Source of the DNA: Planctomycetia bacterium
GTDB taxonomy: Bacteria > Planctomycetota > MHYJ01 > WSZJ01
Length of the DNA stretch: 64,000 nt
Assembly: GCA_020849035.1 (NCBI GenBank)
Contig: JADLHC010000114.1
Location: 4,923-68,922 of the forward strand
Reading direction: 5' to 3'
Numbering within the stretch: the stretch's first letter is position 1; the number at the start of each line of letters is the position of its first letter. A program made the position numbers and the translations under genes. The notes under the pieces were generated by a model that saw nothing but the letters and a program-made list of their open reading frames with translations, was not told the DNA's origin and ran no database searches. This document shows positions 1 to 64,000 of the stretch, in pieces.

Positions 1-857
1 GCCTTCATCTCGAGGAAGGAGACGAGCGCGGCGACCTCGGCGGAGACCCGCGCAACGCGCTCCGTCTCGAAGTTCGCGGTGACGGGGTTCGAGTGGAACT
101 CCGTGCCGGTCGCGGGGTCCCACATCGGGAACGGCCGCGGGGAGGCGCGGCGGTCCTGGCGTCCCCACGTAGCGCTCACCGCGGCCTGCACGTGGAAGTC
201 GTAGCCCCAGTCGAAGACGACGCTCGGCACGACGATGAGGCGCCCGGCGACGTCCTTGTCGCTGTTCCCGTCCCGACCTGCGAGGGCGCCGTTGCCGTTG
301 AACACCCCGATTGCGTACTGGAGCAGTCCGCGGTGGATCCGTCCGTGCACCATCACGCCGAGGTCCGGCACCGGCGCCTGCATGTAGACGACCGAGTTCT
401 CCGGGAAGTCCCACCAGCGCGTCTCTTCCAGCGTCTCCAGCGAATACGGCTCCTTGAACTGCCCGACGCGGATCCGCAGCCAGTCCCACCGGTTGAACTC
501 GACCCACCCGTACAGCAGCCGCGCCGATCCCGGCAGCACGATCGGCGACACGAACCCCTCGAACGCCTGCGCGATCCGCACCCCGAACTCCGGCGCCGCT
601 TCCCGCACCAGGAACTCGTCCGGCCCTGCGCCGCCGCCCTCGCGCAGGTGGAGGACGGAGTGCTGCACGACCGAAAGGCCGATGCGCGCCGTGAAGAACT
701 CGTCCCTGGAGGCGAAGCGCAGCCCGCGGTCGAACCAGGCGTCGACGGCGCTTTCGCCGGGCGCGGCGCGCAGCTCCAGCGCCCTCACGCGCTCTTCCAG
801 CCCCTGCGCGTGCGCCGTCGCCGCGAGCGCCAGCAGCGCCAGCGCCGCCCGCCTCAT
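1..857 (-). CDS. Outer-membrane porin, phosphate-selective porin O/P-like (3' end lies beyond window start)
   Basis: Absent from the ORF track because it runs off the edge. My minus-strand translation from ATG 857..855 gives signal peptide MRRAALALLALAATAHA-QG. It also gives the in-frame porin O/P-type motif IRVGQFKEPYSLETLEE (around 430-480). The ATG overlaps the upstream stop (ATGA). Confidence 0.6.
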   Translation of the reverse strand, partial: MRRAALALLALAATAHAQGLEERVRALELRAAPGESAVDAWFDRGLRFASRDEFFTARIGLSVVQHSVLHLREGGGAGPDEFLVREAAPEFGVRIAQAFEGFVSPIVLPGSARLLYGWVEFNRWDWLRIRVGQFKEPYSLETLEETRWWDFPENSVVYMQAPVPDLGVMVHGRIHRGLLQYAIGVFNGNGALAGRDGNSDKDVAGRLIVVPSVVFDWGYDFHVQAAVSATWGRQDRRASPRPFPMWDPATGTEFHSNPVTANFETERVARVSAEVAALVSFLEMK

Positions 858-1696
858 CTCACGCCCATCCGCGGCAGCCACCGCGGCGCCTTTCCGCGCG
901 CCCGGTCCATGGCGGCGAGGATCTCGACCGCGCGGAGGCCGACGGCGATCACGTCGTCCTCGGCATTCTCCTTCGCGCCGGCATCGATGAACCGGTTCGC
1001 GGGGCGATTCGCGAACACCGCGCAGGCGCAGCCGGCACGGAGCCCGCGGAGAGTCGCGAGGGTGAACAGCGCGGAGGCCTCCATCTCGAAGTTCGCGACG
1101 CCGATCCGCGCGAGGTCGGCGTCAAGCGTCGGGACGCGCGGCGGAAAGCCGGGGACGGCGCGGGCCTGGGCGCCGTAGAAGCCGGGGGCGGTCGCGGTCA
1201 GCCCGAACGAGTGCTTCAACTTCAGGTCGGAAGCGGCCTGAAGCATCGCGAGCGCGGCCTCGGGGTGCGCGACCGCCGGGTACCCCTCCGGCACGAACCA
1301 GGTGCTCGTGTTCTCCAGCCGCACCGCGCCGCTCGACACGACGATCGAGCCGATCGGCGTCGCCTTCTGCAGCGCCCCGCACGACCCGATCCGCAGGAGC
1401 GTCGGCGACGCGACCTGCGCGAGCTCGACGACCGCGATCTCCGTGTTGTCCGGCCCCATCCCCGTCGCCATCACGCTGACCGGGATCCCCTTCCACGTCC
1501 CCGTGATCGTCACGTACTCGCGGTTCGCGCGCTCGACCTTGACCTTCTCGAACTTCCCCGCGCACCGGCGCGCCCGCGCCGGGTCCCCGCACATCAGGAC
1601 GAACGGCGCCACGTCCCCCGGCGCGCAACCGATGTGGTACTGCCGCCCCGCGGCCGTCCTGACAACCTCTGCCGACTTGTACGTTCGCCGCGCCAT
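854..1696 (-). CDS. Nucleoside phosphorylase (uridine/purine nucleoside phosphorylase, PNP_UDP_1 family)
   Basis: ORF 854..1696. Family-typical segments: CGDPARA, MATGMGPDNTEI, RIGSCGAL, FEMEASALF. Confidence 0.85.
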   Translation of the reverse strand: MARRTYKSAEVVRTAAGRQYHIGCAPGDVAPFVLMCGDPARARRCAGKFEKVKVERANREYVTITGTWKGIPVSVMATGMGPDNTEIAVVELAQVASPTLLRIGSCGALQKATPIGSIVVSSGAVRLENTSTWFVPEGYPAVAHPEAALAMLQAASDLKLKHSFGLTATAPGFYGAQARAVPGFPPRVPTLDADLARIGVANFEMEASALFTLATLRGLRAGCACAVFANRPANRFIDAGAKENAEDDVIAVGLRAVEILAAMDRARGKAPRWLPRMGVR

Positions 1697-1732
1697 CTCC
1701 CCTCCTCGCCGTTCCTGCCCACTGACCCCTGC

Positions 1733-3133
1733 CTACTGCCCACTCCCCGTCGCCCTCGCCACCACTCCCTTCCCCCACTCCACCAGCTCCCGCGCCCTCG
1801 CCTCCGTTCTCGCATCCGCGTACACGCGAATGACCGGCTCCGTCCCGCTCTTCCGGATCAGAACCCACGACCGGTCCCCGTACGACCGCTTCAACCCGTC
1901 GATCGTCAGGTCCCCGCGCCGCCCCTCCAGCCCTTCCTTCTCCCAGATCGCCCGGATCCGCTCCATCGCCGTCGCCTTCGCCCCGTCCGGGCACGTGATC
2001 ATCTCCTTCACCTGCGCGTACCTCGGCACCTCGTCCGCCAGTTCCGACAGCCTCTTCCCCGCCCGCACCAGCAGGTCGAGCATCTTCACCGTCGCCAGCA
2101 CCCCGTCGCACCACGCCGCGTCCCGCACGAAGTAGTACTTCCCCGACTCCTCGTACGCGTAGTCCGCCTTCAGCTCCAGGATCCGCTGCACCGTCGCCGG
2201 CTGCCCCGCCCGGCAGAACTCCAGCCGCGCGCCGAGCTCCTCGCACGTCTCCTCGATCAGGTTCGACGAATTGATCGGCGTCACGCAGACGCTTCCCTTT
2301 TTCAGCACGTCGCGGGCGAAGAGCGCGCCGACGAGGTCCTCGGAAAGGACGCGGCCGGTGTCGTCGACGAAGAGGACGCGGTCGGCGTCGATGTCGGTGG
2401 CGACGCCGAAGTCGCATTTCTCGGCGGCGACGCGGGCGGCGACCTTCGCGAGGTTGTGGGCGCGCGGCTCGGTGGCGCGGTCGGGGACGGCCTTGGGCTC
2501 GGCGTTGGAGGGGACGCCCGCGACGCCGAGCTGCTCGAAGAGCGGGCCGAAGACGTAGGAGGCGGCGCCGTTGCAGGGGTCGAAGAGCACGCGGAACTTC
2601 CGCGCCGCGACGGCGCGGAGGTCGCACGAGCGCAGGAGGATCTCGCGGTAGAGGCCGAGCGGGTTGCGCGCGAGGATGCAGGCCCCGATGCGGTCGGCGC
2701 CGATCGTCTCGGCGCGCTGGTCCGCGGCGTCGTACATCTGCTCGAGCACGACCGCCTCGTCGTCGGGGATGTAGCCGCCGTGCTCCATCATCACGATGAA
2801 CCCGTTGCGGTCCGGCGGCGTGTGGGACCCGGTGATGAGCACGCCGGCGTCGCAGTGCTTTTCGCGGATCCACGTCGCCAGCCCGCCCGTCGGGATGATC
2901 CCGCAGTCCTGCACGCGCAGCCCCGCCGACTGCAGCCCCGCCGCCGCCGCCCGCGCCAGCATGTCGCTTCCCGGCCGCGTGTCGCGCCCGAGCGCGACGT
3001 TGCCTTCGTTGCCGAGGTGATCGCCGAGGCAGCGGGACATGCGCAAGGCGAGGGCCGGGGTGACGTCGATGTTGGTGCGGCCGCGGATGCCGGCCGTTCC
3101 GAACATCCGGGGTGTCTGGGGACCGTCGGGCAT
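1733..3133 (-). CDS. Phosphohexomutase (phosphoglucosamine/phosphomanno/phosphoglucomutase family)
   Basis: ORF 1733..3256 trimmed to Met42 (ATG 3133); upstream codons read through a repeat. Motifs: GTAGIRG, active site TGSHTPPDRNG, Mg site TDIDADR, sugar site EESGKY, phosphate site RKSGTEPVIRVY. Confidence 0.9.
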   Translation of the reverse strand: MPDGPQTPRMFGTAGIRGRTNIDVTPALALRMSRCLGDHLGNEGNVALGRDTRPGSDMLARAAAAGLQSAGLRVQDCGIIPTGGLATWIREKHCDAGVLITGSHTPPDRNGFIVMMEHGGYIPDDEAVVLEQMYDAADQRAETIGADRIGACILARNPLGLYREILLRSCDLRAVAARKFRVLFDPCNGAASYVFGPLFEQLGVAGVPSNAEPKAVPDRATEPRAHNLAKVAARVAAEKCDFGVATDIDADRVLFVDDTGRVLSEDLVGALFARDVLKKGSVCVTPINSSNLIEETCEELGARLEFCRAGQPATVQRILELKADYAYEESGKYYFVRDAAWCDGVLATVKMLDLLVRAGKRLSELADEVPRYAQVKEMITCPDGAKATAMERIRAIWEKEGLEGRRGDLTIDGLKRSYGDRSWVLIRKSGTEPVIRVYADARTEARARELVEWGKGVVARATGSGQ

Positions 3134-3176
3134 GGCGGGATTGTGCGGCGGGAGGGCTGGCGGAGGAAGGAAAGCG

Positions 3177-3316
3177 TGAGGCGAGTGGCGAGTGGCGAGT
3201 GAAGAGTGGCGCATTGTGGGAGGTTTGAGGGAAGGTCTAACGACCGCCGGCAACACTGGCCGGACCGGCCTCTCCGCCCTCCACTCGCCACTCGCCGCTC
3301 GCCACTCGTCACTCGC
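3177..3316. repeat. Inverted blocks of tandem heptamers (AGTGGCG x5, ~70-nt loop, CACTCGC x5)
   Basis: Read directly. Left units tgaggcg, AGTGGCG, AGTGGCG, AGTGAAG, AGTGGCG span 3177-3211. Right units CACTCGC, CACTCGC, CGCTCGC, CACTCGT, CACTCGC span 3282-3316. The right block ends 3 nt before the stop of the upstream gene (3320). Confidence 0.9.
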
Positions 3317-3319
3317 CCT

Positions 3320-3979
3320 TCACGCCCCCTCCCGCTCCTCGCGCTTCCCCAGCGCCCACGCCCCCGCGCCGGCCGCCGCGTACGCCAGCGCCACCCACCC
3401 CCACGCCGGGTACGCGTGCGCGTGATAGGCGCCGATGTCGCTTCGCGCGTAGACGAACGCCTTCATCAGCAGGTCCATCTTCCAGAACGCCGCCGACACG
3501 ATCAGCGAGGGATTCGCGCCGACGGCGAACTCGACGAGCGCGCGACGCAGCCCGGCGCCCTGCACCGCCGCGATTACGGGATCGAAAAGGAGATGCGTGG
3601 CGCACAGGAACAGCCCGGCCCCGGACGCGACCAGGTGCCCCGCGGCCGCGCCCCGGCGCGCGCCGAGGCGGAAGAGCCCGGCCACGAACGCGGACCACGC
3701 GGCGAGGAAGACGGCGGCGCCGAGAAGCGGGAGGAGGCCGGGCGAGCCGATGCCGAACCCCGCAAGCGCGAGGAGCGCCGCCGCGCCCGCCGCGGGCGGC
3801 AGGAGGGCGTCGTGACGCAGGCGTCGCTCGACAGGCAGCCCGAAGGGCACGACCAGCGCCAGGATCGCCGGCGCCAGCGTGGCCGCGAAGTAGCACCGCT
3901 CCGCCCCCGCCGGCGCCGCCAGCGCCGACACCAGCACCGCCAGCCCCGATGCCCCGGCTGCCGCCAGGCGGCGCTTCAT
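3320..3979 (-). CDS. Hypothetical integral membrane protein
   Basis: ORF 3320..3979. Several hydrophobic helices and a non-shadow-like C-terminus (NPSLIVSAAFWKMDLLMKAFVYARSDIGAYH). No family recognised. Confidence 0.5.
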   Translation of the reverse strand: MKRRLAAAGASGLAVLVSALAAPAGAERCYFAATLAPAILALVVPFGLPVERRLRHDALLPPAAGAAALLALAGFGIGSPGLLPLLGAAVFLAAWSAFVAGLFRLGARRGAAAGHLVASGAGLFLCATHLLFDPVIAAVQGAGLRRALVEFAVGANPSLIVSAAFWKMDLLMKAFVYARSDIGAYHAHAYPAWGWVALAYAAAGAGAWALGKREEREGA

Positions 3980-4089
3980 CGCGAATCTCCGGTCGTCTCG
4001 GGAACGGGCGCTCTCATGGCGTGCGCGGATTCTATACGGCTCTCGGCCGGGCAGGGTTCATTCCTTGCGCGGCGCGAACTCGCGCCGGC

Positions 4090-4635
4090 TCAAGGAAGGG
4101 ACCGGAGCGCCTCGACCACCAGCCGCCGCACGAACGCCTCGATGTCGCGCTGCTCGCCGGTGCGCAGCGTCACGGTCCTCCGGCTCACCTTCTCCGTCCA
4201 GGACGCCCGACCGTCGGCGGCCGCGAGAATCTCCAGTTCGTACTCGATCGTCGCCTTCCCCGCCGTTTCCACGACCCCGAGATCCCACTCACCCACGCGC
4301 ACGACAAGCAGCCCCTCCGCCCCGCCGGAAGCCCGGAGCCGCTCCAGCGCCTCCTCGCGCGTCCCCTCCGACGCCCCAGCCGCCTCCTCGACCGCGAACC
4401 CGTCCGCCTCGAACTCCTCCTGCGCGGCCCGCGCCATCAGCTCCCCGATCGTCCCCGCGTCCCTCCCCAGCAGGCGCTTCAGCACCATCCGCCCCCTCGC
4501 CTCCTGCGCCGAGGGTTCTTCCAGCCGCAACGCAAGGGTACGCGGCAGCGACGCGTCGGGCGCGGCGGCGCAGCCGGGGAGCAGGGCGAAGGCGGTCAGC
4601 GCGAGGCGGATCCGGCGCAATGCTGTTCGAGCCAT
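4090..4635 (-). CDS. Hypothetical lipoprotein
   Basis: ORF 4090..4821 trimmed to Met63 (ATG 4635). Signal peptide with lipobox LLPGC. Ordinary amino-acid composition. No family recognised. Confidence 0.6.
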   Translation of the reverse strand: MARTALRRIRLALTAFALLPGCAAAPDASLPRTLALRLEEPSAQEARGRMVLKRLLGRDAGTIGELMARAAQEEFEADGFAVEEAAGASEGTREEALERLRASGGAEGLLVVRVGEWDLGVVETAGKATIEYELEILAAADGRASWTEKVSRRTVTLRTGEQRDIEAFVRRLVVEALRSLP

Positions 4636-4880
4636 GAGAAGGTGTCCTCCTGCATCTGCCGGTCCATGCCGGCGCGTGGTCCCATCTGTCGCATGATGCC
4701 GCGCCACTCGACGCGGTCGTATTCCGCCGGCTCGTGGGGCGCGTGGCACTGCGAGCAGCGGCTTTCGTAGAGCTGGCGTCCCGCGGCGGGGTCGCCGGGC
4801 CGAAGCGGGGCCTGCGAGCACCCCGCCACGGCCGCGGCGGCGGCCGCGAGGGCGGCGAAGACGGCGGCGATCCTGTGCAC
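4596..4880 (-). CDS. Small monohaem c-type cytochrome lipoprotein
   Basis: GTG 4880 is in frame with ORF 4596..5075, 2 nt after the porin stop. Lipobox VAGC followed by a single CSQCH haem-binding motif. Confidence 0.6.
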   Translation of the reverse strand: MHRIAAVFAALAAAAAAVAGCSQAPLRPGDPAAGRQLYESRCSQCHAPHEPAEYDRVEWRGIMRQMGPRAGMDRQMQEDTFSWLEQHCAGSASR

Positions 4881-4882
4881 GA

Positions 4883-6148
4883 TCAGAATCCCACCGCGAG
4901 CGACGCCGCGACTCCGTCCTGCTGGAAATTCCCCCAGCCCTCGTCGCTGTCCTCGTCCACGTACTCCACCTTGAACGCGACCTGCTCGATCGGCCGGAAG
5001 TTGAACCCGAACGACAGCCGGCGCTGGTGGTTCCACCGGTGCGTCACCGGGTCCTGCACCGCCGTCGCGTCCCACAGCGCGACCAGCGTGAACGTCGGGG
5101 AGTCGAAGCCGATGCCGACGAAGGTGTCCCTGAGGAAGGGCGGGAAGAAGTGGAAGGAGAGCTGCGCGAAGGCGCCCTGCCCGCGCGGGGCGGTCGGCGC
5201 GCCGCCGGAGGTGAAGGTGCGGTCGGCGGTGAAGCGTGCGGCCTCGATGCGGAGCTCGAGCGGGCCGGAGATCCAGCCGCCGCCCTTGCCGAGCGGCACC
5301 GCGACCGTCAGGTCCGCGGCGTACGAGAAAACGGTGTGCTTCCCGTCGTCGTCGAACCGCCCGCGGTAACCCGCGACCCCGAACGTCACCTTTCCGTCGA
5401 ACGCCACCGCCTCCAGCCGCGCGACGTACGACTTGTCGCTGTTGTTGTCCTTCAGCTTCTGCACGTCGTCCGCAGCGTCGCGCAGGCCGTTCTTCACCGT
5501 GACGTTCCCGCGGAGGCCGTTCACGATGTACGTCTCATAGTTCAGCGTCACGGGCCCGAGGAAGAACGACCCGAAGAACCCGACGCCGGTCTCGCTCCAA
5601 GTCGTCGGGATGAGGTAGCGCGTGGTCAGCGGCCGCAGCGTCAGGTCGCGCCCGTCGCTGTCGTGCAGCACGTTCAGCTTCCCCATCGGCATCAGCACCA
5701 CGCCGCCGCGGAAGTTGATCATGTCGTGGATGAGGAAATCGAGGTACGCCTGCTCGACCTTGAGCTCGCCCGCGGCGTGCTCGTATTCGATCTCCGAGTT
5801 GAAGTACAGCCGCTCGTGGAGGTAGGAGGAGACCTGCAGGATCAGATGGTGATTGTCGAACGTCGAGTTCTGGTGGCGGAAGTCGGTGAACTCGAGGTCC
5901 AGGTAGCCGCCGATGCGCGTGCGGTTGATGAGCCGCGTGAGCGCGTTGATCCGCCCGCGCTCCTTCGGGTCCTCCGGCTCCTTCTTCTCCCCCTCCTTCT
6001 CCGGCTCCTCTCCCAGCTCCTTCTTCAGCTCGTCCACCTGCTCCTCGAGCTCGCGCAGCCTCTCCAGCGGCGTCTTCTCCTTCTCCTCGGCTCCCGCGAC
6101 GCCCCCGAGCAGCGCCGACAGCACGGCGCACGCGATGGTAAAGCGCAT
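4883..6148 (-). CDS. Outer-membrane beta-barrel porin-like protein
   Basis: ORF 4883..6256 trimmed to Met37 (ATG 6148 behind GAAGGGG). Signal peptide, acidic/Lys coiled-coil linker (EEKEKTPLERLRELEEQVDELKKEL), amphipathic beta-strand pattern. C-terminal ...SLAVGF ends in Phe, typical of OMPs. Confidence 0.75.
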   Translation of the reverse strand: MRFTIACAVLSALLGGVAGAEEKEKTPLERLRELEEQVDELKKELGEEPEKEGEKKEPEDPKERGRINALTRLINRTRIGGYLDLEFTDFRHQNSTFDNHHLILQVSSYLHERLYFNSEIEYEHAAGELKVEQAYLDFLIHDMINFRGGVVLMPMGKLNVLHDSDGRDLTLRPLTTRYLIPTTWSETGVGFFGSFFLGPVTLNYETYIVNGLRGNVTVKNGLRDAADDVQKLKDNNSDKSYVARLEAVAFDGKVTFGVAGYRGRFDDDGKHTVFSYAADLTVAVPLGKGGGWISGPLELRIEAARFTADRTFTSGGAPTAPRGQGAFAQLSFHFFPPFLRDTFVGIGFDSPTFTLVALWDATAVQDPVTHRWNHQRRLSFGFNFRPIEQVAFKVEYVDEDSDEGWGNFQQDGVAASLAVGF

Positions 6149-6362
6149 TAATGACCCCTTCTCGGTTGACACGCTTCCCTGCGGAGGCGTAGCCTTCCGG
6201 TGTCCTCGTGACACGGCCCCTTGGGGCCGCGGCCCCTGGTGGCAGCCAGGGGCCATCTTTTTTCCCGGGCGTGGCAGCGCCCCCGTCCCGACATCCGGGC
6301 CGGCGCCGCGCGCGACCGGGTCGCGCGCCGCACGGGCCCACCCTGTTGCGCGGGTCGCGCCC

Positions 6363-6806
6363 CTACTCCTGCAGGCTCCTCAGGAAACTGATCACTTCCC
6401 AGCGCTCCTTCTCCGTCAGCACCCCGTCCCACCGCGGCATCGCCGTCCCGTGCTTCCCCTCCGAGATCCGCCAGAACAGCCACGCGTCCGAGTGCTCCTG
6501 CAGCACCGTCCCCGTCGCAAAGTCCGCGGGCGCCGGCGTCAGCTTCTTCGCCGCCGGCCCCCTCCCGTCCGCGTGCGCCCCGTGGCAGGCCGCGCAGCCC
6601 TTGTTCAGGACGATGCGCATGCCGTTGTTGCGGGTGACGCCGTCCTGGGGAAGGGGGTTGACGAGGTGGCGGTAGTCCTGCGGCAGGTCGGGCTCGGCCG
6701 GGCGGCGTCCGTGAATGACCCACGTGAGGATGCCGGCCGCGACGGCCGCGAGGGCGGCCGCGAGAATGGCGGTGGTGAACAGGACGTGCCCGCGGGGGAG
6801 GCTCAT
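6363..6806 (-). CDS. Membrane-anchored monohaem cytochrome c
   Basis: Last 148 codons of ORF 6363..8015. ATG 6806 overlaps the FTR1 stop (ATGA). One N-terminal TM helix, CAACH haem motif, candidate distal Met in GTAMPRW. Confidence 0.75.
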   Translation of the reverse strand: MSLPRGHVLFTTAILAAALAAVAAGILTWVIHGRRPAEPDLPQDYRHLVNPLPQDGVTRNNGMRIVLNKGCAACHGAHADGRGPAAKKLTPAPADFATGTVLQEHSDAWLFWRISEGKHGTAMPRWDGVLTEKERWEVISFLRSLQE

Positions 6807-8008
6807 CGGACGGCCTCCATGGGACGGGGCTCGGCGCGCGGAGCCGCGGGCGGCTGTGGCTCCGGCGGCGTCCGGCGCAGGAACGTCCACGCCAGCCCCG
6901 CCGCCACCGCGACCAGCACGAGCGCCTGAAGCGCCAGGCTTTCCGCCGTCGGGTGAATCCCCAGCCAGTTCTTCAGGAACGACGAATCCGGGATCCATCC
7001 CACCGGCGTCCGCGGCAGCACCCGCCCTTCCTGCAGCTCCACGATCCCGTCCCCCGCAAACTTGAACACGAGCGCCAGGAGCAGGGCCGAAGTCCCGGCG
7101 AAGAACGCCCGGATCGGCAGGCGCATCCCGGCGACGATGATCGCGACGAACACGCCCGCGAGCACCACGGCTGCGATCCCGATCCCCGTCAGCAGCGCCC
7201 CCCACCCCGCGCCGCCCGCCTCGAGCGCGCGCAGCATCAGCACCGTCTCGAACCCCTCGCGGAACACCACCAGGAACGCCAGCGACCCCAGCGCCGCCAC
7301 GTTCCCGCCCGACAGCGCCTTCCTCACGTTGTCCGTGATGAACGCCTGCCATTTCTTCCCGTCGATCTTCGACACCAGCCAGTAGCTCATCCAGAAGAGC
7401 ACGGCGGCGGCGACGAGCATCGTGACGCCCTCGAGGATCTCCTGGTGCTGGCCGCTGACCTTGAGGACCTTGAGGGACAGCGCGTAGAGGCCGAAGGTGG
7501 CGGCGACCGCGAGGCCGGCGCCGAGCCAGAGGACCTTCGCCAGTTCGCGGCGGCCGATCTTGCGCAGCGTCGCGGCGATGGCGCCGAGGATGAGGAGGGC
7601 CTCGAAGCCCTCGCGGAAGAGGATGACGAAGGCGTTGAAGGCCGAGGACCGGGGGGAAGGAGGCTCCTCGAACAGGCGCGCGGCGGCGGCGAAGTCGGCG
7701 TCGAGGGCCTCGCGGCGGGCGCGGGCGGCGGCGGCGTCGCCGGTTTCGTAGGCGCGGGCGAGGTCGAGCCAGCGGGCCTCGAGCGACCGGTAGAGCCCGT
7801 GGTCCTTGGCGGCGAGGGCGCCGTGGAATTCGCAGTCTTCGAAGATCTTGAACGCGCGGACCGTGGCGTCGGCGGCGCCGTCGGCGTCGCCCGCGTCCAT
7901 CGCGGCGGCGGCGTCGTCGAGCTTCGCGCGCATGGCGGCCAGGTCCGCGTCGTGCGGGCCCGCGACGGCCGCGAGGGAGCAGAGCGCCAGCAGGGCGAGC
8001 GACCTCAC
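6803..8008 (-). CDS. FTR1-family high-affinity iron permease (EfeU/FtrC-like) with N-terminal periplasmic extension
   Basis: ORF 6803..8008. GTG start overlaps the upstream stop (GTGA). Two REGFE motifs (REGFEALL, REGFETVL), multiple TM helices, signal peptide plus ~125-aa helical N-terminal domain. Confidence 0.9.
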   Translation of the reverse strand: MRSLALLALCSLAAVAGPHDADLAAMRAKLDDAAAAMDAGDADGAADATVRAFKIFEDCEFHGALAAKDHGLYRSLEARWLDLARAYETGDAAAARARREALDADFAAAARLFEEPPSPRSSAFNAFVILFREGFEALLILGAIAATLRKIGRRELAKVLWLGAGLAVAATFGLYALSLKVLKVSGQHQEILEGVTMLVAAAVLFWMSYWLVSKIDGKKWQAFITDNVRKALSGGNVAALGSLAFLVVFREGFETVLMLRALEAGGAGWGALLTGIGIAAVVLAGVFVAIIVAGMRLPIRAFFAGTSALLLALVFKFAGDGIVELQEGRVLPRTPVGWIPDSSFLKNWLGIHPTAESLALQALVLVAVAAGLAWTFLRRTPPEPQPPAAPRAEPRPMEAVR

Positions 8009-9366
8009 TTTTCACCCGCCTTTCCGCCCCACTCGTAGGTCGCCGTCGCGGGGGCGCGGAACTTCCCCTCCTCGAACAGCCCGTACGCCGGCGGCAGCAC
8101 CTTCGCCGTGACCGTGTACGCTCCCTCGGCGAGCTTCACCGTGTTCCCGTAGTGCGCGAATTCGGAGAGCAGGTTGTGCATGACGATCGTCTGCACCGCC
8201 CCCGTCCCCTTGTGCTTCATCTCCAGGGTCACCTTCGCGCCCATGACGATGCGGTTCGTGCCGCGCTCGAGAAGCGCGATCTCCAGGTGGTGCGTGTCGT
8301 CGTCCTTCGCCGGCCGCGCCTCGAGCGCGCTCTTTTCCCAGCACCAGATCGGCTCGGGGGCCTCCGCGATGAAGCCGATGCGGTAGTCGCCGACGTCCTG
8401 CACCTCGAGCGACTCCGCGAGCGCCTGTTCGACGTCGCAGCCGATGCGGTACCCCTCGTACACCGGCGCGGGCCGCGGCGCGTCCACCGTGACCTCGCCG
8501 CCGTGCCGCGTCACCTTGAACTCCGCGCGCCCCGGCTGCAGGTAGATCCCCATCGCGTCCCCGTGCCGGCAGATCGGCGGCGCGTCCACCTCCACCTTCA
8601 GCGCGAACGTCCCCTCCGGCAGCGCGAGGTTCGCGCCGTAGAACACGTAGTCGCCCCACACCGCACCCAGCGCGACCGGGCCCTTGCCGAAATCCACCGT
8701 CACCTTCGACGAAAGAAGCGGCCTCTTGCTCCCCTTCTCACGCACCACGATCCCGACGAGGTGCGAGGCCCCGTCCGGCTTCTCCGTCGTCCACGCACCC
8801 TCGGCTCCGTACCGGCCGATCGTGCGCGGAGCGAACGCCACGAATCCCAGCCGGTAGTCGTCCGCGACGAGCTCGCCCTTGATGTCCGCGTCCGCGGCCT
8901 GCGCCGACGCAACCGTCGGGCGCATCGCCGGCGGCACGCCGCCCGCGAGCTGCCCCTCCAGCGCCCGGGACACCGCCACCACCACCGCCCCCACCTTCAC
9001 CGGGTCTGCCAGCGCGTCCACCAGCTTCCTCAGCTCCGCGATTCCCTCCTCCACCGCCTTCGCCGCCGAAGAGTCCTTCGACGCCACCTCCGCCGACAGC
9101 GCCTTCCACGCCCGCTCCGCAGGCTTCAGCCCCATCAGCGTCGCCTCGTCGAACTCCTGCTTGTCCACCACCTTCCCGTCTCGCACCGCGGCTTCGTACT
9201 CGTTCTTCGTGAAGCGCAGGTACCCGACGAGCTCGCCCACGCGCTGCTCGTACTCCGACGGCGCGTCGGTGCCGCCCTTCTTCGGGCCCTGCGAAGGCTC
9301 GGCCTTGCGGCCGCAACCGGCGGCGGCGACAAGGGCGGCGAGGACGATGGTGGAAACGAGGCGCAT
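8005..9366 (-). CDS. Periplasmic iron-uptake lipoprotein with two tandem Tp34/P19/FetP-like (Fe2+ transport protein) domains
   Basis: ORF 8005..9627 trimmed to Met88 (ATG 9366, TAATG overlap with fur stop). Lipobox AAAGC. Helical N-domain, then two repeats with family-like signatures: DDYRLGF...SHLVGIVV...FYGANLAL and GDYRIGF...HHLEIALL...AHYGNTVKL. Confidence 0.7.
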   Translation of the reverse strand: MRLVSTIVLAALVAAAGCGRKAEPSQGPKKGGTDAPSEYEQRVGELVGYLRFTKNEYEAAVRDGKVVDKQEFDEATLMGLKPAERAWKALSAEVASKDSSAAKAVEEGIAELRKLVDALADPVKVGAVVVAVSRALEGQLAGGVPPAMRPTVASAQAADADIKGELVADDYRLGFVAFAPRTIGRYGAEGAWTTEKPDGASHLVGIVVREKGSKRPLLSSKVTVDFGKGPVALGAVWGDYVFYGANLALPEGTFALKVEVDAPPICRHGDAMGIYLQPGRAEFKVTRHGGEVTVDAPRPAPVYEGYRIGCDVEQALAESLEVQDVGDYRIGFIAEAPEPIWCWEKSALEARPAKDDDTHHLEIALLERGTNRIVMGAKVTLEMKHKGTGAVQTIVMHNLLSEFAHYGNTVKLAEGAYTVTAKVLPPAYGLFEEGKFRAPATATYEWGGKAGEK

Positions 9367-9827
9367 TACCCGATCGCCCCCGCGTCGCGCCGCACGCGCT
9401 TCGCCGCGCAGTCCGCGCAGCGGCCGTAGATCTTGACGGCGAACTGGACGGGCTCGAAGCCCTCCTGGCGGGCGATCTTGTCCTGGAGCGCGTTCAGGCG
9501 GGGGTCGTAGAACTCGGAGATGCGGCCGCAGTCGGAGCAATAGAGGTGGCCGTGGTGCTGGAGCTCGGAGGCGTGCTCGTAGTACTTCTTCCCCTGGCCG
9601 AAATCGTGCTCGATGAGGAGGCTGCACTCGCTGAGCAGGGACAGGGTGCGGTAGACGGTAGCCTTGGAGACGGGGGTGCCGGCACGCTGGAGGTGGGCGA
9701 TGAGGTCGTCGGCGGTGAAGTGCTCGTGGGTGCCGAAGACGGCGTGGAGGACGGTTTCGCGGGGTGCGGTGAGGTGAAGGGAGTGTTTCCGCAGGTAGTC
9801 TTCGAAGATCTGGACTTCATCGCCCAT
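9366..9827 (-). CDS. fur: Fur-family metalloregulator
   Basis: ORF 9366..9827. DNA-binding helix SKATVYRTLSLL, HHGH metal site, paired CxxC motifs (CSDCG, CADC). Confidence 0.9.
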   Translation of the reverse strand: MGDEVQIFEDYLRKHSLHLTAPRETVLHAVFGTHEHFTADDLIAHLQRAGTPVSKATVYRTLSLLSECSLLIEHDFGQGKKYYEHASELQHHGHLYCSDCGRISEFYDPRLNALQDKIARQEGFEPVQFAVKIYGRCADCAAKRVRRDAGAIG

Positions 9828-9846
9828 GGTTCGTCGCCTTTTCGTT

Positions 9847-9877
9847 GAGACTGAGACTGAGACTGAGTCTCAGTCTG
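9847..9877. promoter_or_regulatory. Hexamer array GAGACT-GAGACT-GAGACT-G-AGTCTC-AGTCTG; candidate Fur operator overlapping the fur promoter
   Basis: Read directly, 19 nt upstream of the fur ATG. Same direct-direct-N-inverted layout as the E. coli Fur box GATAAT-GATAAT-C-ATTATC. On the minus strand, TTGACT (9895-9900) lies 17 nt upstream of CAGACT. Confidence 0.45.
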
Positions 9878-10021
9878 GCAATCGGTTGGACCAGAGTCAA
9901 GCAAATTAGGGTGCCAATCGCGATCGGGCGTTTTCGGCGGTTTCGCGGCCGTTTCCGCCGGAATGGGACCTGAAAGGTCCGATTTCTCCCCCACTTCATG
10001 CGGGAATTCCCGCGCCCAGCC

Positions 10022-11668
10022 TTACCGCCCGATCCACTCCCGCGCCAGCGCCCGCAGCACTTCGCTCTTCCCGATCTCCCTCGCCACGGGCGCCGCCGCG
10101 TTCTCGTAGGTGGCGACGGCCCTTGCACCGGTCGGCGTCGGGCGCAGCACCCGGTCGCGCATCGCCCGCAGGACATCCACGCGCGAGACGTCCTCGGACC
10201 CGTACGAGGCGGTTGCGACGATACAGTACTTGCCGCCACGCGACGAACTCCCCGCCGACCCGGCCTGCGTCGAGACGGCGGTGCCCGCAGCCGGCGCCAG
10301 GCTCGGCGTGGCCGCAGGCGTGTTGCCGAAGGCGCCCATGTTGACCCGGCCCCCGTTGGGCGACGGCTCCGCCGCGAACGGCGAAAGCGGATCGCCGGCA
10401 TCGATCGTGGCGTCCCCGGCGAGCACCCGGTAGTCGTCCTGCGGCTCGTTCTCGAACCGCGCCGCGACGCCGAGCAGCCCCGGCCCCGCCAGCGCGCCGC
10501 TCCAGCCGCCCAGCAGGTTGTCGTACAGGTCGCTGTAGCCGACAGCCACCGCCCCCGCGCGCCGCACGTTCAGCCCCATCCCCCGGTTCCCGAACACCAG
10601 CGCGTCCACCACCGTTCCCTCCGCGCCCGTGTCCACCCCGTCCCCCTGGCAGTGCGCCACCGTCACCCGCGCCAGCTCCAGCACCCCGCCGTCCGTCTTC
10701 ACCCCGGGCCCGTTCGCCCGGCAGATCACCACGTTCTCCAGCCGCACGTCCGCCAGCCCGCCCCACACACCCGCCGCACCGCCCCGCAACGCCAGGTTCG
10801 ACACCGTCGTCCGCGCCCCGGCTTCCCCGCTCCACGCTTCCAGCGTCACCGCCGCCGGAAACCCCGCCGCGTCCAGCACCGTCAACCCCGGGCCCGCCCC
10901 GCGCAGCGACACCCCGGGGGGCAGCGACACGCCCTCCAGGAACGTCCCCGCCGCCACTTCCACAACGTCCCCAGGCTGCGCTGCGTCGATCGCCGACTGG
11001 ATCGTCGTGAACGCCTTCCCGTTCACCGTCACCCGCGCCCCGGGCCGCCACACCGCCACCACCCCGGCGCTCTCGTTCCCCGCCCCGTCGACCGCCGTCA
11101 CCATGAACTCGTGCGCCACCGCCGGATCCAGCCCCGCGACCAGCGTCGTCGTCACACGCCCCAGCGCGTCCGGATTCGCGTACGTCCCGCCCTCCGGCCG
11201 GTGGTACAGCTGATACCCCGCCACGTCCAGCGAGGGACTCGCCTCCCACCGCACACGGACCGCCGTCCCTTCGGGAAGCACCGTCAGGCCGGCCGCCGGC
11301 TCGGGAGGAAGGATGTCGCGCCCCGACCAGAATTCCGCAAGGCCGCTCCACTCCCCGGCCAGGCCCTGCGCGTCCACGGCGCGCACCCTCCACGTCACCA
11401 GCGAGTTCTCGCCGAGAGTGTCGGGGAGGACAAGAGAAGTGGTGTTGACGGCCTCGAAACGCTCCAGGCTGCCGTTCACGGACCAGCCCGCGCGGTAGGA
11501 GGCGGCGCCCGGAACCGCGCTCCAGCTCAGGACCGGCCGCGGCTCGCGCACATCTTCGCCCCCCGCCGGCGACAACCCGCCGGGCGCCGCAAGCGGATCG
11601 GCCCCCGCGACGCCCGCGAGGGCGACGAGGCCGACGACGGCCAGGGCGATGGCGAACGACTTGCGCAA
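10022..11668 (-). CDS. Secreted fibronectin-III / right-handed beta-helix repeat protein with Cys-containing C-terminal domain
   Basis: ORF 10022..11824. Likely TTG start at 11668 behind GGAGGG, giving signal peptide LRKSFAIALAVVGLVALAGVAGA. FnIII-like segments, parallel beta-helix repeats (NVVICRANGPGV, VTVAHCQGDGV, ALVFGNRGMGL). C-terminal GKYCIVATASYGS...LRAMRDRVL. Confidence 0.8.
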   Translation of the reverse strand: MRKSFAIALAVVGLVALAGVAGADPLAAPGGLSPAGGEDVREPRPVLSWSAVPGAASYRAGWSVNGSLERFEAVNTTSLVLPDTLGENSLVTWRVRAVDAQGLAGEWSGLAEFWSGRDILPPEPAAGLTVLPEGTAVRVRWEASPSLDVAGYQLYHRPEGGTYANPDALGRVTTTLVAGLDPAVAHEFMVTAVDGAGNESAGVVAVWRPGARVTVNGKAFTTIQSAIDAAQPGDVVEVAAGTFLEGVSLPPGVSLRGAGPGLTVLDAAGFPAAVTLEAWSGEAGARTTVSNLALRGGAAGVWGGLADVRLENVVICRANGPGVKTDGGVLELARVTVAHCQGDGVDTGAEGTVVDALVFGNRGMGLNVRRAGAVAVGYSDLYDNLLGGWSGALAGPGLLGVAARFENEPQDDYRVLAGDATIDAGDPLSPFAAEPSPNGGRVNMGAFGNTPAATPSLAPAAGTAVSTQAGSAGSSSRGGKYCIVATASYGSEDVSRVDVLRAMRDRVLRPTPTGARAVATYENAAAPVAREIGKSEVLRALAREWIGR

Positions 11669-11775
11669 GGTCCCTCCGAAGGGGGGGAGTCTAGCGGGGA
11701 GTGCAAGGCTATGGAATGGCGGAAGTTGTGAGATCAACGGAGAGGGGTGCGCGGATGTTTGGCTGGCGGGGAAAC

Positions 11776-11852
11776 CGGCAGGGGATGGGGCGGGCCCGAT
11801 CCCCAGCCCAGGCCCTCCCCACACCCTTTCCGCCCTTCCCCATCCCCTGCCG
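11776..11852. repeat. Perfect 15-nt inverted repeat CGGCAGGGGATGGGG / CCCCATCCCCTGCCG with 47-nt loop
   Basis: Read directly (arms 11776-11790 and 11838-11852). Begins 3 nt after the GNAT stop codon on the minus strand. Related element at 21427-21584. Confidence 0.85.
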
Positions 11853-11854
11853 TT

Positions 11855-12439
11855 CTACCTCTTCACGCCCGCCCGCTTCTGCTGCCCCATCCACGTCTTC
11901 TTCGTCAGCACGTAGTGCCTCATCGGCATCGGCACCCCCACCGTGTTGTTCATGTAGTGCGCTTCCCGGATCCGCTGGAACCCCAGCGCCTCCATCGACC
12001 GCCACGCGTTGTCGTTCGGCGCCCACGCCTTCGTCCTGATCTCGTCGGCCGCCACCGTCTTGAACGCCCAGTCGAACACCAGCTGGCACGCCTCCCGGTG
12101 ATGCCCCCGCCGCCAGACACTCCGCGCGATCTGGTTCGTCTGGTCCGCGATGATCACCCGCCCCTCGTCCTCCCTCGGCTCCACCCGCACCGTCCCCACG
12201 ATCCGCCGCGTCTCGTTGTCCTCGATCGCCCACACCACCAGCTCGGGATTCTCCAGCCACCCCTTCCAGACCTTCTTCAGGTCCTCCATCGACTTCGGCT
12301 GCACGTCGTCCGTCCACCGCCACAGGTCGGCGTCCCGCATCTCCTCGAACCACGCCGGCGCGTCCTTCGCCACATCGATCGGGCGGAGCGTCACGACCTT
12401 GCCCTTCAGGACCGGCGGCTTCTTCGAGGCGATCGGCAT
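11855..12439 (-). CDS. GNAT-family N-acetyltransferase (RimJ/RimL-like)
   Basis: ORF 11855..12439. Typical layout: LRPIDVAKD..., WAIEDNETRRIVGTVRV, QIARSVWRRGHHREACQLVFDWAF, NDNAWRSMEALGFQRIRE. Confidence 0.85.
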   Translation of the reverse strand: MPIASKKPPVLKGKVVTLRPIDVAKDAPAWFEEMRDADLWRWTDDVQPKSMEDLKKVWKGWLENPELVVWAIEDNETRRIVGTVRVEPREDEGRVIIADQTNQIARSVWRRGHHREACQLVFDWAFKTVAADEIRTKAWAPNDNAWRSMEALGFQRIREAHYMNNTVGVPMPMRHYVLTKKTWMGQQKRAGVKR

Positions 12440-12664
12440 GTCGGGTTCCTTAAGAGGTCGGAAGAGACACCGGATTTTCGGCGGACCCGCACTTCGTGTC
12501 GCCAGAAAAGAGCGGAAGCTCTCAAGTCCTCCGCGCGGGCCGCCGAAGAATCAGCGTCCCCTCGGAGAATTTCCGCATGCCCGTCCTCCGCCGCCTCGTC
12601 AGCTTCGCCGTCCGGCTCGGGCATTTCGTTTTCCTATAGCCGGCCCCGGTAGAATGCGCGGCCG

Positions 12665-13570
12665 ATGCTCCGCCGCGCCCTGCCCCTCGCCGTCCTCCTG
12701 CTCGCCGCCGGCTGCTCCTCCGGCCCCCGCCGCGGCCTCCTCTCCAGCAGGGACGTCCCGCCCGGGTGGAGCCTTTTCAACACCGACCACTACCAGGTCC
12801 TCACAGACGGGGGCCCGGAAGAGGCCCGCGCGACCGCGGAGCGCCTCGAGGGAATCCTCGCGCTCTACCGCCGGATCCTGCCGAGCCGCCAGGAGCTCCC
12901 GCGCTTCCCCGTCCGCGTCTTCCGCACGTATGACGCCTACCTCTCGTATGGCGGCGAGGACGGCACGGCGGGCTGCTACGACCAGTCCACGGGCGACCTC
13001 GTCCTGACGCGATTCGTCGGCCTCGGCGGCGGCGACCCCATGGTGCGCCTGCCGTCGCCGCAGGAGATGACCGCGACGGCCTACCACGAGGCCTGGCACC
13101 AGTACTTCCACTGGTACCTCGACGCCGACGCCGACCCGCCGGCGTGGTTCGACGAGGGGATGGCCGACTACTTCGGGCAGACGCGCATCGTCCCGGCCGA
13201 CCACGCCCCCGAGGGGGCTCCCGACGCCCCGGGCGGCGGGAAGTGGATTTTCGGTCGCCCGAACCACGGCTGGGGGGACGCGATCCGCGCCGCGATCGCC
13301 GACGGCTCCGCCCTGCCGCTGCGCGAGTTTGTCCACCTCCCCCGGGGCCGCTACTACGACCGCCCCGCCGTCTGCTACCCCCAGGGCTGGTCGCTCGTCC
13401 ACTTCCTCATCAACTCCCGCGATCCCCGCACGCACGAGGTTCCCGACGCGCTCGTCCGGGCCCTGAGCGCGGGAGCCGACGCCTCGAAGGCCGTGGACGA
13501 GGCGTTCGCGGGGATGGACTGGGGGAAGCTGGAGCGGGAGTGGCGGGCGTACGTGGAAGCGCTCCGGTAA
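12665..13570 (+). CDS. DUF1570-family lipoprotein (putative HExxH metallopeptidase-like)
   Basis: ORF 12665..13570. Lipobox LAAGC. YHEAWH plus downstream WFDEGMADYF, as in DUF1570 proteins first described in Rhodopirellula. TAGAAT lies 9 nt upstream of the ATG. Confidence 0.8.
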   Translation: MLRRALPLAVLLLAAGCSSGPRRGLLSSRDVPPGWSLFNTDHYQVLTDGGPEEARATAERLEGILALYRRILPSRQELPRFPVRVFRTYDAYLSYGGEDGTAGCYDQSTGDLVLTRFVGLGGGDPMVRLPSPQEMTATAYHEAWHQYFHWYLDADADPPAWFDEGMADYFGQTRIVPADHAPEGAPDAPGGGKWIFGRPNHGWGDAIRAAIADGSALPLREFVHLPRGRYYDRPAVCYPQGWSLVHFLINSRDPRTHEVPDALVRALSAGADASKAVDEAFAGMDWGKLEREWRAYVEALR

Positions 13571-13609
13571 CGCGGGCGCAGGCGGCGCGCCGCCCGTAGA
13601 CTCCCGCGC

Positions 13610-14392
13610 GTGACCGGCTTCGACCCCCTTCACATCGGCATCTGCTCCGCCGTCGCGTTCGTCGCGGGAGCGATCGACGCGATGGCGGGGGGCGGCGGCA
13701 TCCTGACGATGCCGGCGATCGCGACCTTCGGGTTCACCGTGCCGCAGATCGGCGGCACGAACAAGCTCGTGGGGGCGAGCGGCTCGAGCACGGCGACGGT
13801 GTCGTTCCTGGCGAAGGGGAAGCTGGACCGCGACGTCGCGTGCCTCGGGGGGGCGTGCGCGCTGGTCGGCTCGATCCTCGGCGCGCTGGCGCTCGTCCAC
13901 CTCGGCAAGCTCGACGAGCGCCTCGCCAAGACCGTGTTCGGGTTCCTGCTCATCGCGATGGCGCTCTACCTGTTCTTCAAGCCCCGGTTCGGCGGTGACA
14001 ACGCCTATGCCGGCCCCACTCCGCGCAACCTCGCGATCACCGTCGCCGCCGGCCTCGTCATCGGCTTCTACGACGGGTTCTTCGGCCCCGGCACCGGCTC
14101 CTTCCTCGTCTTCGTCATGGTCCGTTTCCTCAAGTTCGACTTCGTCACCGGCACCGGCAACGCCAAGGCCATGAACTTCGCGAGCAACATCGGCTCGCTG
14201 GCGACCTTCATCTGGAAGGGCCTCGTGATCTGGCCGGTGGCGATCCCGATGGGCGTCGCGAACGCGGCGGGGAGCTGGGTGGGGAGCCGGCTGGCGATCC
14301 GGAAGGGCGCGCGGTTCGTGCGGTGGGTGTTCCTGGCGGCGGCGCTGGCGGTGGCAGGGAGGATGATGTGGTACGTGGCGTTTGGAGCGTAG
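13610..14392 (+). CDS. TauE/SafE (YfcA) family anion exporter membrane protein
   Basis: ORF 13610..14392 (GTG start). AGAIDAMAGGGGILTMPA N-terminal motif and about 7-8 TM helices. Confidence 0.85.
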   Translation: MTGFDPLHIGICSAVAFVAGAIDAMAGGGGILTMPAIATFGFTVPQIGGTNKLVGASGSSTATVSFLAKGKLDRDVACLGGACALVGSILGALALVHLGKLDERLAKTVFGFLLIAMALYLFFKPRFGGDNAYAGPTPRNLAITVAAGLVIGFYDGFFGPGTGSFLVFVMVRFLKFDFVTGTGNAKAMNFASNIGSLATFIWKGLVIWPVAIPMGVANAAGSWVGSRLAIRKGARFVRWVFLAAALAVAGRMMWYVAFGA

Positions 14393-14453
14393 GAAGGCCG
14401 GTTGGCGCTGGCGGAAGAGGGTTGAGCAACGTGTTGCGGGCGAGTGGGACGGA

Positions 14454-14489
14454 GGCGGGAGACGCGGGAGTTCTCCGCGACCTCCCGCC
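14454..14489. terminator. GC-rich hairpin between convergent genes
   Basis: GGCGGGAG...CTCCCGCC outer stem with CGCGGG/CTCCGCG inner stem, read directly. No clear U-tract. Confidence 0.4.
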
Positions 14490-14552
14490 GGATTGCGCCC
14501 ATCAGGCTGCTTAACCCTTGACCGCCAACCGCGAACCCGCCCCTCCCCGCGC

Positions 14553-15059
14553 TCACTCCCACCCGATCTTCAGCCCGAGGTCCTTCATCGCCAGCAACGC
14601 CTCCGCATTGCCGCGCGCGTCGTCCACCGGATGATGCGTGTGCGGCGTCTTTCGCAGGTGCTTGAAGTTCACGAAGACGTCCTTCGCGAGCCCCTTGTAG
14701 AGCGACCCGAGGTTGGTGGAGCTGTGGCCGAACGGGTTGTCGCCGAGGAAGTGGCGGAAGTACCAGTTCACGAACTGCCAGTCGAAGCCGTTGTTGTCCG
14801 AGACGAACTGAGCACGGCCCTTGTTGTTCGCCGCGACCCAGTCGCGGAACTTCGCCATCGACGCGGCGGGGTCGTCGAACGCGAGCGTCTGCTCGCGCGT
14901 GAACCCGCAGACCTTCAGCGCCTCGGCCACGAACCTCTCCGTCACCGGCCGGAACGTCGCGTAGAACGTCCGCGCCAGCCCCGGCTCCACGATCACGGCC
15001 CCGAGCGACACCATCGAGTAGTCGCCCGGGATCGGCCCGTCCGCCTCCACGTCCACCAT
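14553..15059 (-). CDS. DEDDh-type 3'-5' exonuclease (DnaQ-like fold)
   Basis: Last 168 codons of ORF 14553..16799 (ATG 15059). Exo motifs DVEADG, NNGFDWQF, HHPVDDA. Confidence 0.8.
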   Translation of the reverse strand: MVDVEADGPIPGDYSMVSLGAVIVEPGLARTFYATFRPVTERFVAEALKVCGFTREQTLAFDDPAASMAKFRDWVAANNKGRAQFVSDNNGFDWQFVNWYFRHFLGDNPFGHSSTNLGSLYKGLAKDVFVNFKHLRKTPHTHHPVDDARGNAEALLAMKDLGLKIGWE

Positions 15060-15067
15060 GAACCACG

Positions 15068-15346
15068 TCACCGGCGGTGATACTCCCCCTCGATGATCAC
15101 CGTGCCGTCGTCCTGCGGGGTGATCACGGTGCCTCCGTGGGACCCGTACGAACCCGGGCCGTACCCGCCCTGCACGTCGCTGGAGTAGATGACTTGCACA
15201 CTCCGCGACCGCACCCGGTCCGTCGTCGTGCGCGGGACCTCTTCCCCATCGTCCCTCACGTACACGACGTCGCGAGTCCTGTACTTGTCGTAGCTGTGCC
15301 CGCAGCCGCACGCGGCCAGCAGGGCGAGGCAGGCGAGTTTTCGCAT
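15068..15346 (-). CDS. Small hypothetical lipoprotein
   Basis: ORF 15068..15346. Signal peptide with lipobox LAACGC. Gly/Ser/Tyr-rich mature part. Confidence 0.5.
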   Translation of the reverse strand: MRKLACLALLAACGCGHSYDKYRTRDVVYVRDDGEEVPRTTTDRVRSRSVQVIYSSDVQGGYGPGSYGSHGGTVITPQDDGTVIIEGEYHRR

Positions 15347-15349
15347 GGG

Positions 15350-15598
15350 TTACCTGTGATGGTGGAAGAGGCGGTGCGGGAAGGGCGGCCGGAAATGCGG
15401 GCGCGGCGGAACGATCACCACGCGCGGCTCCACCCAGCAGCCGTCCCTGTACACGTGGCCGCACCCGGTGCCGTGGTAGTGGACGACCCCGCCGGGGTGG
15501 ACGACGACCCCGTGGCTCACGACATGGCGGTGATGGCGGCAGCCCGCGACCAGCGGAGCCGCGACGGCAACGACGGCCAGCAGCGCAAGCGTCTTCAT
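15350..15598 (-). CDS. Small His-rich lipoprotein
   Basis: ORF 15350..15766 trimmed to Met57 (ATG 15598). Lipobox LVAGC. 13 His and 3 further Cys in the 82-aa precursor, ending in FHHHR. Confidence 0.5.
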   Translation of the reverse strand: MKTLALLAVVAVAAPLVAGCRHHRHVVSHGVVVHPGGVVHYHGTGCGHVYRDGCWVEPRVVIVPPRPHFRPPFPHRLFHHHR

Positions 15599-15764
15599 GG
15601 CACGATTCCTCACTGGCGGCGCGTCCCCCTGACCCCGGCCAGTATATCCGCCGCCGTTTCCGTTCCTCCCCGCGCTTCCTGAAATCCGCGCCCCCCCTCC
15701 TCCGGATTGTGGGCCGCCCCGCGCCCCCCGCGCTATCGTCAGCCCTTTCCCCACGGAGGAACCC

Positions 15765-16814
15765 ATGCCGCTTCCTGCCCTCGACGACCTCGAACTGGCC
15801 CTTCAGTCCCCCCGCGCCACCGGCGTGTTCCTGGTGGAAGTCCGCCCCGGCTCGCCCGCCGCTGCCGCGGGGTTCGCGCCCGGCGACATCGTGACGCACG
15901 CGGGGGGCGCGCCGACGCCGGACCTGGGTGCGTTCCTGAAGGCGGTGCAGGGCGGCGGGAAGGGCGACGTCCGGCTGAAGGGCGTGCGGCACGACGGCGG
16001 CGCGTTCGAGGTGGAGGTGGCGGCGGGTCGGATCGGCGTGCAGGGCTACGCCGTGCAGGCGGGGACGTGCGCGTGGCGGACGGCGCCGGACTGCGGCGAC
16101 CCGCCGGACCTCTCGGCGTTCGCGAAGCCCGCGTCGTGGTGGTTCCGCACGTCGTTCGGCACGGACCGCGCGGGCTACGAGCGCGTCCACGTCAGCCCCT
16201 CGCGCGGCGGCGTCGAGTTCGACCACCTCACCTTCTTCGGCGGCGGCGAGGGCAAGGAGCGCTGGGCCTACCGCGCCCACGTCCGCTCCACCCACCGGCT
16301 CGACGCCGTCCTCGGCACCGTCGCCGTTGACTGCGTCTTCGGCACGAAGGAGGAAGGCCAGGAGACGGCGCGCGCAGCCCTCGGCCCCGACGGCATCTGG
16401 CGGGGCGAGGCGGCGGACTCGAAGGGACAGAAGCGCGCGATCGAGGAGCGCCCGGCGGCCGCGACGGCGCTCAACACCTACTCCGTCCCGTTTCTCGCCC
16501 TCACGCTCCCCCTCCGCGCCGGCGCCCGCCGCGCCTTCCCCGAGCTCCGCGAAGGCTCCGCCGCCGTCCGCTGCCGCTCGCGCCTCGAATGCCTCGGCCG
16601 CGAGGACGTCGCCGTCAACGGCCGCACCGTCCCCGCCTGGGTCTTCGCCTGGCGACACTGGGGCGAAAGCCCGAATTTCGAGCGCTTCTTTGTCTCCGAC
16701 GACCGCCGCCTCGTCCGCATCGAGTGGGGCCCAGACTACGCCGGGTGCTGGTGCGAGGCGGTGACGAAGGCGGAAGCGGCGCGGGGGATCCCGGGGCACA
16801 TCCGGGTCGAGTGA
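15765..16814 (+). CDS. PDZ-domain protein
   Basis: ORF 15765..16814 behind GGAGGA. N-terminal PDZ-like segment (GVFLVEVRPGSPAAAAGFAPGDIVTHAGG). Remainder unrecognised. Confidence 0.7.
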   Translation: MPLPALDDLELALQSPRATGVFLVEVRPGSPAAAAGFAPGDIVTHAGGAPTPDLGAFLKAVQGGGKGDVRLKGVRHDGGAFEVEVAAGRIGVQGYAVQAGTCAWRTAPDCGDPPDLSAFAKPASWWFRTSFGTDRAGYERVHVSPSRGGVEFDHLTFFGGGEGKERWAYRAHVRSTHRLDAVLGTVAVDCVFGTKEEGQETARAALGPDGIWRGEAADSKGQKRAIEERPAAATALNTYSVPFLALTLPLRAGARRAFPELREGSAAVRCRSRLECLGREDVAVNGRTVPAWVFAWRHWGESPNFERFFVSDDRRLVRIEWGPDYAGCWCEAVTKAEAARGIPGHIRVE

Positions 16815-18029
16815 TCAGGTCGTGAGGCGTGCGGCCTGAAGAGAGAGGCGGGCCCGCGTCGAGAACGCCAGCTCCGCGATCCGCGCCTGCGCGTCGAACT
16901 CCCCCGCCTTCGGCAGCAGCTCCAGGAACTCCGCCGTCCGCGCCAGGCCGTCCTGGTCGCCGAAATGCGTGAACTCCGCCCGCGCCGCCTGCGCCGCGCG
17001 CCTTGCCAGGTCGGCCGCCCCGCTGCGCGCGTTGCAGACCGCGATGTTGAAAATCGACTCCGCCGCCGCCGCGCGCTCCCCGGCGGCCGTCGCGGACGCG
17101 GACGCGAGGTTGAACTCCTGCAGCGCCCGCTTGTCGTCCCCCGCACGCAGCGCCGCGACGCCGATGTTGTGCCGCGCGTCCGACAGCCCCTTCCGGTTCT
17201 CCCGCTCCGCAAAGATCCCCGCCGCTTCCCCGCTCGCCGCCATCGACTCGACGAGGCGGCCCTCCGCCTCCTCGCAGACGCCGAGATTCGCGGAAACGGT
17301 GGCGCGCAGGTCCTGCGCGGCGGCCTCGGCGTCGTGCCCGAAGGTCTGCACGATGCCCATCGCCGCGCGGAAATGGCCCGCGGCGTCCGCCATCCGGTTC
17401 GTGAGCAGTGCGACCACGCCGAGGTTCGCCTCCATCCGCGCCACGGCCTCGCGGTCCCCCGCCTTTTCCCGCAGGTCGCGCGCCTCCCTGAAGCACTCCG
17501 ACGCCCCGTCGCCGTCCTGCGCCCGCGCCTTCAGCAGTCCGAGGTTGTTCAGACAGCGCGAGAGCGGTTTCGGCTTTCCGGCCTTCCGCAGGGAGACGAG
17601 CGCCTCGGTGTGGAGCTTGAGGGCGTCGTCGAAGCGCTGTTCGGTCTGGGCGACCATGCCGAGCCAGTCCTTGGCGATGCCGACCAGCGTGTGGTCGCCG
17701 GCCGAGGCGGCATGCGCGACGACGCGCTGGAACTCGATCCGCGCGTTCCGCCGGTCCCCCGCCGCGTCGTACGCCGCGCCGAGGTCGATGCTGCACAGCG
17801 CGATCAGGTGGCGGTCGCCGTGCTGCGTGACGCGCTCGCGGAAGAAGCGGTACTCGTCCACGGCGCCGGGGGCGTCGACCGGGAGGCGGGCGACCAGCGC
17901 GCGGTACTCTGCGTCGAGGTCGATCTGGCCTTCCTCGGGCGGCGTGGGGGCGGGCTGGTCCGCCCGGACCCATTTCGCCGTCGGCGGCTTCGTCCCGTGC
18001 TTCTTCGTCCTCTTCGTGTCGCCGGCCAT
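16815..18029 (-). CDS. TPR-repeat protein
   Basis: ORF 16815..18029. Repeated ~40-aa helical units with TPR-like A/G/L spacing. Co-directional with gatB, 33 nt downstream of its stop. Confidence 0.7.
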   Translation of the reverse strand: MAGDTKRTKKHGTKPPTAKWVRADQPAPTPPEEGQIDLDAEYRALVARLPVDAPGAVDEYRFFRERVTQHGDRHLIALCSIDLGAAYDAAGDRRNARIEFQRVVAHAASAGDHTLVGIAKDWLGMVAQTEQRFDDALKLHTEALVSLRKAGKPKPLSRCLNNLGLLKARAQDGDGASECFREARDLREKAGDREAVARMEANLGVVALLTNRMADAAGHFRAAMGIVQTFGHDAEAAAQDLRATVSANLGVCEEAEGRLVESMAASGEAAGIFAERENRKGLSDARHNIGVAALRAGDDKRALQEFNLASASATAAGERAAAAESIFNIAVCNARSGAADLARRAAQAARAEFTHFGDQDGLARTAEFLELLPKAGEFDAQARIAELAFSTRARLSLQAARLTT

Positions 18030-18062
18030 TGTGGAGGCCAGTCTAACACCTCGCCCCGACGT

Positions 18063-19511
18063 CTAATGCAGCGCCTTCTCAATCAGCTCGCGCGCGACCG
18101 TCGCGTTCGCTTTCCCCTTCGTCTCGCGCATCACCTGCCCGACCAGCGCCTGGATCGCGGTCGTCTTCCCCGCCTTGATGTCGGCCACGATCCGCGGGCT
18201 CTTCGCGATCACGTCCTTCACGATCGCCTCGAGCGCGCCGGCGTCGGAGACCTGCGCGAGGCCCTGCTTGCGGACGTGCTCGTCGACGGAGGCGCTTTCG
18301 GGCGTCTCCAGGATCCAGAGGAACAGGTCGCCGCCGGTCTGCCCCGTGACCTCCTTCGCCTCGACCTTCCTCGCGACCTCGGCGATCCGGCGCGTCTTGT
18401 CGAAGAACGCGGACGCGTGCAGCTTCTTTTCGTTCATCGCCGCCAGGACGTGCTTCATGACCCAGTTCGACGCGATCTTCGGCGCGAGGCCCTCGCCGCG
18501 CAGGCGGTCGAACAGCTCCGCGAGCTCCTTGTCGCCGGTGAGGACGCCGGCGTCGTAGGCGGGGAGGCCGAGCTCGTGGACGTAGCGCTCGCGGCGGGCG
18601 GCGGGGCGCTCGGGGAGGGCCTCGCGGACCTTGGCGACGAAGGCGGGATCGGCCTGGACGTGGACGAGGTCGGGCTCGGGGAAATAGCGGTAATCGTGGG
18701 CCTCTTCCTTGGAGCGCAGGACGATGGTCTTCTCGGCGACGGCGTCCCAGGTCAGGGTGACCTGCTCGACCTTCCCGCCGGACTCGATCACCTGCGCGTG
18801 GCGCGCGGCCTCGTACGACAGGGCCTTCGCGACGGCCCTGAAGGAATTGAGGTTCTTGATCTCGGTCTTCACGCCGAGCTTCGGGTCGCCCGGGCGGCGG
18901 ATGGAGACGTTGGCGTCGCAGCGAAGCGAGCCCTTCTCCATGTCGCAGTCGGAGACGTCGACGTACTGAAGGATCTCCTTGAGGGCGGTGAGGTAGGCGT
19001 AGGCCTCTTCGGGCGAGCGCATGTCGGGCTCGCTGACGATCTCGACGAGGGGGACGCCGGCGCGGTTGAGGTCGACGAAGGAGACGCCGGCGGTGCCCTC
19101 GGTCTCGGGGTGGATGAGCTTGCCCGCGTCCTCCTCGAGGTGGATGCGGGTGATGCCGATGTTTTTTTTACCGGATGGCGTCTCGATCTCGAGCCGGCCC
19201 CTGCGGTTGAGCGGGCGGTCGTACTGGCTGATCTGGTAGCCCTTCGGCAGGTCCGGGTAGTAGTAGTTCTTGCGGTCGAACTTCGTGAGGTTCGCGACGT
19301 CGCAGCCCAGCGCGACGCCGGCCCGGACGGCGAGGGCGAACGCCTGGCGGTTGAGCACCGGGAGGACGCCGGGAAGGCCGAGGCAGATCGGGCAGACCAG
19401 CGTGTTCGGGTCCGCACCGTACTTGTTCACGCAGCCGCAGAACAGCTTCGTGCGGGTCTTGAGCTGCACGTGGACTTCGAGGCCGATGACGGTTTCCCAG
19501 GACGGGGTCAT
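18063..19511 (-). CDS. gatB: Asp-tRNA(Asn)/Glu-tRNA(Gln) amidotransferase subunit B
   Basis: ORF 18063..19511. Canonical GatB N-terminus WETVIGLEVHVQL..KLFC and a C-terminal YqeY-like domain. Confidence 0.97.
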   Translation of the reverse strand: MTPSWETVIGLEVHVQLKTRTKLFCGCVNKYGADPNTLVCPICLGLPGVLPVLNRQAFALAVRAGVALGCDVANLTKFDRKNYYYPDLPKGYQISQYDRPLNRRGRLEIETPSGKKNIGITRIHLEEDAGKLIHPETEGTAGVSFVDLNRAGVPLVEIVSEPDMRSPEEAYAYLTALKEILQYVDVSDCDMEKGSLRCDANVSIRRPGDPKLGVKTEIKNLNSFRAVAKALSYEAARHAQVIESGGKVEQVTLTWDAVAEKTIVLRSKEEAHDYRYFPEPDLVHVQADPAFVAKVREALPERPAARRERYVHELGLPAYDAGVLTGDKELAELFDRLRGEGLAPKIASNWVMKHVLAAMNEKKLHASAFFDKTRRIAEVARKVEAKEVTGQTGGDLFLWILETPESASVDEHVRKQGLAQVSDAGALEAIVKDVIAKSPRIVADIKAGKTTAIQALVGQVMRETKGKANATVARELIEKALH

Positions 19512-19530
19512 CTCGGTTCCTTCCGGCCTC

Positions 19531-19640
19531 TATCCGCGGCCGTTTCCGCAGCATCCGCCTTTATCCGCGAATCGCCTTTGCCTTTCTCCGGAAAGGAATT
19601 CGCGGATGAAGGCGGATGGGGCGGAAACGACCGCGGATGA
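19531..19640. repeat. ~42-nt imperfect inverted repeat filling the gatA-gatB spacer
   Basis: Left arm TATCCGCGGCCGTTTCCGCAGCATCCGCCTTTATCCGCGAAT. Right-arm reverse complement TCATCCGCGGTCGTTTCCGCCCCATCCGCCTTCATCCGCGAAT. The central loop contains its own CCTTTC/GAAAGG mini-hairpin. Confidence 0.85.
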
Positions 19641-19656
19641 CGGCCCTTGTGGGCGC

Positions 19657-21099
19657 TCATACCTGCGGCCCCTTCCTCCACCACTCCGTCTCCCTCTCGT
19701 ACGCCCTCCCCGCCCGCAGCAGCGTCGCCTCGCTCCACTCCTTCCCCAGCAACTGCAGCCCGACAGGCAGGCCCCCCGGCGTGAACCCGGCCGGCACGCT
19801 CACGCCCGGGATCCCGGCCAGCGGCGCCGTCACGGTCAGCACGTCGCACAGGTACATCGCGATCGGGTCGTCCGCCTTCTCGCCGATCCGGAACGCAGGG
19901 ATCGGGCTCGTCGGCCCCGCGATCACGTCAACTGTCTTCCACGCCTCGTCAAAATCGTTCTTGATCAGGCGCCGGACCTGCAGCGCCTTCCTGTAGTAGG
20001 CCTCGTAGTATCCCGAGCTCAGCGCGAACGTCCCCAGCAGGATCCGGCGCCGCACCTCCTCGCCGAACCCCTCCGTCCGCGACTTGCGATACATGTCCAC
20101 CAGCCCGTCGAACGACTTCGCCCGGTGCCCGAACCGCACGCCGTCGTACCGCGCGAGGTTCGACGACGCCTCGCACGGCGCGATGACGTAGTAGGCGGCG
20201 ATTCCGTAGTCGGTGTGGGGAAGCGAAATGTCGACGAGCGTGGCGCCGAGCTTCTGGAGCTGCTTGAGCGCCGCGTCGATCGCCGCGCGCACGCCGGGGT
20301 CCGTCCCCGCGCCGAAGAACTCCTTCGGTACCCCGACCCGCAGCCCTTTCACGCCTGCCTCCAGCTCCTTCTCGTAGTCCGGCACCTCCACCGGCGCCGA
20401 CGTCGAGTCCAGCGTGTCGTGCCCGCTCATCGCGCCGAGGAACACGGCCGCGTCGCGCACCGTGCGGGCGATCGGGCCGATCTGGTCGAGGCTGGAAGCG
20501 AAGGCGACGAGGCCGTAGCGCGAGACGCGGCCGTACGTCGGTTTCATCCCCACGACGCCGCAGAGGGCGGCCGGCTGGCGGATCGAGCCGCCCGTGTCGC
20601 TCCCGAACGCCAGCGCCGCCATCCGCGCCGCGACCGCCGCCGTGCTGCCGCCCGACGACCCGCCCGGCGCGCGCGCCAGGTCCCACGGGTTGCGCGACGG
20701 CCCGTACGCCGAGTTCTCCGTGGACGACCCCATCGCGAACTCGTCCAGGTTCGTGTGGCCCAGCGGCACGGCGCCCGCGGCGAGGGCGCGGAGAAGCGCC
20801 GTCGCGTCGTAGGGGGGGCGGAAGCCCTCGAGGATCTTCGAAGCGCAGGTCGTGGGGACGCCGCGCTGGCACATGTTGTCCTTTACGGCGAGCGGGACGC
20901 CGGCGAGCGGGCCCTTGTCGGGGGAGGCGTCCACGCGGTCCGCCGCGGCGCGCGCGCCGGCCTCGTCCACGTGGAGGAAGGCGTGGACTTTCGGATCGAG
21001 CGCCTTGATCCGCGCGAGGTGCGCTTCGCAGACGTCGCGCGCCCGGAGCTTCCCTGCGCGGACGCCGTCGCGGATCTCGACCGCGGTGAGCTCGATCAT
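19657..21099 (-). CDS. gatA: Asp-tRNA(Asn)/Glu-tRNA(Gln) amidotransferase subunit A
   Basis: ORF 19657..21099. Amidase signature [28 protein letters not shown]. Confidence 0.97.
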
Positions 21100-21383
21100 T
21101 CGACGACCCTCGGGACGCGCAGGAACATCTCGACCTTGTCCGGGGCGTTCGCGAGCGCCTCGGCGCGCGGCAGGCTCGGGCGCGGCTCGTCGGAGCGGAA
21201 GGCGTCCACCAGGCCGGTCGGGTTCGTCATCGGCTCGACGTTCTTCGTGTCGAGCTCGTTGAGCTTCTCCACCATCGTCACGATGCGCCCGAGCTGGGCG
21301 GCTGCCTTGTCGGCGCCGGCGGGCGGGATTTCGAGGCGCGCGAGGAGGGCGACCTTTTCGACGAGGGGGCGGGTGATGTCCAC
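21096..21383 (-). CDS. gatC: Asp-tRNA(Asn)/Glu-tRNA(Gln) amidotransferase subunit C
   Basis: C-terminal 95 codons of ORF 21096..21566. GTG 21383 gives [19 protein letters not shown]..., typical GatC length and sequence. Overlaps the gatA start by 4 nt. Confidence 0.8.
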
Positions 21384-21426
21384 GGGGAGGGTGAGGATAG
21401 CGGCGGGGCGGGTGGTGTCACCGGGA

Positions 21427-21584
21427 AAAACGGCAGGGTGGGGGATGGGGAGGGCTGGGGCTGGTGCCACGGCCAGGGAGTGCGGCCAGGAACCAGGCTG
21501 CCCTTGTCCGTCGGTTCGTGGCCCGAGCCCCGGCACGAGCCCTCCCCCGCCCCATCCCGCCTCCACCCCATCCCCCGCCGTTTT
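21427..21584. repeat. GGGGATGGGG-type inverted repeat element
   Basis: Left AAAACGGCAGGGTGGGGGATGGGGAGGG and right CCTCCCCCGCCCCATCCCGCCTCCACCCCATCCCCCGCCGTTTT. Related to the arms at 11776-11852. Lies in the divergent gatC / radical SAM spacer. Confidence 0.7.
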
Positions 21585-21649
21585 CCCTTCCGCTCCCGCC
21601 CGCTTTCTGTTAGTTAACTCACCTTCCTAATCACCTCGGAGCCCGCCAC

Positions 21650-23329
21650 CTGCCCAGCAGACGCCCGAAGAAGGTCCTCCTGACCAGCGTCTGCCGGCCC
21701 CTCGGGGTCCGGTACGGCGATGCCCCGAGCGTCGGCTACGAGCTCCTTTTCGAGCAGGTCACCCGCGCCCAGGGACTGTTCTCGCCGCGCTCGCTCCACA
21801 TCCACTTCTCCCTCGAGTACGTCGCCGAGAACCTCGATGCCCCCGCCGTCACGCTCCAGTACCCGTCGAAGGCCGAGCTGATCCGCGAACTCAAGACGGG
21901 CCCGGACGTCGTCGGCGTCTCGTTCGTCCTCGCCACCTACCACCGCATGATCGAGACAGTCGAGATCATCCGGAAATACGCCCCCAGGGCGCAGATCGTC
22001 CTCGGCGGCTACGGCACCGTCCTCGACGACTCCCTCCTCCGCCCCTACGGCGACCACATCTGCCGCGAAGAGGGCGTGACGTTCATGCGCCGCCTGCTCG
22101 GCGAGCCGCCCCACCCCCTTCCCCACCGCCATCCGCTCATCGTCAACCCGCTCCGCGTCTTCGGGAGGCTCATCTCCCGGACCGGCATCGTCTTCGGCGG
22201 CCTCGGTTGCCCCAACGCGTGCGACTTCTGCTGCACGTCGTTCTTCTTCAAGAAGAAGCACGTCAAGCTCCTCCCCACCGGCCAGGACATCTACCGCGTC
22301 ATCCGCGGCTACCTCGACATCGACCCGAAGATGGCGATCCTGATCATCGACGAGGACTTCCTCCTCAACCGCCGGCGAGCAATGGAATTCCGCGACGCCG
22401 TGCAGGCGGGCGGCGTCCCCCTCGCCGTGTTCTGCTTCGCCAGCATCCGCGCGCTGTCGCAGTACACCGTGCAGGAGATCCTCGAGATGGGGATCGACGG
22501 CATGTGGATCGGCTACGAGGGGACGCGGTCCGGGTACGCGAAGCAGAAAGGCCGCTCGGCGGAAGAGATCTTCAAGGAGTTCCGCGAGCACGGCATCTCC
22601 ATTCTCGCCTCCATGATCGTCGGCTTCCCGTACCAGACGCCGGAGATCATCGAGGAGGAGCTCGCGGGCCTGCTGGCGCTCAAACCCGACCTCACGCAGT
22701 TCATGATCTACGGCCCGACGCCCGGGACGCCGTTCTTCGACCGCGTCGTGAAGGAAGGGCTTCTGGCGCCGGAGCTGGCCGCGGACATGGTGAAGTACGC
22801 GCGGACCGCGAGCGGCTTCTCGTCCATGGTCATCCACCCGACCATGAGCGCGAAGGAGATCGAGTTCCAGCAGACGCGCTGCTTCCAGGAGGACTTCAAG
22901 CGCCTCGGCCCGACGATCTTCCGCGCGGTCGAGACGTGGCTGCTGGGCTACCTCAAGCTCAAGGACTCGCCGAGCGCGTTCCTGCGCAAGAAGGCCGCGC
23001 TGTTCGCGGAGGACATCCGCAAGGCCTACCCCGTGTTCCTCGCCGGGAAGGTGTTCGGCCCCACCCCGCACGTCCGCCGCTGGATGGGCGACCTCCAGAA
23101 ACGGATCCACGCGGTCCTGGGCCGCCCCACGCTGTTCGAGAAGATCCAGTCCGTCGCCGGCGTCGCCGCCGCCGCCTGGACCGGCCTCACGCTCAAGCTC
23201 GGGCTCTTCCAGCACCCGAACCTCGTCCGCAACGAGTACCGCATGGGCGCCCCGTCGAAGGCCGTCTCCCACCCGTCGCGCGCCCCCGGCGTCGAGGCTC
23301 CCAGCCGCGAGCCGGTCCCCGTCGAATAG
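21650..23329 (+). CDS. B12-binding-domain radical SAM enzyme (class B), function unknown
   Basis: ORF track starts at ATG 21947, but the frame is open from 21614. It encodes a Rossmann-like N-domain (KKVLLTSVCRPLG...DVVGVSFVLATYH). CTG 21650 lies 8 nt after GGAG. Cluster motif GCPNACDFC (CxxxCxxC). Confidence 0.8.
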   Translation: MPSRRPKKVLLTSVCRPLGVRYGDAPSVGYELLFEQVTRAQGLFSPRSLHIHFSLEYVAENLDAPAVTLQYPSKAELIRELKTGPDVVGVSFVLATYHRMIETVEIIRKYAPRAQIVLGGYGTVLDDSLLRPYGDHICREEGVTFMRRLLGEPPHPLPHRHPLIVNPLRVFGRLISRTGIVFGGLGCPNACDFCCTSFFFKKKHVKLLPTGQDIYRVIRGYLDIDPKMAILIIDEDFLLNRRRAMEFRDAVQAGGVPLAVFCFASIRALSQYTVQEILEMGIDGMWIGYEGTRSGYAKQKGRSAEEIFKEFREHGISILASMIVGFPYQTPEIIEEELAGLLALKPDLTQFMIYGPTPGTPFFDRVVKEGLLAPELAADMVKYARTASGFSSMVIHPTMSAKEIEFQQTRCFQEDFKRLGPTIFRAVETWLLGYLKLKDSPSAFLRKKAALFAEDIRKAYPVFLAGKVFGPTPHVRRWMGDLQKRIHAVLGRPTLFEKIQSVAGVAAAAWTGLTLKLGLFQHPNLVRNEYRMGAPSKAVSHPSRAPGVEAPSREPVPVE

Positions 23330-23492
23330 TCCCCGGGAACATTTCCCGCACCCCGCGCGTTACAGCTCCCACAGGGGGAAAGACCGGCGCTTCCGCGCCC
23401 CGCTATTCCTTGTCCGCCTCCTCCGGCCCGCCCTATAGTCCGCCTCCTTCAGGGGTCCGAAACTTCCGTTTTCCATTGAGGGAACTCCCGCC

Positions 23493-24614
23493 ATGCGCTT
23501 CCTGTCCACGCTGCTGACCGTCGCGCTCACCACGACGCTCGCCTTCGCGGGCGACACCATCAAGATCGGCGTCGCCGGGCCGATGACGGGCGACCAGAAG
23601 GAGACCGGCGACCAGCTCAAGAGCGGCGCCGAGCTCGCGGCCGAGGCCATCAACAAGGCCGGCGGCATCAACGGGAAGAAGCTCGAGCTGGTGTACGGCG
23701 ACGACGAGGCGAAGCCGCAGCAGGCGAAGGTGGTCGCGGAGAAGTTCGCGAACGACCCGGACGTGCTGCTCGTCGTCGGCCATTTCAACTCGAGCTGCAC
23801 CCTCGCCGGGCAGACGACGTACGACCGCGTCGGCCTCGTGGAATTCAGCCCGGCCTCCACGAACCCGACGGTGTGCGAGAAGTCCAGGTGGACCTTCCGC
23901 AACCTGTACCGCGACGACTTCCAGGGAGAGCTGCTCGCGCGCGTGGCGATGGAGGTGATGGGCGCGAAGAAGGTGTGCGTGTTCTTCGACAACGACGACT
24001 ACGGCACCGGGCTGAAGGACTCGTTCGTGAAGAAGGCGAAGGAGATCGGGCTGGACGTGGCGCAGGTCGAGGCGTACACGCGCGAGACGGTGGACTTCAG
24101 CGCGACGCTGGACGCGTTCAACGCGAAGAAGCCGGACGTGATCTTCGTCAGCGGGATCTACAACGCGGCGGCGTCGATCGTGAAGCAGGCGCGGTCGAAG
24201 GGGATCAAGGCGCAGTTCCTGGGCGGCGACGGGCTGAAGGACGACGCGCTGATCAAGATCGCGAGCGACGCGGCGGAGGGGCTGGTGCTGACGAGCCCGT
24301 TCTCGATCGAGGCGACGAGCGACAAGGCCGTGGCGTTCCGGAAGGCGTACAACGACAAGTTCGGCAAGGACCCGGGGACGTGGGCGGCGCAGGTCTACGA
24401 CGCGGTGATGCAGGGCGCGGAGGCGATCCGGAAGGGCGGGACGGACCGGGCGAAGATCCGCGAGGCGATGGAGGCGATGAACACGAAGGAGACGGGGTAC
24501 GACGGCGTGACCGGCGTGACCTACTTCGACAAGAACGGTGACTGCGTGAAGCCGGCGTTCGTGGAGATCGTGAAGGACGGCGAGTTCGTGCCGCACGAGA
24601 AGCAGCTGAAGTAG
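23493..24614 (+). CDS. Branched-chain amino acid ABC transporter substrate-binding protein (LivJ/LivK family)
   Basis: ORF 23493..24614. Signal peptide, IKIGVAGPMTGD, GGINGKKLELVYGDD, family-typical type I periplasmic binding fold pattern. Confidence 0.9.
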   Translation: MRFLSTLLTVALTTTLAFAGDTIKIGVAGPMTGDQKETGDQLKSGAELAAEAINKAGGINGKKLELVYGDDEAKPQQAKVVAEKFANDPDVLLVVGHFNSSCTLAGQTTYDRVGLVEFSPASTNPTVCEKSRWTFRNLYRDDFQGELLARVAMEVMGAKKVCVFFDNDDYGTGLKDSFVKKAKEIGLDVAQVEAYTRETVDFSATLDAFNAKKPDVIFVSGIYNAAASIVKQARSKGIKAQFLGGDGLKDDALIKIASDAAEGLVLTSPFSIEATSDKAVAFRKAYNDKFGKDPGTWAAQVYDAVMQGAEAIRKGGTDRAKIREAMEAMNTKETGYDGVTGVTYFDKNGDCVKPAFVEIVKDGEFVPHEKQLK

Positions 24615-24632
24615 CGTGAAACAGCGGTAGAG

Positions 24633-24661
24633 GAACGGCCGCGCGATGAGCGCGGCCGTTC
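24633..24661 (+). terminator. Hairpin after the substrate-binding protein gene
   Basis: GAACGGCCGCGC-GATGA-GCGCGGCCGTTC, a perfect 12-bp stem 19 nt after the stop, followed by TGGTTTG. Confidence 0.6.
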
Positions 24662-24662
24662 T

Positions 24663-24756
24663 GGTTTGTAGTGGGTGGTTTGTGGTTGGTGGTTCAAGGC
24701 GGACTCGCGTCGTTCGCCGTTACTACCAACCACGAACCACCCACCAACGACCACTC
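24663..24756. repeat. Heptamer-block hairpin (GTGGTTN units / complement)
   Basis: 20-bp stem 24671-24690 / 24725-24744 with one G-T pair and a 34-nt loop. Shares the 19-nt string ACTACCAACCACGAACCAC (24722-24740) with the element at 45062-45080. Confidence 0.85.
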
Positions 24757-24813
24757 TCGTTGCATGTTGCCGCCCCTTCGCACAAAATCCGCCATTCCCC
24801 CGGCGGAGCCCCG

Positions 24814-26118
24814 ATGCACTGGTCCGAACTCGCCCCCCAGCTCGTCAACGCCCTCTCGCTCGGGGGAATCTACGCCCTCATCGCCGTCGGCTACACCATG
24901 GTCTACGGCATCCTCAAGCTCATCAATTTCGCCCACGGCGAGATCTTCATGTGCGGCGCCTTCGTCGGCGTCATCGCCCTCTCCGCCGGCTGGAGCCTCG
25001 TCCCCGCCATCGCCGCCGCCTGCGCCTTCTGCGCCCTCCTCGGCGTCACCATTGACCGCGTCGCCTACCAGCCGCTCCGCAGCGCGCCCAAGCTCGCGCC
25101 GCTCATCACGGCACTCGGCATGTCCATCTTCCTGCAGAACGTCGCGATGATGGTGTGGCGAAGCGGTGTGCGGTCGTTCCCGAAGCTTGCGCCGACGTAC
25201 GAGATGGTGCTGAAGAAGGCGCCGGAGAACAGGCAGGCGCTGCTGGACGAGGTCGCCTCGCGGCTGGAGAAGGTGCGGGACGGGAAGTACGACGAGGCGG
25301 CGAACGGGATTTTCCTCGGCGAGTACAGGGTGGCGAAGAAGAACTTCGAGGAGGAGCGGGCGCGGGACGCGCAGTCGGCGGCGCTTCCGGAGATGGAGAA
25401 GCGGCTTGCGACCGCGCGTGAGAACCTGCCGCGGGTGGTGGCGGTGGCGCGGATCCCGGACGGGGTGCGGGTGGAGTTCCGGAACGGGACGGGGGACGCG
25501 CTGAAGACACTGGCGGACCTGCGGAAGCAGTCCCAGCAGGACCTGAAGGTCCCGCGATCGGCGGTGGAGTGGGGGCAGGAGACGCGGGAGCACTGGCTGG
25601 AGCGGAGCGCGACGATCCTCGGGGTGAACGTGGAGTGGAAGCAGCCTGTGATCTGGGTGGTGACGCTGGCGCTGATGCTGGCGCTGGAGTTCATGATCCG
25701 GAAGACGACGATCGGGCGGGCGATGCGTGCGGTGTCGCTGGACAAGAACACGGCGGCGCTGATGGGAGTGTCGGTGAACCGGATCATCCGATTGACGTTC
25801 GCGATCGGGTCGTCGCTCGCCGCGGTCGGCGGGATTCTCTACGCCCTCAAGCTCGGCGGCGGCGTGGTCTTCAACATGGGCACGCAGGTGGGCGTGATCG
25901 CGTTCTCCGCGGCGGTTCTGGGGGGCATCGGGAACATCCGCGGCGCGGCGCTGGGCGGCGTCGTGATGGGGATCATCACGAGCCTGGCGACGTGGAAGCT
26001 GGGCGACTGGGGGATCGGCGGGGTCTACGGTCCGGCGGCGGCGTTTCTGGTGCTGATCGCGGTCATCCTGTTCCGCCCGACGGGGCTGCTCGGCTCGAAG
26101 TCGGTGGAGCGCGCGTGA
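24814..26118 (+). CDS. livH: Branched-chain amino acid ABC transporter permease LivH with ~140-aa inserted domain
   Basis: ORF 24646..26118 trimmed to ATG 24814 behind GGAG. LivH N-terminus QLVNALSLGGIYALIAVGYTMVYG and C-terminal permease core. Extra hydrophilic segment about residues 125-265. Confidence 0.9.
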   Translation: MHWSELAPQLVNALSLGGIYALIAVGYTMVYGILKLINFAHGEIFMCGAFVGVIALSAGWSLVPAIAAACAFCALLGVTIDRVAYQPLRSAPKLAPLITALGMSIFLQNVAMMVWRSGVRSFPKLAPTYEMVLKKAPENRQALLDEVASRLEKVRDGKYDEAANGIFLGEYRVAKKNFEEERARDAQSAALPEMEKRLATARENLPRVVAVARIPDGVRVEFRNGTGDALKTLADLRKQSQQDLKVPRSAVEWGQETREHWLERSATILGVNVEWKQPVIWVVTLALMLALEFMIRKTTIGRAMRAVSLDKNTAALMGVSVNRIIRLTFAIGSSLAAVGGILYALKLGGGVVFNMGTQVGVIAFSAAVLGGIGNIRGAALGGVVMGIITSLATWKLGDWGIGGVYGPAAAFLVLIAVILFRPTGLLGSKSVERA

Positions 26119-27496
26119 AGATCTCACGCGACTGGCTGCTGCTCATCGCGCTCCTCGGCGTGGCGATCGTGCTGCCGTTCGTGCCGTTTTCGGACCCGGT
26201 GCAGAAGCGCCTGATCTCGGTGAGCACGATCGTGTTCATCTACGTGCTGTTCGCGCTGGGCCTGAACGTCGTGCCGGGGTGGACGGGGCTGCTGGACCTG
26301 GGGTACGTGGCGTTCGTGATGATCGGGGCGTACACGCTGGCGATCCTGTACCGATTGCCGTGGCTGCAATTCGAGGGGGCGTGGCTGCTGTGCCTTCTCG
26401 CGGCGGGGTTGCATTGCGCGCTCTGGGGAGCGCTGCGGGGAGCGCCGACGCTTCGGCTGATCGGCGACTACTACGCGATCGTGACCTTCGCGTTCGCGCA
26501 GATCCTGCTCATCTTCGTGCAGAACTGCGGGCCCGTGACGAACGCGGCGAAGGGGTACACGGACTTCCCCGGGATCCGGCTCGGCGGGCACGCGACGGGG
26601 ATCGGGGAGCTGCCGCCGGGCTCGACCATCGAGATCGCCGAGGGCGGCGGCACGTTGAGGTTCCCGGCGGGCGCCCGGCTGGTGTTCCCGCGCGGTGGCG
26701 AGAACTGGAAACCGGTCCCTGGCGCGCCGGCCGAGGTCACCGCCGACGTGAAGGTCTGGGAAACAGGGACGTTCCGCTGGCGGAACCTCCCGCGCGGCGG
26801 CCGCGTCACGATCCCGACGGCCGACTACTCGTACCGGGCCCCGGGGAAACTGATCGAGCCCAACTCACGGGCCTTCTACTTCTTCCTCCTTGCCGTCGTC
26901 GTCGTCGCCGTCCTCGCCATGGTGCGGCTCCACGATTCCCGCGTCGGCCGCGCCTGGCTCGCCATGAAGGCCGACGAGATCAGCGCCAAGGCGAACGGCA
27001 TCTCGATCCCGCGCTACCGCATCCTCGCGTTCGCCGTGTCCGGGTTCGTGGGCGGCGTCGGCGGCGCGCTCCAGGCGCTCCGCGTCGAGATCGTCACCCC
27101 CGGCAGCTACGACTTCTGGGTCTCCGTCCTCATCCTCGCCTGCATCGTCCTCGGCGGCCTCGGTTCCATCCGCGGAGCCGTCGTCGGCACGGTCGTCCTC
27201 GTCTCCCTGGGCGAAATCCTCCGCGAAGGCGTCGAGCTGGGCCCCGGCCTCTCCTCCTTCTTCCACGGGCGCCTCCCCTGGCTCGAAAACGTCGCCTGGC
27301 AGGCCGCCGGCGACGCCGTCATGCTCAAGGTCCCCGACCAGGCCCGCTACCTCGTCTTCGGCGCCATCCTCGTCCTCGTCATGATCTTCCGCCCCCAGGG
27401 CCTCCTCCCGCCCCGCGGCGAACGCGAACCCTTCACAGAGGACGAGCGCGAGAAGCTCCGCGCCGCACGCACCGCGCTCTTCCGCACGGGTAAGCC

Positions 27497-27500
<4 letters not shown>
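26115..27500 (+). CDS. livM: Branched-chain amino acid ABC transporter permease LivM with ~95-aa inserted domain
   Basis: GTG 26115 in ORF 25569..27500 overlaps the livH stop (GTGA). LivM core ([37 protein letters not shown]). Extra segment about residues 155-248. Confidence 0.9.
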
Positions 27501-28635
<1,135 letters not shown>

Positions 28636-28661
28636 CTGGAACGCGCGATGCGGAGAGGCGA

Positions 28662-29366
28662 TTGCTGAAACTGAGCGGCATACGGGCGGGATACGGCACC
28701 CTCGAAGTCCTCCACGGCGTCAGCCTGGAGGTCGGGGCCGGGGAGATCGTCACACTCATCGGCGCCAACGGCGCGGGCAAGAGCACGACGCTGAATGCCA
28801 TCTGCTCGCTGGTGAAGATCCGCGAGGGCACCGTCGAGCTCGAGGGAAAGGACATCACTCGGGCGCCGACCAACGCCATCGTCCGCGCCGGCGTCGCTCA
28901 GTCCCCCGAGGGCCGAAAGCTCTTCTCCGAACTCACCGTCCACGAAAACCTCGAGATGGGAGCCTACCTCCGGCGCGACCGCGACGGCGTCGCCGCCGAC
29001 CTGAAGAAAGTCTTCGGGCTCTTCCCCATCCTCGAGGAGCGCCAGTGGCAGGCCGCCGGTTCGCTCTCCGGCGGCGAGCAGCAGATGTGCGCCATCGGTC
29101 GGGCGCTGATGGCGCGGCCGAAGCTGCTGCTGCTGGACGAGCCGTCGCTCGGGCTCGCGCCGCTCATCTGCCAGCAGATCTTCGGCGTCATCCGCGACCT
29201 CAACCGCGAGGGGACGACCATCCTCCTCGTCGAGCAGAACGCCCACGCCGCTCTTCGTCTTGCCCATCGCGCTTACGTCATGGAAACTGGGGCCATCACG
29301 CTGTCCGGGAATGCTGGAGACCTCCTCAGGGACGAGAAAGTCAAAAGCGCGTATCTCGGAGAATGA
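28662..29366 (+). CDS. livF: Branched-chain amino acid ABC transporter ATPase LivF
   Basis: ORF 28476..29366 trimmed. N-terminal GQWAVGS repeats are translated heptamer DNA. TTG 28662 lies 6 nt after GGAG and gives [12 protein letters not shown], a typical LivF start. Walker [26 protein letters not shown]. Confidence 0.9.
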
Positions 29367-29367
29367 C

Positions 29368-29898
29368 ATGGACCAGGACCTCCTCAGCAGCCTCGTCGGG
29401 GCCGGCGTCAGCGTGGACTTCACACAGGCCCTTCCCTGGATCGCCTCCCCCGCCCCGGCGCCGGGCGGGGCGGCCCGCGTGACGGACGGCACGGAGACCG
29501 CCGACGTCCGCCTGCGCCCGGCGCACGAGCTTTTCACGGGCAAGCGGACGCCGCCGTCGTTCGAACTGGGGCCGACGCCGCACTACCAGGCGTTCTTCAT
29601 GATGGTGGAGCTCGCGGCGATCGACGGGTGCGCGGCGCTCGGGATCGTCCCGACGGACGCCGAGTTCGAGGAGCTCTACACGCAGCTCCGGTTGCAGCCG
29701 GACAGCCCGGCCCGGAACCCGCTGTTCAACTGGCTCCGCAGCGCCGCCATGCTCTACCTGTCGCTCGTGAACACGAGCCAGGCGGAGTTCGAGGGCGTCA
29801 TGGGGCGGCTCGCGGCGTCGGCGCGCAAGTGGGCGGCGCGGGCGGGAAGCCGGCGGTACCACGACGTCCTGTCGCATTCACTGTCGTACGCGGTTTAG
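29368..29898 (+). CDS. Hypothetical protein (2 nt after livF stop)
   Basis: ORF 29260..29898 trimmed to ATG 29368. Ordinary composition ([36 protein letters not shown]). No family recognised. Confidence 0.55.
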
Positions 29899-29900
29899 CG

Positions 29901-30290
29901 GTGGGGCGCGCCGCCGAGCAGTGTCCGGACTGCGGCGAGCGGCTGGAGCCGGTCGAGGTTTCCCCCTGCGTTCGTTGCGGGGCCGACTCGCGATCCCTCG
30001 AAATGGCGGGGCGCGGCGAAGGGGAATTCGCGGAGTACGAACTCCCGGGGGCGCCGAGGATCGTCCTGTGCATCTACTGCTGGATGGAGTTCGATCTTCT
30101 CAAGGCGGAGCTCGCGTGGCCGAAGCGGGCGCCTCTCCGGATGAAACTCGAACACGTCCGTGCGATGGCGCCGAGCCGCGGGAGGGACAGGGGCTGCCCC
30201 GCATGCCACAGACGACGCGCGTGGTTCCGTTGGGTGGCGACAGTTCGCGAATCGAAGCGGCGTGAATCCGGTTCCGCCGGCGGTGCGTAA
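29901..30290 (+). CDS. Hypothetical Cys-rich zinc-ribbon protein
   Basis: GTG 29901 in frame with ORF 29628..30290, 2 nt after the previous stop. CPDC...CVRC, CIYC, CPAC pairs. Confidence 0.4.
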   Translation: MGRAAEQCPDCGERLEPVEVSPCVRCGADSRSLEMAGRGEGEFAEYELPGAPRIVLCIYCWMEFDLLKAELAWPKRAPLRMKLEHVRAMAPSRGRDRGCPACHRRRAWFRWVATVRESKRRESGSAGGA

Positions 30291-30326
30291 GAGGGCCAGG
30301 GAACGCGTGGAGGAAAGGAGCTTGCC

Positions 30327-30869
30327 ATGAAACTTCTTCTCGCAGGGATCGCGCTGGCGGCGGTAGCCGCGGTGTTGGCCGGCTGTTCGGGCGGGACGTC
30401 GGAGCAGCCGAAGTCCGGTGGACAGGCCAAGTCCGAAGGCTCGGGCGGCGGGACGGGCGACGCAGCGACGGCGGCGACGCCGAAGACGGAGGAGGAGTGG
30501 AAGGCGAAGCTGACGCCGGAGCAGTACCGGGTGCTGCGCGAGCAGGGGACGGAGCGGGCCTTCACCGGCGCCTACTGGAACAACCACGATGCGGGCGCCT
30601 ACCGCTGCGCCGGCTGCGGCGAGCTGCTCTTCAAGTCCGACGACAAGTTCGACTCGGGCACCGGCTGGCCGAGCTTCACCCAGCCGGCGAAGGACGGCGT
30701 CGTCGCGTCCGAGGAGGACACGAGCCACGGGATGGTGCGGTCGGAGGTGCACTGCGCGAAATGCGGCGGGCATCTCGGGCACGTCTTCGACGACGGGCCG
30801 AAGCCGACGGGGCTGCGGTACTGCATCAACTCGGTGTCGCTGACGTTCGAGAAGGCGCCCGAAAAGTAG
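30327..30869 (+). CDS. msrB: Peptide-methionine (R)-S-oxide reductase, lipoprotein form
   Basis: ORF 30327..30869. Lipobox LAGC. SelR motifs [31 protein letters not shown]. Confidence 0.93.
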
Positions 30870-30928
30870 CCGCCGGGCGGCCGGGATTCGCGCTTGACGC
30901 CCCGGCCGCCCCGGTTTTCCCTTCGCCC

Positions 30929-32002
30929 GTGCGATTCCTCTTCGTCACCGGGACGCCCGCCACCGTCCGCGAGGGAAGCGGCACGTGGACCGGGATCAGC
31001 ACGCTGGCCGGGGCCCTGCGGGGGCTCGGGCACGAGGTGGAGCTGCGGGCGATCCGGGACGGCGCGGGGAGCTACGAGGAGCGGCGGGACGCGTTTAACG
31101 CTTCCCTTTCCACGCCGGAGCGCGGGGCGTGGGACGCGGTCGTGGGGTTCGACATGGACGGGCACGGGCTCGCCGGGCGCGGCGGGCCGCCGCACGTGGC
31201 CTCGATCAAGGGGGTGATCGCGGACGAGGCGCGGTTCGAGGAGGGCGAGACGCGGCGGATGATGGAGCGGCAGGCGGCGCTGGAGGCGGAGCACTGCCGT
31301 CGCGCGGACCTCGTGGTGACGACGAGCGCGTACTCGGCGGGGCGGCTGCGGGAGCTGTACGGCCTCGACCGCGAGCCCGCGATCGTCCCCGAGCTGATCG
31401 ACCTCGGCCGCTGGACCGAGCGGATGGCCGCGGCGCGCGTGGAGCGGCGCGAAGGGTTCACCGTGCTGTGCGTCTGCAAGCTGTACCCGCGGAAACGCGT
31501 GGACGTCCTGCTGCGGGCCGCGGCGCGGCTGCGCGGCCCGGTGCCGGGGCTGCGCGTCCGGATCGTCGGCGACGGGCCGGAGGAGGAGAGGCTGCACGCG
31601 CTGCACCGCGGGCTGGCGCTCGACGGGACGGTCGAGTGGCTCGGGTTCGTGCCGCCGGACGCCCTCGCCGCCGAGTACCGCAGCTGCGACGTCTTCTGCC
31701 TCCCGTCCGTGCAGGAAGGGTTCGGGATCGTATTCCTCGAGGCGATGGCCGCGGGCGTGCCGATCGTCGCGGCGCGCGCGGCGGCGATCCCGGAGGTCGT
31801 GACGTCGGGGATCCTCGCCGGCCCCGACGACCCCGGCTCGCTGGCCGACGCGCTCCTCTGCCTCGCGCAAGACCCCGCCCTGCGCGCCCGCCTCGCCGCC
31901 GGCGGCCGCGACGCCGTCCGAGACTTCGATGCCCCCCGCGTCGCGCGGCGGTTCCTCGACGTCCTCGCCGCGGCGGCACCTTCGCGTCCTCGCACGGTTT
32001 GA
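30929..32002 (+). CDS. Glycosyltransferase family 4 (GT-B, GT1 domain)
   Basis: GTG 30929 in ORF 30497..32002. VRFLFVTG..., C-terminal PSVQEGFGIVFLEAMAAGVPIVA (E-x7-E motif). Confidence 0.8.
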   Translation: MRFLFVTGTPATVREGSGTWTGISTLAGALRGLGHEVELRAIRDGAGSYEERRDAFNASLSTPERGAWDAVVGFDMDGHGLAGRGGPPHVASIKGVIADEARFEEGETRRMMERQAALEAEHCRRADLVVTTSAYSAGRLRELYGLDREPAIVPELIDLGRWTERMAAARVERREGFTVLCVCKLYPRKRVDVLLRAAARLRGPVPGLRVRIVGDGPEEERLHALHRGLALDGTVEWLGFVPPDALAAEYRSCDVFCLPSVQEGFGIVFLEAMAAGVPIVAARAAAIPEVVTSGILAGPDDPGSLADALLCLAQDPALRARLAAGGRDAVRDFDAPRVARRFLDVLAAAAPSRPRTV

Positions 32003-32054
32003 TGTGGAACTTGCAGACGTCGCACCCCGCGCTTCTCAAAGAGGAGGTCGCACA

Positions 32055-32519
32055 ATGAAGTGGATCACGAGGGAGAAGGTTAAGGTGGACCGGGTGGCGT
32101 GCCGGTGGCTCATCCGCAAGTTCGTGGACCCGAAGGCGGAGTTCCTCTTCGTGCCCGCGGACAAGGTGGCGGAGGTGGCGAAGTAGGAGGGCGCGACGAG
32201 CTACGACTGCAAGGGGGACGAGCTGGGGCACCACGGGAAGGAGTGCTCGTTCGACGCGATCGTGAAGAAGTGGAACCTCGGGAAGGACGCGGCGCTGGTC
32301 CTCATGGCGAAGATCGTGAACGGCGCGGACACCGACAACACGCTCTGGAACCAGCCGGAGGCCGCGGGGCTCAACGCGATCGCCGAGGGCTTCCGGCACG
32401 TCGGCCTCAAGGACGACCACGCGATGCTTGCCGCCGAGTTCCCGCTCTACGACGCGCTCTACGCGTACTGCGGGGAAATGGTGAAGCGCGGGATGCCGAA
32501 CGGGGCGTTCGCGAAGTGA
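32055..32519 (+). pseudogene. ChrB C-terminal-domain-like (chromate resistance) gene interrupted by in-frame TAG at 32184-32186
   Basis: ATG 32055 lies 7 nt after GAGGAGG. MKWITREKVKVDRVACRWLIRKFVDPKAEFLFVPADKVAEVAK-stop-EGATSYDCKGDELGHHGKECSFDAIVKKWNL... continues in the same frame to 32519 (ORFs 31929..32186 and 32262..32519 share the frame). Confidence 0.6.
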
Positions 32520-32609
32520 CGGTTCTCGGCCGCCTTCCGCGCGACGGCTGGCCGCTGTTCGCGATCCGCATCATTCGGACTCACGCGGGAACGGCGCCGA
32601 GGACCGCCA

Positions 32610-32807
32610 TCACCCGGCCACGACCGCGGCTAACGCAGGCTTCCCCTCGACGACGGACGGGCGGAGGACGAAGGTCCCGTATTCCGGGACCGACCAGGAC
32701 ACGGCCGCACCGTCCTCCGTCGCGTTCACCTCGGCCGGAAATTGGCGCACTTCGACGGGATTGAGCGGGCGGTTGCCGATCTCGCGCCACGCTCCCCTGA
32801 CCTTCAT
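32610..32807 (-). CDS. Hypothetical small protein (65 aa)
   Basis: ORF 32610..32807 has a non-shadow composition (MKVRGAWREIGNRPLNPVEVRQFPAEVNATEDGAAVSWSVPEYGTF...). No family recognised. Only 14 nt from the divergent VOC start. Confidence 0.3.
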   Translation of the reverse strand: MKVRGAWREIGNRPLNPVEVRQFPAEVNATEDGAAVSWSVPEYGTFVLRPSVVEGKPALAAVVAG

Positions 32808-32821
32808 GAACTGAGCGCTCG

Positions 32822-33133
32822 ATGGCGTGGTACGCGGACCTGTTCGGGTTTCTGGCGATCCACGTCGCGGGCGAGGGGCCGGCGAACTACGCGGTGCTCA
32901 AGCGCGACGGCGTCTGCCTGCACCTGCTGCGCCGCGCGGGGAACACGCTGGGGATCGGCGCGCCGGCGCAGGCGCAGTTCCGGATCGACGGCGGGGTGGA
33001 TGCGCTGTTCGAGCGCGCAAAGGCGAAGCGCGCGGTCGTGATGCAGGAGCCCGAGGACCAGAAGTGGGGTCACCGCGACTTCATGGTGAAGGACCCGGAC
33101 GGGAACATCGTGTGGGTGGGGATGCCGAAGTAG
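32822..33133 (+). CDS. Glyoxalase/bleomycin-resistance (VOC) family protein, apparently N-terminally short
   Basis: ORF 32822..33133. WYADLFGF, QEPEDQKWGHRDFMVKDPDGNIVW. The usual first beta-strand (~15 aa) is missing, and the frame is closed by TGA at 32807. Confidence 0.65.
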   Translation: MAWYADLFGFLAIHVAGEGPANYAVLKRDGVCLHLLRRAGNTLGIGAPAQAQFRIDGGVDALFERAKAKRAVVMQEPEDQKWGHRDFMVKDPDGNIVWVGMPK

Positions 33134-33228
33134 CCGCAGCGCGGTGCAGGCTCTCCGCCCTCCTGCCGGAGATGGAGCCGTGCCGCCTCGGGGTCAGATC
33201 CGGCGGGCAGGGCGCTGGAGCGACGCCC

Positions 33229-34380
33229 TCATCTCGAGAGCGCCGCGAGACGGGATGCGAGGTCGAGAATGGAGAGGGCTTCGGTGTCCTTGTCGAGCGC
33301 GAAAGACCGGGCCCCGGGGTAGACCACGAACATCCGTTCCAGCCGCAGATCCTCGCGCGCGATGTGCATGGATTTCGTCAGGGATGGCGCGTCCGTCAGC
33401 TTCGTCTCGAAACCGTAGCGCTTCCCCCGGACCATCACCAGCAGGTCGAGTTCGGCGCCCTGGTGGGATCCCCAGAAGTAGGCCTCGCGCGTCTGCAGCA
33501 GGGCGAGGATCTGCTCGATGACGAAGCCTTCCCACGAAGCGCCGGCCTTGGGGTGCCCGCTGAGGGCGTCATGGGACTCGACGCCGAGGAGGGCGTGAAG
33601 AAGTCCCGGGTCCTGGACGTAGACCTTGGGGTGGCGGATCTGGCGCTTGCCGATGTTCTCGAACCAGGGGACCAGCTGGCGGACGGCCCAGGCGCCGGAG
33701 AGGAGGTCGAGGTAATGGCGGGCGGTGTTCTCGGACGTGCCGAGGGAGCGGGCGAAATCTGCTGCGTTCCAGACGCCGCCGTGGACGTGGGCGACCATGT
33801 TCCAGAAGCGGCGCAGAGTCGCGGAGGGAATGGTGACGCCGAGTTCCGTCAGGTCTCGGTGGAGGAAGTCCTCGATGTAATCGCGGCGCCAGGCGAGGCT
33901 CGCACCTTCCGAGCGCGCCAAGAACGACCGCGGGAATCCGCCGCGTTGCCAGAGGGTCCGGAACCGCACCGGGCCGGTCTCGGCGACGTCGAAACCGCCG
34001 ATGTCCACGTGGGCGACGCGCCCGGCGAGGCTTTCGGAGACGCCCCGGACGAGGCGCGGGTCGGCGCTGCCCAGGATGAGAAATCGTGCCGGCCTCCGCG
34101 GGCGATCGGCGAGGACGCGGAGGATCTCGAAGAGGGCGGGGAGGCGCTGGACCTCGTCAATGACGACGAGTCCGCGAAGCGGCTCAAGGGCAGCCAGGGG
34201 GGAGGAGAGCCGGGCGACATCGAAGGGGTTCTCGAGGTCGAACCAGGCGGCATGGCGGCCTCGGGCGATGGCGCGTGCGAGCGTGGTTTTCCCGCATTGG
34301 CGCGGGCCGAGGATGGAGACGACGGGCGACCGGTTGAGGGCCTCGCGGACGCGGGCGGCGTGGGAGGAGCGGCGGATCAC
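33229..34380 (-). CDS. AAA-family ATPase (AAA_14 + DUF4143 architecture)
   Basis: ORF 33229..34380 (GTG start). Walker A GPRQCGKTT, Walker B VVIDEVQ, C-terminal DUF4143-like ELDLLV...YGFETK. Confidence 0.85.
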   Translation of the reverse strand: MIRRSSHAARVREALNRSPVVSILGPRQCGKTTLARAIARGRHAAWFDLENPFDVARLSSPLAALEPLRGLVVIDEVQRLPALFEILRVLADRPRRPARFLILGSADPRLVRGVSESLAGRVAHVDIGGFDVAETGPVRFRTLWQRGGFPRSFLARSEGASLAWRRDYIEDFLHRDLTELGVTIPSATLRRFWNMVAHVHGGVWNAADFARSLGTSENTARHYLDLLSGAWAVRQLVPWFENIGKRQIRHPKVYVQDPGLLHALLGVESHDALSGHPKAGASWEGFVIEQILALLQTREAYFWGSHQGAELDLLVMVRGKRYGFETKLTDAPSLTKSMHIAREDLRLERMFVVYPGARSFALDKDTEALSILDLASRLAALSR

Positions 34381-34390
34381 GCGCGCAGTT

Positions 34391-34460
34391 TACCATGAAA
34401 AAGCTCACCTCGGTTGAGGACTTTCATGGTATGACCGGCGGCTGTTCTGTGCCGCCGGTC
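34391..34460. repeat. 10-bp palindrome TACCATGAAA...TTTCATGGTA followed by GACCGGCGGC/GCCGCCGGTC hairpin
   Basis: Read directly, immediately 5' of the ATPase gene start on the minus strand. Locally AT-rich. Confidence 0.6.
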
Positions 34461-34568
34461 CTGGACACGGCCCCCCCGGGCGTTCCGCGCTCCCGCCCCC
34501 CTCTCTCAAATCCTCCCCCTTCCCTGCCCGCCTCCGGATAATCGCCGCGTCCTTCGGGAGAGGCGCGC

Positions 34569-35519
34569 ATGGCGTGGCTGGCGGGGATCGACGAGGTGGG
34601 GTACGGGCCGATGCTCGGCCCGCTCGTCGTGTCGGCGGCGCTGTTCGAGGTGCCGGAGGCGGGGGCGGACCTGTGGGACCTGCTGCGGCCCGAGGTGGCG
34701 CGGAAGCCGCGCAGGGGGCGCGTCGCGGTGTGCGACTCGAAGGAGCTGCACAAGCCGGGCGACCCGGAGCCGCTGGAGCGCACGGCGGCGGCGTTCTGGA
34801 AGGCGCGCGACGGGGCGACCGAGACGACGTTCCTCGAGTTCGTCGCGGCGCACGCGTTCGGCGCCGACGCGCTCGACGGCTACCCCTGGTACCGCCCGCT
34901 CACGCTCGGCCTCCCGTTCGCCGGCGACCCGCGCGACCTCGCGACGCACGCCGCCGCCGTCCGCGCCGCCCTCGACCGCGCCCGCGTCCGCTTCGCAGGC
35001 CTCCGCTCCTCCCTCTCCGACGCCCGCGAGTTCAACGCCGGCGTCGAGCGCGCCGGGAACAAGTCCGACTACCTCTTCGAGGTCTACGGCCGCCTCTACC
35101 GCTGGCTCTGGGAGCACGCCGTGGGCCCCGAACGCCTCGACGTCTTCGTCGGCAAGCAGGGCGGCCGCGCGTTCTACGCGGACAAGCTGCAGGCCCTGTT
35201 CCCCGAGACGTTCGTGATGGTCGGCGAGGAAACGAAGGAGTCGAGCACGTACGTGATCGAGGGAAAGAAGCGCCGCATGCGGATGTCGTTCGTGGCAGAC
35301 GCGGAGATGAAGCACTTCCCCGTCGCGCTGGCGTCGATCCTGGCGAAATACACGCGGGAAGGGCTGATGGAGGCGTTCAACCGGTGGTGGGGGGAGAAGG
35401 TGCCGGGGATCAAGCCGACGGCGGGGTACCACGGGGACGCGGGGAGGTTCTTGAAGGAGACGGAAGAGGCGCGGAGGGAGATGGGGATTGAAGAAGGGAT
35501 GATGGTGAGGGTGAGGTGA
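34569..35519 (+). CDS. Divergent RNase HII-family protein (316 aa)
   Basis: ORF 34569..35519. GIDEVGYGPMLGP (DE), CDSKEL (D), FVADAEM...ALASILAKYTRE. About 100 aa longer than canonical RNase HII. Confidence 0.7.
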   Translation: MAWLAGIDEVGYGPMLGPLVVSAALFEVPEAGADLWDLLRPEVARKPRRGRVAVCDSKELHKPGDPEPLERTAAAFWKARDGATETTFLEFVAAHAFGADALDGYPWYRPLTLGLPFAGDPRDLATHAAAVRAALDRARVRFAGLRSSLSDAREFNAGVERAGNKSDYLFEVYGRLYRWLWEHAVGPERLDVFVGKQGGRAFYADKLQALFPETFVMVGEETKESSTYVIEGKKRRMRMSFVADAEMKHFPVALASILAKYTREGLMEAFNRWWGEKVPGIKPTAGYHGDAGRFLKETEEARREMGIEEGMMVRVR

Positions 35520-35532
35520 TGGAGGGAAAGGC

Positions 35533-35574
35533 GAATTTTGAAATTTGAATTTTGAATTCTCAATTTTCAATTTC
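35533..35574. repeat. AT-rich tandem heptamers GAATTTT GAAATTT GAATTTT GAATTCT CAATTTT CAATTTC
   Basis: Read directly, between the RNase HII-like stop (35519) and the dipeptidase start (35601). Partially self-complementary around GAATTC. Confidence 0.9.
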
Positions 35575-35600
35575 ACACACGGCAGCCACGGAGGTTGGGG

Positions 35601-36569
35601 ATGAGCGACTGGAGACGGTGGCACCACGAGGCGGTGATCGTGGACGGGCATATGGACACGTTCTACAAGGAGCTGGAGGAAGGACGGTCGTGGTTCCGGC
35701 CGCAGAGGAAGTGGCACATCGACTTTGCGCGGCTGAGGAAGTCGGGGACGGACCTGCAGATCTGCGCGATCTACACGCCGCCGCAGTTCGAGGGGGGCGC
35801 GGCGACGGTGTGGGCGTCGCGGATGATCAACCGGGTGTTCGAGGCGGAGAAGGCGGCGCCGCGGCAGATCCGGGTGATCCGGCGGCGCGCGGAGCTCGAC
35901 CTGCCGGCGGGCGTCACGGGGCTGCTGGTCTCGATCGAGGGCGGCCTGCCGCTCGACGGGAAGCTCGACATGCTCGACTGGTTCCACAACACCGGCGTGC
36001 GCGCCATGGGGCTGACGCACAACCCGCGCAACCTCCTCGCCGACGGCGCGTCGGTCAAGCGCGCCCGCGGCCTCACCGCGTTCGGCAAGGCTGTCGTGCG
36101 CCGCATGGACGAACTCCACATGGTCCTCGACGTCGCGCACCTGCACCTCGCCGGCTTCAAGGACGCCATCCGCATCGCGCGCGGCCCCATCGTCTCGTCG
36201 CACACGGGCCTCTGCCGCTTCCATGACCGCCCCCGCAACCTGACCGACTGGCAGGTGAAGAAGATCGCGGAGACCGGCGGCGTGATCGCGATCGACTACC
36301 TCACCGAGCACCTGACGGGCGGCCCGAAGCCCGCGTCGTACCGGGACGTCGTGGACAACATCGAGGCCGTCGCCGAAATGGTCGGCGTGGACCACGCCGC
36401 GCTCGGGAGCGACTTCGACGGCTACCACAGCGTCACGACCGGGCTCGAGGACGTGACGGGCATCCCGAACATCACGCGCGAGCTCGTCCGCCGCGGCTGG
36501 GGGGAGCGGGACGTGAAGAAGGTCCTGGGCGGGAACTACCTGCGGGTGCTGAGGGCCGTGCTCGCGTAG
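35601..36569 (+). CDS. Membrane dipeptidase (peptidase M19 family)
   Basis: ORF 35595..36569. ATG 35601 lies 6 nt after GGAGG. VIVDGHMDT, IEGG, HLHLAGF, GSDFDG motifs. Confidence 0.9.
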   Translation: MSDWRRWHHEAVIVDGHMDTFYKELEEGRSWFRPQRKWHIDFARLRKSGTDLQICAIYTPPQFEGGAATVWASRMINRVFEAEKAAPRQIRVIRRRAELDLPAGVTGLLVSIEGGLPLDGKLDMLDWFHNTGVRAMGLTHNPRNLLADGASVKRARGLTAFGKAVVRRMDELHMVLDVAHLHLAGFKDAIRIARGPIVSSHTGLCRFHDRPRNLTDWQVKKIAETGGVIAIDYLTEHLTGGPKPASYRDVVDNIEAVAEMVGVDHAALGSDFDGYHSVTTGLEDVTGIPNITRELVRRGWGERDVKKVLGGNYLRVLRAVLA

Positions 36570-36570
36570 G

Positions 36571-39500
36571 TCACAGGGCGGGGGCGTCCACGGTCTTCTC
36601 GACAGCCACGGCCTCGTCCTCGAGCCGGGCGGCGTCGGCCTCGCGCCCGGCGCCTCGCGCGACGACGGCGCGGGCCCGCAGCGCGATCGCGAGGTCGAAC
36701 GCGGCGCCTCCGTCCCGGAATCGGCGCTCGGCCTCGACGAGGGCGCGGTCCGCCTCGTCCCAGGCCGCGCGCTGGGAATGGATGTTCGCGATCTCGAGGA
36801 GAGAGCGCCCGGTCCCCCACCAGTCGTCCACTTCTCTCCGGATCGCCAGCGCGGTTTCGTGTTCGCGCATCGCCTCGTCCGGGCGGCCGAGCTTGAGGAG
36901 CGAGGCGCCGAGGTTCGCGTGGCTCGACGCGATGCCGCGCCGGTCGCCGATGCGCCGGCGGATCTCCATCGCGATGCGTGCCGAGGCCATGGCCTCCTCC
37001 GGCCGACCGAGCCCGTTCAGCGCCATCGCGATGTTGTTCCGGGCGTTCGCCTCGCCGTGCGGCGCGCCGATCCGCACGTAAAGGGCCGCGGCGTCCTGAA
37101 GCGACGCAAGCGCGCCGGCCCAATCGTCCTGCTTGGCGAGGATGAGCCCGATGTTGTTCAGGCACGCCGCCTGCCCCGCCACGTCTCCCACTTCCCGGAA
37201 CGTGGCCCACGCCTCCTTGTAGAGGTCAAGCGACTCGAGGGACCGGCCGACGCGGTCCAGCGCGTTGGCCATGGAAACCGCCGCGTTGGCGGCGGACAGC
37301 CGGCTGCCTGGAAGGCTCCCGAAGATGTCCCGGGCCTGCCGGTAGGACTCGAGCGCCTCGCGAAAGCGGCCTCGGTGGTGGAAGAGGATGCCGCGGCTGC
37401 GGGCGACGTTGGCGAGGATCTCGCGCGACTCGCTGTCGTCGCGCCCGGCGACCAGGGCCTCGGCGGCCGCGTACCGGGCCAGCGCCTCGTCCGGCCGCGT
37501 CAGGGCGTCCAGCGCGACGCCGCGCAGGTTCTCGGCGCGCGCCCGGCTCACGTCGTCCGTCGCGGCCGCCAGCGCTTCCTCCGCCGCCGCGAGGGATTCC
37601 TCGAAGCGGCCGAGGCGATCCAGCACCTGGGCGCGGAGGGTGGCGAGGGCGACCGCGGACTCCGGCGGCCGGTCGGGCCGGCGGGCGGCCTCCGCGAGAA
37701 GCGCGTGGGCGTCCGCGGCGCGCCCGGTCCGGTTGGCCGCCCGGGCGGCCGCCATCCAGGCGTCGTAACCGGGCGCGCACCGCACGCTCTCCTGCGCGAG
37801 ACCCAGCGCTTCTCCCGGGAACCCCCCCGCCAGCGCCTCCCGCGCCGCGCGCAGCCAGAGCGCCCCGGCCTCCGCCGGCTGCCCCGCCGCCTCGCGGTGC
37901 CGCGCCGCCAATGCGAGCGCCGTCCGCCCCACGGCCGCCGCGCGCTCCTCCAGCCGCGCCGCGGCCGCCGCGTGCAGGCGCCCGCGGTCCTTCTTCGGCA
38001 GCAGCGAGTAGGCCGCGTCGCGGAGAAGCGCGTGCCGGAACGCAAACTCCCGGTCCGCCGGCAGCCGCGTCGCCGCCTCCTCGCGCACCAGGTCCCGCTT
38101 TTCCGCCTCCCGCAACGCCGCCTCGACCTCCGCCTCCACGATCCGCGACAGCAGCCCTTCCCAGAACACCCGGCCGATCACGCTGGCGCCCTTGAGGGCC
38201 TCGCGATGAGTGGCGGGAAGCGCGTCGAGGCGCGCGACGAGCAGGCCCTCGAGTCCGCCGGGGAGGCGCGGAAACGGGGCGCGGAGCGTCACGGGGTTGC
38301 CGGCGACGAGGTCCTCCTCCAGGAGATGGCGGGAGAGCTCCTGGAGGAAGTACGGGTTGCCGCCGGACGCCTCGAGGAGCGCGTCGGCGAGGGCGGGATC
38401 GGGGGGGCCGCCGAGGACGGAAGAGGCGAGGGCGAAGGCGTCGGCGCGTCCCATGCCGTCGAGGCGGAGGACATCGAAGCCCGCCGGGGCGGGGCGCCCG
38501 GGGCGGGCGGTCGCGACCACGAGCACGGGGCGGCCGGCGAGGGTGCCGGGAAGGGTGGCGAGGAAGGAGAACGTGGCTTCGTCGGCGGCGTGGAGATCTT
38601 CGAGCACGAGCAGCGCGGGGGCGCGAGCCGTGAGCCAGGCGGTCCAGGAGCGCGCGACTTCCGCATCAAGCCGGGCAGGCGGGATGCCGGAGAGACGGTC
38701 GCCCGGCGGCGGTACGCCCGCGGAAAGGAGGAGCAGGTGCGCCATCAGCTCTCGGGCGGCAGGGTCCGGTTCCACGGCCGCAAGCCCCTCGGCCAGCCGC
38801 GGCGCGTCCAGTCCCCCCGCGAGCAGGGAGTCGCCGAGGAGGGCCAGCGGCGCGCGCGCCCCTTCGATCGCGCGCCCCGTCGCCATGAAGGCCACGGGCG
38901 AGGCGACGGCGCGGCGCAGCTCCGCCGCAAGCCGGGACTTCCCCACCCCGGCCTCGCCTTCGACGACGACGAACCCCCCGCGCCCCGTGTCCCAGAGCGC
39001 CCGCAGCCTGCCGAGCTCGCCGGCGCGCCCCGCGAACGGCGTGTCCGTGGCCGCCGGCGCCGCCTCCCGCCCTTCCGTTGCCACGAATGCGACCACCGGT
39101 TCCGGGCGGCCTTTCACCGCGACCTCGTCGCGGTCCTCGAACCGGAAGCTCCGTCGGGCGGCGCGGGCCGTGGTGTGGGAGGCGTGGACGGTGCCGGGGC
39201 GCGCGGTGGCTTCGAGGCGCTGGGCGACCACGACGGTGTCGCCGGTCGCGGTGGCGCGCGCGCCGCCGATGCTCCCCCACAGCACCTGCCCGGTGTGGAC
39301 ACCGACGCGCATCCGCAGCTCCAGCCCGCGCTCCGCGTTGAACGCCGCGATCTCCTTCTGCATCGCAAGCCCCGCGCCGACCGCGCGCGCCGCGTCGTCC
39401 TCGTGCGCCGCGGGCGCGCCGAAGACCGCCATGACCGCGTCCCCGATGAACTTGTCGATCGTGCCGCCGCGCGACTCGATGAGGGGCCGGAAGCGCCGGA

Positions 39501-39624
39501 AGAGGCCGTCCACGATGTCGCTGACCTCCTCCGGGTCGAGCTGCTCGGACATCGCGGTGAAGCCCGAGAGGTCGGAGAAGAGGACGGTGACGGTGCGGAG
39601 TTCGCGGAGGTCGCTGAGCGCCAT
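36571..39624 (-). CDS. Class III adenylate/guanylate cyclase fused to AAA (STAND-like) ATPase and TPR repeats
   Basis: ORF 36571..39624. Cyclase domain VTVLFSDLSGFT...KFIGDAVMAVFG...RVGVHTG. P-loop GEAGVGKSRL. Long C-terminal TPR array. Confidence 0.9.
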   Translation of the reverse strand: MALSDLRELRTVTVLFSDLSGFTAMSEQLDPEEVSDIVDGLFRRFRPLIESRGGTIDKFIGDAVMAVFGAPAAHEDDAARAVGAGLAMQKEIAAFNAERGLELRMRVGVHTGQVLWGSIGGARATATGDTVVVAQRLEATARPGTVHASHTTARAARRSFRFEDRDEVAVKGRPEPVVAFVATEGREAAPAATDTPFAGRAGELGRLRALWDTGRGGFVVVEGEAGVGKSRLAAELRRAVASPVAFMATGRAIEGARAPLALLGDSLLAGGLDAPRLAEGLAAVEPDPAARELMAHLLLLSAGVPPPGDRLSGIPPARLDAEVARSWTAWLTARAPALLVLEDLHAADEATFSFLATLPGTLAGRPVLVVATARPGRPAPAGFDVLRLDGMGRADAFALASSVLGGPPDPALADALLEASGGNPYFLQELSRHLLEEDLVAGNPVTLRAPFPRLPGGLEGLLVARLDALPATHREALKGASVIGRVFWEGLLSRIVEAEVEAALREAEKRDLVREEAATRLPADREFAFRHALLRDAAYSLLPKKDRGRLHAAAAARLEERAAAVGRTALALAARHREAAGQPAEAGALWLRAAREALAGGFPGEALGLAQESVRCAPGYDAWMAAARAANRTGRAADAHALLAEAARRPDRPPESAVALATLRAQVLDRLGRFEESLAAAEEALAAATDDVSRARAENLRGVALDALTRPDEALARYAAAEALVAGRDDSESREILANVARSRGILFHHRGRFREALESYRQARDIFGSLPGSRLSAANAAVSMANALDRVGRSLESLDLYKEAWATFREVGDVAGQAACLNNIGLILAKQDDWAGALASLQDAAALYVRIGAPHGEANARNNIAMALNGLGRPEEAMASARIAMEIRRRIGDRRGIASSHANLGASLLKLGRPDEAMREHETALAIRREVDDWWGTGRSLLEIANIHSQRAAWDEADRALVEAERRFRDGGAAFDLAIALRARAVVARGAGREADAARLEDEAVAVEKTVDAPAL

Positions 39625-39717
39625 GCGGGGATGATAGGCGCTCTTCCGGGAACTCCGGCGTGTTACTCTCCCGCCTCGCCCGGGGGGGCCTTTCAGCGCT
39701 TATAATCCCACCCCCCT

Positions 39718-42700
39718 ATGCCCCTCCTGCTCGCAGCCGTCTTCATGGCCAGCGGCGCCGCCGCGCTCGTTTACGAAGTCGCGTGGGTGCGGATGCTGGC
39801 GGCCACGCTCGGGGCGTCGTCGTACACGATCGGCACGGCGCTGGCCGCCTACATGGCGGGGCTGGCGATCGGGGCGCGCTGGATCGGCGCGCGGGCGGAC
39901 CGGGACGCGCGGCCGCTGAGGACGTACGCGAAGCTGGAGCTGGGGATTGCGGCGGCGGCGGCGCTGGTTCCGCTGGCGTTCCTGGCGATGCCGGCGCTGA
40001 ACCGCGCGGCGTACGGGGCGCTGGAAGGGCACCTCTGGGCGCTGACGGCGGTGCGCTGCGCGCTGGCGTTCGCGGTGCTGCTCGTGCCGACGGCCCTGAT
40101 GGGCGCGACCTTCCCCGCGATGGCGTCGGCGGCCGCCGCGGAGGGACACCGCGGCTGGCGCGTCGGCCTCGTCTACGGCGCCAACACCCTCGGCGCCGTC
40201 GGCGGCGTCCTCGCGGCCGGGTTCTGGCTCATCGGCACCTACGGCCTCCGCATGACGACCTGGATCGCGGTCGGCGTCAACGTCGCCGCAGCTCTCGCCG
40301 CCTTGGCCCTCGCCGCCCGCCAGAAGCCCCTCGTCCTCGTCCCCGAGGCCGGTGTTCCCGGCGTCTCCGAGGACGAAGCCCCCGCCCCCGAACGCCGCCT
40401 CGCCCTCGCCGCCGCCGCCACCTGCGGCTTCGTCTCCCTCGGCTTCGAAGTCCTCTGGACCCGCATGTTCGCCGTCCTCTTCGCCAGCATCACCTACTCC
40501 TTCGCCATGATGCTCGCCGTCTTCCTCCTCGGCCTCGCCCTCGGCGCGCCCCTCGCCGGGCGGATTTCGGATGCGGTGAAGCGCGCGCGGCTGGAGTTCG
40601 CGGGGGCGCTCCAGCTGCTGGTCGCGGTGGCGGCGCTCGCGGCCTACATGGTCTTCCCGTACCTGAAGACCCAGACCGGCACGACCTCGCTCGCGTTCGG
40701 CGGCCCGTCGTGGATGGTCTACCTCAGGAGCCTCGCGTTCGACGCCGCCTCCGTCATGCTCCTCCCCGCCTTCCTCATGGGCTGCATCCTCCCCGTCGCC
40801 GCGCGGATCCTCGCCCAGGGCCCCGCGCAGGGCATGGCCTCCCGCCTCGGCCGCGTCTACGCCGTCAACACGCTCGGCGCCATGGCCGGCTCCCTCGTCA
40901 CCGGCTTCGTCCTCATCCCCGGCCTCCGCAACTTCGCCCACGTCTCCATCCTCCTGGCCCTCGTCTCCGCCCTCGCCGGCGCCGCCCTCCTCTTCCGCGG
41001 CGGAAACTGGGCCCCCCTCAACCGCTGGCTCGTCACGGGCGTCGCCGCCATCGCCATGGCCCTCACCGTCTGGGCCGGCCCGTTCCGCGAAAACGTCCTC
41101 CTCGCCAAGGCGGGGCTGGCGAAGCCGGGGATCACGCGGCTGTGGTACGAGGAAGGGCCGTCCCTGACCGTCGCCGTGACCGAGGAGGAAGGAACGCGCG
41201 ACCGGACGATGTGGACGGACGCGTTCAAGGTGGCGGGAACGGGCGACACGTACGAGTACATGCGGATGATCGCGCACCTCCCGATGCTCCTGAACCCGGA
41301 CGCGAAGTCCGCGTGCGTGGTCGGCCTCGGCACCGGGACGACGGCCGGCGCCCTCGCGCTCTGGCCCCTCGAGTCGCTGGACATCGTCGAGCTCTGCCCC
41401 GAGGTCTCGCGCGCCACGCCGTACTTCAAGCGCGCCAACCGCGGCCTCATGGACCGCGTCGGCCGCGACCCGCGCCTGAGGCTCGTCTTCGACGACGGCA
41501 AGGCCTACCTCCGCTCGACGCGCCGCTCCTACGACGTCGTCGTCGCCGAGCCGCTCAACCCGCACATGTCCGGCGCCTCCGCCCTGTACTCGAGGGAGTT
41601 CTACGAGGCCGCGCGCGGCCGCCTCAAGCCCGGCGGCGTCGTCACCCAGTGGATCCCGATCCACGGCGTCAAGCCCGAGGACTTCCGCTCCCTCTTCCGC
41701 ACCTTCACCACCGTCTTCCCCGAAACCGTCGTCTGGTACTTCAAGGAGGCCGTGCTCCTCACAGGGCACGAAGGGAAGTTCGTGCTGAAGTACGCGCAGT
41801 TCAAGGCGGCGCTCGACCGGCCCCAGACCCAGGCGGAGCTCATCCCGCTGGGCCTCGAGGAGGTCTACACCCTCCTCGGCTGCTTCGTCGCCGGCCCGCG
41901 CGCCTCGTCCAACTACGCCCGCTACGCCCCCGTCATCACCGACGACCTCCCCACCATCGAGTACTTCAAACCCGGCCAGCCCGTCGCCTTCGCCGAGCGC
42001 GAGAACCTCGACGGCCTCGCCCAGCACCGCGAGCAGATCCTCCCCTACGTCACCTTCGAAGGCACCACGAAGTGGCAATCCAACTACTTCACCATCGTCG
42101 CCACCAACCACTTCGTCGCCCGCGGCCTCTTCGTCGAGGCCCGCAAGCTCGAGATGGACGCCGAGCGCGCCCGCGCCGCCGGCGACATGCGGGCGGCCCA
42201 GTCGCTGTATGCGCAGGCGCTCGACAAGCTCAAGGCGGCCGCGAACGCCGCGCCGGAGGACCGCTACGTGAAGCGGCACATGCTGCGCTACGAGAAGTCG
42301 CTGAAGCCGGACGACAAGCTGACGCCGGAGAAGGCGGCGGAGATCTTGAAGTGGTCGAAGGGGACGGTCGAGGAGAAGGTGCGGGCGTGCGCGCTGATGG
42401 AGCACTACGCGGACTGGCAGGGGACGTCGGTGGTGATCCCGCTCCTGACGGACCCCGACCCGCAGGTGCGCTACGCGGCGGTCAAGGCGCTCGGGCCGAT
42501 GGGCTACAACGAGGCGACGACGCGCCGGGACAAGCCGGAGAGCGACATCGCGGAACTGCTCCGGCAGCAGCTCGAGCGCAGCCGCGAGACGAAGGAGGTC
42601 CTGCTCCAGGCCATCGAATCGCTCAAGTTGATCGGCCCCAAGGGCGCCTCCGGCCTGCTGACGGTGTTCCCGCTCAAGAAGCAGGCCGGCTGCGACGACG

Positions 42701-43335
42701 CGGAGGTGCGCGCCGCCGCCGTCGTCGCCCTCCGCGACATCGGCTCCGTCGAGGCGCTCGGCTACCTGTTCCTCGTCCTGGACGACACCGACAAGGGCGT
42801 CCGCGGCGAGGCGGTCGTCTCGCTCGCGAATTCCGGCTACCCATGGGTCGTCCCGGCGCTGCTCGAGGCCCTCAAGGACCCCTTCCCCCCCATCGCGAAG
42901 GCCGCCGCCGAGGGAATGCGCCAGATCACGAAGCTCGGGAAGGAGTGGTCCGAGTCGGCCACGGCCGAGGTCCGCGGCCGCTGCGCGCTCGAGTGGGAGC
43001 AGTGGTACGACGCCTGGCGCCGCCAGCGCGACTGGGCCACACGCTGCGGCGCCATGTCCGTCTCCGAGCTCGAGGCCACCATCGACGCCCTCATCCTCCA
43101 GCGCTCCGAGGTCGAGCAGACCGCGTGGGAGAAGCTCAGCGCCCACTTCGCGACCTTCCGCGACACCCAGGCGACCCCCGAGCCGACCGTCGAGGCCCTG
43201 AGCCGCCCCGCCGACGGCTTTCTCAAGGCCGTCGTCGACAACCCGAAGCTCTGGATGGCCGCCGTCGTCCTGGAGCAGAAGTCCGGCCTCATGCGCGGCA
43301 TCATCCCCCCCGACCGCATGCAGTCCCTGAAATGA
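39718..43335 (+). CDS. Fused polytopic membrane (MFS-like) / spermidine synthase-like / HEAT-repeat protein (1205 aa)
   Basis: ORF 39718..43335. N-terminal ~480 aa with many TM helices (SGAAALVYEVAWVRML). PABS-type methyltransferase fold (VVGLGTGTTAG...DVVVAEP). C-terminal HEAT/PBS-lyase-like repeats (DPDPQVRYAAVKALG, DAEVRAAAVVALRDIG, DKGVRGEAVVSLA). Confidence 0.88.
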   Translation: MPLLLAAVFMASGAAALVYEVAWVRMLAATLGASSYTIGTALAAYMAGLAIGARWIGARADRDARPLRTYAKLELGIAAAAALVPLAFLAMPALNRAAYGALEGHLWALTAVRCALAFAVLLVPTALMGATFPAMASAAAAEGHRGWRVGLVYGANTLGAVGGVLAAGFWLIGTYGLRMTTWIAVGVNVAAALAALALAARQKPLVLVPEAGVPGVSEDEAPAPERRLALAAAATCGFVSLGFEVLWTRMFAVLFASITYSFAMMLAVFLLGLALGAPLAGRISDAVKRARLEFAGALQLLVAVAALAAYMVFPYLKTQTGTTSLAFGGPSWMVYLRSLAFDAASVMLLPAFLMGCILPVAARILAQGPAQGMASRLGRVYAVNTLGAMAGSLVTGFVLIPGLRNFAHVSILLALVSALAGAALLFRGGNWAPLNRWLVTGVAAIAMALTVWAGPFRENVLLAKAGLAKPGITRLWYEEGPSLTVAVTEEEGTRDRTMWTDAFKVAGTGDTYEYMRMIAHLPMLLNPDAKSACVVGLGTGTTAGALALWPLESLDIVELCPEVSRATPYFKRANRGLMDRVGRDPRLRLVFDDGKAYLRSTRRSYDVVVAEPLNPHMSGASALYSREFYEAARGRLKPGGVVTQWIPIHGVKPEDFRSLFRTFTTVFPETVVWYFKEAVLLTGHEGKFVLKYAQFKAALDRPQTQAELIPLGLEEVYTLLGCFVAGPRASSNYARYAPVITDDLPTIEYFKPGQPVAFAERENLDGLAQHREQILPYVTFEGTTKWQSNYFTIVATNHFVARGLFVEARKLEMDAERARAAGDMRAAQSLYAQALDKLKAAANAAPEDRYVKRHMLRYEKSLKPDDKLTPEKAAEILKWSKGTVEEKVRACALMEHYADWQGTSVVIPLLTDPDPQVRYAAVKALGPMGYNEATTRRDKPESDIAELLRQQLERSRETKEVLLQAIESLKLIGPKGASGLLTVFPLKKQAGCDDAEVRAAAVVALRDIGSVEALGYLFLVLDDTDKGVRGEAVVSLANSGYPWVVPALLEALKDPFPPIAKAAAEGMRQITKLGKEWSESATAEVRGRCALEWEQWYDAWRRQRDWATRCGAMSVSELEATIDALILQRSEVEQTAWEKLSAHFATFRDTQATPEPTVEALSRPADGFLKAVVDNPKLWMAAVVLEQKSGLMRGIIPPDRMQSLK

Positions 43336-44171
43336 CCCGCGGAACGCTCTTCGTCGTCGCCACCCCGATCGGCAACCTGGAGGACGTGACCCTGCGGGCG
43401 CTCGAGGTGCTGCGCGGCGCCGCGGTGATCGCGGCGGAGGACACGCGGACGGCGAAGAAGCTGCTGGACCGCCACGGGATCGCGACGCCGCTCGTGTCGT
43501 TCCACGAGCACTCGGGCCCGGCGCGGATCGCGGAGCTGGTGAAGCGGCTGGAGTCGGGCGGGAGCGTGGCGGTCGTCTCGGAGGCGGGGACGCCGGGGCT
43601 GTCGGATCCCGGGGAAGGGCTGATCGCGTCTGCAGTCGCCGCGGGGATCGCCGTCGTGCCCGTGCCGGGTCCCGCGGCGTTCGTGGCGGCGCTGTCGGCG
43701 TCGGGGCTGCCGATGAAGCGCGTGGCGTTCGAGGGCTTCCTGCCCGCGAAGCCCGGGGAGCGCCGAAAGCAGCTCGCGGCGCTCGCCCGCGAGCCGCGCA
43801 CGCTCGCCTTCTACGAGGCCCCGCACCGCATCGCCGAGTCGCTGGCCGACATGCGCGACGCCTTCGGCCCGGACCGCCGCGCGTGCGTCGCCCGCGAGCT
43901 GACCAAGGTCCACGAGGAGTTCGACCGCGCGCCGCTGGGCGAGCTCGCGGCGCGCTGGGCGGCGAAGGAGCCCCGCGGAGAGTTCACCGTCCTCGTCGAG
44001 GGCGCGCCCGCCCCCGCCGAGCCGCAGCCCGAGGACGCCGAGGCCGCCCTGCGCGCCGCGCTGGCCGCCGGCAAGAGCGTGTCGGCCGCGGCGAAGGAAG
44101 TCGCGGCGGCACTCGGCCAGCCGCGCAGCGTCGTGTACGCGCTTGCGCTGCGGCTCGCCGGACGATCCTGA
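43332..44171 (+). CDS. rsmI: 16S rRNA (cytidine1402-2'-O)-methyltransferase
   Basis: 3' 840 nt of ORF 39660..44171. ATG 43332 overlaps the previous stop (ATGA). GTLFVVATPIGNLEDVTLRA, AEDTR, SEAGTPGLSDPG. Confidence 0.93.
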   Translation: MTRGTLFVVATPIGNLEDVTLRALEVLRGAAVIAAEDTRTAKKLLDRHGIATPLVSFHEHSGPARIAELVKRLESGGSVAVVSEAGTPGLSDPGEGLIASAVAAGIAVVPVPGPAAFVAALSASGLPMKRVAFEGFLPAKPGERRKQLAALAREPRTLAFYEAPHRIAESLADMRDAFGPDRRACVARELTKVHEEFDRAPLGELAARWAAKEPRGEFTVLVEGAPAPAEPQPEDAEAALRAALAAGKSVSAAAKEVAAALGQPRSVVYALALRLAGRS

Positions 44172-44188
44172 ACGGGACGGCGCGCAAG

Positions 44189-44311
44189 CCGGACGACAAG
44201 GGGGCCGCAGAGGCGCAGAGATCGCAGAGAACGGCGTCGATCCACAGTCGAGTCCGCGCCGGCTCCGCCGTTCTCCGTGCTCTCTGCGCCCTCTGCGGTC
44301 CCGTCGTTCGG
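44189..44311. terminator. Long inverted repeat built on GCAGAG / CTCTGC units between convergent rsmI and bioD
   Basis: Left CCGGACGACAAGGGGGCCGCAGAGGCGCAGAGATCGCAGAGAACGGCG. Right CGCCGTTCTCCGTGCTCTCTGCGCCCTCTGCGGTCCCGTCGTTCGG. ~29-nt loop. Confidence 0.6.
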
Positions 44312-44326
44312 AGGCCGGGAGCCCCG

Positions 44327-47564
<3,238 letters not shown>

Positions 47565-47839
47565 GCGTCTCCTGGGAGTGAAGGGCGGCGGATTATGGGG
47601 AGGCTTTGGGGGGCGTGTCAACCCGCCGGGCGGACATATATAGAGGAGGGATGTGCAAAGTGCGCAAGAGGCGTTTTTCGATCATCCCGCGCAGGCTTGT
47701 CATAACAGACACAGGCACAAGGAGTTATGAATTGCAGAAAAGTCGGCCTGGGCCTGTTCGCCACCGGGGCCAGCGGCGTGATAGCATCCGTCCGTCATGC
47801 CCGCTTCCCTTCGAATACGCCACTCCTAGGCCCCTTCCC

Positions 47840-47913
47840 GGGCCCGTAGCTCAAATGGTGAGAGCGGCGGACTCATAATCTGCTGGTTCCTGGTTCGATT
47901 CCAGGCGGGCCCA
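47840..47913 (+). tRNA. tRNA-Met (anticodon CAU), elongator-type; tRNA-Ile2 (lysidine) not excluded
   Basis: Hand-folded cloverleaf. Acceptor GGGCCCG/CGGGCCC, D-arm GCTC-AAATGGTGA-GAGC, anticodon arm GCGGA-CTCATAA-TCTGC, variable TGGTT, T-arm CCTGG-TTCGATT-CCAGG, discriminator A. No encoded CCA. Confidence 0.9.
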
Positions 47914-48005
47914 TCGAAATCGCTCAGACCGGACGGAAAACGGATCGTTAGAGAAGAAGCGCGCCGGTCCACGGCGCTCCACGCTTCTCCTTCAGGAGTC
48001 CCCTC

Positions 48006-49289
48006 ATGCCCCGGCCCCTCTTCCTCGCCGCCTCCATCCTGTTCCTCGCCGGCCTCGCCCGCGCCGAGTCCGGACCGCTCGACGCACTTCTGGAGAAGCT
48101 CGACGCTCGCGCGGCGGAGTTGCAGGCGGCGCTGGTGAAGGACGGGCACGCGGGGGCGAAGGTGGCGGGGCTGGCGTCGCGCGCGTGGGCGAACGGGAAG
48201 ACCCAGGACCGGCGGCGGGCATACGAGGCGGCGACGTTCAGCTTCGAGCACGGGCTGCGGGACGACCCGGAGAAGGTGACGCACAACGACTGGGACGTGC
48301 TGTTCGGGAACGGGGAGGACATTTTCGACGTGCAAACGGTGACGGACGACACGAGCCGGATCTGGGACCTGGGGGAGGTGGACTTCGACGGGTTCTCCGT
48401 GAAGAACCTGACGAAGGAGCAGCGGGAGGGGAAGGACCGGGTCCCGGCGGTGAACGGGCATGTCTACGTGATCCACACGGTGGACACGGAGACGAACCTG
48501 TGGGCGAAGCTGAAGGTCCTGGCCCTGACGAAGGGGACGTCAGTGGTCTTCCGGTGGGAGGTGATCGGGGACCCGGCGGAGGTGCAGGACCTGGATCAGG
48601 CGCCGGGCACGGGGCTGCGGACGGGCCGCGTGCGGATCCAGCTGCGCTCGGGCGCGATCGGCGGCAACCCGGTGCGCGCGCACATGAACGGCGAGGTGAG
48701 CGGGCACATCGACGCGGCCGGCGCCGCGCCGCTGGACATGACCGGGAAGGTCGGCAGCGAGGAGCCGCAGCAGGCGCACGTGGACGGGGGCACGATCCCC
48801 GCGGGCAAGGTGTGGATCCTCCGCCGAGTCCGGTACTCGGGCCTGTGCGGCAGCGACTCGAACGGCGACGGGCCTTTCGTGGTGACCGTGGCCGGCAAGG
48901 AGCTCGCGCGCGTCGAGCCCGGCACGGGCGGCTTTCAGTCGGAATGGAAAGGCCGAATCGTCCTCCGCCCCGGCGCCGAGGACGGCGTGCGCGTCGAGAT
49001 CTCGAACTCCTCGCGCTGCGAGGCGGTCTTCGAAGGCGCGCTGGTGGACGAGAAATGGGCGGACGTCGAGAAGATCCCCGCGCTGACGGCGGAGGAGCGC
49101 AAGACGGCCGAGCGGCTGGTGACGGAGCTGGACGACGACGACTCCGACGTGCGCGAAAGGGCGAGCCGCCGCCTCGAGGAGCTTGGGCCGCCGGTCGTGG
49201 AGTTCCTGAAGGGACTGAAGAGGGACGCAATGTCGGCGGAGGTCAAGGCACGGGTGAAGGACCTGCTGGCGGTGTTCGGGGAGGAGTAG
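48006..49289 (+). CDS. Hypothetical secreted protein
   Basis: ORF 48006..49289 behind AGGAG. Signal peptide MPRPLFLAASILFLAGLARA. Ordinary composition, helical acidic C-terminus. No family recognised. Confidence 0.75.
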   Translation: MPRPLFLAASILFLAGLARAESGPLDALLEKLDARAAELQAALVKDGHAGAKVAGLASRAWANGKTQDRRRAYEAATFSFEHGLRDDPEKVTHNDWDVLFGNGEDIFDVQTVTDDTSRIWDLGEVDFDGFSVKNLTKEQREGKDRVPAVNGHVYVIHTVDTETNLWAKLKVLALTKGTSVVFRWEVIGDPAEVQDLDQAPGTGLRTGRVRIQLRSGAIGGNPVRAHMNGEVSGHIDAAGAAPLDMTGKVGSEEPQQAHVDGGTIPAGKVWILRRVRYSGLCGSDSNGDGPFVVTVAGKELARVEPGTGGFQSEWKGRIVLRPGAEDGVRVEISNSSRCEAVFEGALVDEKWADVEKIPALTAEERKTAERLVTELDDDDSDVRERASRRLEELGPPVVEFLKGLKRDAMSAEVKARVKDLLAVFGEE

Positions 49290-49309
49290 CGCCCTCTGCC
49301 TGGACACGC

Positions 49310-49433
49310 GATTTGAGCGCGTGGAAGGGGCGTGCGGGCCGGGCGGAGCCGGCGCGGACTCCTCACCCCATACGGCCGCCATCAGGCGGGCCGGCGCAGC
49401 CTGGCCCGCCCGCCCCTTCCACGCGCTCAAATC
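49310..49433. repeat. 33-nt near-perfect inverted repeat with ~57-nt loop between convergent genes
   Basis: GATTTGAGCGCGTGGAAGGGGCGTGCGGGCCGG (49310-49342) pairs with CCTGGCCCGCCCGCCCCTTCCACGCGCTCAAATC (49400-49433). The right arm contains the radical SAM stop codon (49427-49429). Confidence 0.85.
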
Positions 49434-50737
49434 GGCCGGCTCGACACCCCGTCAAACGTCCTCAGCGTCCGCCTCTCGTCGATCCCCTCGTAGAAGTCCT
49501 CCCACAGCTGCAGGAATCCGCCCAGCAGCTCGTCCTTCGTCATCCCCTTCGGCTCGAATACCACGTTTCCCGTGTTCCACTGCTCGTAGTTGCGGTGCAG
49601 CAGGCGCCCTTCGTCCTCGCACACCTTCCCGAACGGCGTCCCGGGGAACGGCGTCTCGATGTAGAACTCGGCGAGGTCGATGCGGGCGTCGCGGCAGAAG
49701 CGGATGATGCGCTTGAAGACGCCGGCGTCCTGCCCGTCGGTGCCGACGCCGAAGGATCCGAAGAAGTGGATGCCGGCGTCCTCGTTCATGCGGACGAGGT
49801 CGATGCCGGCCTGCCACTCGGAGGGCGTGCAGTCGGCGCTGAGGAGGCGGCGTGAGAGCCGGTCGAAACCGAACACGGTGTACATCGAGCTCGTCCCGCC
49901 CTCGGCGAGCTTCCGGTAGAACTCGGGGTCGGGGAACATCATCATCGTCGAGGCGAGGAAGATGCTCAGCCCGCGGCCCTTCGTCCGCTCCATCAGGTCG
50001 AGCAGGTACTTCTGGATGCGCCGCTTGTTCGGGAGCATCACGGTGTCGTCGATGATGTAGAACTGCTTGAACGGCATGCTCTCGATGTCCTCGATCACCT
50101 TGTCGATCGGCCGGTAGCGGATGTCGAGGCCTTCCTTGAGCGGGATCGGGCAGCCCGTGCACTGCACCGGGCAGCCGCGCGTCACCAGCACGAGGTGCGC
50201 GCTCCAGTTGTAGTCCTTGCCGTCGAAGATGTCGCGGCGCGGGATCGGGAGCTGCGCCAGGTCGTACTCCCCCTTCGGCCGGTACATCCGCTTCAGCGCC
50301 CCCGTCCGCACGTCGTCCAGGATTTCGCCCCAGACCGGCTCGACCTCGCCGACGCACACGGCGTCCGCGTGCTCGAGCGCCTCCTGCGGCCGGCAACTCG
50401 GGTGGATCCCGCCCATGATGACCTTCGTGCCGCGCCTGCGGTACTCGTCGGCGATCTCGTAGGCGCGCGTCGCCTGGGGTGTGAAGAAGCTGATCGCGAC
50501 GAGGTCGGTTTTCTCGTCGAAATCAATCGGCTTCCCGATGTTGTCGTCGGTGAGGCTGAGCTCGACGTCCGGGGGCGTGAGCGCCGCGATGATCGGCAGC
50601 CCGAGCGGAGGCGGCATCGTGTAGTTGCCGACCTCGTACTTCTGGATGAGCGGCTTGAGCCGGTCGTGCCCGTCGAGGAACTTGCGGAAGCGCGGGTAGA
50701 CGAGCCGGAGCTTGAGGTCGCGCGAAGTCATGGTCAC
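49427..50737 (-). CDS. B12-binding-domain radical SAM enzyme, function unknown
   Basis: ORF 49427..50737. N-terminal cobalamin-binding-like domain (DLVAISFFTPQATRAYEIADEYRRRGTKVIMGGIH). Cluster motif GCPVQCTGC (CxxxCxxC). Confidence 0.85.
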   Translation of the reverse strand: MTMTSRDLKLRLVYPRFRKFLDGHDRLKPLIQKYEVGNYTMPPPLGLPIIAALTPPDVELSLTDDNIGKPIDFDEKTDLVAISFFTPQATRAYEIADEYRRRGTKVIMGGIHPSCRPQEALEHADAVCVGEVEPVWGEILDDVRTGALKRMYRPKGEYDLAQLPIPRRDIFDGKDYNWSAHLVLVTRGCPVQCTGCPIPLKEGLDIRYRPIDKVIEDIESMPFKQFYIIDDTVMLPNKRRIQKYLLDLMERTKGRGLSIFLASTMMMFPDPEFYRKLAEGGTSSMYTVFGFDRLSRRLLSADCTPSEWQAGIDLVRMNEDAGIHFFGSFGVGTDGQDAGVFKRIIRFCRDARIDLAEFYIETPFPGTPFGKVCEDEGRLLHRNYEQWNTGNVVFEPKGMTKDELLGGFLQLWEDFYEGIDERRTLRTFDGVSSRPI

Positions 50738-51127
50738 CGCCCGGGAGACGCGGGGATCGGAGTCGGGGCGGGACGCGACCGCCGACCCCCATCGAACGGG
50801 CGCGCCGGTTAAGGATACCGCAAGGGGCGGCGTATGCGTGAGGAGAGAGGGGGGCGAAATCCGGCGCGAACTGCTGCCGGCTTCAACGGACCTTCAGGTC
50901 GGAAATTCAGCCACCCAGTTGGGGAAAGTCCACAGGTCCCGCGCCGAGTTTCTCACTGATGGCCCTCCCACCGCCTCCCTTCCGAGAGAAACACCCGTCG
51001 CGACCCTGCCACCCGTTCGGGCCCGCTTTTCGCTTTCCATGAGGCGGGGAAGCGCACCGAACCGGGCTCCCTCACTGCGGCGGTTTCGGCAGATTTCGGA
51101 CCATCAGGTAGGGAATCGGAGGGCCGG

Positions 51128-51541
51128 ATGCTCTCGGAAACCTCGGAACACGTCCTGCGCGCGCTCCACTGGCTGGCCACACGGCCCGCCGGTACCGCCG
51201 CAACCGCCGAGGACATCGCCGCCGGCGCCCGCGTCCCACGCCAGTACATGAGCAAGATCCTCCGCCGCCTCTCACGCACGAAAGTCCTCGAAGCCCGCCG
51301 CGGCGTCGGCGGCGGCTACCGCCTCGCACGCCCCACCGACCAGATCCGCCTCAGCGACATCGTCGGCCCCTTCGAACGCCCTCACCCCGACGACCTCTGC
51401 ATCTTCGGCGGCGGCCGCCCCTGCGGCGATAACGCCGCCTGCTCCCTCCACCAGCGCTGGGGCGCTATCCGCGATTCCCTCTTCCGCTTCCTCCATGACA
51501 CCTCGCTGGCCGACATGATCCGCGGCGGAGGCGCGGCCTGA
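51128..51541 (+). CDS. Rrf2-family (IscR/NsrR-like) transcriptional regulator
   Basis: ORF 51128..51541 behind GGAGGG. wHTH ([22 protein letters not shown]), GGGYRLAR, ligand set C-x7-C-x5-C-x2-H ([18 protein letters not shown]). Confidence 0.88.
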
Positions 51542-51623
51542 ACGACGGCCGGCGTCCCGCCGCACGCCGCAAACACAGACAACCGGACAGCTCGACCCCT
51601 TCCAGGACCTTGGGAGAACCGAA

Positions 51624-54600
51624 ATGAGCCAGATCACACGGAGAACATTCCTGAAGGACGTCTCGGCCGCGGGCTTCGGCGCCCTCGCGCTCTCCGCCCT
51701 CGACAGCTGGGGCGCGGACGCCTTCCCCAACCCGCTCGAGAAGTACCCGAACCGCGACTGGGAGAAGACCTACCGCGACCTCTGGAAGTACGACTCGGTC
51801 TTCACGTTCACCTGCGCGCCGAACGACACGCACAACTGCATCCTCAACGCCTACGTGCGCAACGGCGTCGTCACGCGCATCGGGCCGAGCATGAAGTACG
51901 GGCTCGCCGAGGACGCCGACGGCAAGAAGATCTCCTCCCACCGCTGGGACCCGCGCGTGTGCCAGAAGGGCCTGGCGCTGACGCGGCGGTTCTACGGCGA
52001 CCGGCGCGTCCGGCACTGCATGGTGCGCGAGGGGTGGAAGAAGTGGGTCGAGGCGGGGTTTCCGCGGGGCGAGGACGGGCTCGCGCCGCGCGAGTTCTTC
52101 AACCGCGGCCGCGACAAGTGGGTCCGGCAGACGCACGAGGAGACGGCGGCGCTGTACGCGAAGGCGCTGGTGAACATCGCGACGACGTACAGCGGCGAGA
52201 AGGGCGCCGCGCTGCTTGAGAAGCAGCACTACTACCCCGAGACGATCGCGGCGATGAAGGGGGCCGGGGTCCAGACGATGAAGTTCCGCGGCGGCATGCC
52301 GCTTCTCGGCGTGACGCGCATCTTCGGGATGTACCGGCTCGCCAACAGCATGGCGCTGCTGGACTCGAAGGTCCGCGGGGTGGACGCGGAGAACGCGCTG
52401 GGGGCGCGCGGATTCGACAACTACTCGTGGCACACGGACCTGCCGCCGGGGCACCCGATGGTGACGGGCCAGCAGACGGTCGAGTGGGACCTGCACGGGG
52501 TGGAGCACTCGAAGACGGTGGTGGTGTGGGGCATGAACTGGATCTCGACGAAGATGCCGGACGCGCACTGGCTGACGGAGGCGCGGGCGAAGGGGACGAA
52601 GGTGATCGTGATCGCGTGCGAGTACTCCTCGACGTCGTCGAAGGCGGACGAGGCGCTGGTGGTGAGGCCCGGGATGACGGGCGCGCTGGCGACGGGATTC
52701 GCGCACGTGATCATGCGGGACAAGCTGTACGACGCGGACTACGTGAAGAAATTCACGGACCTGCCGCTGCTCGTGCGGATGGACACGCTGAAGATGCTGA
52801 GGGCGGCGGACGTGTTCGGCGGCGAGCCGGCGGCGCTCTCGAACTACGTGACGGTGCTCAAGGCGGGCGAGAAGGCGCCGCCCCCGGGCGCGCATAAGAC
52901 GCAGATCGTGACCGAGGAGATGCGGAAGGAGTGGGGCGACTACGTCTGGTGGGACGCGAAGTCGAACGCACCGCAGGCGATCAACCGCGACCAGTGCGGC
53001 AAGAACTCGCCGATCGCGGAGCCGCAGCTGAGCGGCGCGGTCGAGGTGACGCTCAAGGACGGCTCGAAGGTCCGGTGCCGGACGGTCTACGACGTCACCT
53101 GGGAGTACGTCGCGCACTTCGACCCGAAGACGACCGAGGAGCTCACCTGGGCGCCCGCGGCCGCCGTCGAGAGCATCGCGAAGCACATCGCCTCGCAGCC
53201 GGGAACGACGCTCTTCGCCATCGGCATGGGCCCCAACCAGTTCTTCAACTCGGACAACAAGGACCGGTCGCTCTTCCTCCTCGCCGCCCTGACCGGCAAC
53301 ACGGGGCGGATCGGCGGCAACGTCGGCTCGTACGCGGGGAACTACCGGACCGCGCTGTTCAACGGTTCGCCGCAGTACATCAACGAGAACCCGTTCGACC
53401 TGGAGCTCGACCCGGCGAAGCCGGCGCGGCCGAGGCAGTACTGGAAGGCGGAGTCGGCGCACTACTGGAACCACGAGGATCATCCCCTGAAGATGGGCAA
53501 GGAGATGATCACGGGGAGCACGCACATGCCGACGCCGACGAAGACGCTCACGTTCTCGAACGCGAACTCGATCCTGGGAAACGTGAAGTGGCACTACAAC
53601 GTGGTGAACAACGTGCTGCCGAGGATGGAGCTGATCTCGGTGAGCGAGTGGTGGTGGACGGCGTCGTGCGAGTGGGCGGACGTGGTGTGGGCGGCGGACG
53701 CGTGGTTCGAGGCGAAGTTCCCGGACATGACGGCCTCGGTCACGAACCCGTTCCTGTGCGTGTTCCCGAGGACGCCGCTGGAGCGGAGTTTCGAGACCCG
53801 GGGCGACCACGAGATCCTGATGCTGATCGGCCAGGCGCTCGCGAAGGAGACGGGCGACGAGCGCTTCGCCCAGATGTGGAAGTTCATCGCGGAGGGGACG
53901 TCGGAGCCGTACCTCCAGCGGATCCTGAACGCGTCGTCGTGCACGAAGGGGTACAGGATCGCGGAGCTGGAGGAGAAGGCGAAGCAGGGGATCCCGGCGC
54001 TGATGATGGGGCGGACGTACCCGAAGGCGGTGGGATACGAGCAGGTGGAGGATTCGAAGCCCTGGTGGACGAAGACGGGGCGGATGGAGTTCTACCGGGA
54101 GGAGGACGAGTTCATCGCGGCGGGCGAGAACGTGGCGGTTCACCGGGAGCCGATCGACTCGACGTTCTACGAGCCGAACGTGATCGTGGCGCCGAAGCAC
54201 GAGGCGATCAAGCCGAAGGGTCCGGAGGCGTACGGGCTGGACCCGAAGGACCTGTCCTGCGAGGTGCGGCAGGGGCGGAACGTGGTGAAGACGTGGGAGG
54301 AGACGAAGGCGACGCAGCACCCGCTGATGAAGGACGGGTACAAGTTCATCTTCCACACGCCGAAGTACCGCCACGGTTCGCACACGACGCCGATCGACAC
54401 GGACATCAACGCGATGCTGTTCGGGCCGTTCGGGGACATCTACCGGACGGACAAGCGGATGCCGTGGACGACGGAGGGCTACGTGGACATCAACCCGGCC
54501 GACGCGAAGTCGCTGGGCGTGGAGGACGGCGACTACGTGTGGGTCGACGCGGACCCGGAGGACCGGCCGTTCCGGGGCTTCCAGAAGGACAAGGACAACT

Positions 54601-55085
54601 ACAAGGTGGCGCGGCTGATTTGCCGGGCGCGCTACTACCCGGGCACGCCGAAGGGCGTGACGCGGATGTGGTTCAACATGTACGCGGCGACGCCGGGATC
54701 GGTGGAGGGGCACACGACGCGCCCCGACGGGCTCGCGCGCAACCCGCGGACGAACTACCAGGCGATGTTCCGGAGCGGCTCGCACCAGTCCGCCACGCGC
54801 GGCTGGCTCAAGCCGACGCACATGACCGACTCGCTCGTGCGCAAGGACATGTTCGGGCAGACGATCAACAAGGGCTTCATGCCCGACGTCCACTGCCCCG
54901 TCGGCGCGCCGCGCGAGTCCTTCGTGAAGATCTCGAAGGCGGAGCCCGGCGGCCCGGAGGGCAAGGGGCTCTGGCGCCCCGCGGCGCTCGGCTTCCGGCC
55001 GAAATACGAGAACGCGGCTCTGAAGAACTACCTCGCGGGCGGCTACATCAAGGGCCAGGGCGGCAACGGTAAGGAGAAACGGTAA
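51624..55085 (+). CDS. Tat-exported molybdopterin oxidoreductase alpha subunit, type II DMSO reductase family (NarG/NxrA-like)
   Basis: ORF 51624..55085. Twin-arginine signal [20 protein letters not shown]0 motif CAPNDTHNC...C. SWHTDLPP aligns with NarG WYCDLPP (Mo-ligand Asp). [19 protein letters not shown] aligns with NarG PDAHFFTEVRYKGTK. 1153 aa. Confidence 0.9.
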
Positions 55086-56215
55086 TGGCCAAGGTCTACA
55101 ACTGGCAGCTCGGGCGCGAGATGACCTACTGGTACCCCGAGGTGCGTCCGCAGAAGCAGTTCGCCGGCATCTTCGACGTGAACAAGTGCATCGCCTGCCA
55201 GACCTGCACGCTGGCCTGCAAGACGACGTGGACCAGCGGCAAGGGGCAGGAGTACATGCTCTGGAACAGCGTCGAGACCAAGCCGTACGGGTACTACCCG
55301 CTCGGCTGGGACGTGAAGCTCCTCGACCTGCTCGGTGCGCAGAGCTTCGCCGAGGACGGCAAGTACGCAGGCAAGACGATCTTCGAGTCCGCCCCCGCGG
55401 GCGAGCGCGTCCAGGGCTGGCGCCCGACGCAGCGCGACTACGCCTACCCCAACGTGGGCGAAGACGACTGCGCGGGCGGCGTGGACAAGGGCGCCCACCT
55501 GACCCTTCCCCACATGAACTGGTTCTTCTACCTCGCCCGCACGTGCTGCCACTGCACCTACCCGGGCTGCCTCGCCTCCTGCCCGCGCGGCTCGATCTAC
55601 AAGAGGCCGGAAGACGGCATCGTCCTCGTGGACCAGAGCCGGTGCCGCGGCTACCAGGAGTGCGTGAAAGGCTGCCCCTACAAGCGCACCTTCTTCAACC
55701 CGATGACGGGGACGACGGAGAAGTGCGTCGGGTGCCTCCCGAAGCACGAAGCGGGGCTCGCGCCGCAGTGCTTCCAGAACTGCATCGGGAAGATCCGGCT
55801 CGCCGGGCACATCTCGAAGCCGGACAAGATGCGCGAGGACAACCCGATGGACTTCCTCGTGCACGTCAAGAAGGTCGCCCTGCCGCTCTTCCCGCAGTTC
55901 GGGACGGAGCCGAACATGTTCTACGTCCCGCCGATCCACGCGCCTGCGGAGTTCCTCCGGCAGATTTTCGGCCCGGGCGTGGAGGCGGCGCAGAAGACGT
56001 ACTTCAACGCGCACAAGGACATGGACCTGGCGGGCCTGCTGACGCTGTTCGGGAGCACGGAGCAGATCATCGACAGGTTCAAGCGGGAGAAGGAGACGAT
56101 GATCGGCTGGAACGAGAAGGGGGAGGAGATCATCCGGGTTCCGATCACGGAGCCGACGTACATCCGCGAGGCGCTGGCGTCGGCGCGCGGGGTGCTTTCG
56201 ACGAACGTGCCGTAA
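55085..56215 (+). CDS. Iron-sulfur beta subunit (NarH/NxrB-like, four-cluster ferredoxin)
   Basis: ORF 55085..56215 (TAATG overlap). [42 protein letters not shown]...CFQNC. The N-terminus [13 protein letters not shown] resembles NxrB-type sequences as I recall them. Confidence 0.9.
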
Positions 56216-56274
56216 GGAAGGCGGACCTGGTGACGGCCGGAGACGAAGGACAACACAGGATCGGAGGACGAGCG

Positions 56275-57159
56275 ATGACCCGGAAGAATGCGATTCGCCC
56301 CGCGGCGCTGGCGCTGGGGGCGTTCCTTGCGGTGGCGGCGGGCTGCGGCAAGAAGGAACCGCCGAAGCCGGCGGCGCCTGCGGCGTTCACGGCGGTGCAG
56401 GCGGCGACGCTGCCTGCGGCGCCGGACGACGCGGCGTGGGGCTCGGCATCGGAGTTCACGGTGGCGATGCTCAAGCAGGACCTGGTGGACCCGCGGAAAC
56501 TGACGGCGGGGGTAGAGGAGATCAAGGTGAAGGCGATCACGGACGGGAAGATGATCGCGTACCGGATCGAGTGGGAGGACGGATCGAAGCACGACTCGAA
56601 GGCGCCGGCGGAGTTCCACGACGCGTGCGCTGTGCAGATGCCGGCGACGTGGTCGGCGGAGCCGCCGTCCGCGCAGATGGGGCAGCCGGGGCAGCCGGTG
56701 ATCATCACCTACTGGGCGTCCTCGATGCAGGCGATCGTGGACGGCCGCCCGCACGACCTCAAGCAGTACTATCCGAACGCGCAGATCGACCACTATCCGT
56801 TCCAGGCTCCGGTCCTCGACAAGGATCCTGCGAAGAAGAAGGAAATGGAGAACCTGTACGCGCCTGCGCACGCGCTGGGGAACGACGTGGCGGCGGCGCC
56901 GACGAAGGCGGTGCAGGACCTGACGGCGGAGGGGCCGGGAACGCTGCGGCCTGCGTCCTCGACGAACGCGAACGGCCGGGGCGTGCGAACGGGGAACGGC
57001 TGGGCCGTCGTGATCGTGCGGCCGCTTCCGGCCGGCCTTGCGCCCGGGTCGCCCGCGGTCGTGGCCTTCGCGGTGTGGAACGGCGCGGGCAGCGACGTGG
57101 GCTCGCGCAAGGTGAGGTCTGAGTGGGTTCCCGTCACGATGCCGGGAGGTGCGAAATGA
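56275..57159 (+). CDS. Gamma subunit, haem b-binding EB_dh (ethylbenzene dehydrogenase gamma/NxrC-like) domain, lipoprotein signal
   Basis: ATG 56275 (GGAGGA 6 nt upstream) in ORF 55186..57159. Lipobox VAAGC. Candidate Met (CAVQMPATW) and Lys (VGSRKVRSEW) haem ligands. Confidence 0.75.
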   Translation: MTRKNAIRPAALALGAFLAVAAGCGKKEPPKPAAPAAFTAVQAATLPAAPDDAAWGSASEFTVAMLKQDLVDPRKLTAGVEEIKVKAITDGKMIAYRIEWEDGSKHDSKAPAEFHDACAVQMPATWSAEPPSAQMGQPGQPVIITYWASSMQAIVDGRPHDLKQYYPNAQIDHYPFQAPVLDKDPAKKKEMENLYAPAHALGNDVAAAPTKAVQDLTAEGPGTLRPASSTNANGRGVRTGNGWAVVIVRPLPAGLAPGSPAVVAFAVWNGAGSDVGSRKVRSEWVPVTMPGGAK

Positions 57160-57812
57160 GCGCGAATCCGGCGGCGGCGGACGGCTTCACGGCGGAAACG
57201 CGGGACGCGCTCACGAAGGCGGCGGACCTGCGGCTGATCGGGCTGCTGTTCGAACGCCCGTCGGAGTCGAGGCGCCGCCACGTGGCGGCGCTCGGGGCGG
57301 AGTGCGCGGACGCCGGGCTGCGTGAACTGGCGATGCTGATGACGGACGTCGACGAGGGATCCTACCAGTCGGTCTTCGGCAGCGGCGGCCCCGTGTCGCC
57401 GCGCCAGGCGGCCTACATCGGCCGCAGGGACCCCGCACGCGCCATGGCGGAGCTCTCCGAACTGTACGGAGCCTTCGGCTTCACACCGTCCCCAGGCGAA
57501 CCGCTGGATCATGTGGCGACGGAAGCGGGGTTCGCGGCGTTCCTGTACATGAAGGAGGCCTACGCCGTGTCGCAGGGCAACACCGAGGCGGCCGAGATCA
57601 CCGCCGCGGCGCGGAAGACGTTCGTAGAGGACCACCTCCGCCTGCTCGCCAACGGCCTGCTGCGGCGCCTGGGCGACGCGCCCGAGGCTCTCCAGAAGCT
57701 CGCGGCGGCGCTCGTGGACAGGGTCGGAACGTTGGCGGAGGAGGAGGATCTGGACACGCTGGAGCCGGAAGAAGAGATGTCCTGCGGCCTCCCGCCCGAC
57801 CAGCCTTCCTAG
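57156..57812 (+). CDS. Delta subunit, TorD/NarJ/DmsD-family maturation chaperone
   Basis: ATG 57156 overlaps the gamma stop (ATGA) behind GGGAGG. Helical protein with LRLIGLLFERP...YQSVFG...PLDHVATEAGFAAFL pattern. Confidence 0.7.
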   Translation: MSANPAAADGFTAETRDALTKAADLRLIGLLFERPSESRRRHVAALGAECADAGLRELAMLMTDVDEGSYQSVFGSGGPVSPRQAAYIGRRDPARAMAELSELYGAFGFTPSPGEPLDHVATEAGFAAFLYMKEAYAVSQGNTEAAEITAAARKTFVEDHLRLLANGLLRRLGDAPEALQKLAAALVDRVGTLAEEEDLDTLEPEEEMSCGLPPDQPS

Positions 57813-57836
57813 GCCATCGACCGGACAGTGCATCCC

Positions 57837-57870
57837 GCGAGGCGGCCGCAAGGCCGCCTCGCTCGTTTTC
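57837..57870. terminator. Rho-independent-type terminator between convergent operons
   Basis: GCGAGGCGGCC-GCAA-GGCCGCCTCGC (11-bp perfect stem, GNRA-like loop) followed by TCGTTTTC. Confidence 0.8.
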
Positions 57871-57878
57871 GGACCGCG

Positions 57879-58880
57879 CTAGGCCTCATACCGGAAGATC
57901 GAGTCGCCGACGCGGATGCGGTCGCCGGGGTTGAGCACCGTCGGCTCCGTGATGCGCGTGTCGTTCACGAACGTCCCGTTGCGGCTCTCGAGGTCGGTGA
58001 CGAAGTGGTGCCGCAGCTGCGGGTCGTAATCGACCTTGGCGTGCTCGCGGCTGGCGCGGTTGTCGTCGATCCGGAACGTGCACCCCGTCTGCCGGCCGAT
58101 GATGCCCGGGCCCGCGAGCGGGCAGACGCGCCCCTTGGGCTCCCCCGTTTCGAGGATCAGCCGCGCGGAAATGCGCCGCGTCGTGCCCTCCCCCGCGAAC
58201 GGAGAGCCGGGCGCCGTCGTCGGCCCGCGCGGGATCGCCGGGTTCGACGCCTCGACCGGCGTGTCCGCAGGGTGCGGGCTGGCGACGGTCGCCTCGGCCC
58301 TGGTGTCCTCGGGTCCCGCGGCCAGGTCGGGCGGCACGTCGAGCTGCCGCGCCATCTCGTCCACTTCCTGCAGCCGCTTCGTGTCGTACGGCACCGTCGG
58401 TTCCGCCGCGCGGCGGGCCGTGGCCCCGGCCTTCGCGGCCGCGCCGGGCGCCGCGGGATGAGCGCCGCCCGACTCGTAGGCCTTCATCAGCTCCTGGGAC
58501 CGCTCCGTGGTGAGGATTTCCGCCTCGACCATGATCTCCGTCAGCCGCCGCGGAATCGCCCGCTGCGCCGCAAACTCGTACTTCTGAGTGTCGATGCAGA
58601 TCCCGACTTCCTCTTCGCTCGCCATCCCGCGCTCCACGGCCAGCGCCCCGATCCGCCGCTCCTCCTCCAGCAGGTCCGTGTACTCCGCGGCCAGATGGAC
58701 CTTGTCCAGCTGCTCCTGCGTGAGCACCGACTCGCTCTGCGCGATCTCGAACAGCGACAGGCCCGCCCCGGCACGGCCGACTTCCTTCTGGCGCGCCTTG
58801 AGTTCCCCGATCTGGTCGGGGGTCAGGAAGAGCATTTTGCGCGCGAGTTTTTCGAACCTGTCGTCGGGAGGGGAGGACAT
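57879..58880 (-). CDS. FHA-domain protein
   Basis: ORF 57879..59072 trimmed to Met65 (ATG 58880). C-terminal FHA (IIGRQTGCTFRIDDNRASREHAKV...ESRNGTFVNDTRI...GDRIRVGDSIFRY). Confidence 0.8.
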   Translation of the reverse strand: MSSPPDDRFEKLARKMLFLTPDQIGELKARQKEVGRAGAGLSLFEIAQSESVLTQEQLDKVHLAAEYTDLLEEERRIGALAVERGMASEEEVGICIDTQKYEFAAQRAIPRRLTEIMVEAEILTTERSQELMKAYESGGAHPAAPGAAAKAGATARRAAEPTVPYDTKRLQEVDEMARQLDVPPDLAAGPEDTRAEATVASPHPADTPVEASNPAIPRGPTTAPGSPFAGEGTTRRISARLILETGEPKGRVCPLAGPGIIGRQTGCTFRIDDNRASREHAKVDYDPQLRHHFVTDLESRNGTFVNDTRITEPTVLNPGDRIRVGDSIFRYEA

Positions 58881-59089
58881 GGACGAGTGGTCTCCGAAGG
58901 CCTGAGCGGCGGATTCTAGCAAGGGCTGCGCGGAGCGGAAGCGGGAAACGGGTCGGCGTCGGCCCGCGCAGGCCGCACACAACCCCATGTCGCCACACAT
59001 GTTATGACTCACTCTGAATTCGCGCGAATTCTCCGGATTCCTGCAGCAGAATCCCGCCGCAGTGTCATTCATGGTCAGCGGGGGAACCG

Positions 59090-59611
59090 ATGAGCCGGAC
59101 CGACACCGCCCTGCTGGCGCTCAGGCGTTCAGGGGCGCCGGAGGGGTTCGAGGAAATCGTGCGGCGCTATGCCGACGCGCTGTTCCGGACCTGCGCGCGC
59201 CGGTTGCGTGACCGCCAGCTTGCGGAGGACGCGGTGCAGGAGACGTTCCTGAGGGCCTGGAGGGGAAGCGCGACGGTCGCGCCGCCGGAGGTGGCGGGGT
59301 GGCTGTTCGGAATCGCGCGGCACGTCTGCCAGGAGTCCGCCCGGCGGCGCCGGCGCGCCGCCGAGGGCGCTGCGCCCCTCGACGAGGAACGGACGCCGGC
59401 GGCGGCGGAGCCCGCTGCGGCCCTGGATCTCGGGATTGACGCCCTGGACGACTTCGAGCAGGCGCTCCTGCACCTCCGGCACGGCGAGGGGCTGACCTGC
59501 CGGGAGATTGCGGCGAAGCTGTCGAAGCCGGTCGGCACGGTGACGTCGGCGCTGTCGCGCGCCTACGCACGGCTGCGGAGCCGCCTCGCGGCGGCGGGGA
59601 GGGCCGAATGA
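59090..59611 (+). CDS. ECF-type RNA polymerase sigma factor
   Basis: ORF 59090..59611. Region 2 (AEDAVQETFLRAWR) and region 4 HTH (LTCREIAAKLSKPVGTVTSALSRAYARLR). Confidence 0.9.
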   Translation: MSRTDTALLALRRSGAPEGFEEIVRRYADALFRTCARRLRDRQLAEDAVQETFLRAWRGSATVAPPEVAGWLFGIARHVCQESARRRRRAAEGAAPLDEERTPAAAEPAAALDLGIDALDDFEQALLHLRHGEGLTCREIAAKLSKPVGTVTSALSRAYARLRSRLAAAGRAE

Positions 59612-62571
59612 GCTGCCGCGATTTCGAGAACGACTTCGAGCTGTACGTGCAGGGCGACCTGGAGGAGGGACGCGCGACGGCGATCCGCGCCCACCTGGCG
59701 GGGTGCCCGGCGTGCGAGGAGCGGCGCCGGGCGGCGGAGCGGCTGGTCGCCGACCTGAACGCATCGCTGGCGACGTGGGCGCCGCCGGCCGGATTCGCCG
59801 CGGCGCAGGCGTCGCGGCGCCCGGATGCCGCCGGGGGACGGCGGCCCGGGCTGCGCGCGGCCCTCCTGCTGGCGGCCGCCGCGCTGGTCGCCGTCACGGT
59901 CGCCGTGGCCCGGAAGTTCCCCTCCCCCGTCGGCGCTCCCCCGGTGCTGGAGTCCGCCTCCGTCGTCCCCTCCTCCGGCGCGAAGTTCGCCGTCCTCTCG
60001 CCGCGCCGCGTCCGGCTCGACGCCGGCACGCTCGCCTGCTCCGTCCGGCCCTCCCGCGAACCCTTCTCCGTCGAAACCCCGGCGGGCGTCGCGACCGCCC
60101 TGGGAACGCAGTTCTACATTTCCGTCCAACCTGTCGAGGATCCGTCCATGAACGCCAAACGCCTGGCGACGGCCGTCGTCGTCGCGACGGGCACCGTCCA
60201 GCTGGTCAACGGGTTCGGCTCGGCCGCCGCAGGGCGCGGCGAGCGCGTCTACGCCGAGGAAACGTCCGCCCCGACCAGGCAGGTCGCCGACCTGCAGGCG
60301 CGGTTCGGCGCAGCCTGGAAGCCCGTCGACTCGCGCCAGAAGCCCTCGATCCCCGCGTACACCCTTCCCCTGTCCCCCGGGACGCTGTCGAACGCCGCCC
60401 GGTTCGCCGCGCAACTGGGGCTGGACCCGAAGGACCCGCGCCTGCTCGCCAACGGGTTCGTGGTGATGCCGATGCCTCCGCTCCGGGACGAGCACGGCGG
60501 GGTGGTGAAGAAGGACGACCTCCCGGGCGCCTACAAGGGACTGCGGGAGGCCGGGATCCCCGTCTTCGTCACGTCGGACACGCTGCTGCACCTCTTCCAC
60601 GTCCAGTTCGACGAGGCGCTGAAGGACCTCGAGGAGCGCGAGTTCCTGCCGGACGTGACGGCGCTCGCGGAGATGCTGGAGCGCCGGCTCGGCGCGCAGG
60701 CCGCGGCGGCGAAGGACCCCGTGTCGCGCGAGGGGCTCCGCAAGGCGTGGACCTTCGCGGCAGTGGGGCTCGCCGCCCTCCGCCCGGATTTCGCACCGGC
60801 CGAGCCGATCCGCGCCGAGGTGGAGAGGGTCGCGGGACTGATGAACCGTCACGAGGGGTTCTGGCCGGACCCCGGCTCGGCGCACGAGCAGTGGAGCCTC
60901 TTCCGGTACGCCGAGGATTTCTCCCAGTACGTCCCGCGCGGGCACTACACGCGGAGCGAGGGGCTGAAGCGGTACTTCGTCGCGATGATGTGGTTCGGTC
61001 GGATGACGTTCCTGCTGAAGGGAGGGGATCCGCACGGGCCGACGGAGGGGGAGCCGTTCCTGGTGTCGGCGGAGGAGGCGGCGGCGCAGACGGTGGCGGC
61101 GGCGGCGATGACGCGGCTGCTCGCGACGGAGACGCTGGCGGACGGGCGCCGCGCGGCGGAGGTCTGGGAGAGGATCTACGCGGTGACGGCGTACTTTGCG
61201 GGGCTCTCGGACGACCTCGGGCTGCCCCATTACGCCGCGGCGCTGGGCCAGGTGCTGAAGGCGACGGACGACGTGGCGGCGCTGGCCGACCCCGGGCGGA
61301 TGGCGGCGTTCCGGGCCGAGCTGGCGAAGTTCCGGGGGCCCGCGATCTACGGCGGGACGGGCGGGCAGACGGCCGGCGGGGAGAGCCCGGACAACCTCGA
61401 GACCGCGCTGGCGAAGACCGCCGGGTTCCGGCTCATGGGCCAGCGCTTCGTCCCGGACTCCTACATCCTCGGCCGCCTGGTGTTCCCCGCGGTCGGGGGA
61501 GCGTCGGGAAGGCGGACCGACATGTTCACGTGCGTGGAGACCGCGTTCGGCCCGGTGCGCGGGTTCCCGCGCGGTCTGGACGTCCTCGCGGTGATGGGTT
61601 CGGCGCGGGCCAGGGAGATCCTGGCGGCGCTCGGGGACGACGCCTATGGGCGCAATGCCTCGGGGACCGACGTAACCTACGAAGCGGCGCTGGCCGGGCT
61701 GCGCGCGGAGTTCGCAGGCCTGTCGGCGGCGGACTGGAACCGGAACCTGTACTGGTCGTGGCTGTACGCGCTTCAGGCCCTGCTCGAACCGCGCGCGGCC
61801 GGGTACCCGACGTTCATGACGACGCAGGCCTGGCAGGACAAGTCGGTGACGACGGCGCTGGCGTCCTGGGCGCAGTTGCGGCACGACACGATCCTGTACG
61901 CGAAGCAGAGCTACACGGAGGCGAAGGGGGAGGACGCGCCGCCGAAGCCGGTCCCGGGGTACGTGGAGCCGTGCGTGGAGTTCTACGGGAGGATGCTGGC
62001 GACGGTCCGGATGATGAAGGCGGGCCTGGGAGAGATGAAGGCGCTGACCGCGCAGGCGGCCGAGCGGCTGGACGGGCTGGAGAAAATCCTGGTCCGGCTG
62101 CACGCGATTGCCGAAGCGGAGCTCGCCGACCGGGAGCTGTCCGAGGAGGACGCGGCGTTCGTCCGCAACTTCGCCGACGAGCTCTCGGGAATCCAGGTGA
62201 GGTACCCGGAGCTCGAAGCCGCGTACAAGAAGGCCGTCGATGCGGGTGACTGGGACCGGGCGCGCGAGATCCGCGAGCAGCTCGATCCTGCGCGCTCGAT
62301 GAGCACGGCGCTCGTTGCCGACGTGCACACGGACCAGAACTCCGGGAAGGTGCTCGAGGAGGCGACCGGGCACCTGGACCTGGCCGTCGTATGCGTCCGG
62401 CTTCCGGACGGGACCCTGACGCTCGCCGCGGGCCCGGTGCTCTCCTACTACGAGTTCAAGCAGCCGATGAAGGACCGCCTGACCGACGAGGCGTGGAGGG
62501 AGATGCTCGCGAAGGGGCGCGCTCCTGCGCGGCCGGAGTGGACTTCGAGCTACGTGAACGACGCCCGATAG
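59608..62571 (+). CDS. Anti-sigma factor (zf-HC2) / TM / FecR-like / DUF3160 fusion protein (987 aa)
   Basis: ORF 59608..62571, ATGA overlap with the sigma gene. HLAGCPAC (H-x3-C-x2-C), TM LLLAAAALVAVTVAVA, FecR-like VRLDAGTLACSV...TALGTQFYISV. About 700 aa follow, resembling DUF3160 (PVFVTSDTLLHLFHVQFDEALK). Confidence 0.85.
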   Translation: MSCRDFENDFELYVQGDLEEGRATAIRAHLAGCPACEERRRAAERLVADLNASLATWAPPAGFAAAQASRRPDAAGGRRPGLRAALLLAAAALVAVTVAVARKFPSPVGAPPVLESASVVPSSGAKFAVLSPRRVRLDAGTLACSVRPSREPFSVETPAGVATALGTQFYISVQPVEDPSMNAKRLATAVVVATGTVQLVNGFGSAAAGRGERVYAEETSAPTRQVADLQARFGAAWKPVDSRQKPSIPAYTLPLSPGTLSNAARFAAQLGLDPKDPRLLANGFVVMPMPPLRDEHGGVVKKDDLPGAYKGLREAGIPVFVTSDTLLHLFHVQFDEALKDLEEREFLPDVTALAEMLERRLGAQAAAAKDPVSREGLRKAWTFAAVGLAALRPDFAPAEPIRAEVERVAGLMNRHEGFWPDPGSAHEQWSLFRYAEDFSQYVPRGHYTRSEGLKRYFVAMMWFGRMTFLLKGGDPHGPTEGEPFLVSAEEAAAQTVAAAAMTRLLATETLADGRRAAEVWERIYAVTAYFAGLSDDLGLPHYAAALGQVLKATDDVAALADPGRMAAFRAELAKFRGPAIYGGTGGQTAGGESPDNLETALAKTAGFRLMGQRFVPDSYILGRLVFPAVGGASGRRTDMFTCVETAFGPVRGFPRGLDVLAVMGSARAREILAALGDDAYGRNASGTDVTYEAALAGLRAEFAGLSAADWNRNLYWSWLYALQALLEPRAAGYPTFMTTQAWQDKSVTTALASWAQLRHDTILYAKQSYTEAKGEDAPPKPVPGYVEPCVEFYGRMLATVRMMKAGLGEMKALTAQAAERLDGLEKILVRLHAIAEAELADRELSEEDAAFVRNFADELSGIQVRYPELEAAYKKAVDAGDWDRAREIREQLDPARSMSTALVADVHTDQNSGKVLEEATGHLDLAVVCVRLPDGTLTLAAGPVLSYYEFKQPMKDRLTDEAWREMLAKGRAPARPEWTSSYVNDAR

Positions 62572-62579
62572 CGTGACGG

Positions 62580-62608
62580 GCGGCCGGCGCCCCCCCGGCG
62601 CCGGCCGC
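62580..62608 (+). terminator. GC hairpin after the anti-sigma gene
   Basis: GCGGCCGGCGCC-CCCCC-GGCGCCGGCCGC, 12-bp perfect stem, followed by TTCGTCG. Confidence 0.6.
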
Positions 62609-62635
62609 TTCGTCGCCCGCGGCTACAATCGTCGT

Positions 62636-64000
62636 GTGACCGCGAAGACGATCCTGTCGTGGGACGAGGCCTTCCGCGCGGGACCGCGATGCGCGGGGGG
62701 CAAGGGGTGGAACCTCGGCCGGCTCGTGCGCTACGGCTTTCCCGTGCCGGACGGGTTCGTGGTCACGGCCGACGCCTATCGCGAAGCGCTCGCCTCCGGC
62801 GCACTGCGCCGGCTCGCCGCGGAGTTCGCGGGGGTCGGGGCGGCCGAGGCCGCGACCGCCGCGACGGCCGGACGCCTCGAGATGCTGCGGCGCACGATCG
62901 AGGCGGCACCCCTGGATCCGGAGCTGGCCGGGGGGCTCCGGGAGGCGCTGGCGGCGGCGGGCCTGTCCGGCGAAGCGGTCGCGGTGCGGTCCAGCGCGAC
63001 CGCGGAGGACGGCGGGTCCGCGTCGTTCGCGGGCGTCCACCGATCCGTCCTCGACGTGCGGGGGCCCGACGCCGTGCTCCGCGCCGTCCGCGAGGTCTGG
63101 GCCTCGATCTGGACGCCGCAGGCGCTCGCCTACCGGCGGCGCTTCCTCATTGCCGACGCCGACTGCGCGTGCGCGGTCGTCGTCTGCCGGATGGTCGCCG
63201 CGAAGGCGGCCGGGGTCGCGTTCACGTGCGACCCTCGGACCGGCCGGCGGGACGTGATCGCGATCAGCGCGGCGCGCGGCGGCGGCGAGGCCGTCGTCAG
63301 CGGCGCCGTGAACCCGGAGGAGACGGCGGTCGTGCTCACGCCCACGGGGCTCGAGGTCCGGTCGCGCACCGGCCCGCCGGCGCTCCCGGAAACGGAGGCC
63401 CTCGCCCTCGCCCGCCTCGCCCACCGCGTCGCCTGGGCGCTCGGCGACGGGCAGGACCCGCAGGACATCGAATGGGCCCACGACGGAAGCCGCTTCCACA
63501 TCCTCCAGGCCCGCCCCGTCACGCGCGCCCCGCGCGTCACGCTCCCCGGCAGCGCGCACCACCCCCCCGGCTGGTCGAACGCCAACATCCGCGATGCGGT
63601 GCCGTTCGTGATGACGGCCATGACCTGGTCGTGCGTCCTCAACGCGCTGCGGTTCATGATCTGGGCCCCCGCGCGCGCCGTCGGCTATCCCGTCCCCGAC
63701 GGCATGGAGGTCGTCCGCCGGTTCCACGGCCGCGGCTACTTCGAGGTCACTTCCCTGCAGTGGGGCTTCTACGACTGCTTCGGCTCCCCTCCCGCCGAGG
63801 TCAACCGCAGCATGGGCGGCCACCACGAGCCGCTCGCCGTGCCCCCGGGGAACCCCTTCGCGGGACGCAGGGGCCGCGGCCGCCTCTGGAGGTTGCTGAA
63901 GGCGATGCGCCTGCTGCTGCGGATGCCGAAGACCGTCCCCGTCGAGATCGAGCGCGTCTTCCGCCAGGCCCGCGAGCTGCTGGCGCTCGACTGGCCGTCC
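62636..64000 (+). CDS. PEP/pyruvate-binding (PPDK_N) domain protein, PEP synthase/phosphotransferase-like (3' end beyond window)
   Basis: Not in the ORF track (runs off the edge). My translation from GTG 62636: VTAKTILSWDEAFRAGPRCAGGKGWNLGRLVRYGFPVPDGFVVTADAY...VRSSATAEDGGSASFAGVH...DIEWAHDGSRFHILQARPVT. TACAAT lies 6 nt upstream of the GTG. Confidence 0.8.
   Translation, partial: MTAKTILSWDEAFRAGPRCAGGKGWNLGRLVRYGFPVPDGFVVTADAYREALASGALRRLAAEFAGVGAAEAATAATAGRLEMLRRTIEAAPLDPELAGGLREALAAAGLSGEAVAVRSSATAEDGGSASFAGVHRSVLDVRGPDAVLRAVREVWASIWTPQALAYRRRFLIADADCACAVVVCRMVAAKAAGVAFTCDPRTGRRDVIAISAARGGGEAVVSGAVNPEETAVVLTPTGLEVRSRTGPPALPETEALALARLAHRVAWALGDGQDPQDIEWAHDGSRFHILQARPVTRAPRVTLPGSAHHPPGWSNANIRDAVPFVMTAMTWSCVLNALRFMIWAPARAVGYPVPDGMEVVRRFHGRGYFEVTSLQWGFYDCFGSPPAEVNRSMGGHHEPLAVPPGNPFAGRRGRGRLWRLLKAMRLLLRMPKTVPVEIERVFRQARELLALDWPS

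Follow-up and report, generated by a model that had tools for sequence, protein, structure and literature searches.

The nitrite oxidoreductase of Kuenenia stuttgartiensis, NXR-ABC (PDB 7B04), works in both directions (Chicano et al., 2021, PMC8387239) and has the same α-β-γ architecture as an enzyme encoded in the window, the 64,000-nucleotide stretch of Planctomycetia DNA analysed here. The two enzymes share a Tat leader on an α subunit of similar length (1148 residues in Kuenenia versus 1153 in the window), an FS0 site formed by three Cys and one Asp, the substrate Asn, the Mo-ligand Asp, a four-cluster β and an EB_dh-type γ with Met/Lys-ligated haem b. The window β is shorter (376 versus 410 residues) and lacks insertions, its γ is a lipoprotein whereas that of Kuenenia is soluble, and its operon contains neither NXR-T nor the other genes of the 15-gene anammox cluster. 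Candidatus Nitrotoga fabula, a chemolithoautotrophic nitrite oxidiser, has a periplasmic NXR whose locus consists, like that of the window, of nxrA, nxrB, nxrC and a chaperone gene (Kitzinger, 2018, PMC6050957); both γ subunits lack a transmembrane helix, although a Sec signal rather than a lipobox is reported for Nitrotoga. The Nitrotoga sister clade also includes periplasmic nitrate reductases, among them the characterised enzyme of Hydrogenobacter (PMC6050957).

Thermogutta terrifontis R1, a cultured, nitrate-respiring planctomycete and thus from the same phylum as the window, has a Nar cluster (THTE_1506-1512) in the order TorD-NarI-NarH-NarG, with three bc-complex genes next in line (Elcheninov et al., 2017, PMC5673643). 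Likened by description, its chaperone, γ, β, α order corresponds to that of the window, and its bc-complex genes adjoin α as they do in the window's relatives, whereas the window has none. [quoted passage not shown] The Tat-exported Nar of haloarchaea is antimycin-sensitive and encoded in clusters that include Rieske/cytochrome b genes (PMC4683180), and their NarGH, NarB/NarC (Rieske/cytochrome b) and EB_dh-like Orf7 follow the same logic as the window's relatives, unlike the window itself, which has no Rieske/cytochrome b gene; Haloferax mediterranei NarG is 28% identical to the window α over the N-terminal half only. E. coli NarGHI (PDB 1Q16) shares the Asp-ligated Mo-bisPGD, FS0 and the four-cluster β (α identity ~25%), but it faces the cytoplasm, lacks a Tat leader, has a His at FS0 where the window has Asp, and is anchored by the dihaem NarI in place of an EB_dh haem protein.

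Table 1. Features of the transcription unit (positions within the window; L049 is a related locus).
Feature	Position	Strand	Evidence or remark
Rrf2-family Fe-S transcription regulator	51128-51541	+	first gene of the unit; PF02082 E=5e-29
Junction/scar, ~84 bp	51529-51612		blastn collinearity with L049 and alignments
α, 1153 aa, Mo-bisPGD catalytic subunit with FS0	51624-55085	+	7b04_B E=5e-252
β, 376 aa, four Fe-S clusters	55085-56215	+	7b04_A E=5e-108; PF13247; TIGR03478
γ, 294 aa, lipoprotein, EB_dh-type haem b	56275-57159	+	PF09459 E=2e-19
δ, NarJ/TorD-type assembly chaperone	57156-57812	+	PF02613 E=1e-8
Intrinsic-terminator-like hairpin closing the unit	57837-57862	+	11-bp stem with 10 G-C pairs, then a T run

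The operon is real and intact and encodes an exported molybdenum enzyme (Table 1). [quoted passage not shown] The tight coupling it described is seen at both junctions, as TAATG between α and β and as ATGA where the δ ATG at 57156 overlaps the γ stop; this ATG is the likely δ start, more so than the GTG at 57123 of the mechanical ORF list. The hairpin lies directly 3′ of δ and is the only terminator-like one on the + strand in 50700-58000. As first annotated, the operon encodes neither an integral membrane subunit nor a cytochrome c.

The α subunit matches PF00384 and TIGR03479, and homology to Kuenenia NXR-ABC is full-length for all three subunits. Its RRTFLK Tat signal contains a twin-arginine motif conserved among relatives, and the Asp of SWHTDLPP, D272, occupies the position of the Mo ligand D275 in Kuenenia NxrA, in agreement with the ligand proposed from the sequence context. 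Inspection of substrate-site residues, as had been suggested, revealed the three-Cys, one-Asp FS0 motif and the substrate Asn typical of the NXR/NAR group; C64, N67, D68, C72, C113 and D272 are shared by 81/81 sequences. In β, 15 Fe-S cysteines, invariant in 75/75 sequences, bear out the four-cluster description and would accommodate three [4Fe-4S] clusters plus one [3Fe-4S] cluster. The γ subunit also matches 7b04_C (E=1e-16) and 2ivf_C, and its signal peptide ends in ...LAVAAG-C with a lipobox Cys conserved among relatives, confirming a haem b protein with a lipobox in place of a membrane anchor; Met135 and Lys279, which do not vary across 70/70 sequences, correspond in the alignment to the haem ligands of KsNxrC and EbdC. 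The TorD/NarJ-like identity of δ holds at the level of the Pfam match, with a TIGR03482 score below cut-off, and its position after γ is conserved among relatives. Together, all cofactor ligands are present in the window enzyme and invariant across its relatives.

In a neighbour-joining tree, α belongs to a lineage sister to the anammox/Nitrospinota NXRs (96% and 100% bootstrap). Its identity to Kuenenia NxrA is 39-40%, compared with 66-85% for members of the Kuenenia lineage. The NXR-like placement made at first pass thus stands in that Kuenenia NXR is by far the closest solved relative (842 bits for α, versus 169 for PcrA and ~130 for EbdA and NarG), but α falls outside the Nitrospira/Nitrospina/anammox lineage to which it had been likened. 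The available Nitrotoga sequence, an N-terminal fragment of 134 residues only, is 50-58% identical to the window clade versus 40-47% to the Kuenenia lineage (for the window α over these residues, 54% to Nitrotoga versus 41% to Kuenenia), and the window α appears to lie on the Nitrotoga side of the tree. The window clade is common in metagenome-assembled genomes (MAGs) of Planctomycetota and Acidobacteriota; the α of a Thermoguttaceae MAG is 72% identical to that of the window, and a plasmid of Natronococcus occultus carries a 49%-identical homologue near a norB-like gene and ric.

NXR-like enzymes of non-anammox Planctomycetota MAGs are known already, under the name "putative NXR/NAR"; new here are a bc-type module conserved next to the enzyme genes of the relatives and its loss in the window, unlike all relatives examined. 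In every testable relative, a four-gene module encoding a GltD-like flavoprotein, a Rieske protein, a cytochrome b and a heptahaem cytochrome c sits between the regulator and α. Among relatives with upstream sequence long enough to test, the cytochrome c is present in 75/75, the cytochrome b in 67/67, the Rieske protein in 67/67 and the GltD-like protein in 66/66. In L049, module and enzyme genes are joined in one operon of nine genes, with ATGA overlaps, and independent gene calls on two further contigs give the same arrangement. By blastn, window positions 51097-51528 correspond to L049 1882-2314 and 51613-58921 to L049 7992-15219, so that ~84 bp without counterpart in the relatives replace a 5.68 kb module. 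The module at the window locus has been deleted, and this is the sole module-less locus among those testable (67-76 depending on the gene; 81 examined). The electron route, regarded as open at first pass, is so for the window but not for the family, in which the Rieske/cytochrome b/heptahaem cytochrome c module is conserved. The only cytochrome c in the window is part of an FTR1/Fur iron-uptake cluster. The proposed check for nitrite/nitrate transporters, nirK/nirS and cytochrome c partners, carried out across the 64 kb window, returned no nitrate/nitrite transporter, nitrite reductase, NO reductase or partner cytochrome. Anammox bacteria reportedly possess Rieske/cytochrome b complexes with an NAD(P) oxidoreductase subunit, which the module of the window's relatives (GltD-like Fe-S flavoprotein, Rieske, cytochrome b, multihaem cytochrome c) resembles by description, as a lead only.

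The regulator scores above cut-off for TIGR00738 but far under every cut-off of the IscR, NsrR and RirA equivalog models, and its earlier classification as IscR/NsrR-type is therefore retained only at the level of the Rrf2 family. Of 27 homologues, 26-27 retain C91, C105 and H108. The proposed regulation of the operon by this protein agrees with a real but not universal linkage: a homologue adjoins the operon at 27/80 related loci (26 upstream, one downstream), including L049 and L062, where its stop codon and the start codon of the following operon gene share an ATGA, and the loci without it carry other regulators. The Fe-S regulator would probably couple expression to a redox or N-oxide signal.

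Could the operon be an orphaned remnant heading for decay, its module deleted and its enzyme left without an efficient partner under relaxed selection? Besides its solitary lack of a module, β carries 12 substitutions at positions with ≥97% invariance, the most of 75 sequences (median 1, 90th percentile 3), and its divergence from 69 outgroup members exceeds that of its sister sequences by ~4 points. Both invariant-site changes in γ lie beside or close to haem ligands, M280V directly after Lys279 and P133A two residues before Met135. Values of dN/dS are higher in comparisons with the window than among its relatives, yet well below 1 (<0.35 for α, β and γ when paired with L049 or L062; γ reaches 0.43 against L001). 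However, the operon has no frameshifts or stop codons, its cofactor ligands are intact, the GGGAGA ribosome-binding site is retained ahead of the α ATG, and substitutions at otherwise invariant sites are mostly conservative. The α rate is not accelerated (mean identity to 74 outgroup members 70.5%, versus 68.4-71.1% for the five closest relatives), and the changes in β and γ may just as well be an adaptation to a new partner. Decay is quite improbable in our judgement; intact genes, an unaccelerated α and low dN/dS suggest that the enzyme is still functional. An enzyme for another substrate, such as an oxyanion other than nitrate or nitrite, is highly improbable. There are family-level matches to TIGR03479, TIGR03478, TIGR03477 and the PcrAB and EbdABC structures, and nitrate/nitrite is a predicted substrate pair for the clade, but α scores only 169 bits against PcrA and 132 against EbdA, versus 842 against NXR, and β is likewise far weaker against their β subunits than against that of NXR (365 bits). 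Furthermore, the substrate Asn is kept where EbdA has Ile (PMC8387239), α exceeds the 899-976 residues of PcrA/EbdA, the tree groups it with NXR/pNAR away from shorter representatives, and Pfam scans of ~45 of the ~52 window gene models gave no match to the Cld family.

We favour, with moderate confidence, an enzyme that interconverts nitrate and nitrite reversibly and serves as a periplasmic respiratory nitrate reductase on unlinked electron carriers; the full-length homology to Kuenenia NXR and the invariant substrate Asn and FS0 motif point to the nitrate/nitrite chemistry. The α subunit, with Asp-ligated Mo-bisPGD and FS0, would be assembled with the aid of δ and exported in folded form through Tat, presumably with β, while γ would be exported on its own, lipid-anchored via its N-terminal Cys and loaded with Met/Lys-ligated haem b. 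Electrons would pass between the Mo site and the γ haem via five Fe-S clusters, entering or leaving at the γ haem via a c-type cytochrome. In the relatives, the partner encoded directly upstream would be the Rieske/cytochrome b complex, together with a heptahaem cytochrome c anchored in the membrane and the GltD-like NAD(P)-linked flavoprotein; the predicted flow, from quinol through the bc complex, cytochrome c, γ, β and α to nitrate, is why we read the family as periplasmic respiratory nitrate reductases. A reductive role is also favoured by the nitrate-respiring T. terrifontis, the haloarchaeal Nar, the Hydrogenobacter enzyme in the Nitrotoga sister clade and the Natronococcus homologue near norB-like and ric genes. 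No sequence features separate nitrate-reducing from nitrite-oxidising members. Several observations speak against reduction: the window α appears to share its side of the tree with Nitrotoga, which genuinely oxidises nitrite and has a four-gene locus like that of the window; the module implying quinol-driven reduction is exactly what the window locus lacks; and the 64 kb contain no nitrate/nitrite transporter, nitrite reductase or NO reductase.

A physiological nitrite oxidoreductase, passing electrons from periplasmic nitrite through the γ haem and a soluble cytochrome c to a terminal oxidase, is rather unlikely, although the loss of the bc module would fit it, because nitrite-to-oxygen electron flow needs no quinol oxidase. 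The nearest solved structure is an NXR, the Nitrotoga fragment is nearer to the window clade than to the Kuenenia lineage, Nitrotoga shares the four-gene locus and has a soluble γ (PMC6050957), and nitrite oxidation has been proposed for similar Planctomycetota MAG enzymes (Suarez, 2023, Poghosyan, 2020). Against this, every other member examined keeps the quinone-linked bc module in its operon, the sole cultured organism with the same gene architecture, as likened by description, is a nitrate reducer, the host MAGs are mostly heterotroph-like Acidobacteriota and Planctomycetota, and the surroundings of the operon contain no oxidase, no gene for CO2 fixation and no cytochrome that could be a partner. 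As a nitrate reductase, the window enzyme would, since its module is deleted, rely on unlinked cytochromes; were it instead a nitrite oxidoreductase, it would give an aerobic or microaerobic planctomycete a supplementary source of energy or a means of detoxifying nitrite.

Comparison of gene order indicates that the conserved unit of this enzyme family is one of eight genes, in which a four-gene module (a GltD-like flavoprotein, a Rieske protein, a cytochrome b and a heptahaem cytochrome c) precedes the molybdenum catalytic subunit alpha, the Fe-S subunit beta, the haem b lipoprotein gamma and the chaperone delta. Screening a single genome per species yielded 360 loci encoding alpha homologues. 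In the best 80 of these the alpha-beta-gamma-delta order is conserved, and the module lies directly 5' of alpha in every locus that can be tested, counting only loci with sufficient upstream sequence (heptahaem cytochrome c in 75/75, cytochrome b in 67/67, the Rieske protein in 67/67 and the GltD-like protein in 66/66). On two further contigs with independent gene calls the eight-gene core recurs under other regulators, and in L049, whose alpha is the nearest to that of the window (87% identical), nine genes run from an Rrf2 regulator to delta with ATGA overlaps. The make-up of the module presumably recalls that of the anammox Rieske/cytochrome b complexes with an NAD(P) oxidoreductase subunit. 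Between alpha and beta, some Acidobacteriota versions have a further hydrophobic protein of 165 aa (L068:11439-11936), and between gamma and delta a further protein of 170 aa (L068:13937-14449), neither with a match in NCBIfam, the only library scanned; similar gaps occur in other Pyrinomonadaceae/Blastocatellia loci.

The window's operon lacks this module. It is collinear with L049 and L062, its two closest relatives, on the left through a radical-SAM gene and Rrf2, and on the right from alpha to delta and on through an FHA gene, a sigma factor and a DUF3160 protein, but L049 2315-7991 is missing and ~84 bp of unrelated sequence stand in its place. By tblastn, Rieske, cytochrome b and GltD-like genes were found nowhere in the 64 kb. 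Nucleotide identity to the relatives is alike on both sides of the junction and there is no flanking repeat, so that, judging from the assembled sequence, a genuine lineage-specific deletion is more likely than a chimeric join. The single cytochrome c of the window (6363-6806) was weighed as a possible partner but discarded, since it lies within the FTR1/Fur iron-uptake cluster 45 kb away.

What remains is a compact unit in which every gene is intact, ordered Rrf2, alpha, beta, gamma, delta and hairpin, and the operon proved to be as the first-pass annotation had described it when coordinates, domains, and cofactor and export features were all checked. The TAATG overlap of alpha and beta and the ATGA overlap of gamma and delta were confirmed, with the small correction that the ATG at 57156 is the most likely start codon of delta. 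The twin-arginine motif of alpha is conserved among relatives. The FS0 motif (C64-x2-N67-D68-x3-C72 plus C113), which includes the substrate Asn, is invariant in 81/81 sequences, and the Asp of SWHTDLPP, predicted from its context to bind molybdenum, is D272, which aligns with D275 of Kuenenia NxrA and is likewise invariant (81/81). The 15 Cys of beta, the number expected for three [4Fe-4S] and one [3Fe-4S] clusters, are invariant in 75/75 sequences, in agreement with the four-cluster assignment. In gamma, described earlier as an EB_dh-type protein with a lipobox instead of a membrane anchor, the signal peptide indeed ends in LAVAAG-C with no further hydrophobic segment, and Met135 and Lys279 (invariant in 70/70) occupy the alignment positions of the haem b ligands in Kuenenia NXR-C (Met155 and Lys305) and of the haem ligands in EbdC. 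A signal peptide ending in Cys was found in 55 of 71 relatives by strict pattern and in the others by eye; lipid anchoring of gamma, as predicted from this lipobox in essentially every relative, is therefore a trait of the family and not a peculiarity of the window. An IscR/NsrR-type Fe-S regulator had also been proposed, of which the Rrf2 domain with its Cys triad stands (Cys91, Cys99 and Cys105, together with H108; C91, C105 and H108 are conserved, C99 in 15/27), while the specific type does not, as the equivalog models for IscR, NsrR, RirA and SufR gave 30-59 bits against cut-offs of 110-275. Among the best 80 of the 360 loci, an Rrf2 gene adjoins the cluster in 27 (26 upstream, one downstream). 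Neither a sigma-70-like promoter nor a convincing Rrf2-box palindrome was found upstream of the unit.

Features of the operon and its surroundings in the window, and of the module in relatives
Feature	Coordinates	Strand	Remarks
Rrf2 regulator	51128-51541	+	PF02082 and TIGR00738 above cut-off
Spacer Rrf2-alpha			82 bp
Alpha, 1153 aa	51624-55085	+	twin-arginine leader RRTFLK, FS0 motif, Mo-ligand Asp
Beta, 376 aa	55085-56215	+	15 Cys, four Fe-S clusters
Spacer beta-gamma			59 bp
Gamma, 294 aa	56275-57159	+	EB_dh domain PF09459, lipoprotein signal peptide
Delta, NarJ/TorD family	57156-57812	+	PF02613 above gathering score
Terminator-like hairpin	57837-57862	+	sole + strand site within 50700-58000
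Downstream of operon	57879-62571		convergent FHA-domain protein, ECF-type sigma factor, 987-aa anti-sigma protein
B12-binding radical SAM protein	49427-50737	-	one of two
B12-binding radical SAM protein	21668-23329	+	one of two
1205-aa fusion	39718-43335	+	MFS-like membrane domain, spermidine-synthase-like domain, HEAT repeats
Iron-uptake cluster	6363-9827	-	Fur regulator, FTR1-family permease, small class I cytochrome c
Module in relatives	L049 2324-8004		corresponding region present in the 79 further loci
Module, GltD-like protein			641 aa; Fer4_20, pyridine-nucleotide oxidoreductase domain, two ferredoxin-type clusters
Module, Rieske protein
Module, cytochrome b			fused b6/subunit-IV type
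Module, cytochrome c			561 aa, membrane helix at N-terminus, seven CxxCH motifs

The window has a G+C content of ~70%. Its remainder carries housekeeping and unrelated functions, with no N-oxide transporter, nitrite reductase, NO reductase or oxidase and, in Pfam scans of about 45 of the roughly 52 gene models, no chlorite dismutase. The radical SAM gene divergent from Rrf2 is conserved at that position only in L049 and L062. Downstream of the operon, the 987-aa protein is an anti-sigma (zf-HC2/FecR) part fused to DUF3160, and the arrangement is collinear in L062. The iron-uptake cluster also encodes a protein of 453 aa whose Fe2+-transport domain is weak, and its FTR1 permease has an N-terminal DUF5059-like part.

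Among all solved structures, the Kuenenia stuttgartiensis NXR-ABC crystal structure (7B04) is by far the best match for all three subunits, as scored from their sequences: 842 bits over the full length of alpha (PcrA 169, EbdA 132, NarG 132), 365 for beta (PcrB 217, EbdB 202, NarH 170) and 65 for gamma (EbdC 33). Against Kuenenia NxrA, rebuilt from printed alignments with the landmarks C67, N70, D71, C75, C115 and D275 correct, alpha is 39% identical over 1171 aligned columns (BLASTP), and with a crystal structure at this identity the fold of alpha is already fixed. The four proteins match TIGR03479, TIGR03478, TIGR03477 and TIGR03482, each far below the curated NCBIfam cut-off (310.8 vs 984.75, 254.4 vs 480.7, 103.3 vs 169.85 and 35.1 vs 152.3, respectively). 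[quoted passage not shown] Assignment to that family in the first-pass annotation was broadly right, given the Asp ligand to molybdenum, the FS0 and four-cluster beta, the EB_dh gamma and the TorD/NarJ chaperone. A cytoplasmic NarGHI was considered and rejected: alpha has a Tat leader, gamma is of the EB_dh type, NarI is absent, and TIGR01580 scores 158 against a cut-off of 1084.

The more specific placement in the NxrAB-like branch held in part. An FS0 with three Cys and one Asp, together with the substrate Asn, is a defined NXR feature (Chicano 2021, PMC8387239) and is present here, but alpha belongs to a sister lineage. Its relatives at 71-87% identity number more than 120 and span many phyla; the best 80 of the 360 loci all come from MAGs, chiefly of Acidobacteriota and Planctomycetota but also of Binatia, Zixibacteria and other groups. 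Certain labels (Bifidobacteriaceae, Enterobacteriaceae, Bordetella, Clostridia and Heliomicrobium, at L006, L052, L075, L059 and others) look implausible, and these bins may be mislabelled. With Kuenenia NxrA as the query, a second set of similar breadth was retrieved, 65-85% identical to Kuenenia and carrying Nitrospinota, NC10 and Brocadiia labels, and the two sets share ~40% identity; the window alpha is 39-42% identical to 12 members of the Kuenenia lineage that are themselves 66-85% identical to Kuenenia. Representatives of the relatives at 50% identity bear labels including Gaiellaceae, SAR202, Tectimicrobiota, Halorussus and Thermincola. A neighbour-joining tree with bootstrap values shows the two sets as sister lineages, the window's clade and the Kuenenia lineage each having 100% support, and the window's clade groups with four distant 50%-identity representatives (Gaiellaceae, SAR202 and two unlabelled) at 96%. 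The Kuenenia side was sampled with Nitrospinota, NC10 and anammox-like sequences as stand-ins, with no named Nitrospira sequence, and this topology places the window alpha outside the lineage that they represent.

Kuenenia NxrA is ~60% identical to NxrA of nitrite oxidisers and ~40% identical to the Nitrotoga and Hydrogenobaculum proteins (PMC8387239), and a published sister clade unites the Nitrotoga NXR with periplasmic nitrate reductases, among them the characterised enzyme of Hydrogenobacter thermophilus (Kitzinger 2018, PMC6050957). Identity to an N-terminal Nitrotoga fragment of only 134 residues (P0433/P0453) is 50-58% across the window's clade and 40-47% across the Kuenenia lineage; this limited comparison suggests that the window enzyme probably lies on the Nitrotoga side, with the periplasmic nitrate reductases. 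The Tat-exported alpha and the gamma without a membrane-spanning anchor that mark the Nitrotoga/Hydrogenobacter clade are also found in the window. NXR-like genes in MAGs of non-anammox Planctomycetota were published earlier as putative NXR (Suarez 2023, Poghosyan 2020). With genome surveys and one cultured planctomycete on record, this kind of enzyme is already known and the window's operon is not unprecedented; what is added here to the first-pass annotation is the universal bc/cytochrome c/GltD-like module of the relatives, its clean loss in the window and the conserved lipoprotein nature of gamma.

The conserved substrate Asn, like the fold and the cofactors, points to nitrate/nitrite chemistry, and a different substrate appears highly improbable. 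Kuenenia NXR catalyses both directions (PMC8387239), and direction is accordingly not readable from sequence alone. For the family, context favours reduction, a bc-type complex being encoded within the operon in every testable relative: a soluble periplasmic enzyme lacking a quinol site would need such a complex to draw quinol electrons, which would pass through it to the enzyme. Thermogutta terrifontis, a nitrate-respiring planctomycete, has TorD-NarI-NarH-NarG beside three bc-complex genes (Elcheninov 2017, PMC5673643), the same arrangement as in the window's relatives as far as published gene order allows the likeness. Similarly, the Tat-exported Nar of haloarchaea is clustered with Rieske/cytochrome b genes and is antimycin-sensitive (PMC4683180); the pair that accompanies this archaeal-type NarGH-NarBC is absent from the window, although every testable relative has it, and Haloferax mediterranei NarG is 28% identical to the window alpha over only half of the protein. 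A 49%-identical alpha homologue lies on Natronococcus occultus SP4 plasmid 2 (L081, NC_019976.1:115178-118336), followed by beta and a TorD-like gene with no gamma, and with a norB-like 1088-aa haem-copper oxidase subunit I and ric nearby; the plasmid table lists no gene for this alpha, which may be a pseudogene or merely unlisted. On balance, we lean towards a reversible enzyme acting as a periplasmic nitrate reductase. A physiological nitrite oxidase seems unlikely, even though the window's four-gene locus resembles that of Nitrotoga, which is a true nitrite oxidiser (PMC6050957), and the bc module, the feature that argues for reduction, is gone here.

The remaining genes bear on what followed the probable deletion. 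Mean identity of alpha to 74 outgroup members is 70.5% (sisters 68.4-71.1%), showing no extra divergence, whereas beta, at 69.2% against 72.5-73.7% for its sisters, is ~4 points more divergent. Beta has 12 changes at sites at least 97% invariant, the most among 75 sequences (median 1); they are mostly conservative, and N155C adds a Cys beside a cluster ligand. Both changes of gamma at invariant sites, M280V and P133A, lie close to the haem ligands, right after Lys279 and two residues before Met135, respectively. Comparisons involving the window give dN/dS of 0.23-0.43, against 0.06-0.21 between relatives, well under 1 and of comparative value only because GC3 is ~97%. This pattern fits a relaxation of constraint on the electron-transfer subunits as well as it fits adaptation to a new partner, and is at odds with decay of the catalytic subunit. 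An orphaned remnant could account for the excess changes in beta, those near the haem ligands of gamma and the raised dN/dS, but the genes are intact, alpha is not accelerated and dN/dS stays well below 1, and we consider it improbable. That the enzyme was rewired after module loss to a different partner and now mostly oxidises nitrite, with the electrons going to a terminal oxidase, is something of a long shot. Were it true, such rewiring would have left its mark in the beta excess and in the changes beside the haem ligands of gamma, and the operon would be a natural halfway stage from a periplasmic nitrate reductase driven by quinol to a four-gene NXR like that of Nitrotoga, showing nitrite oxidation arising through one deletion.

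Metagenome surveys of soil, sediment and groundwater routinely tally genes of the clade, for whose products we favour nitrate reduction, as narG or nxrA, and whole guilds may carry the wrong direction for the nitrate/nitrite step. The comparison supplies a concrete, testable wiring for the family, of which the window holds a natural variant without the quinone-linked half. If this variant is active, its contrast with intact relatives would reveal the contribution of the bc module and the direction of the enzyme.
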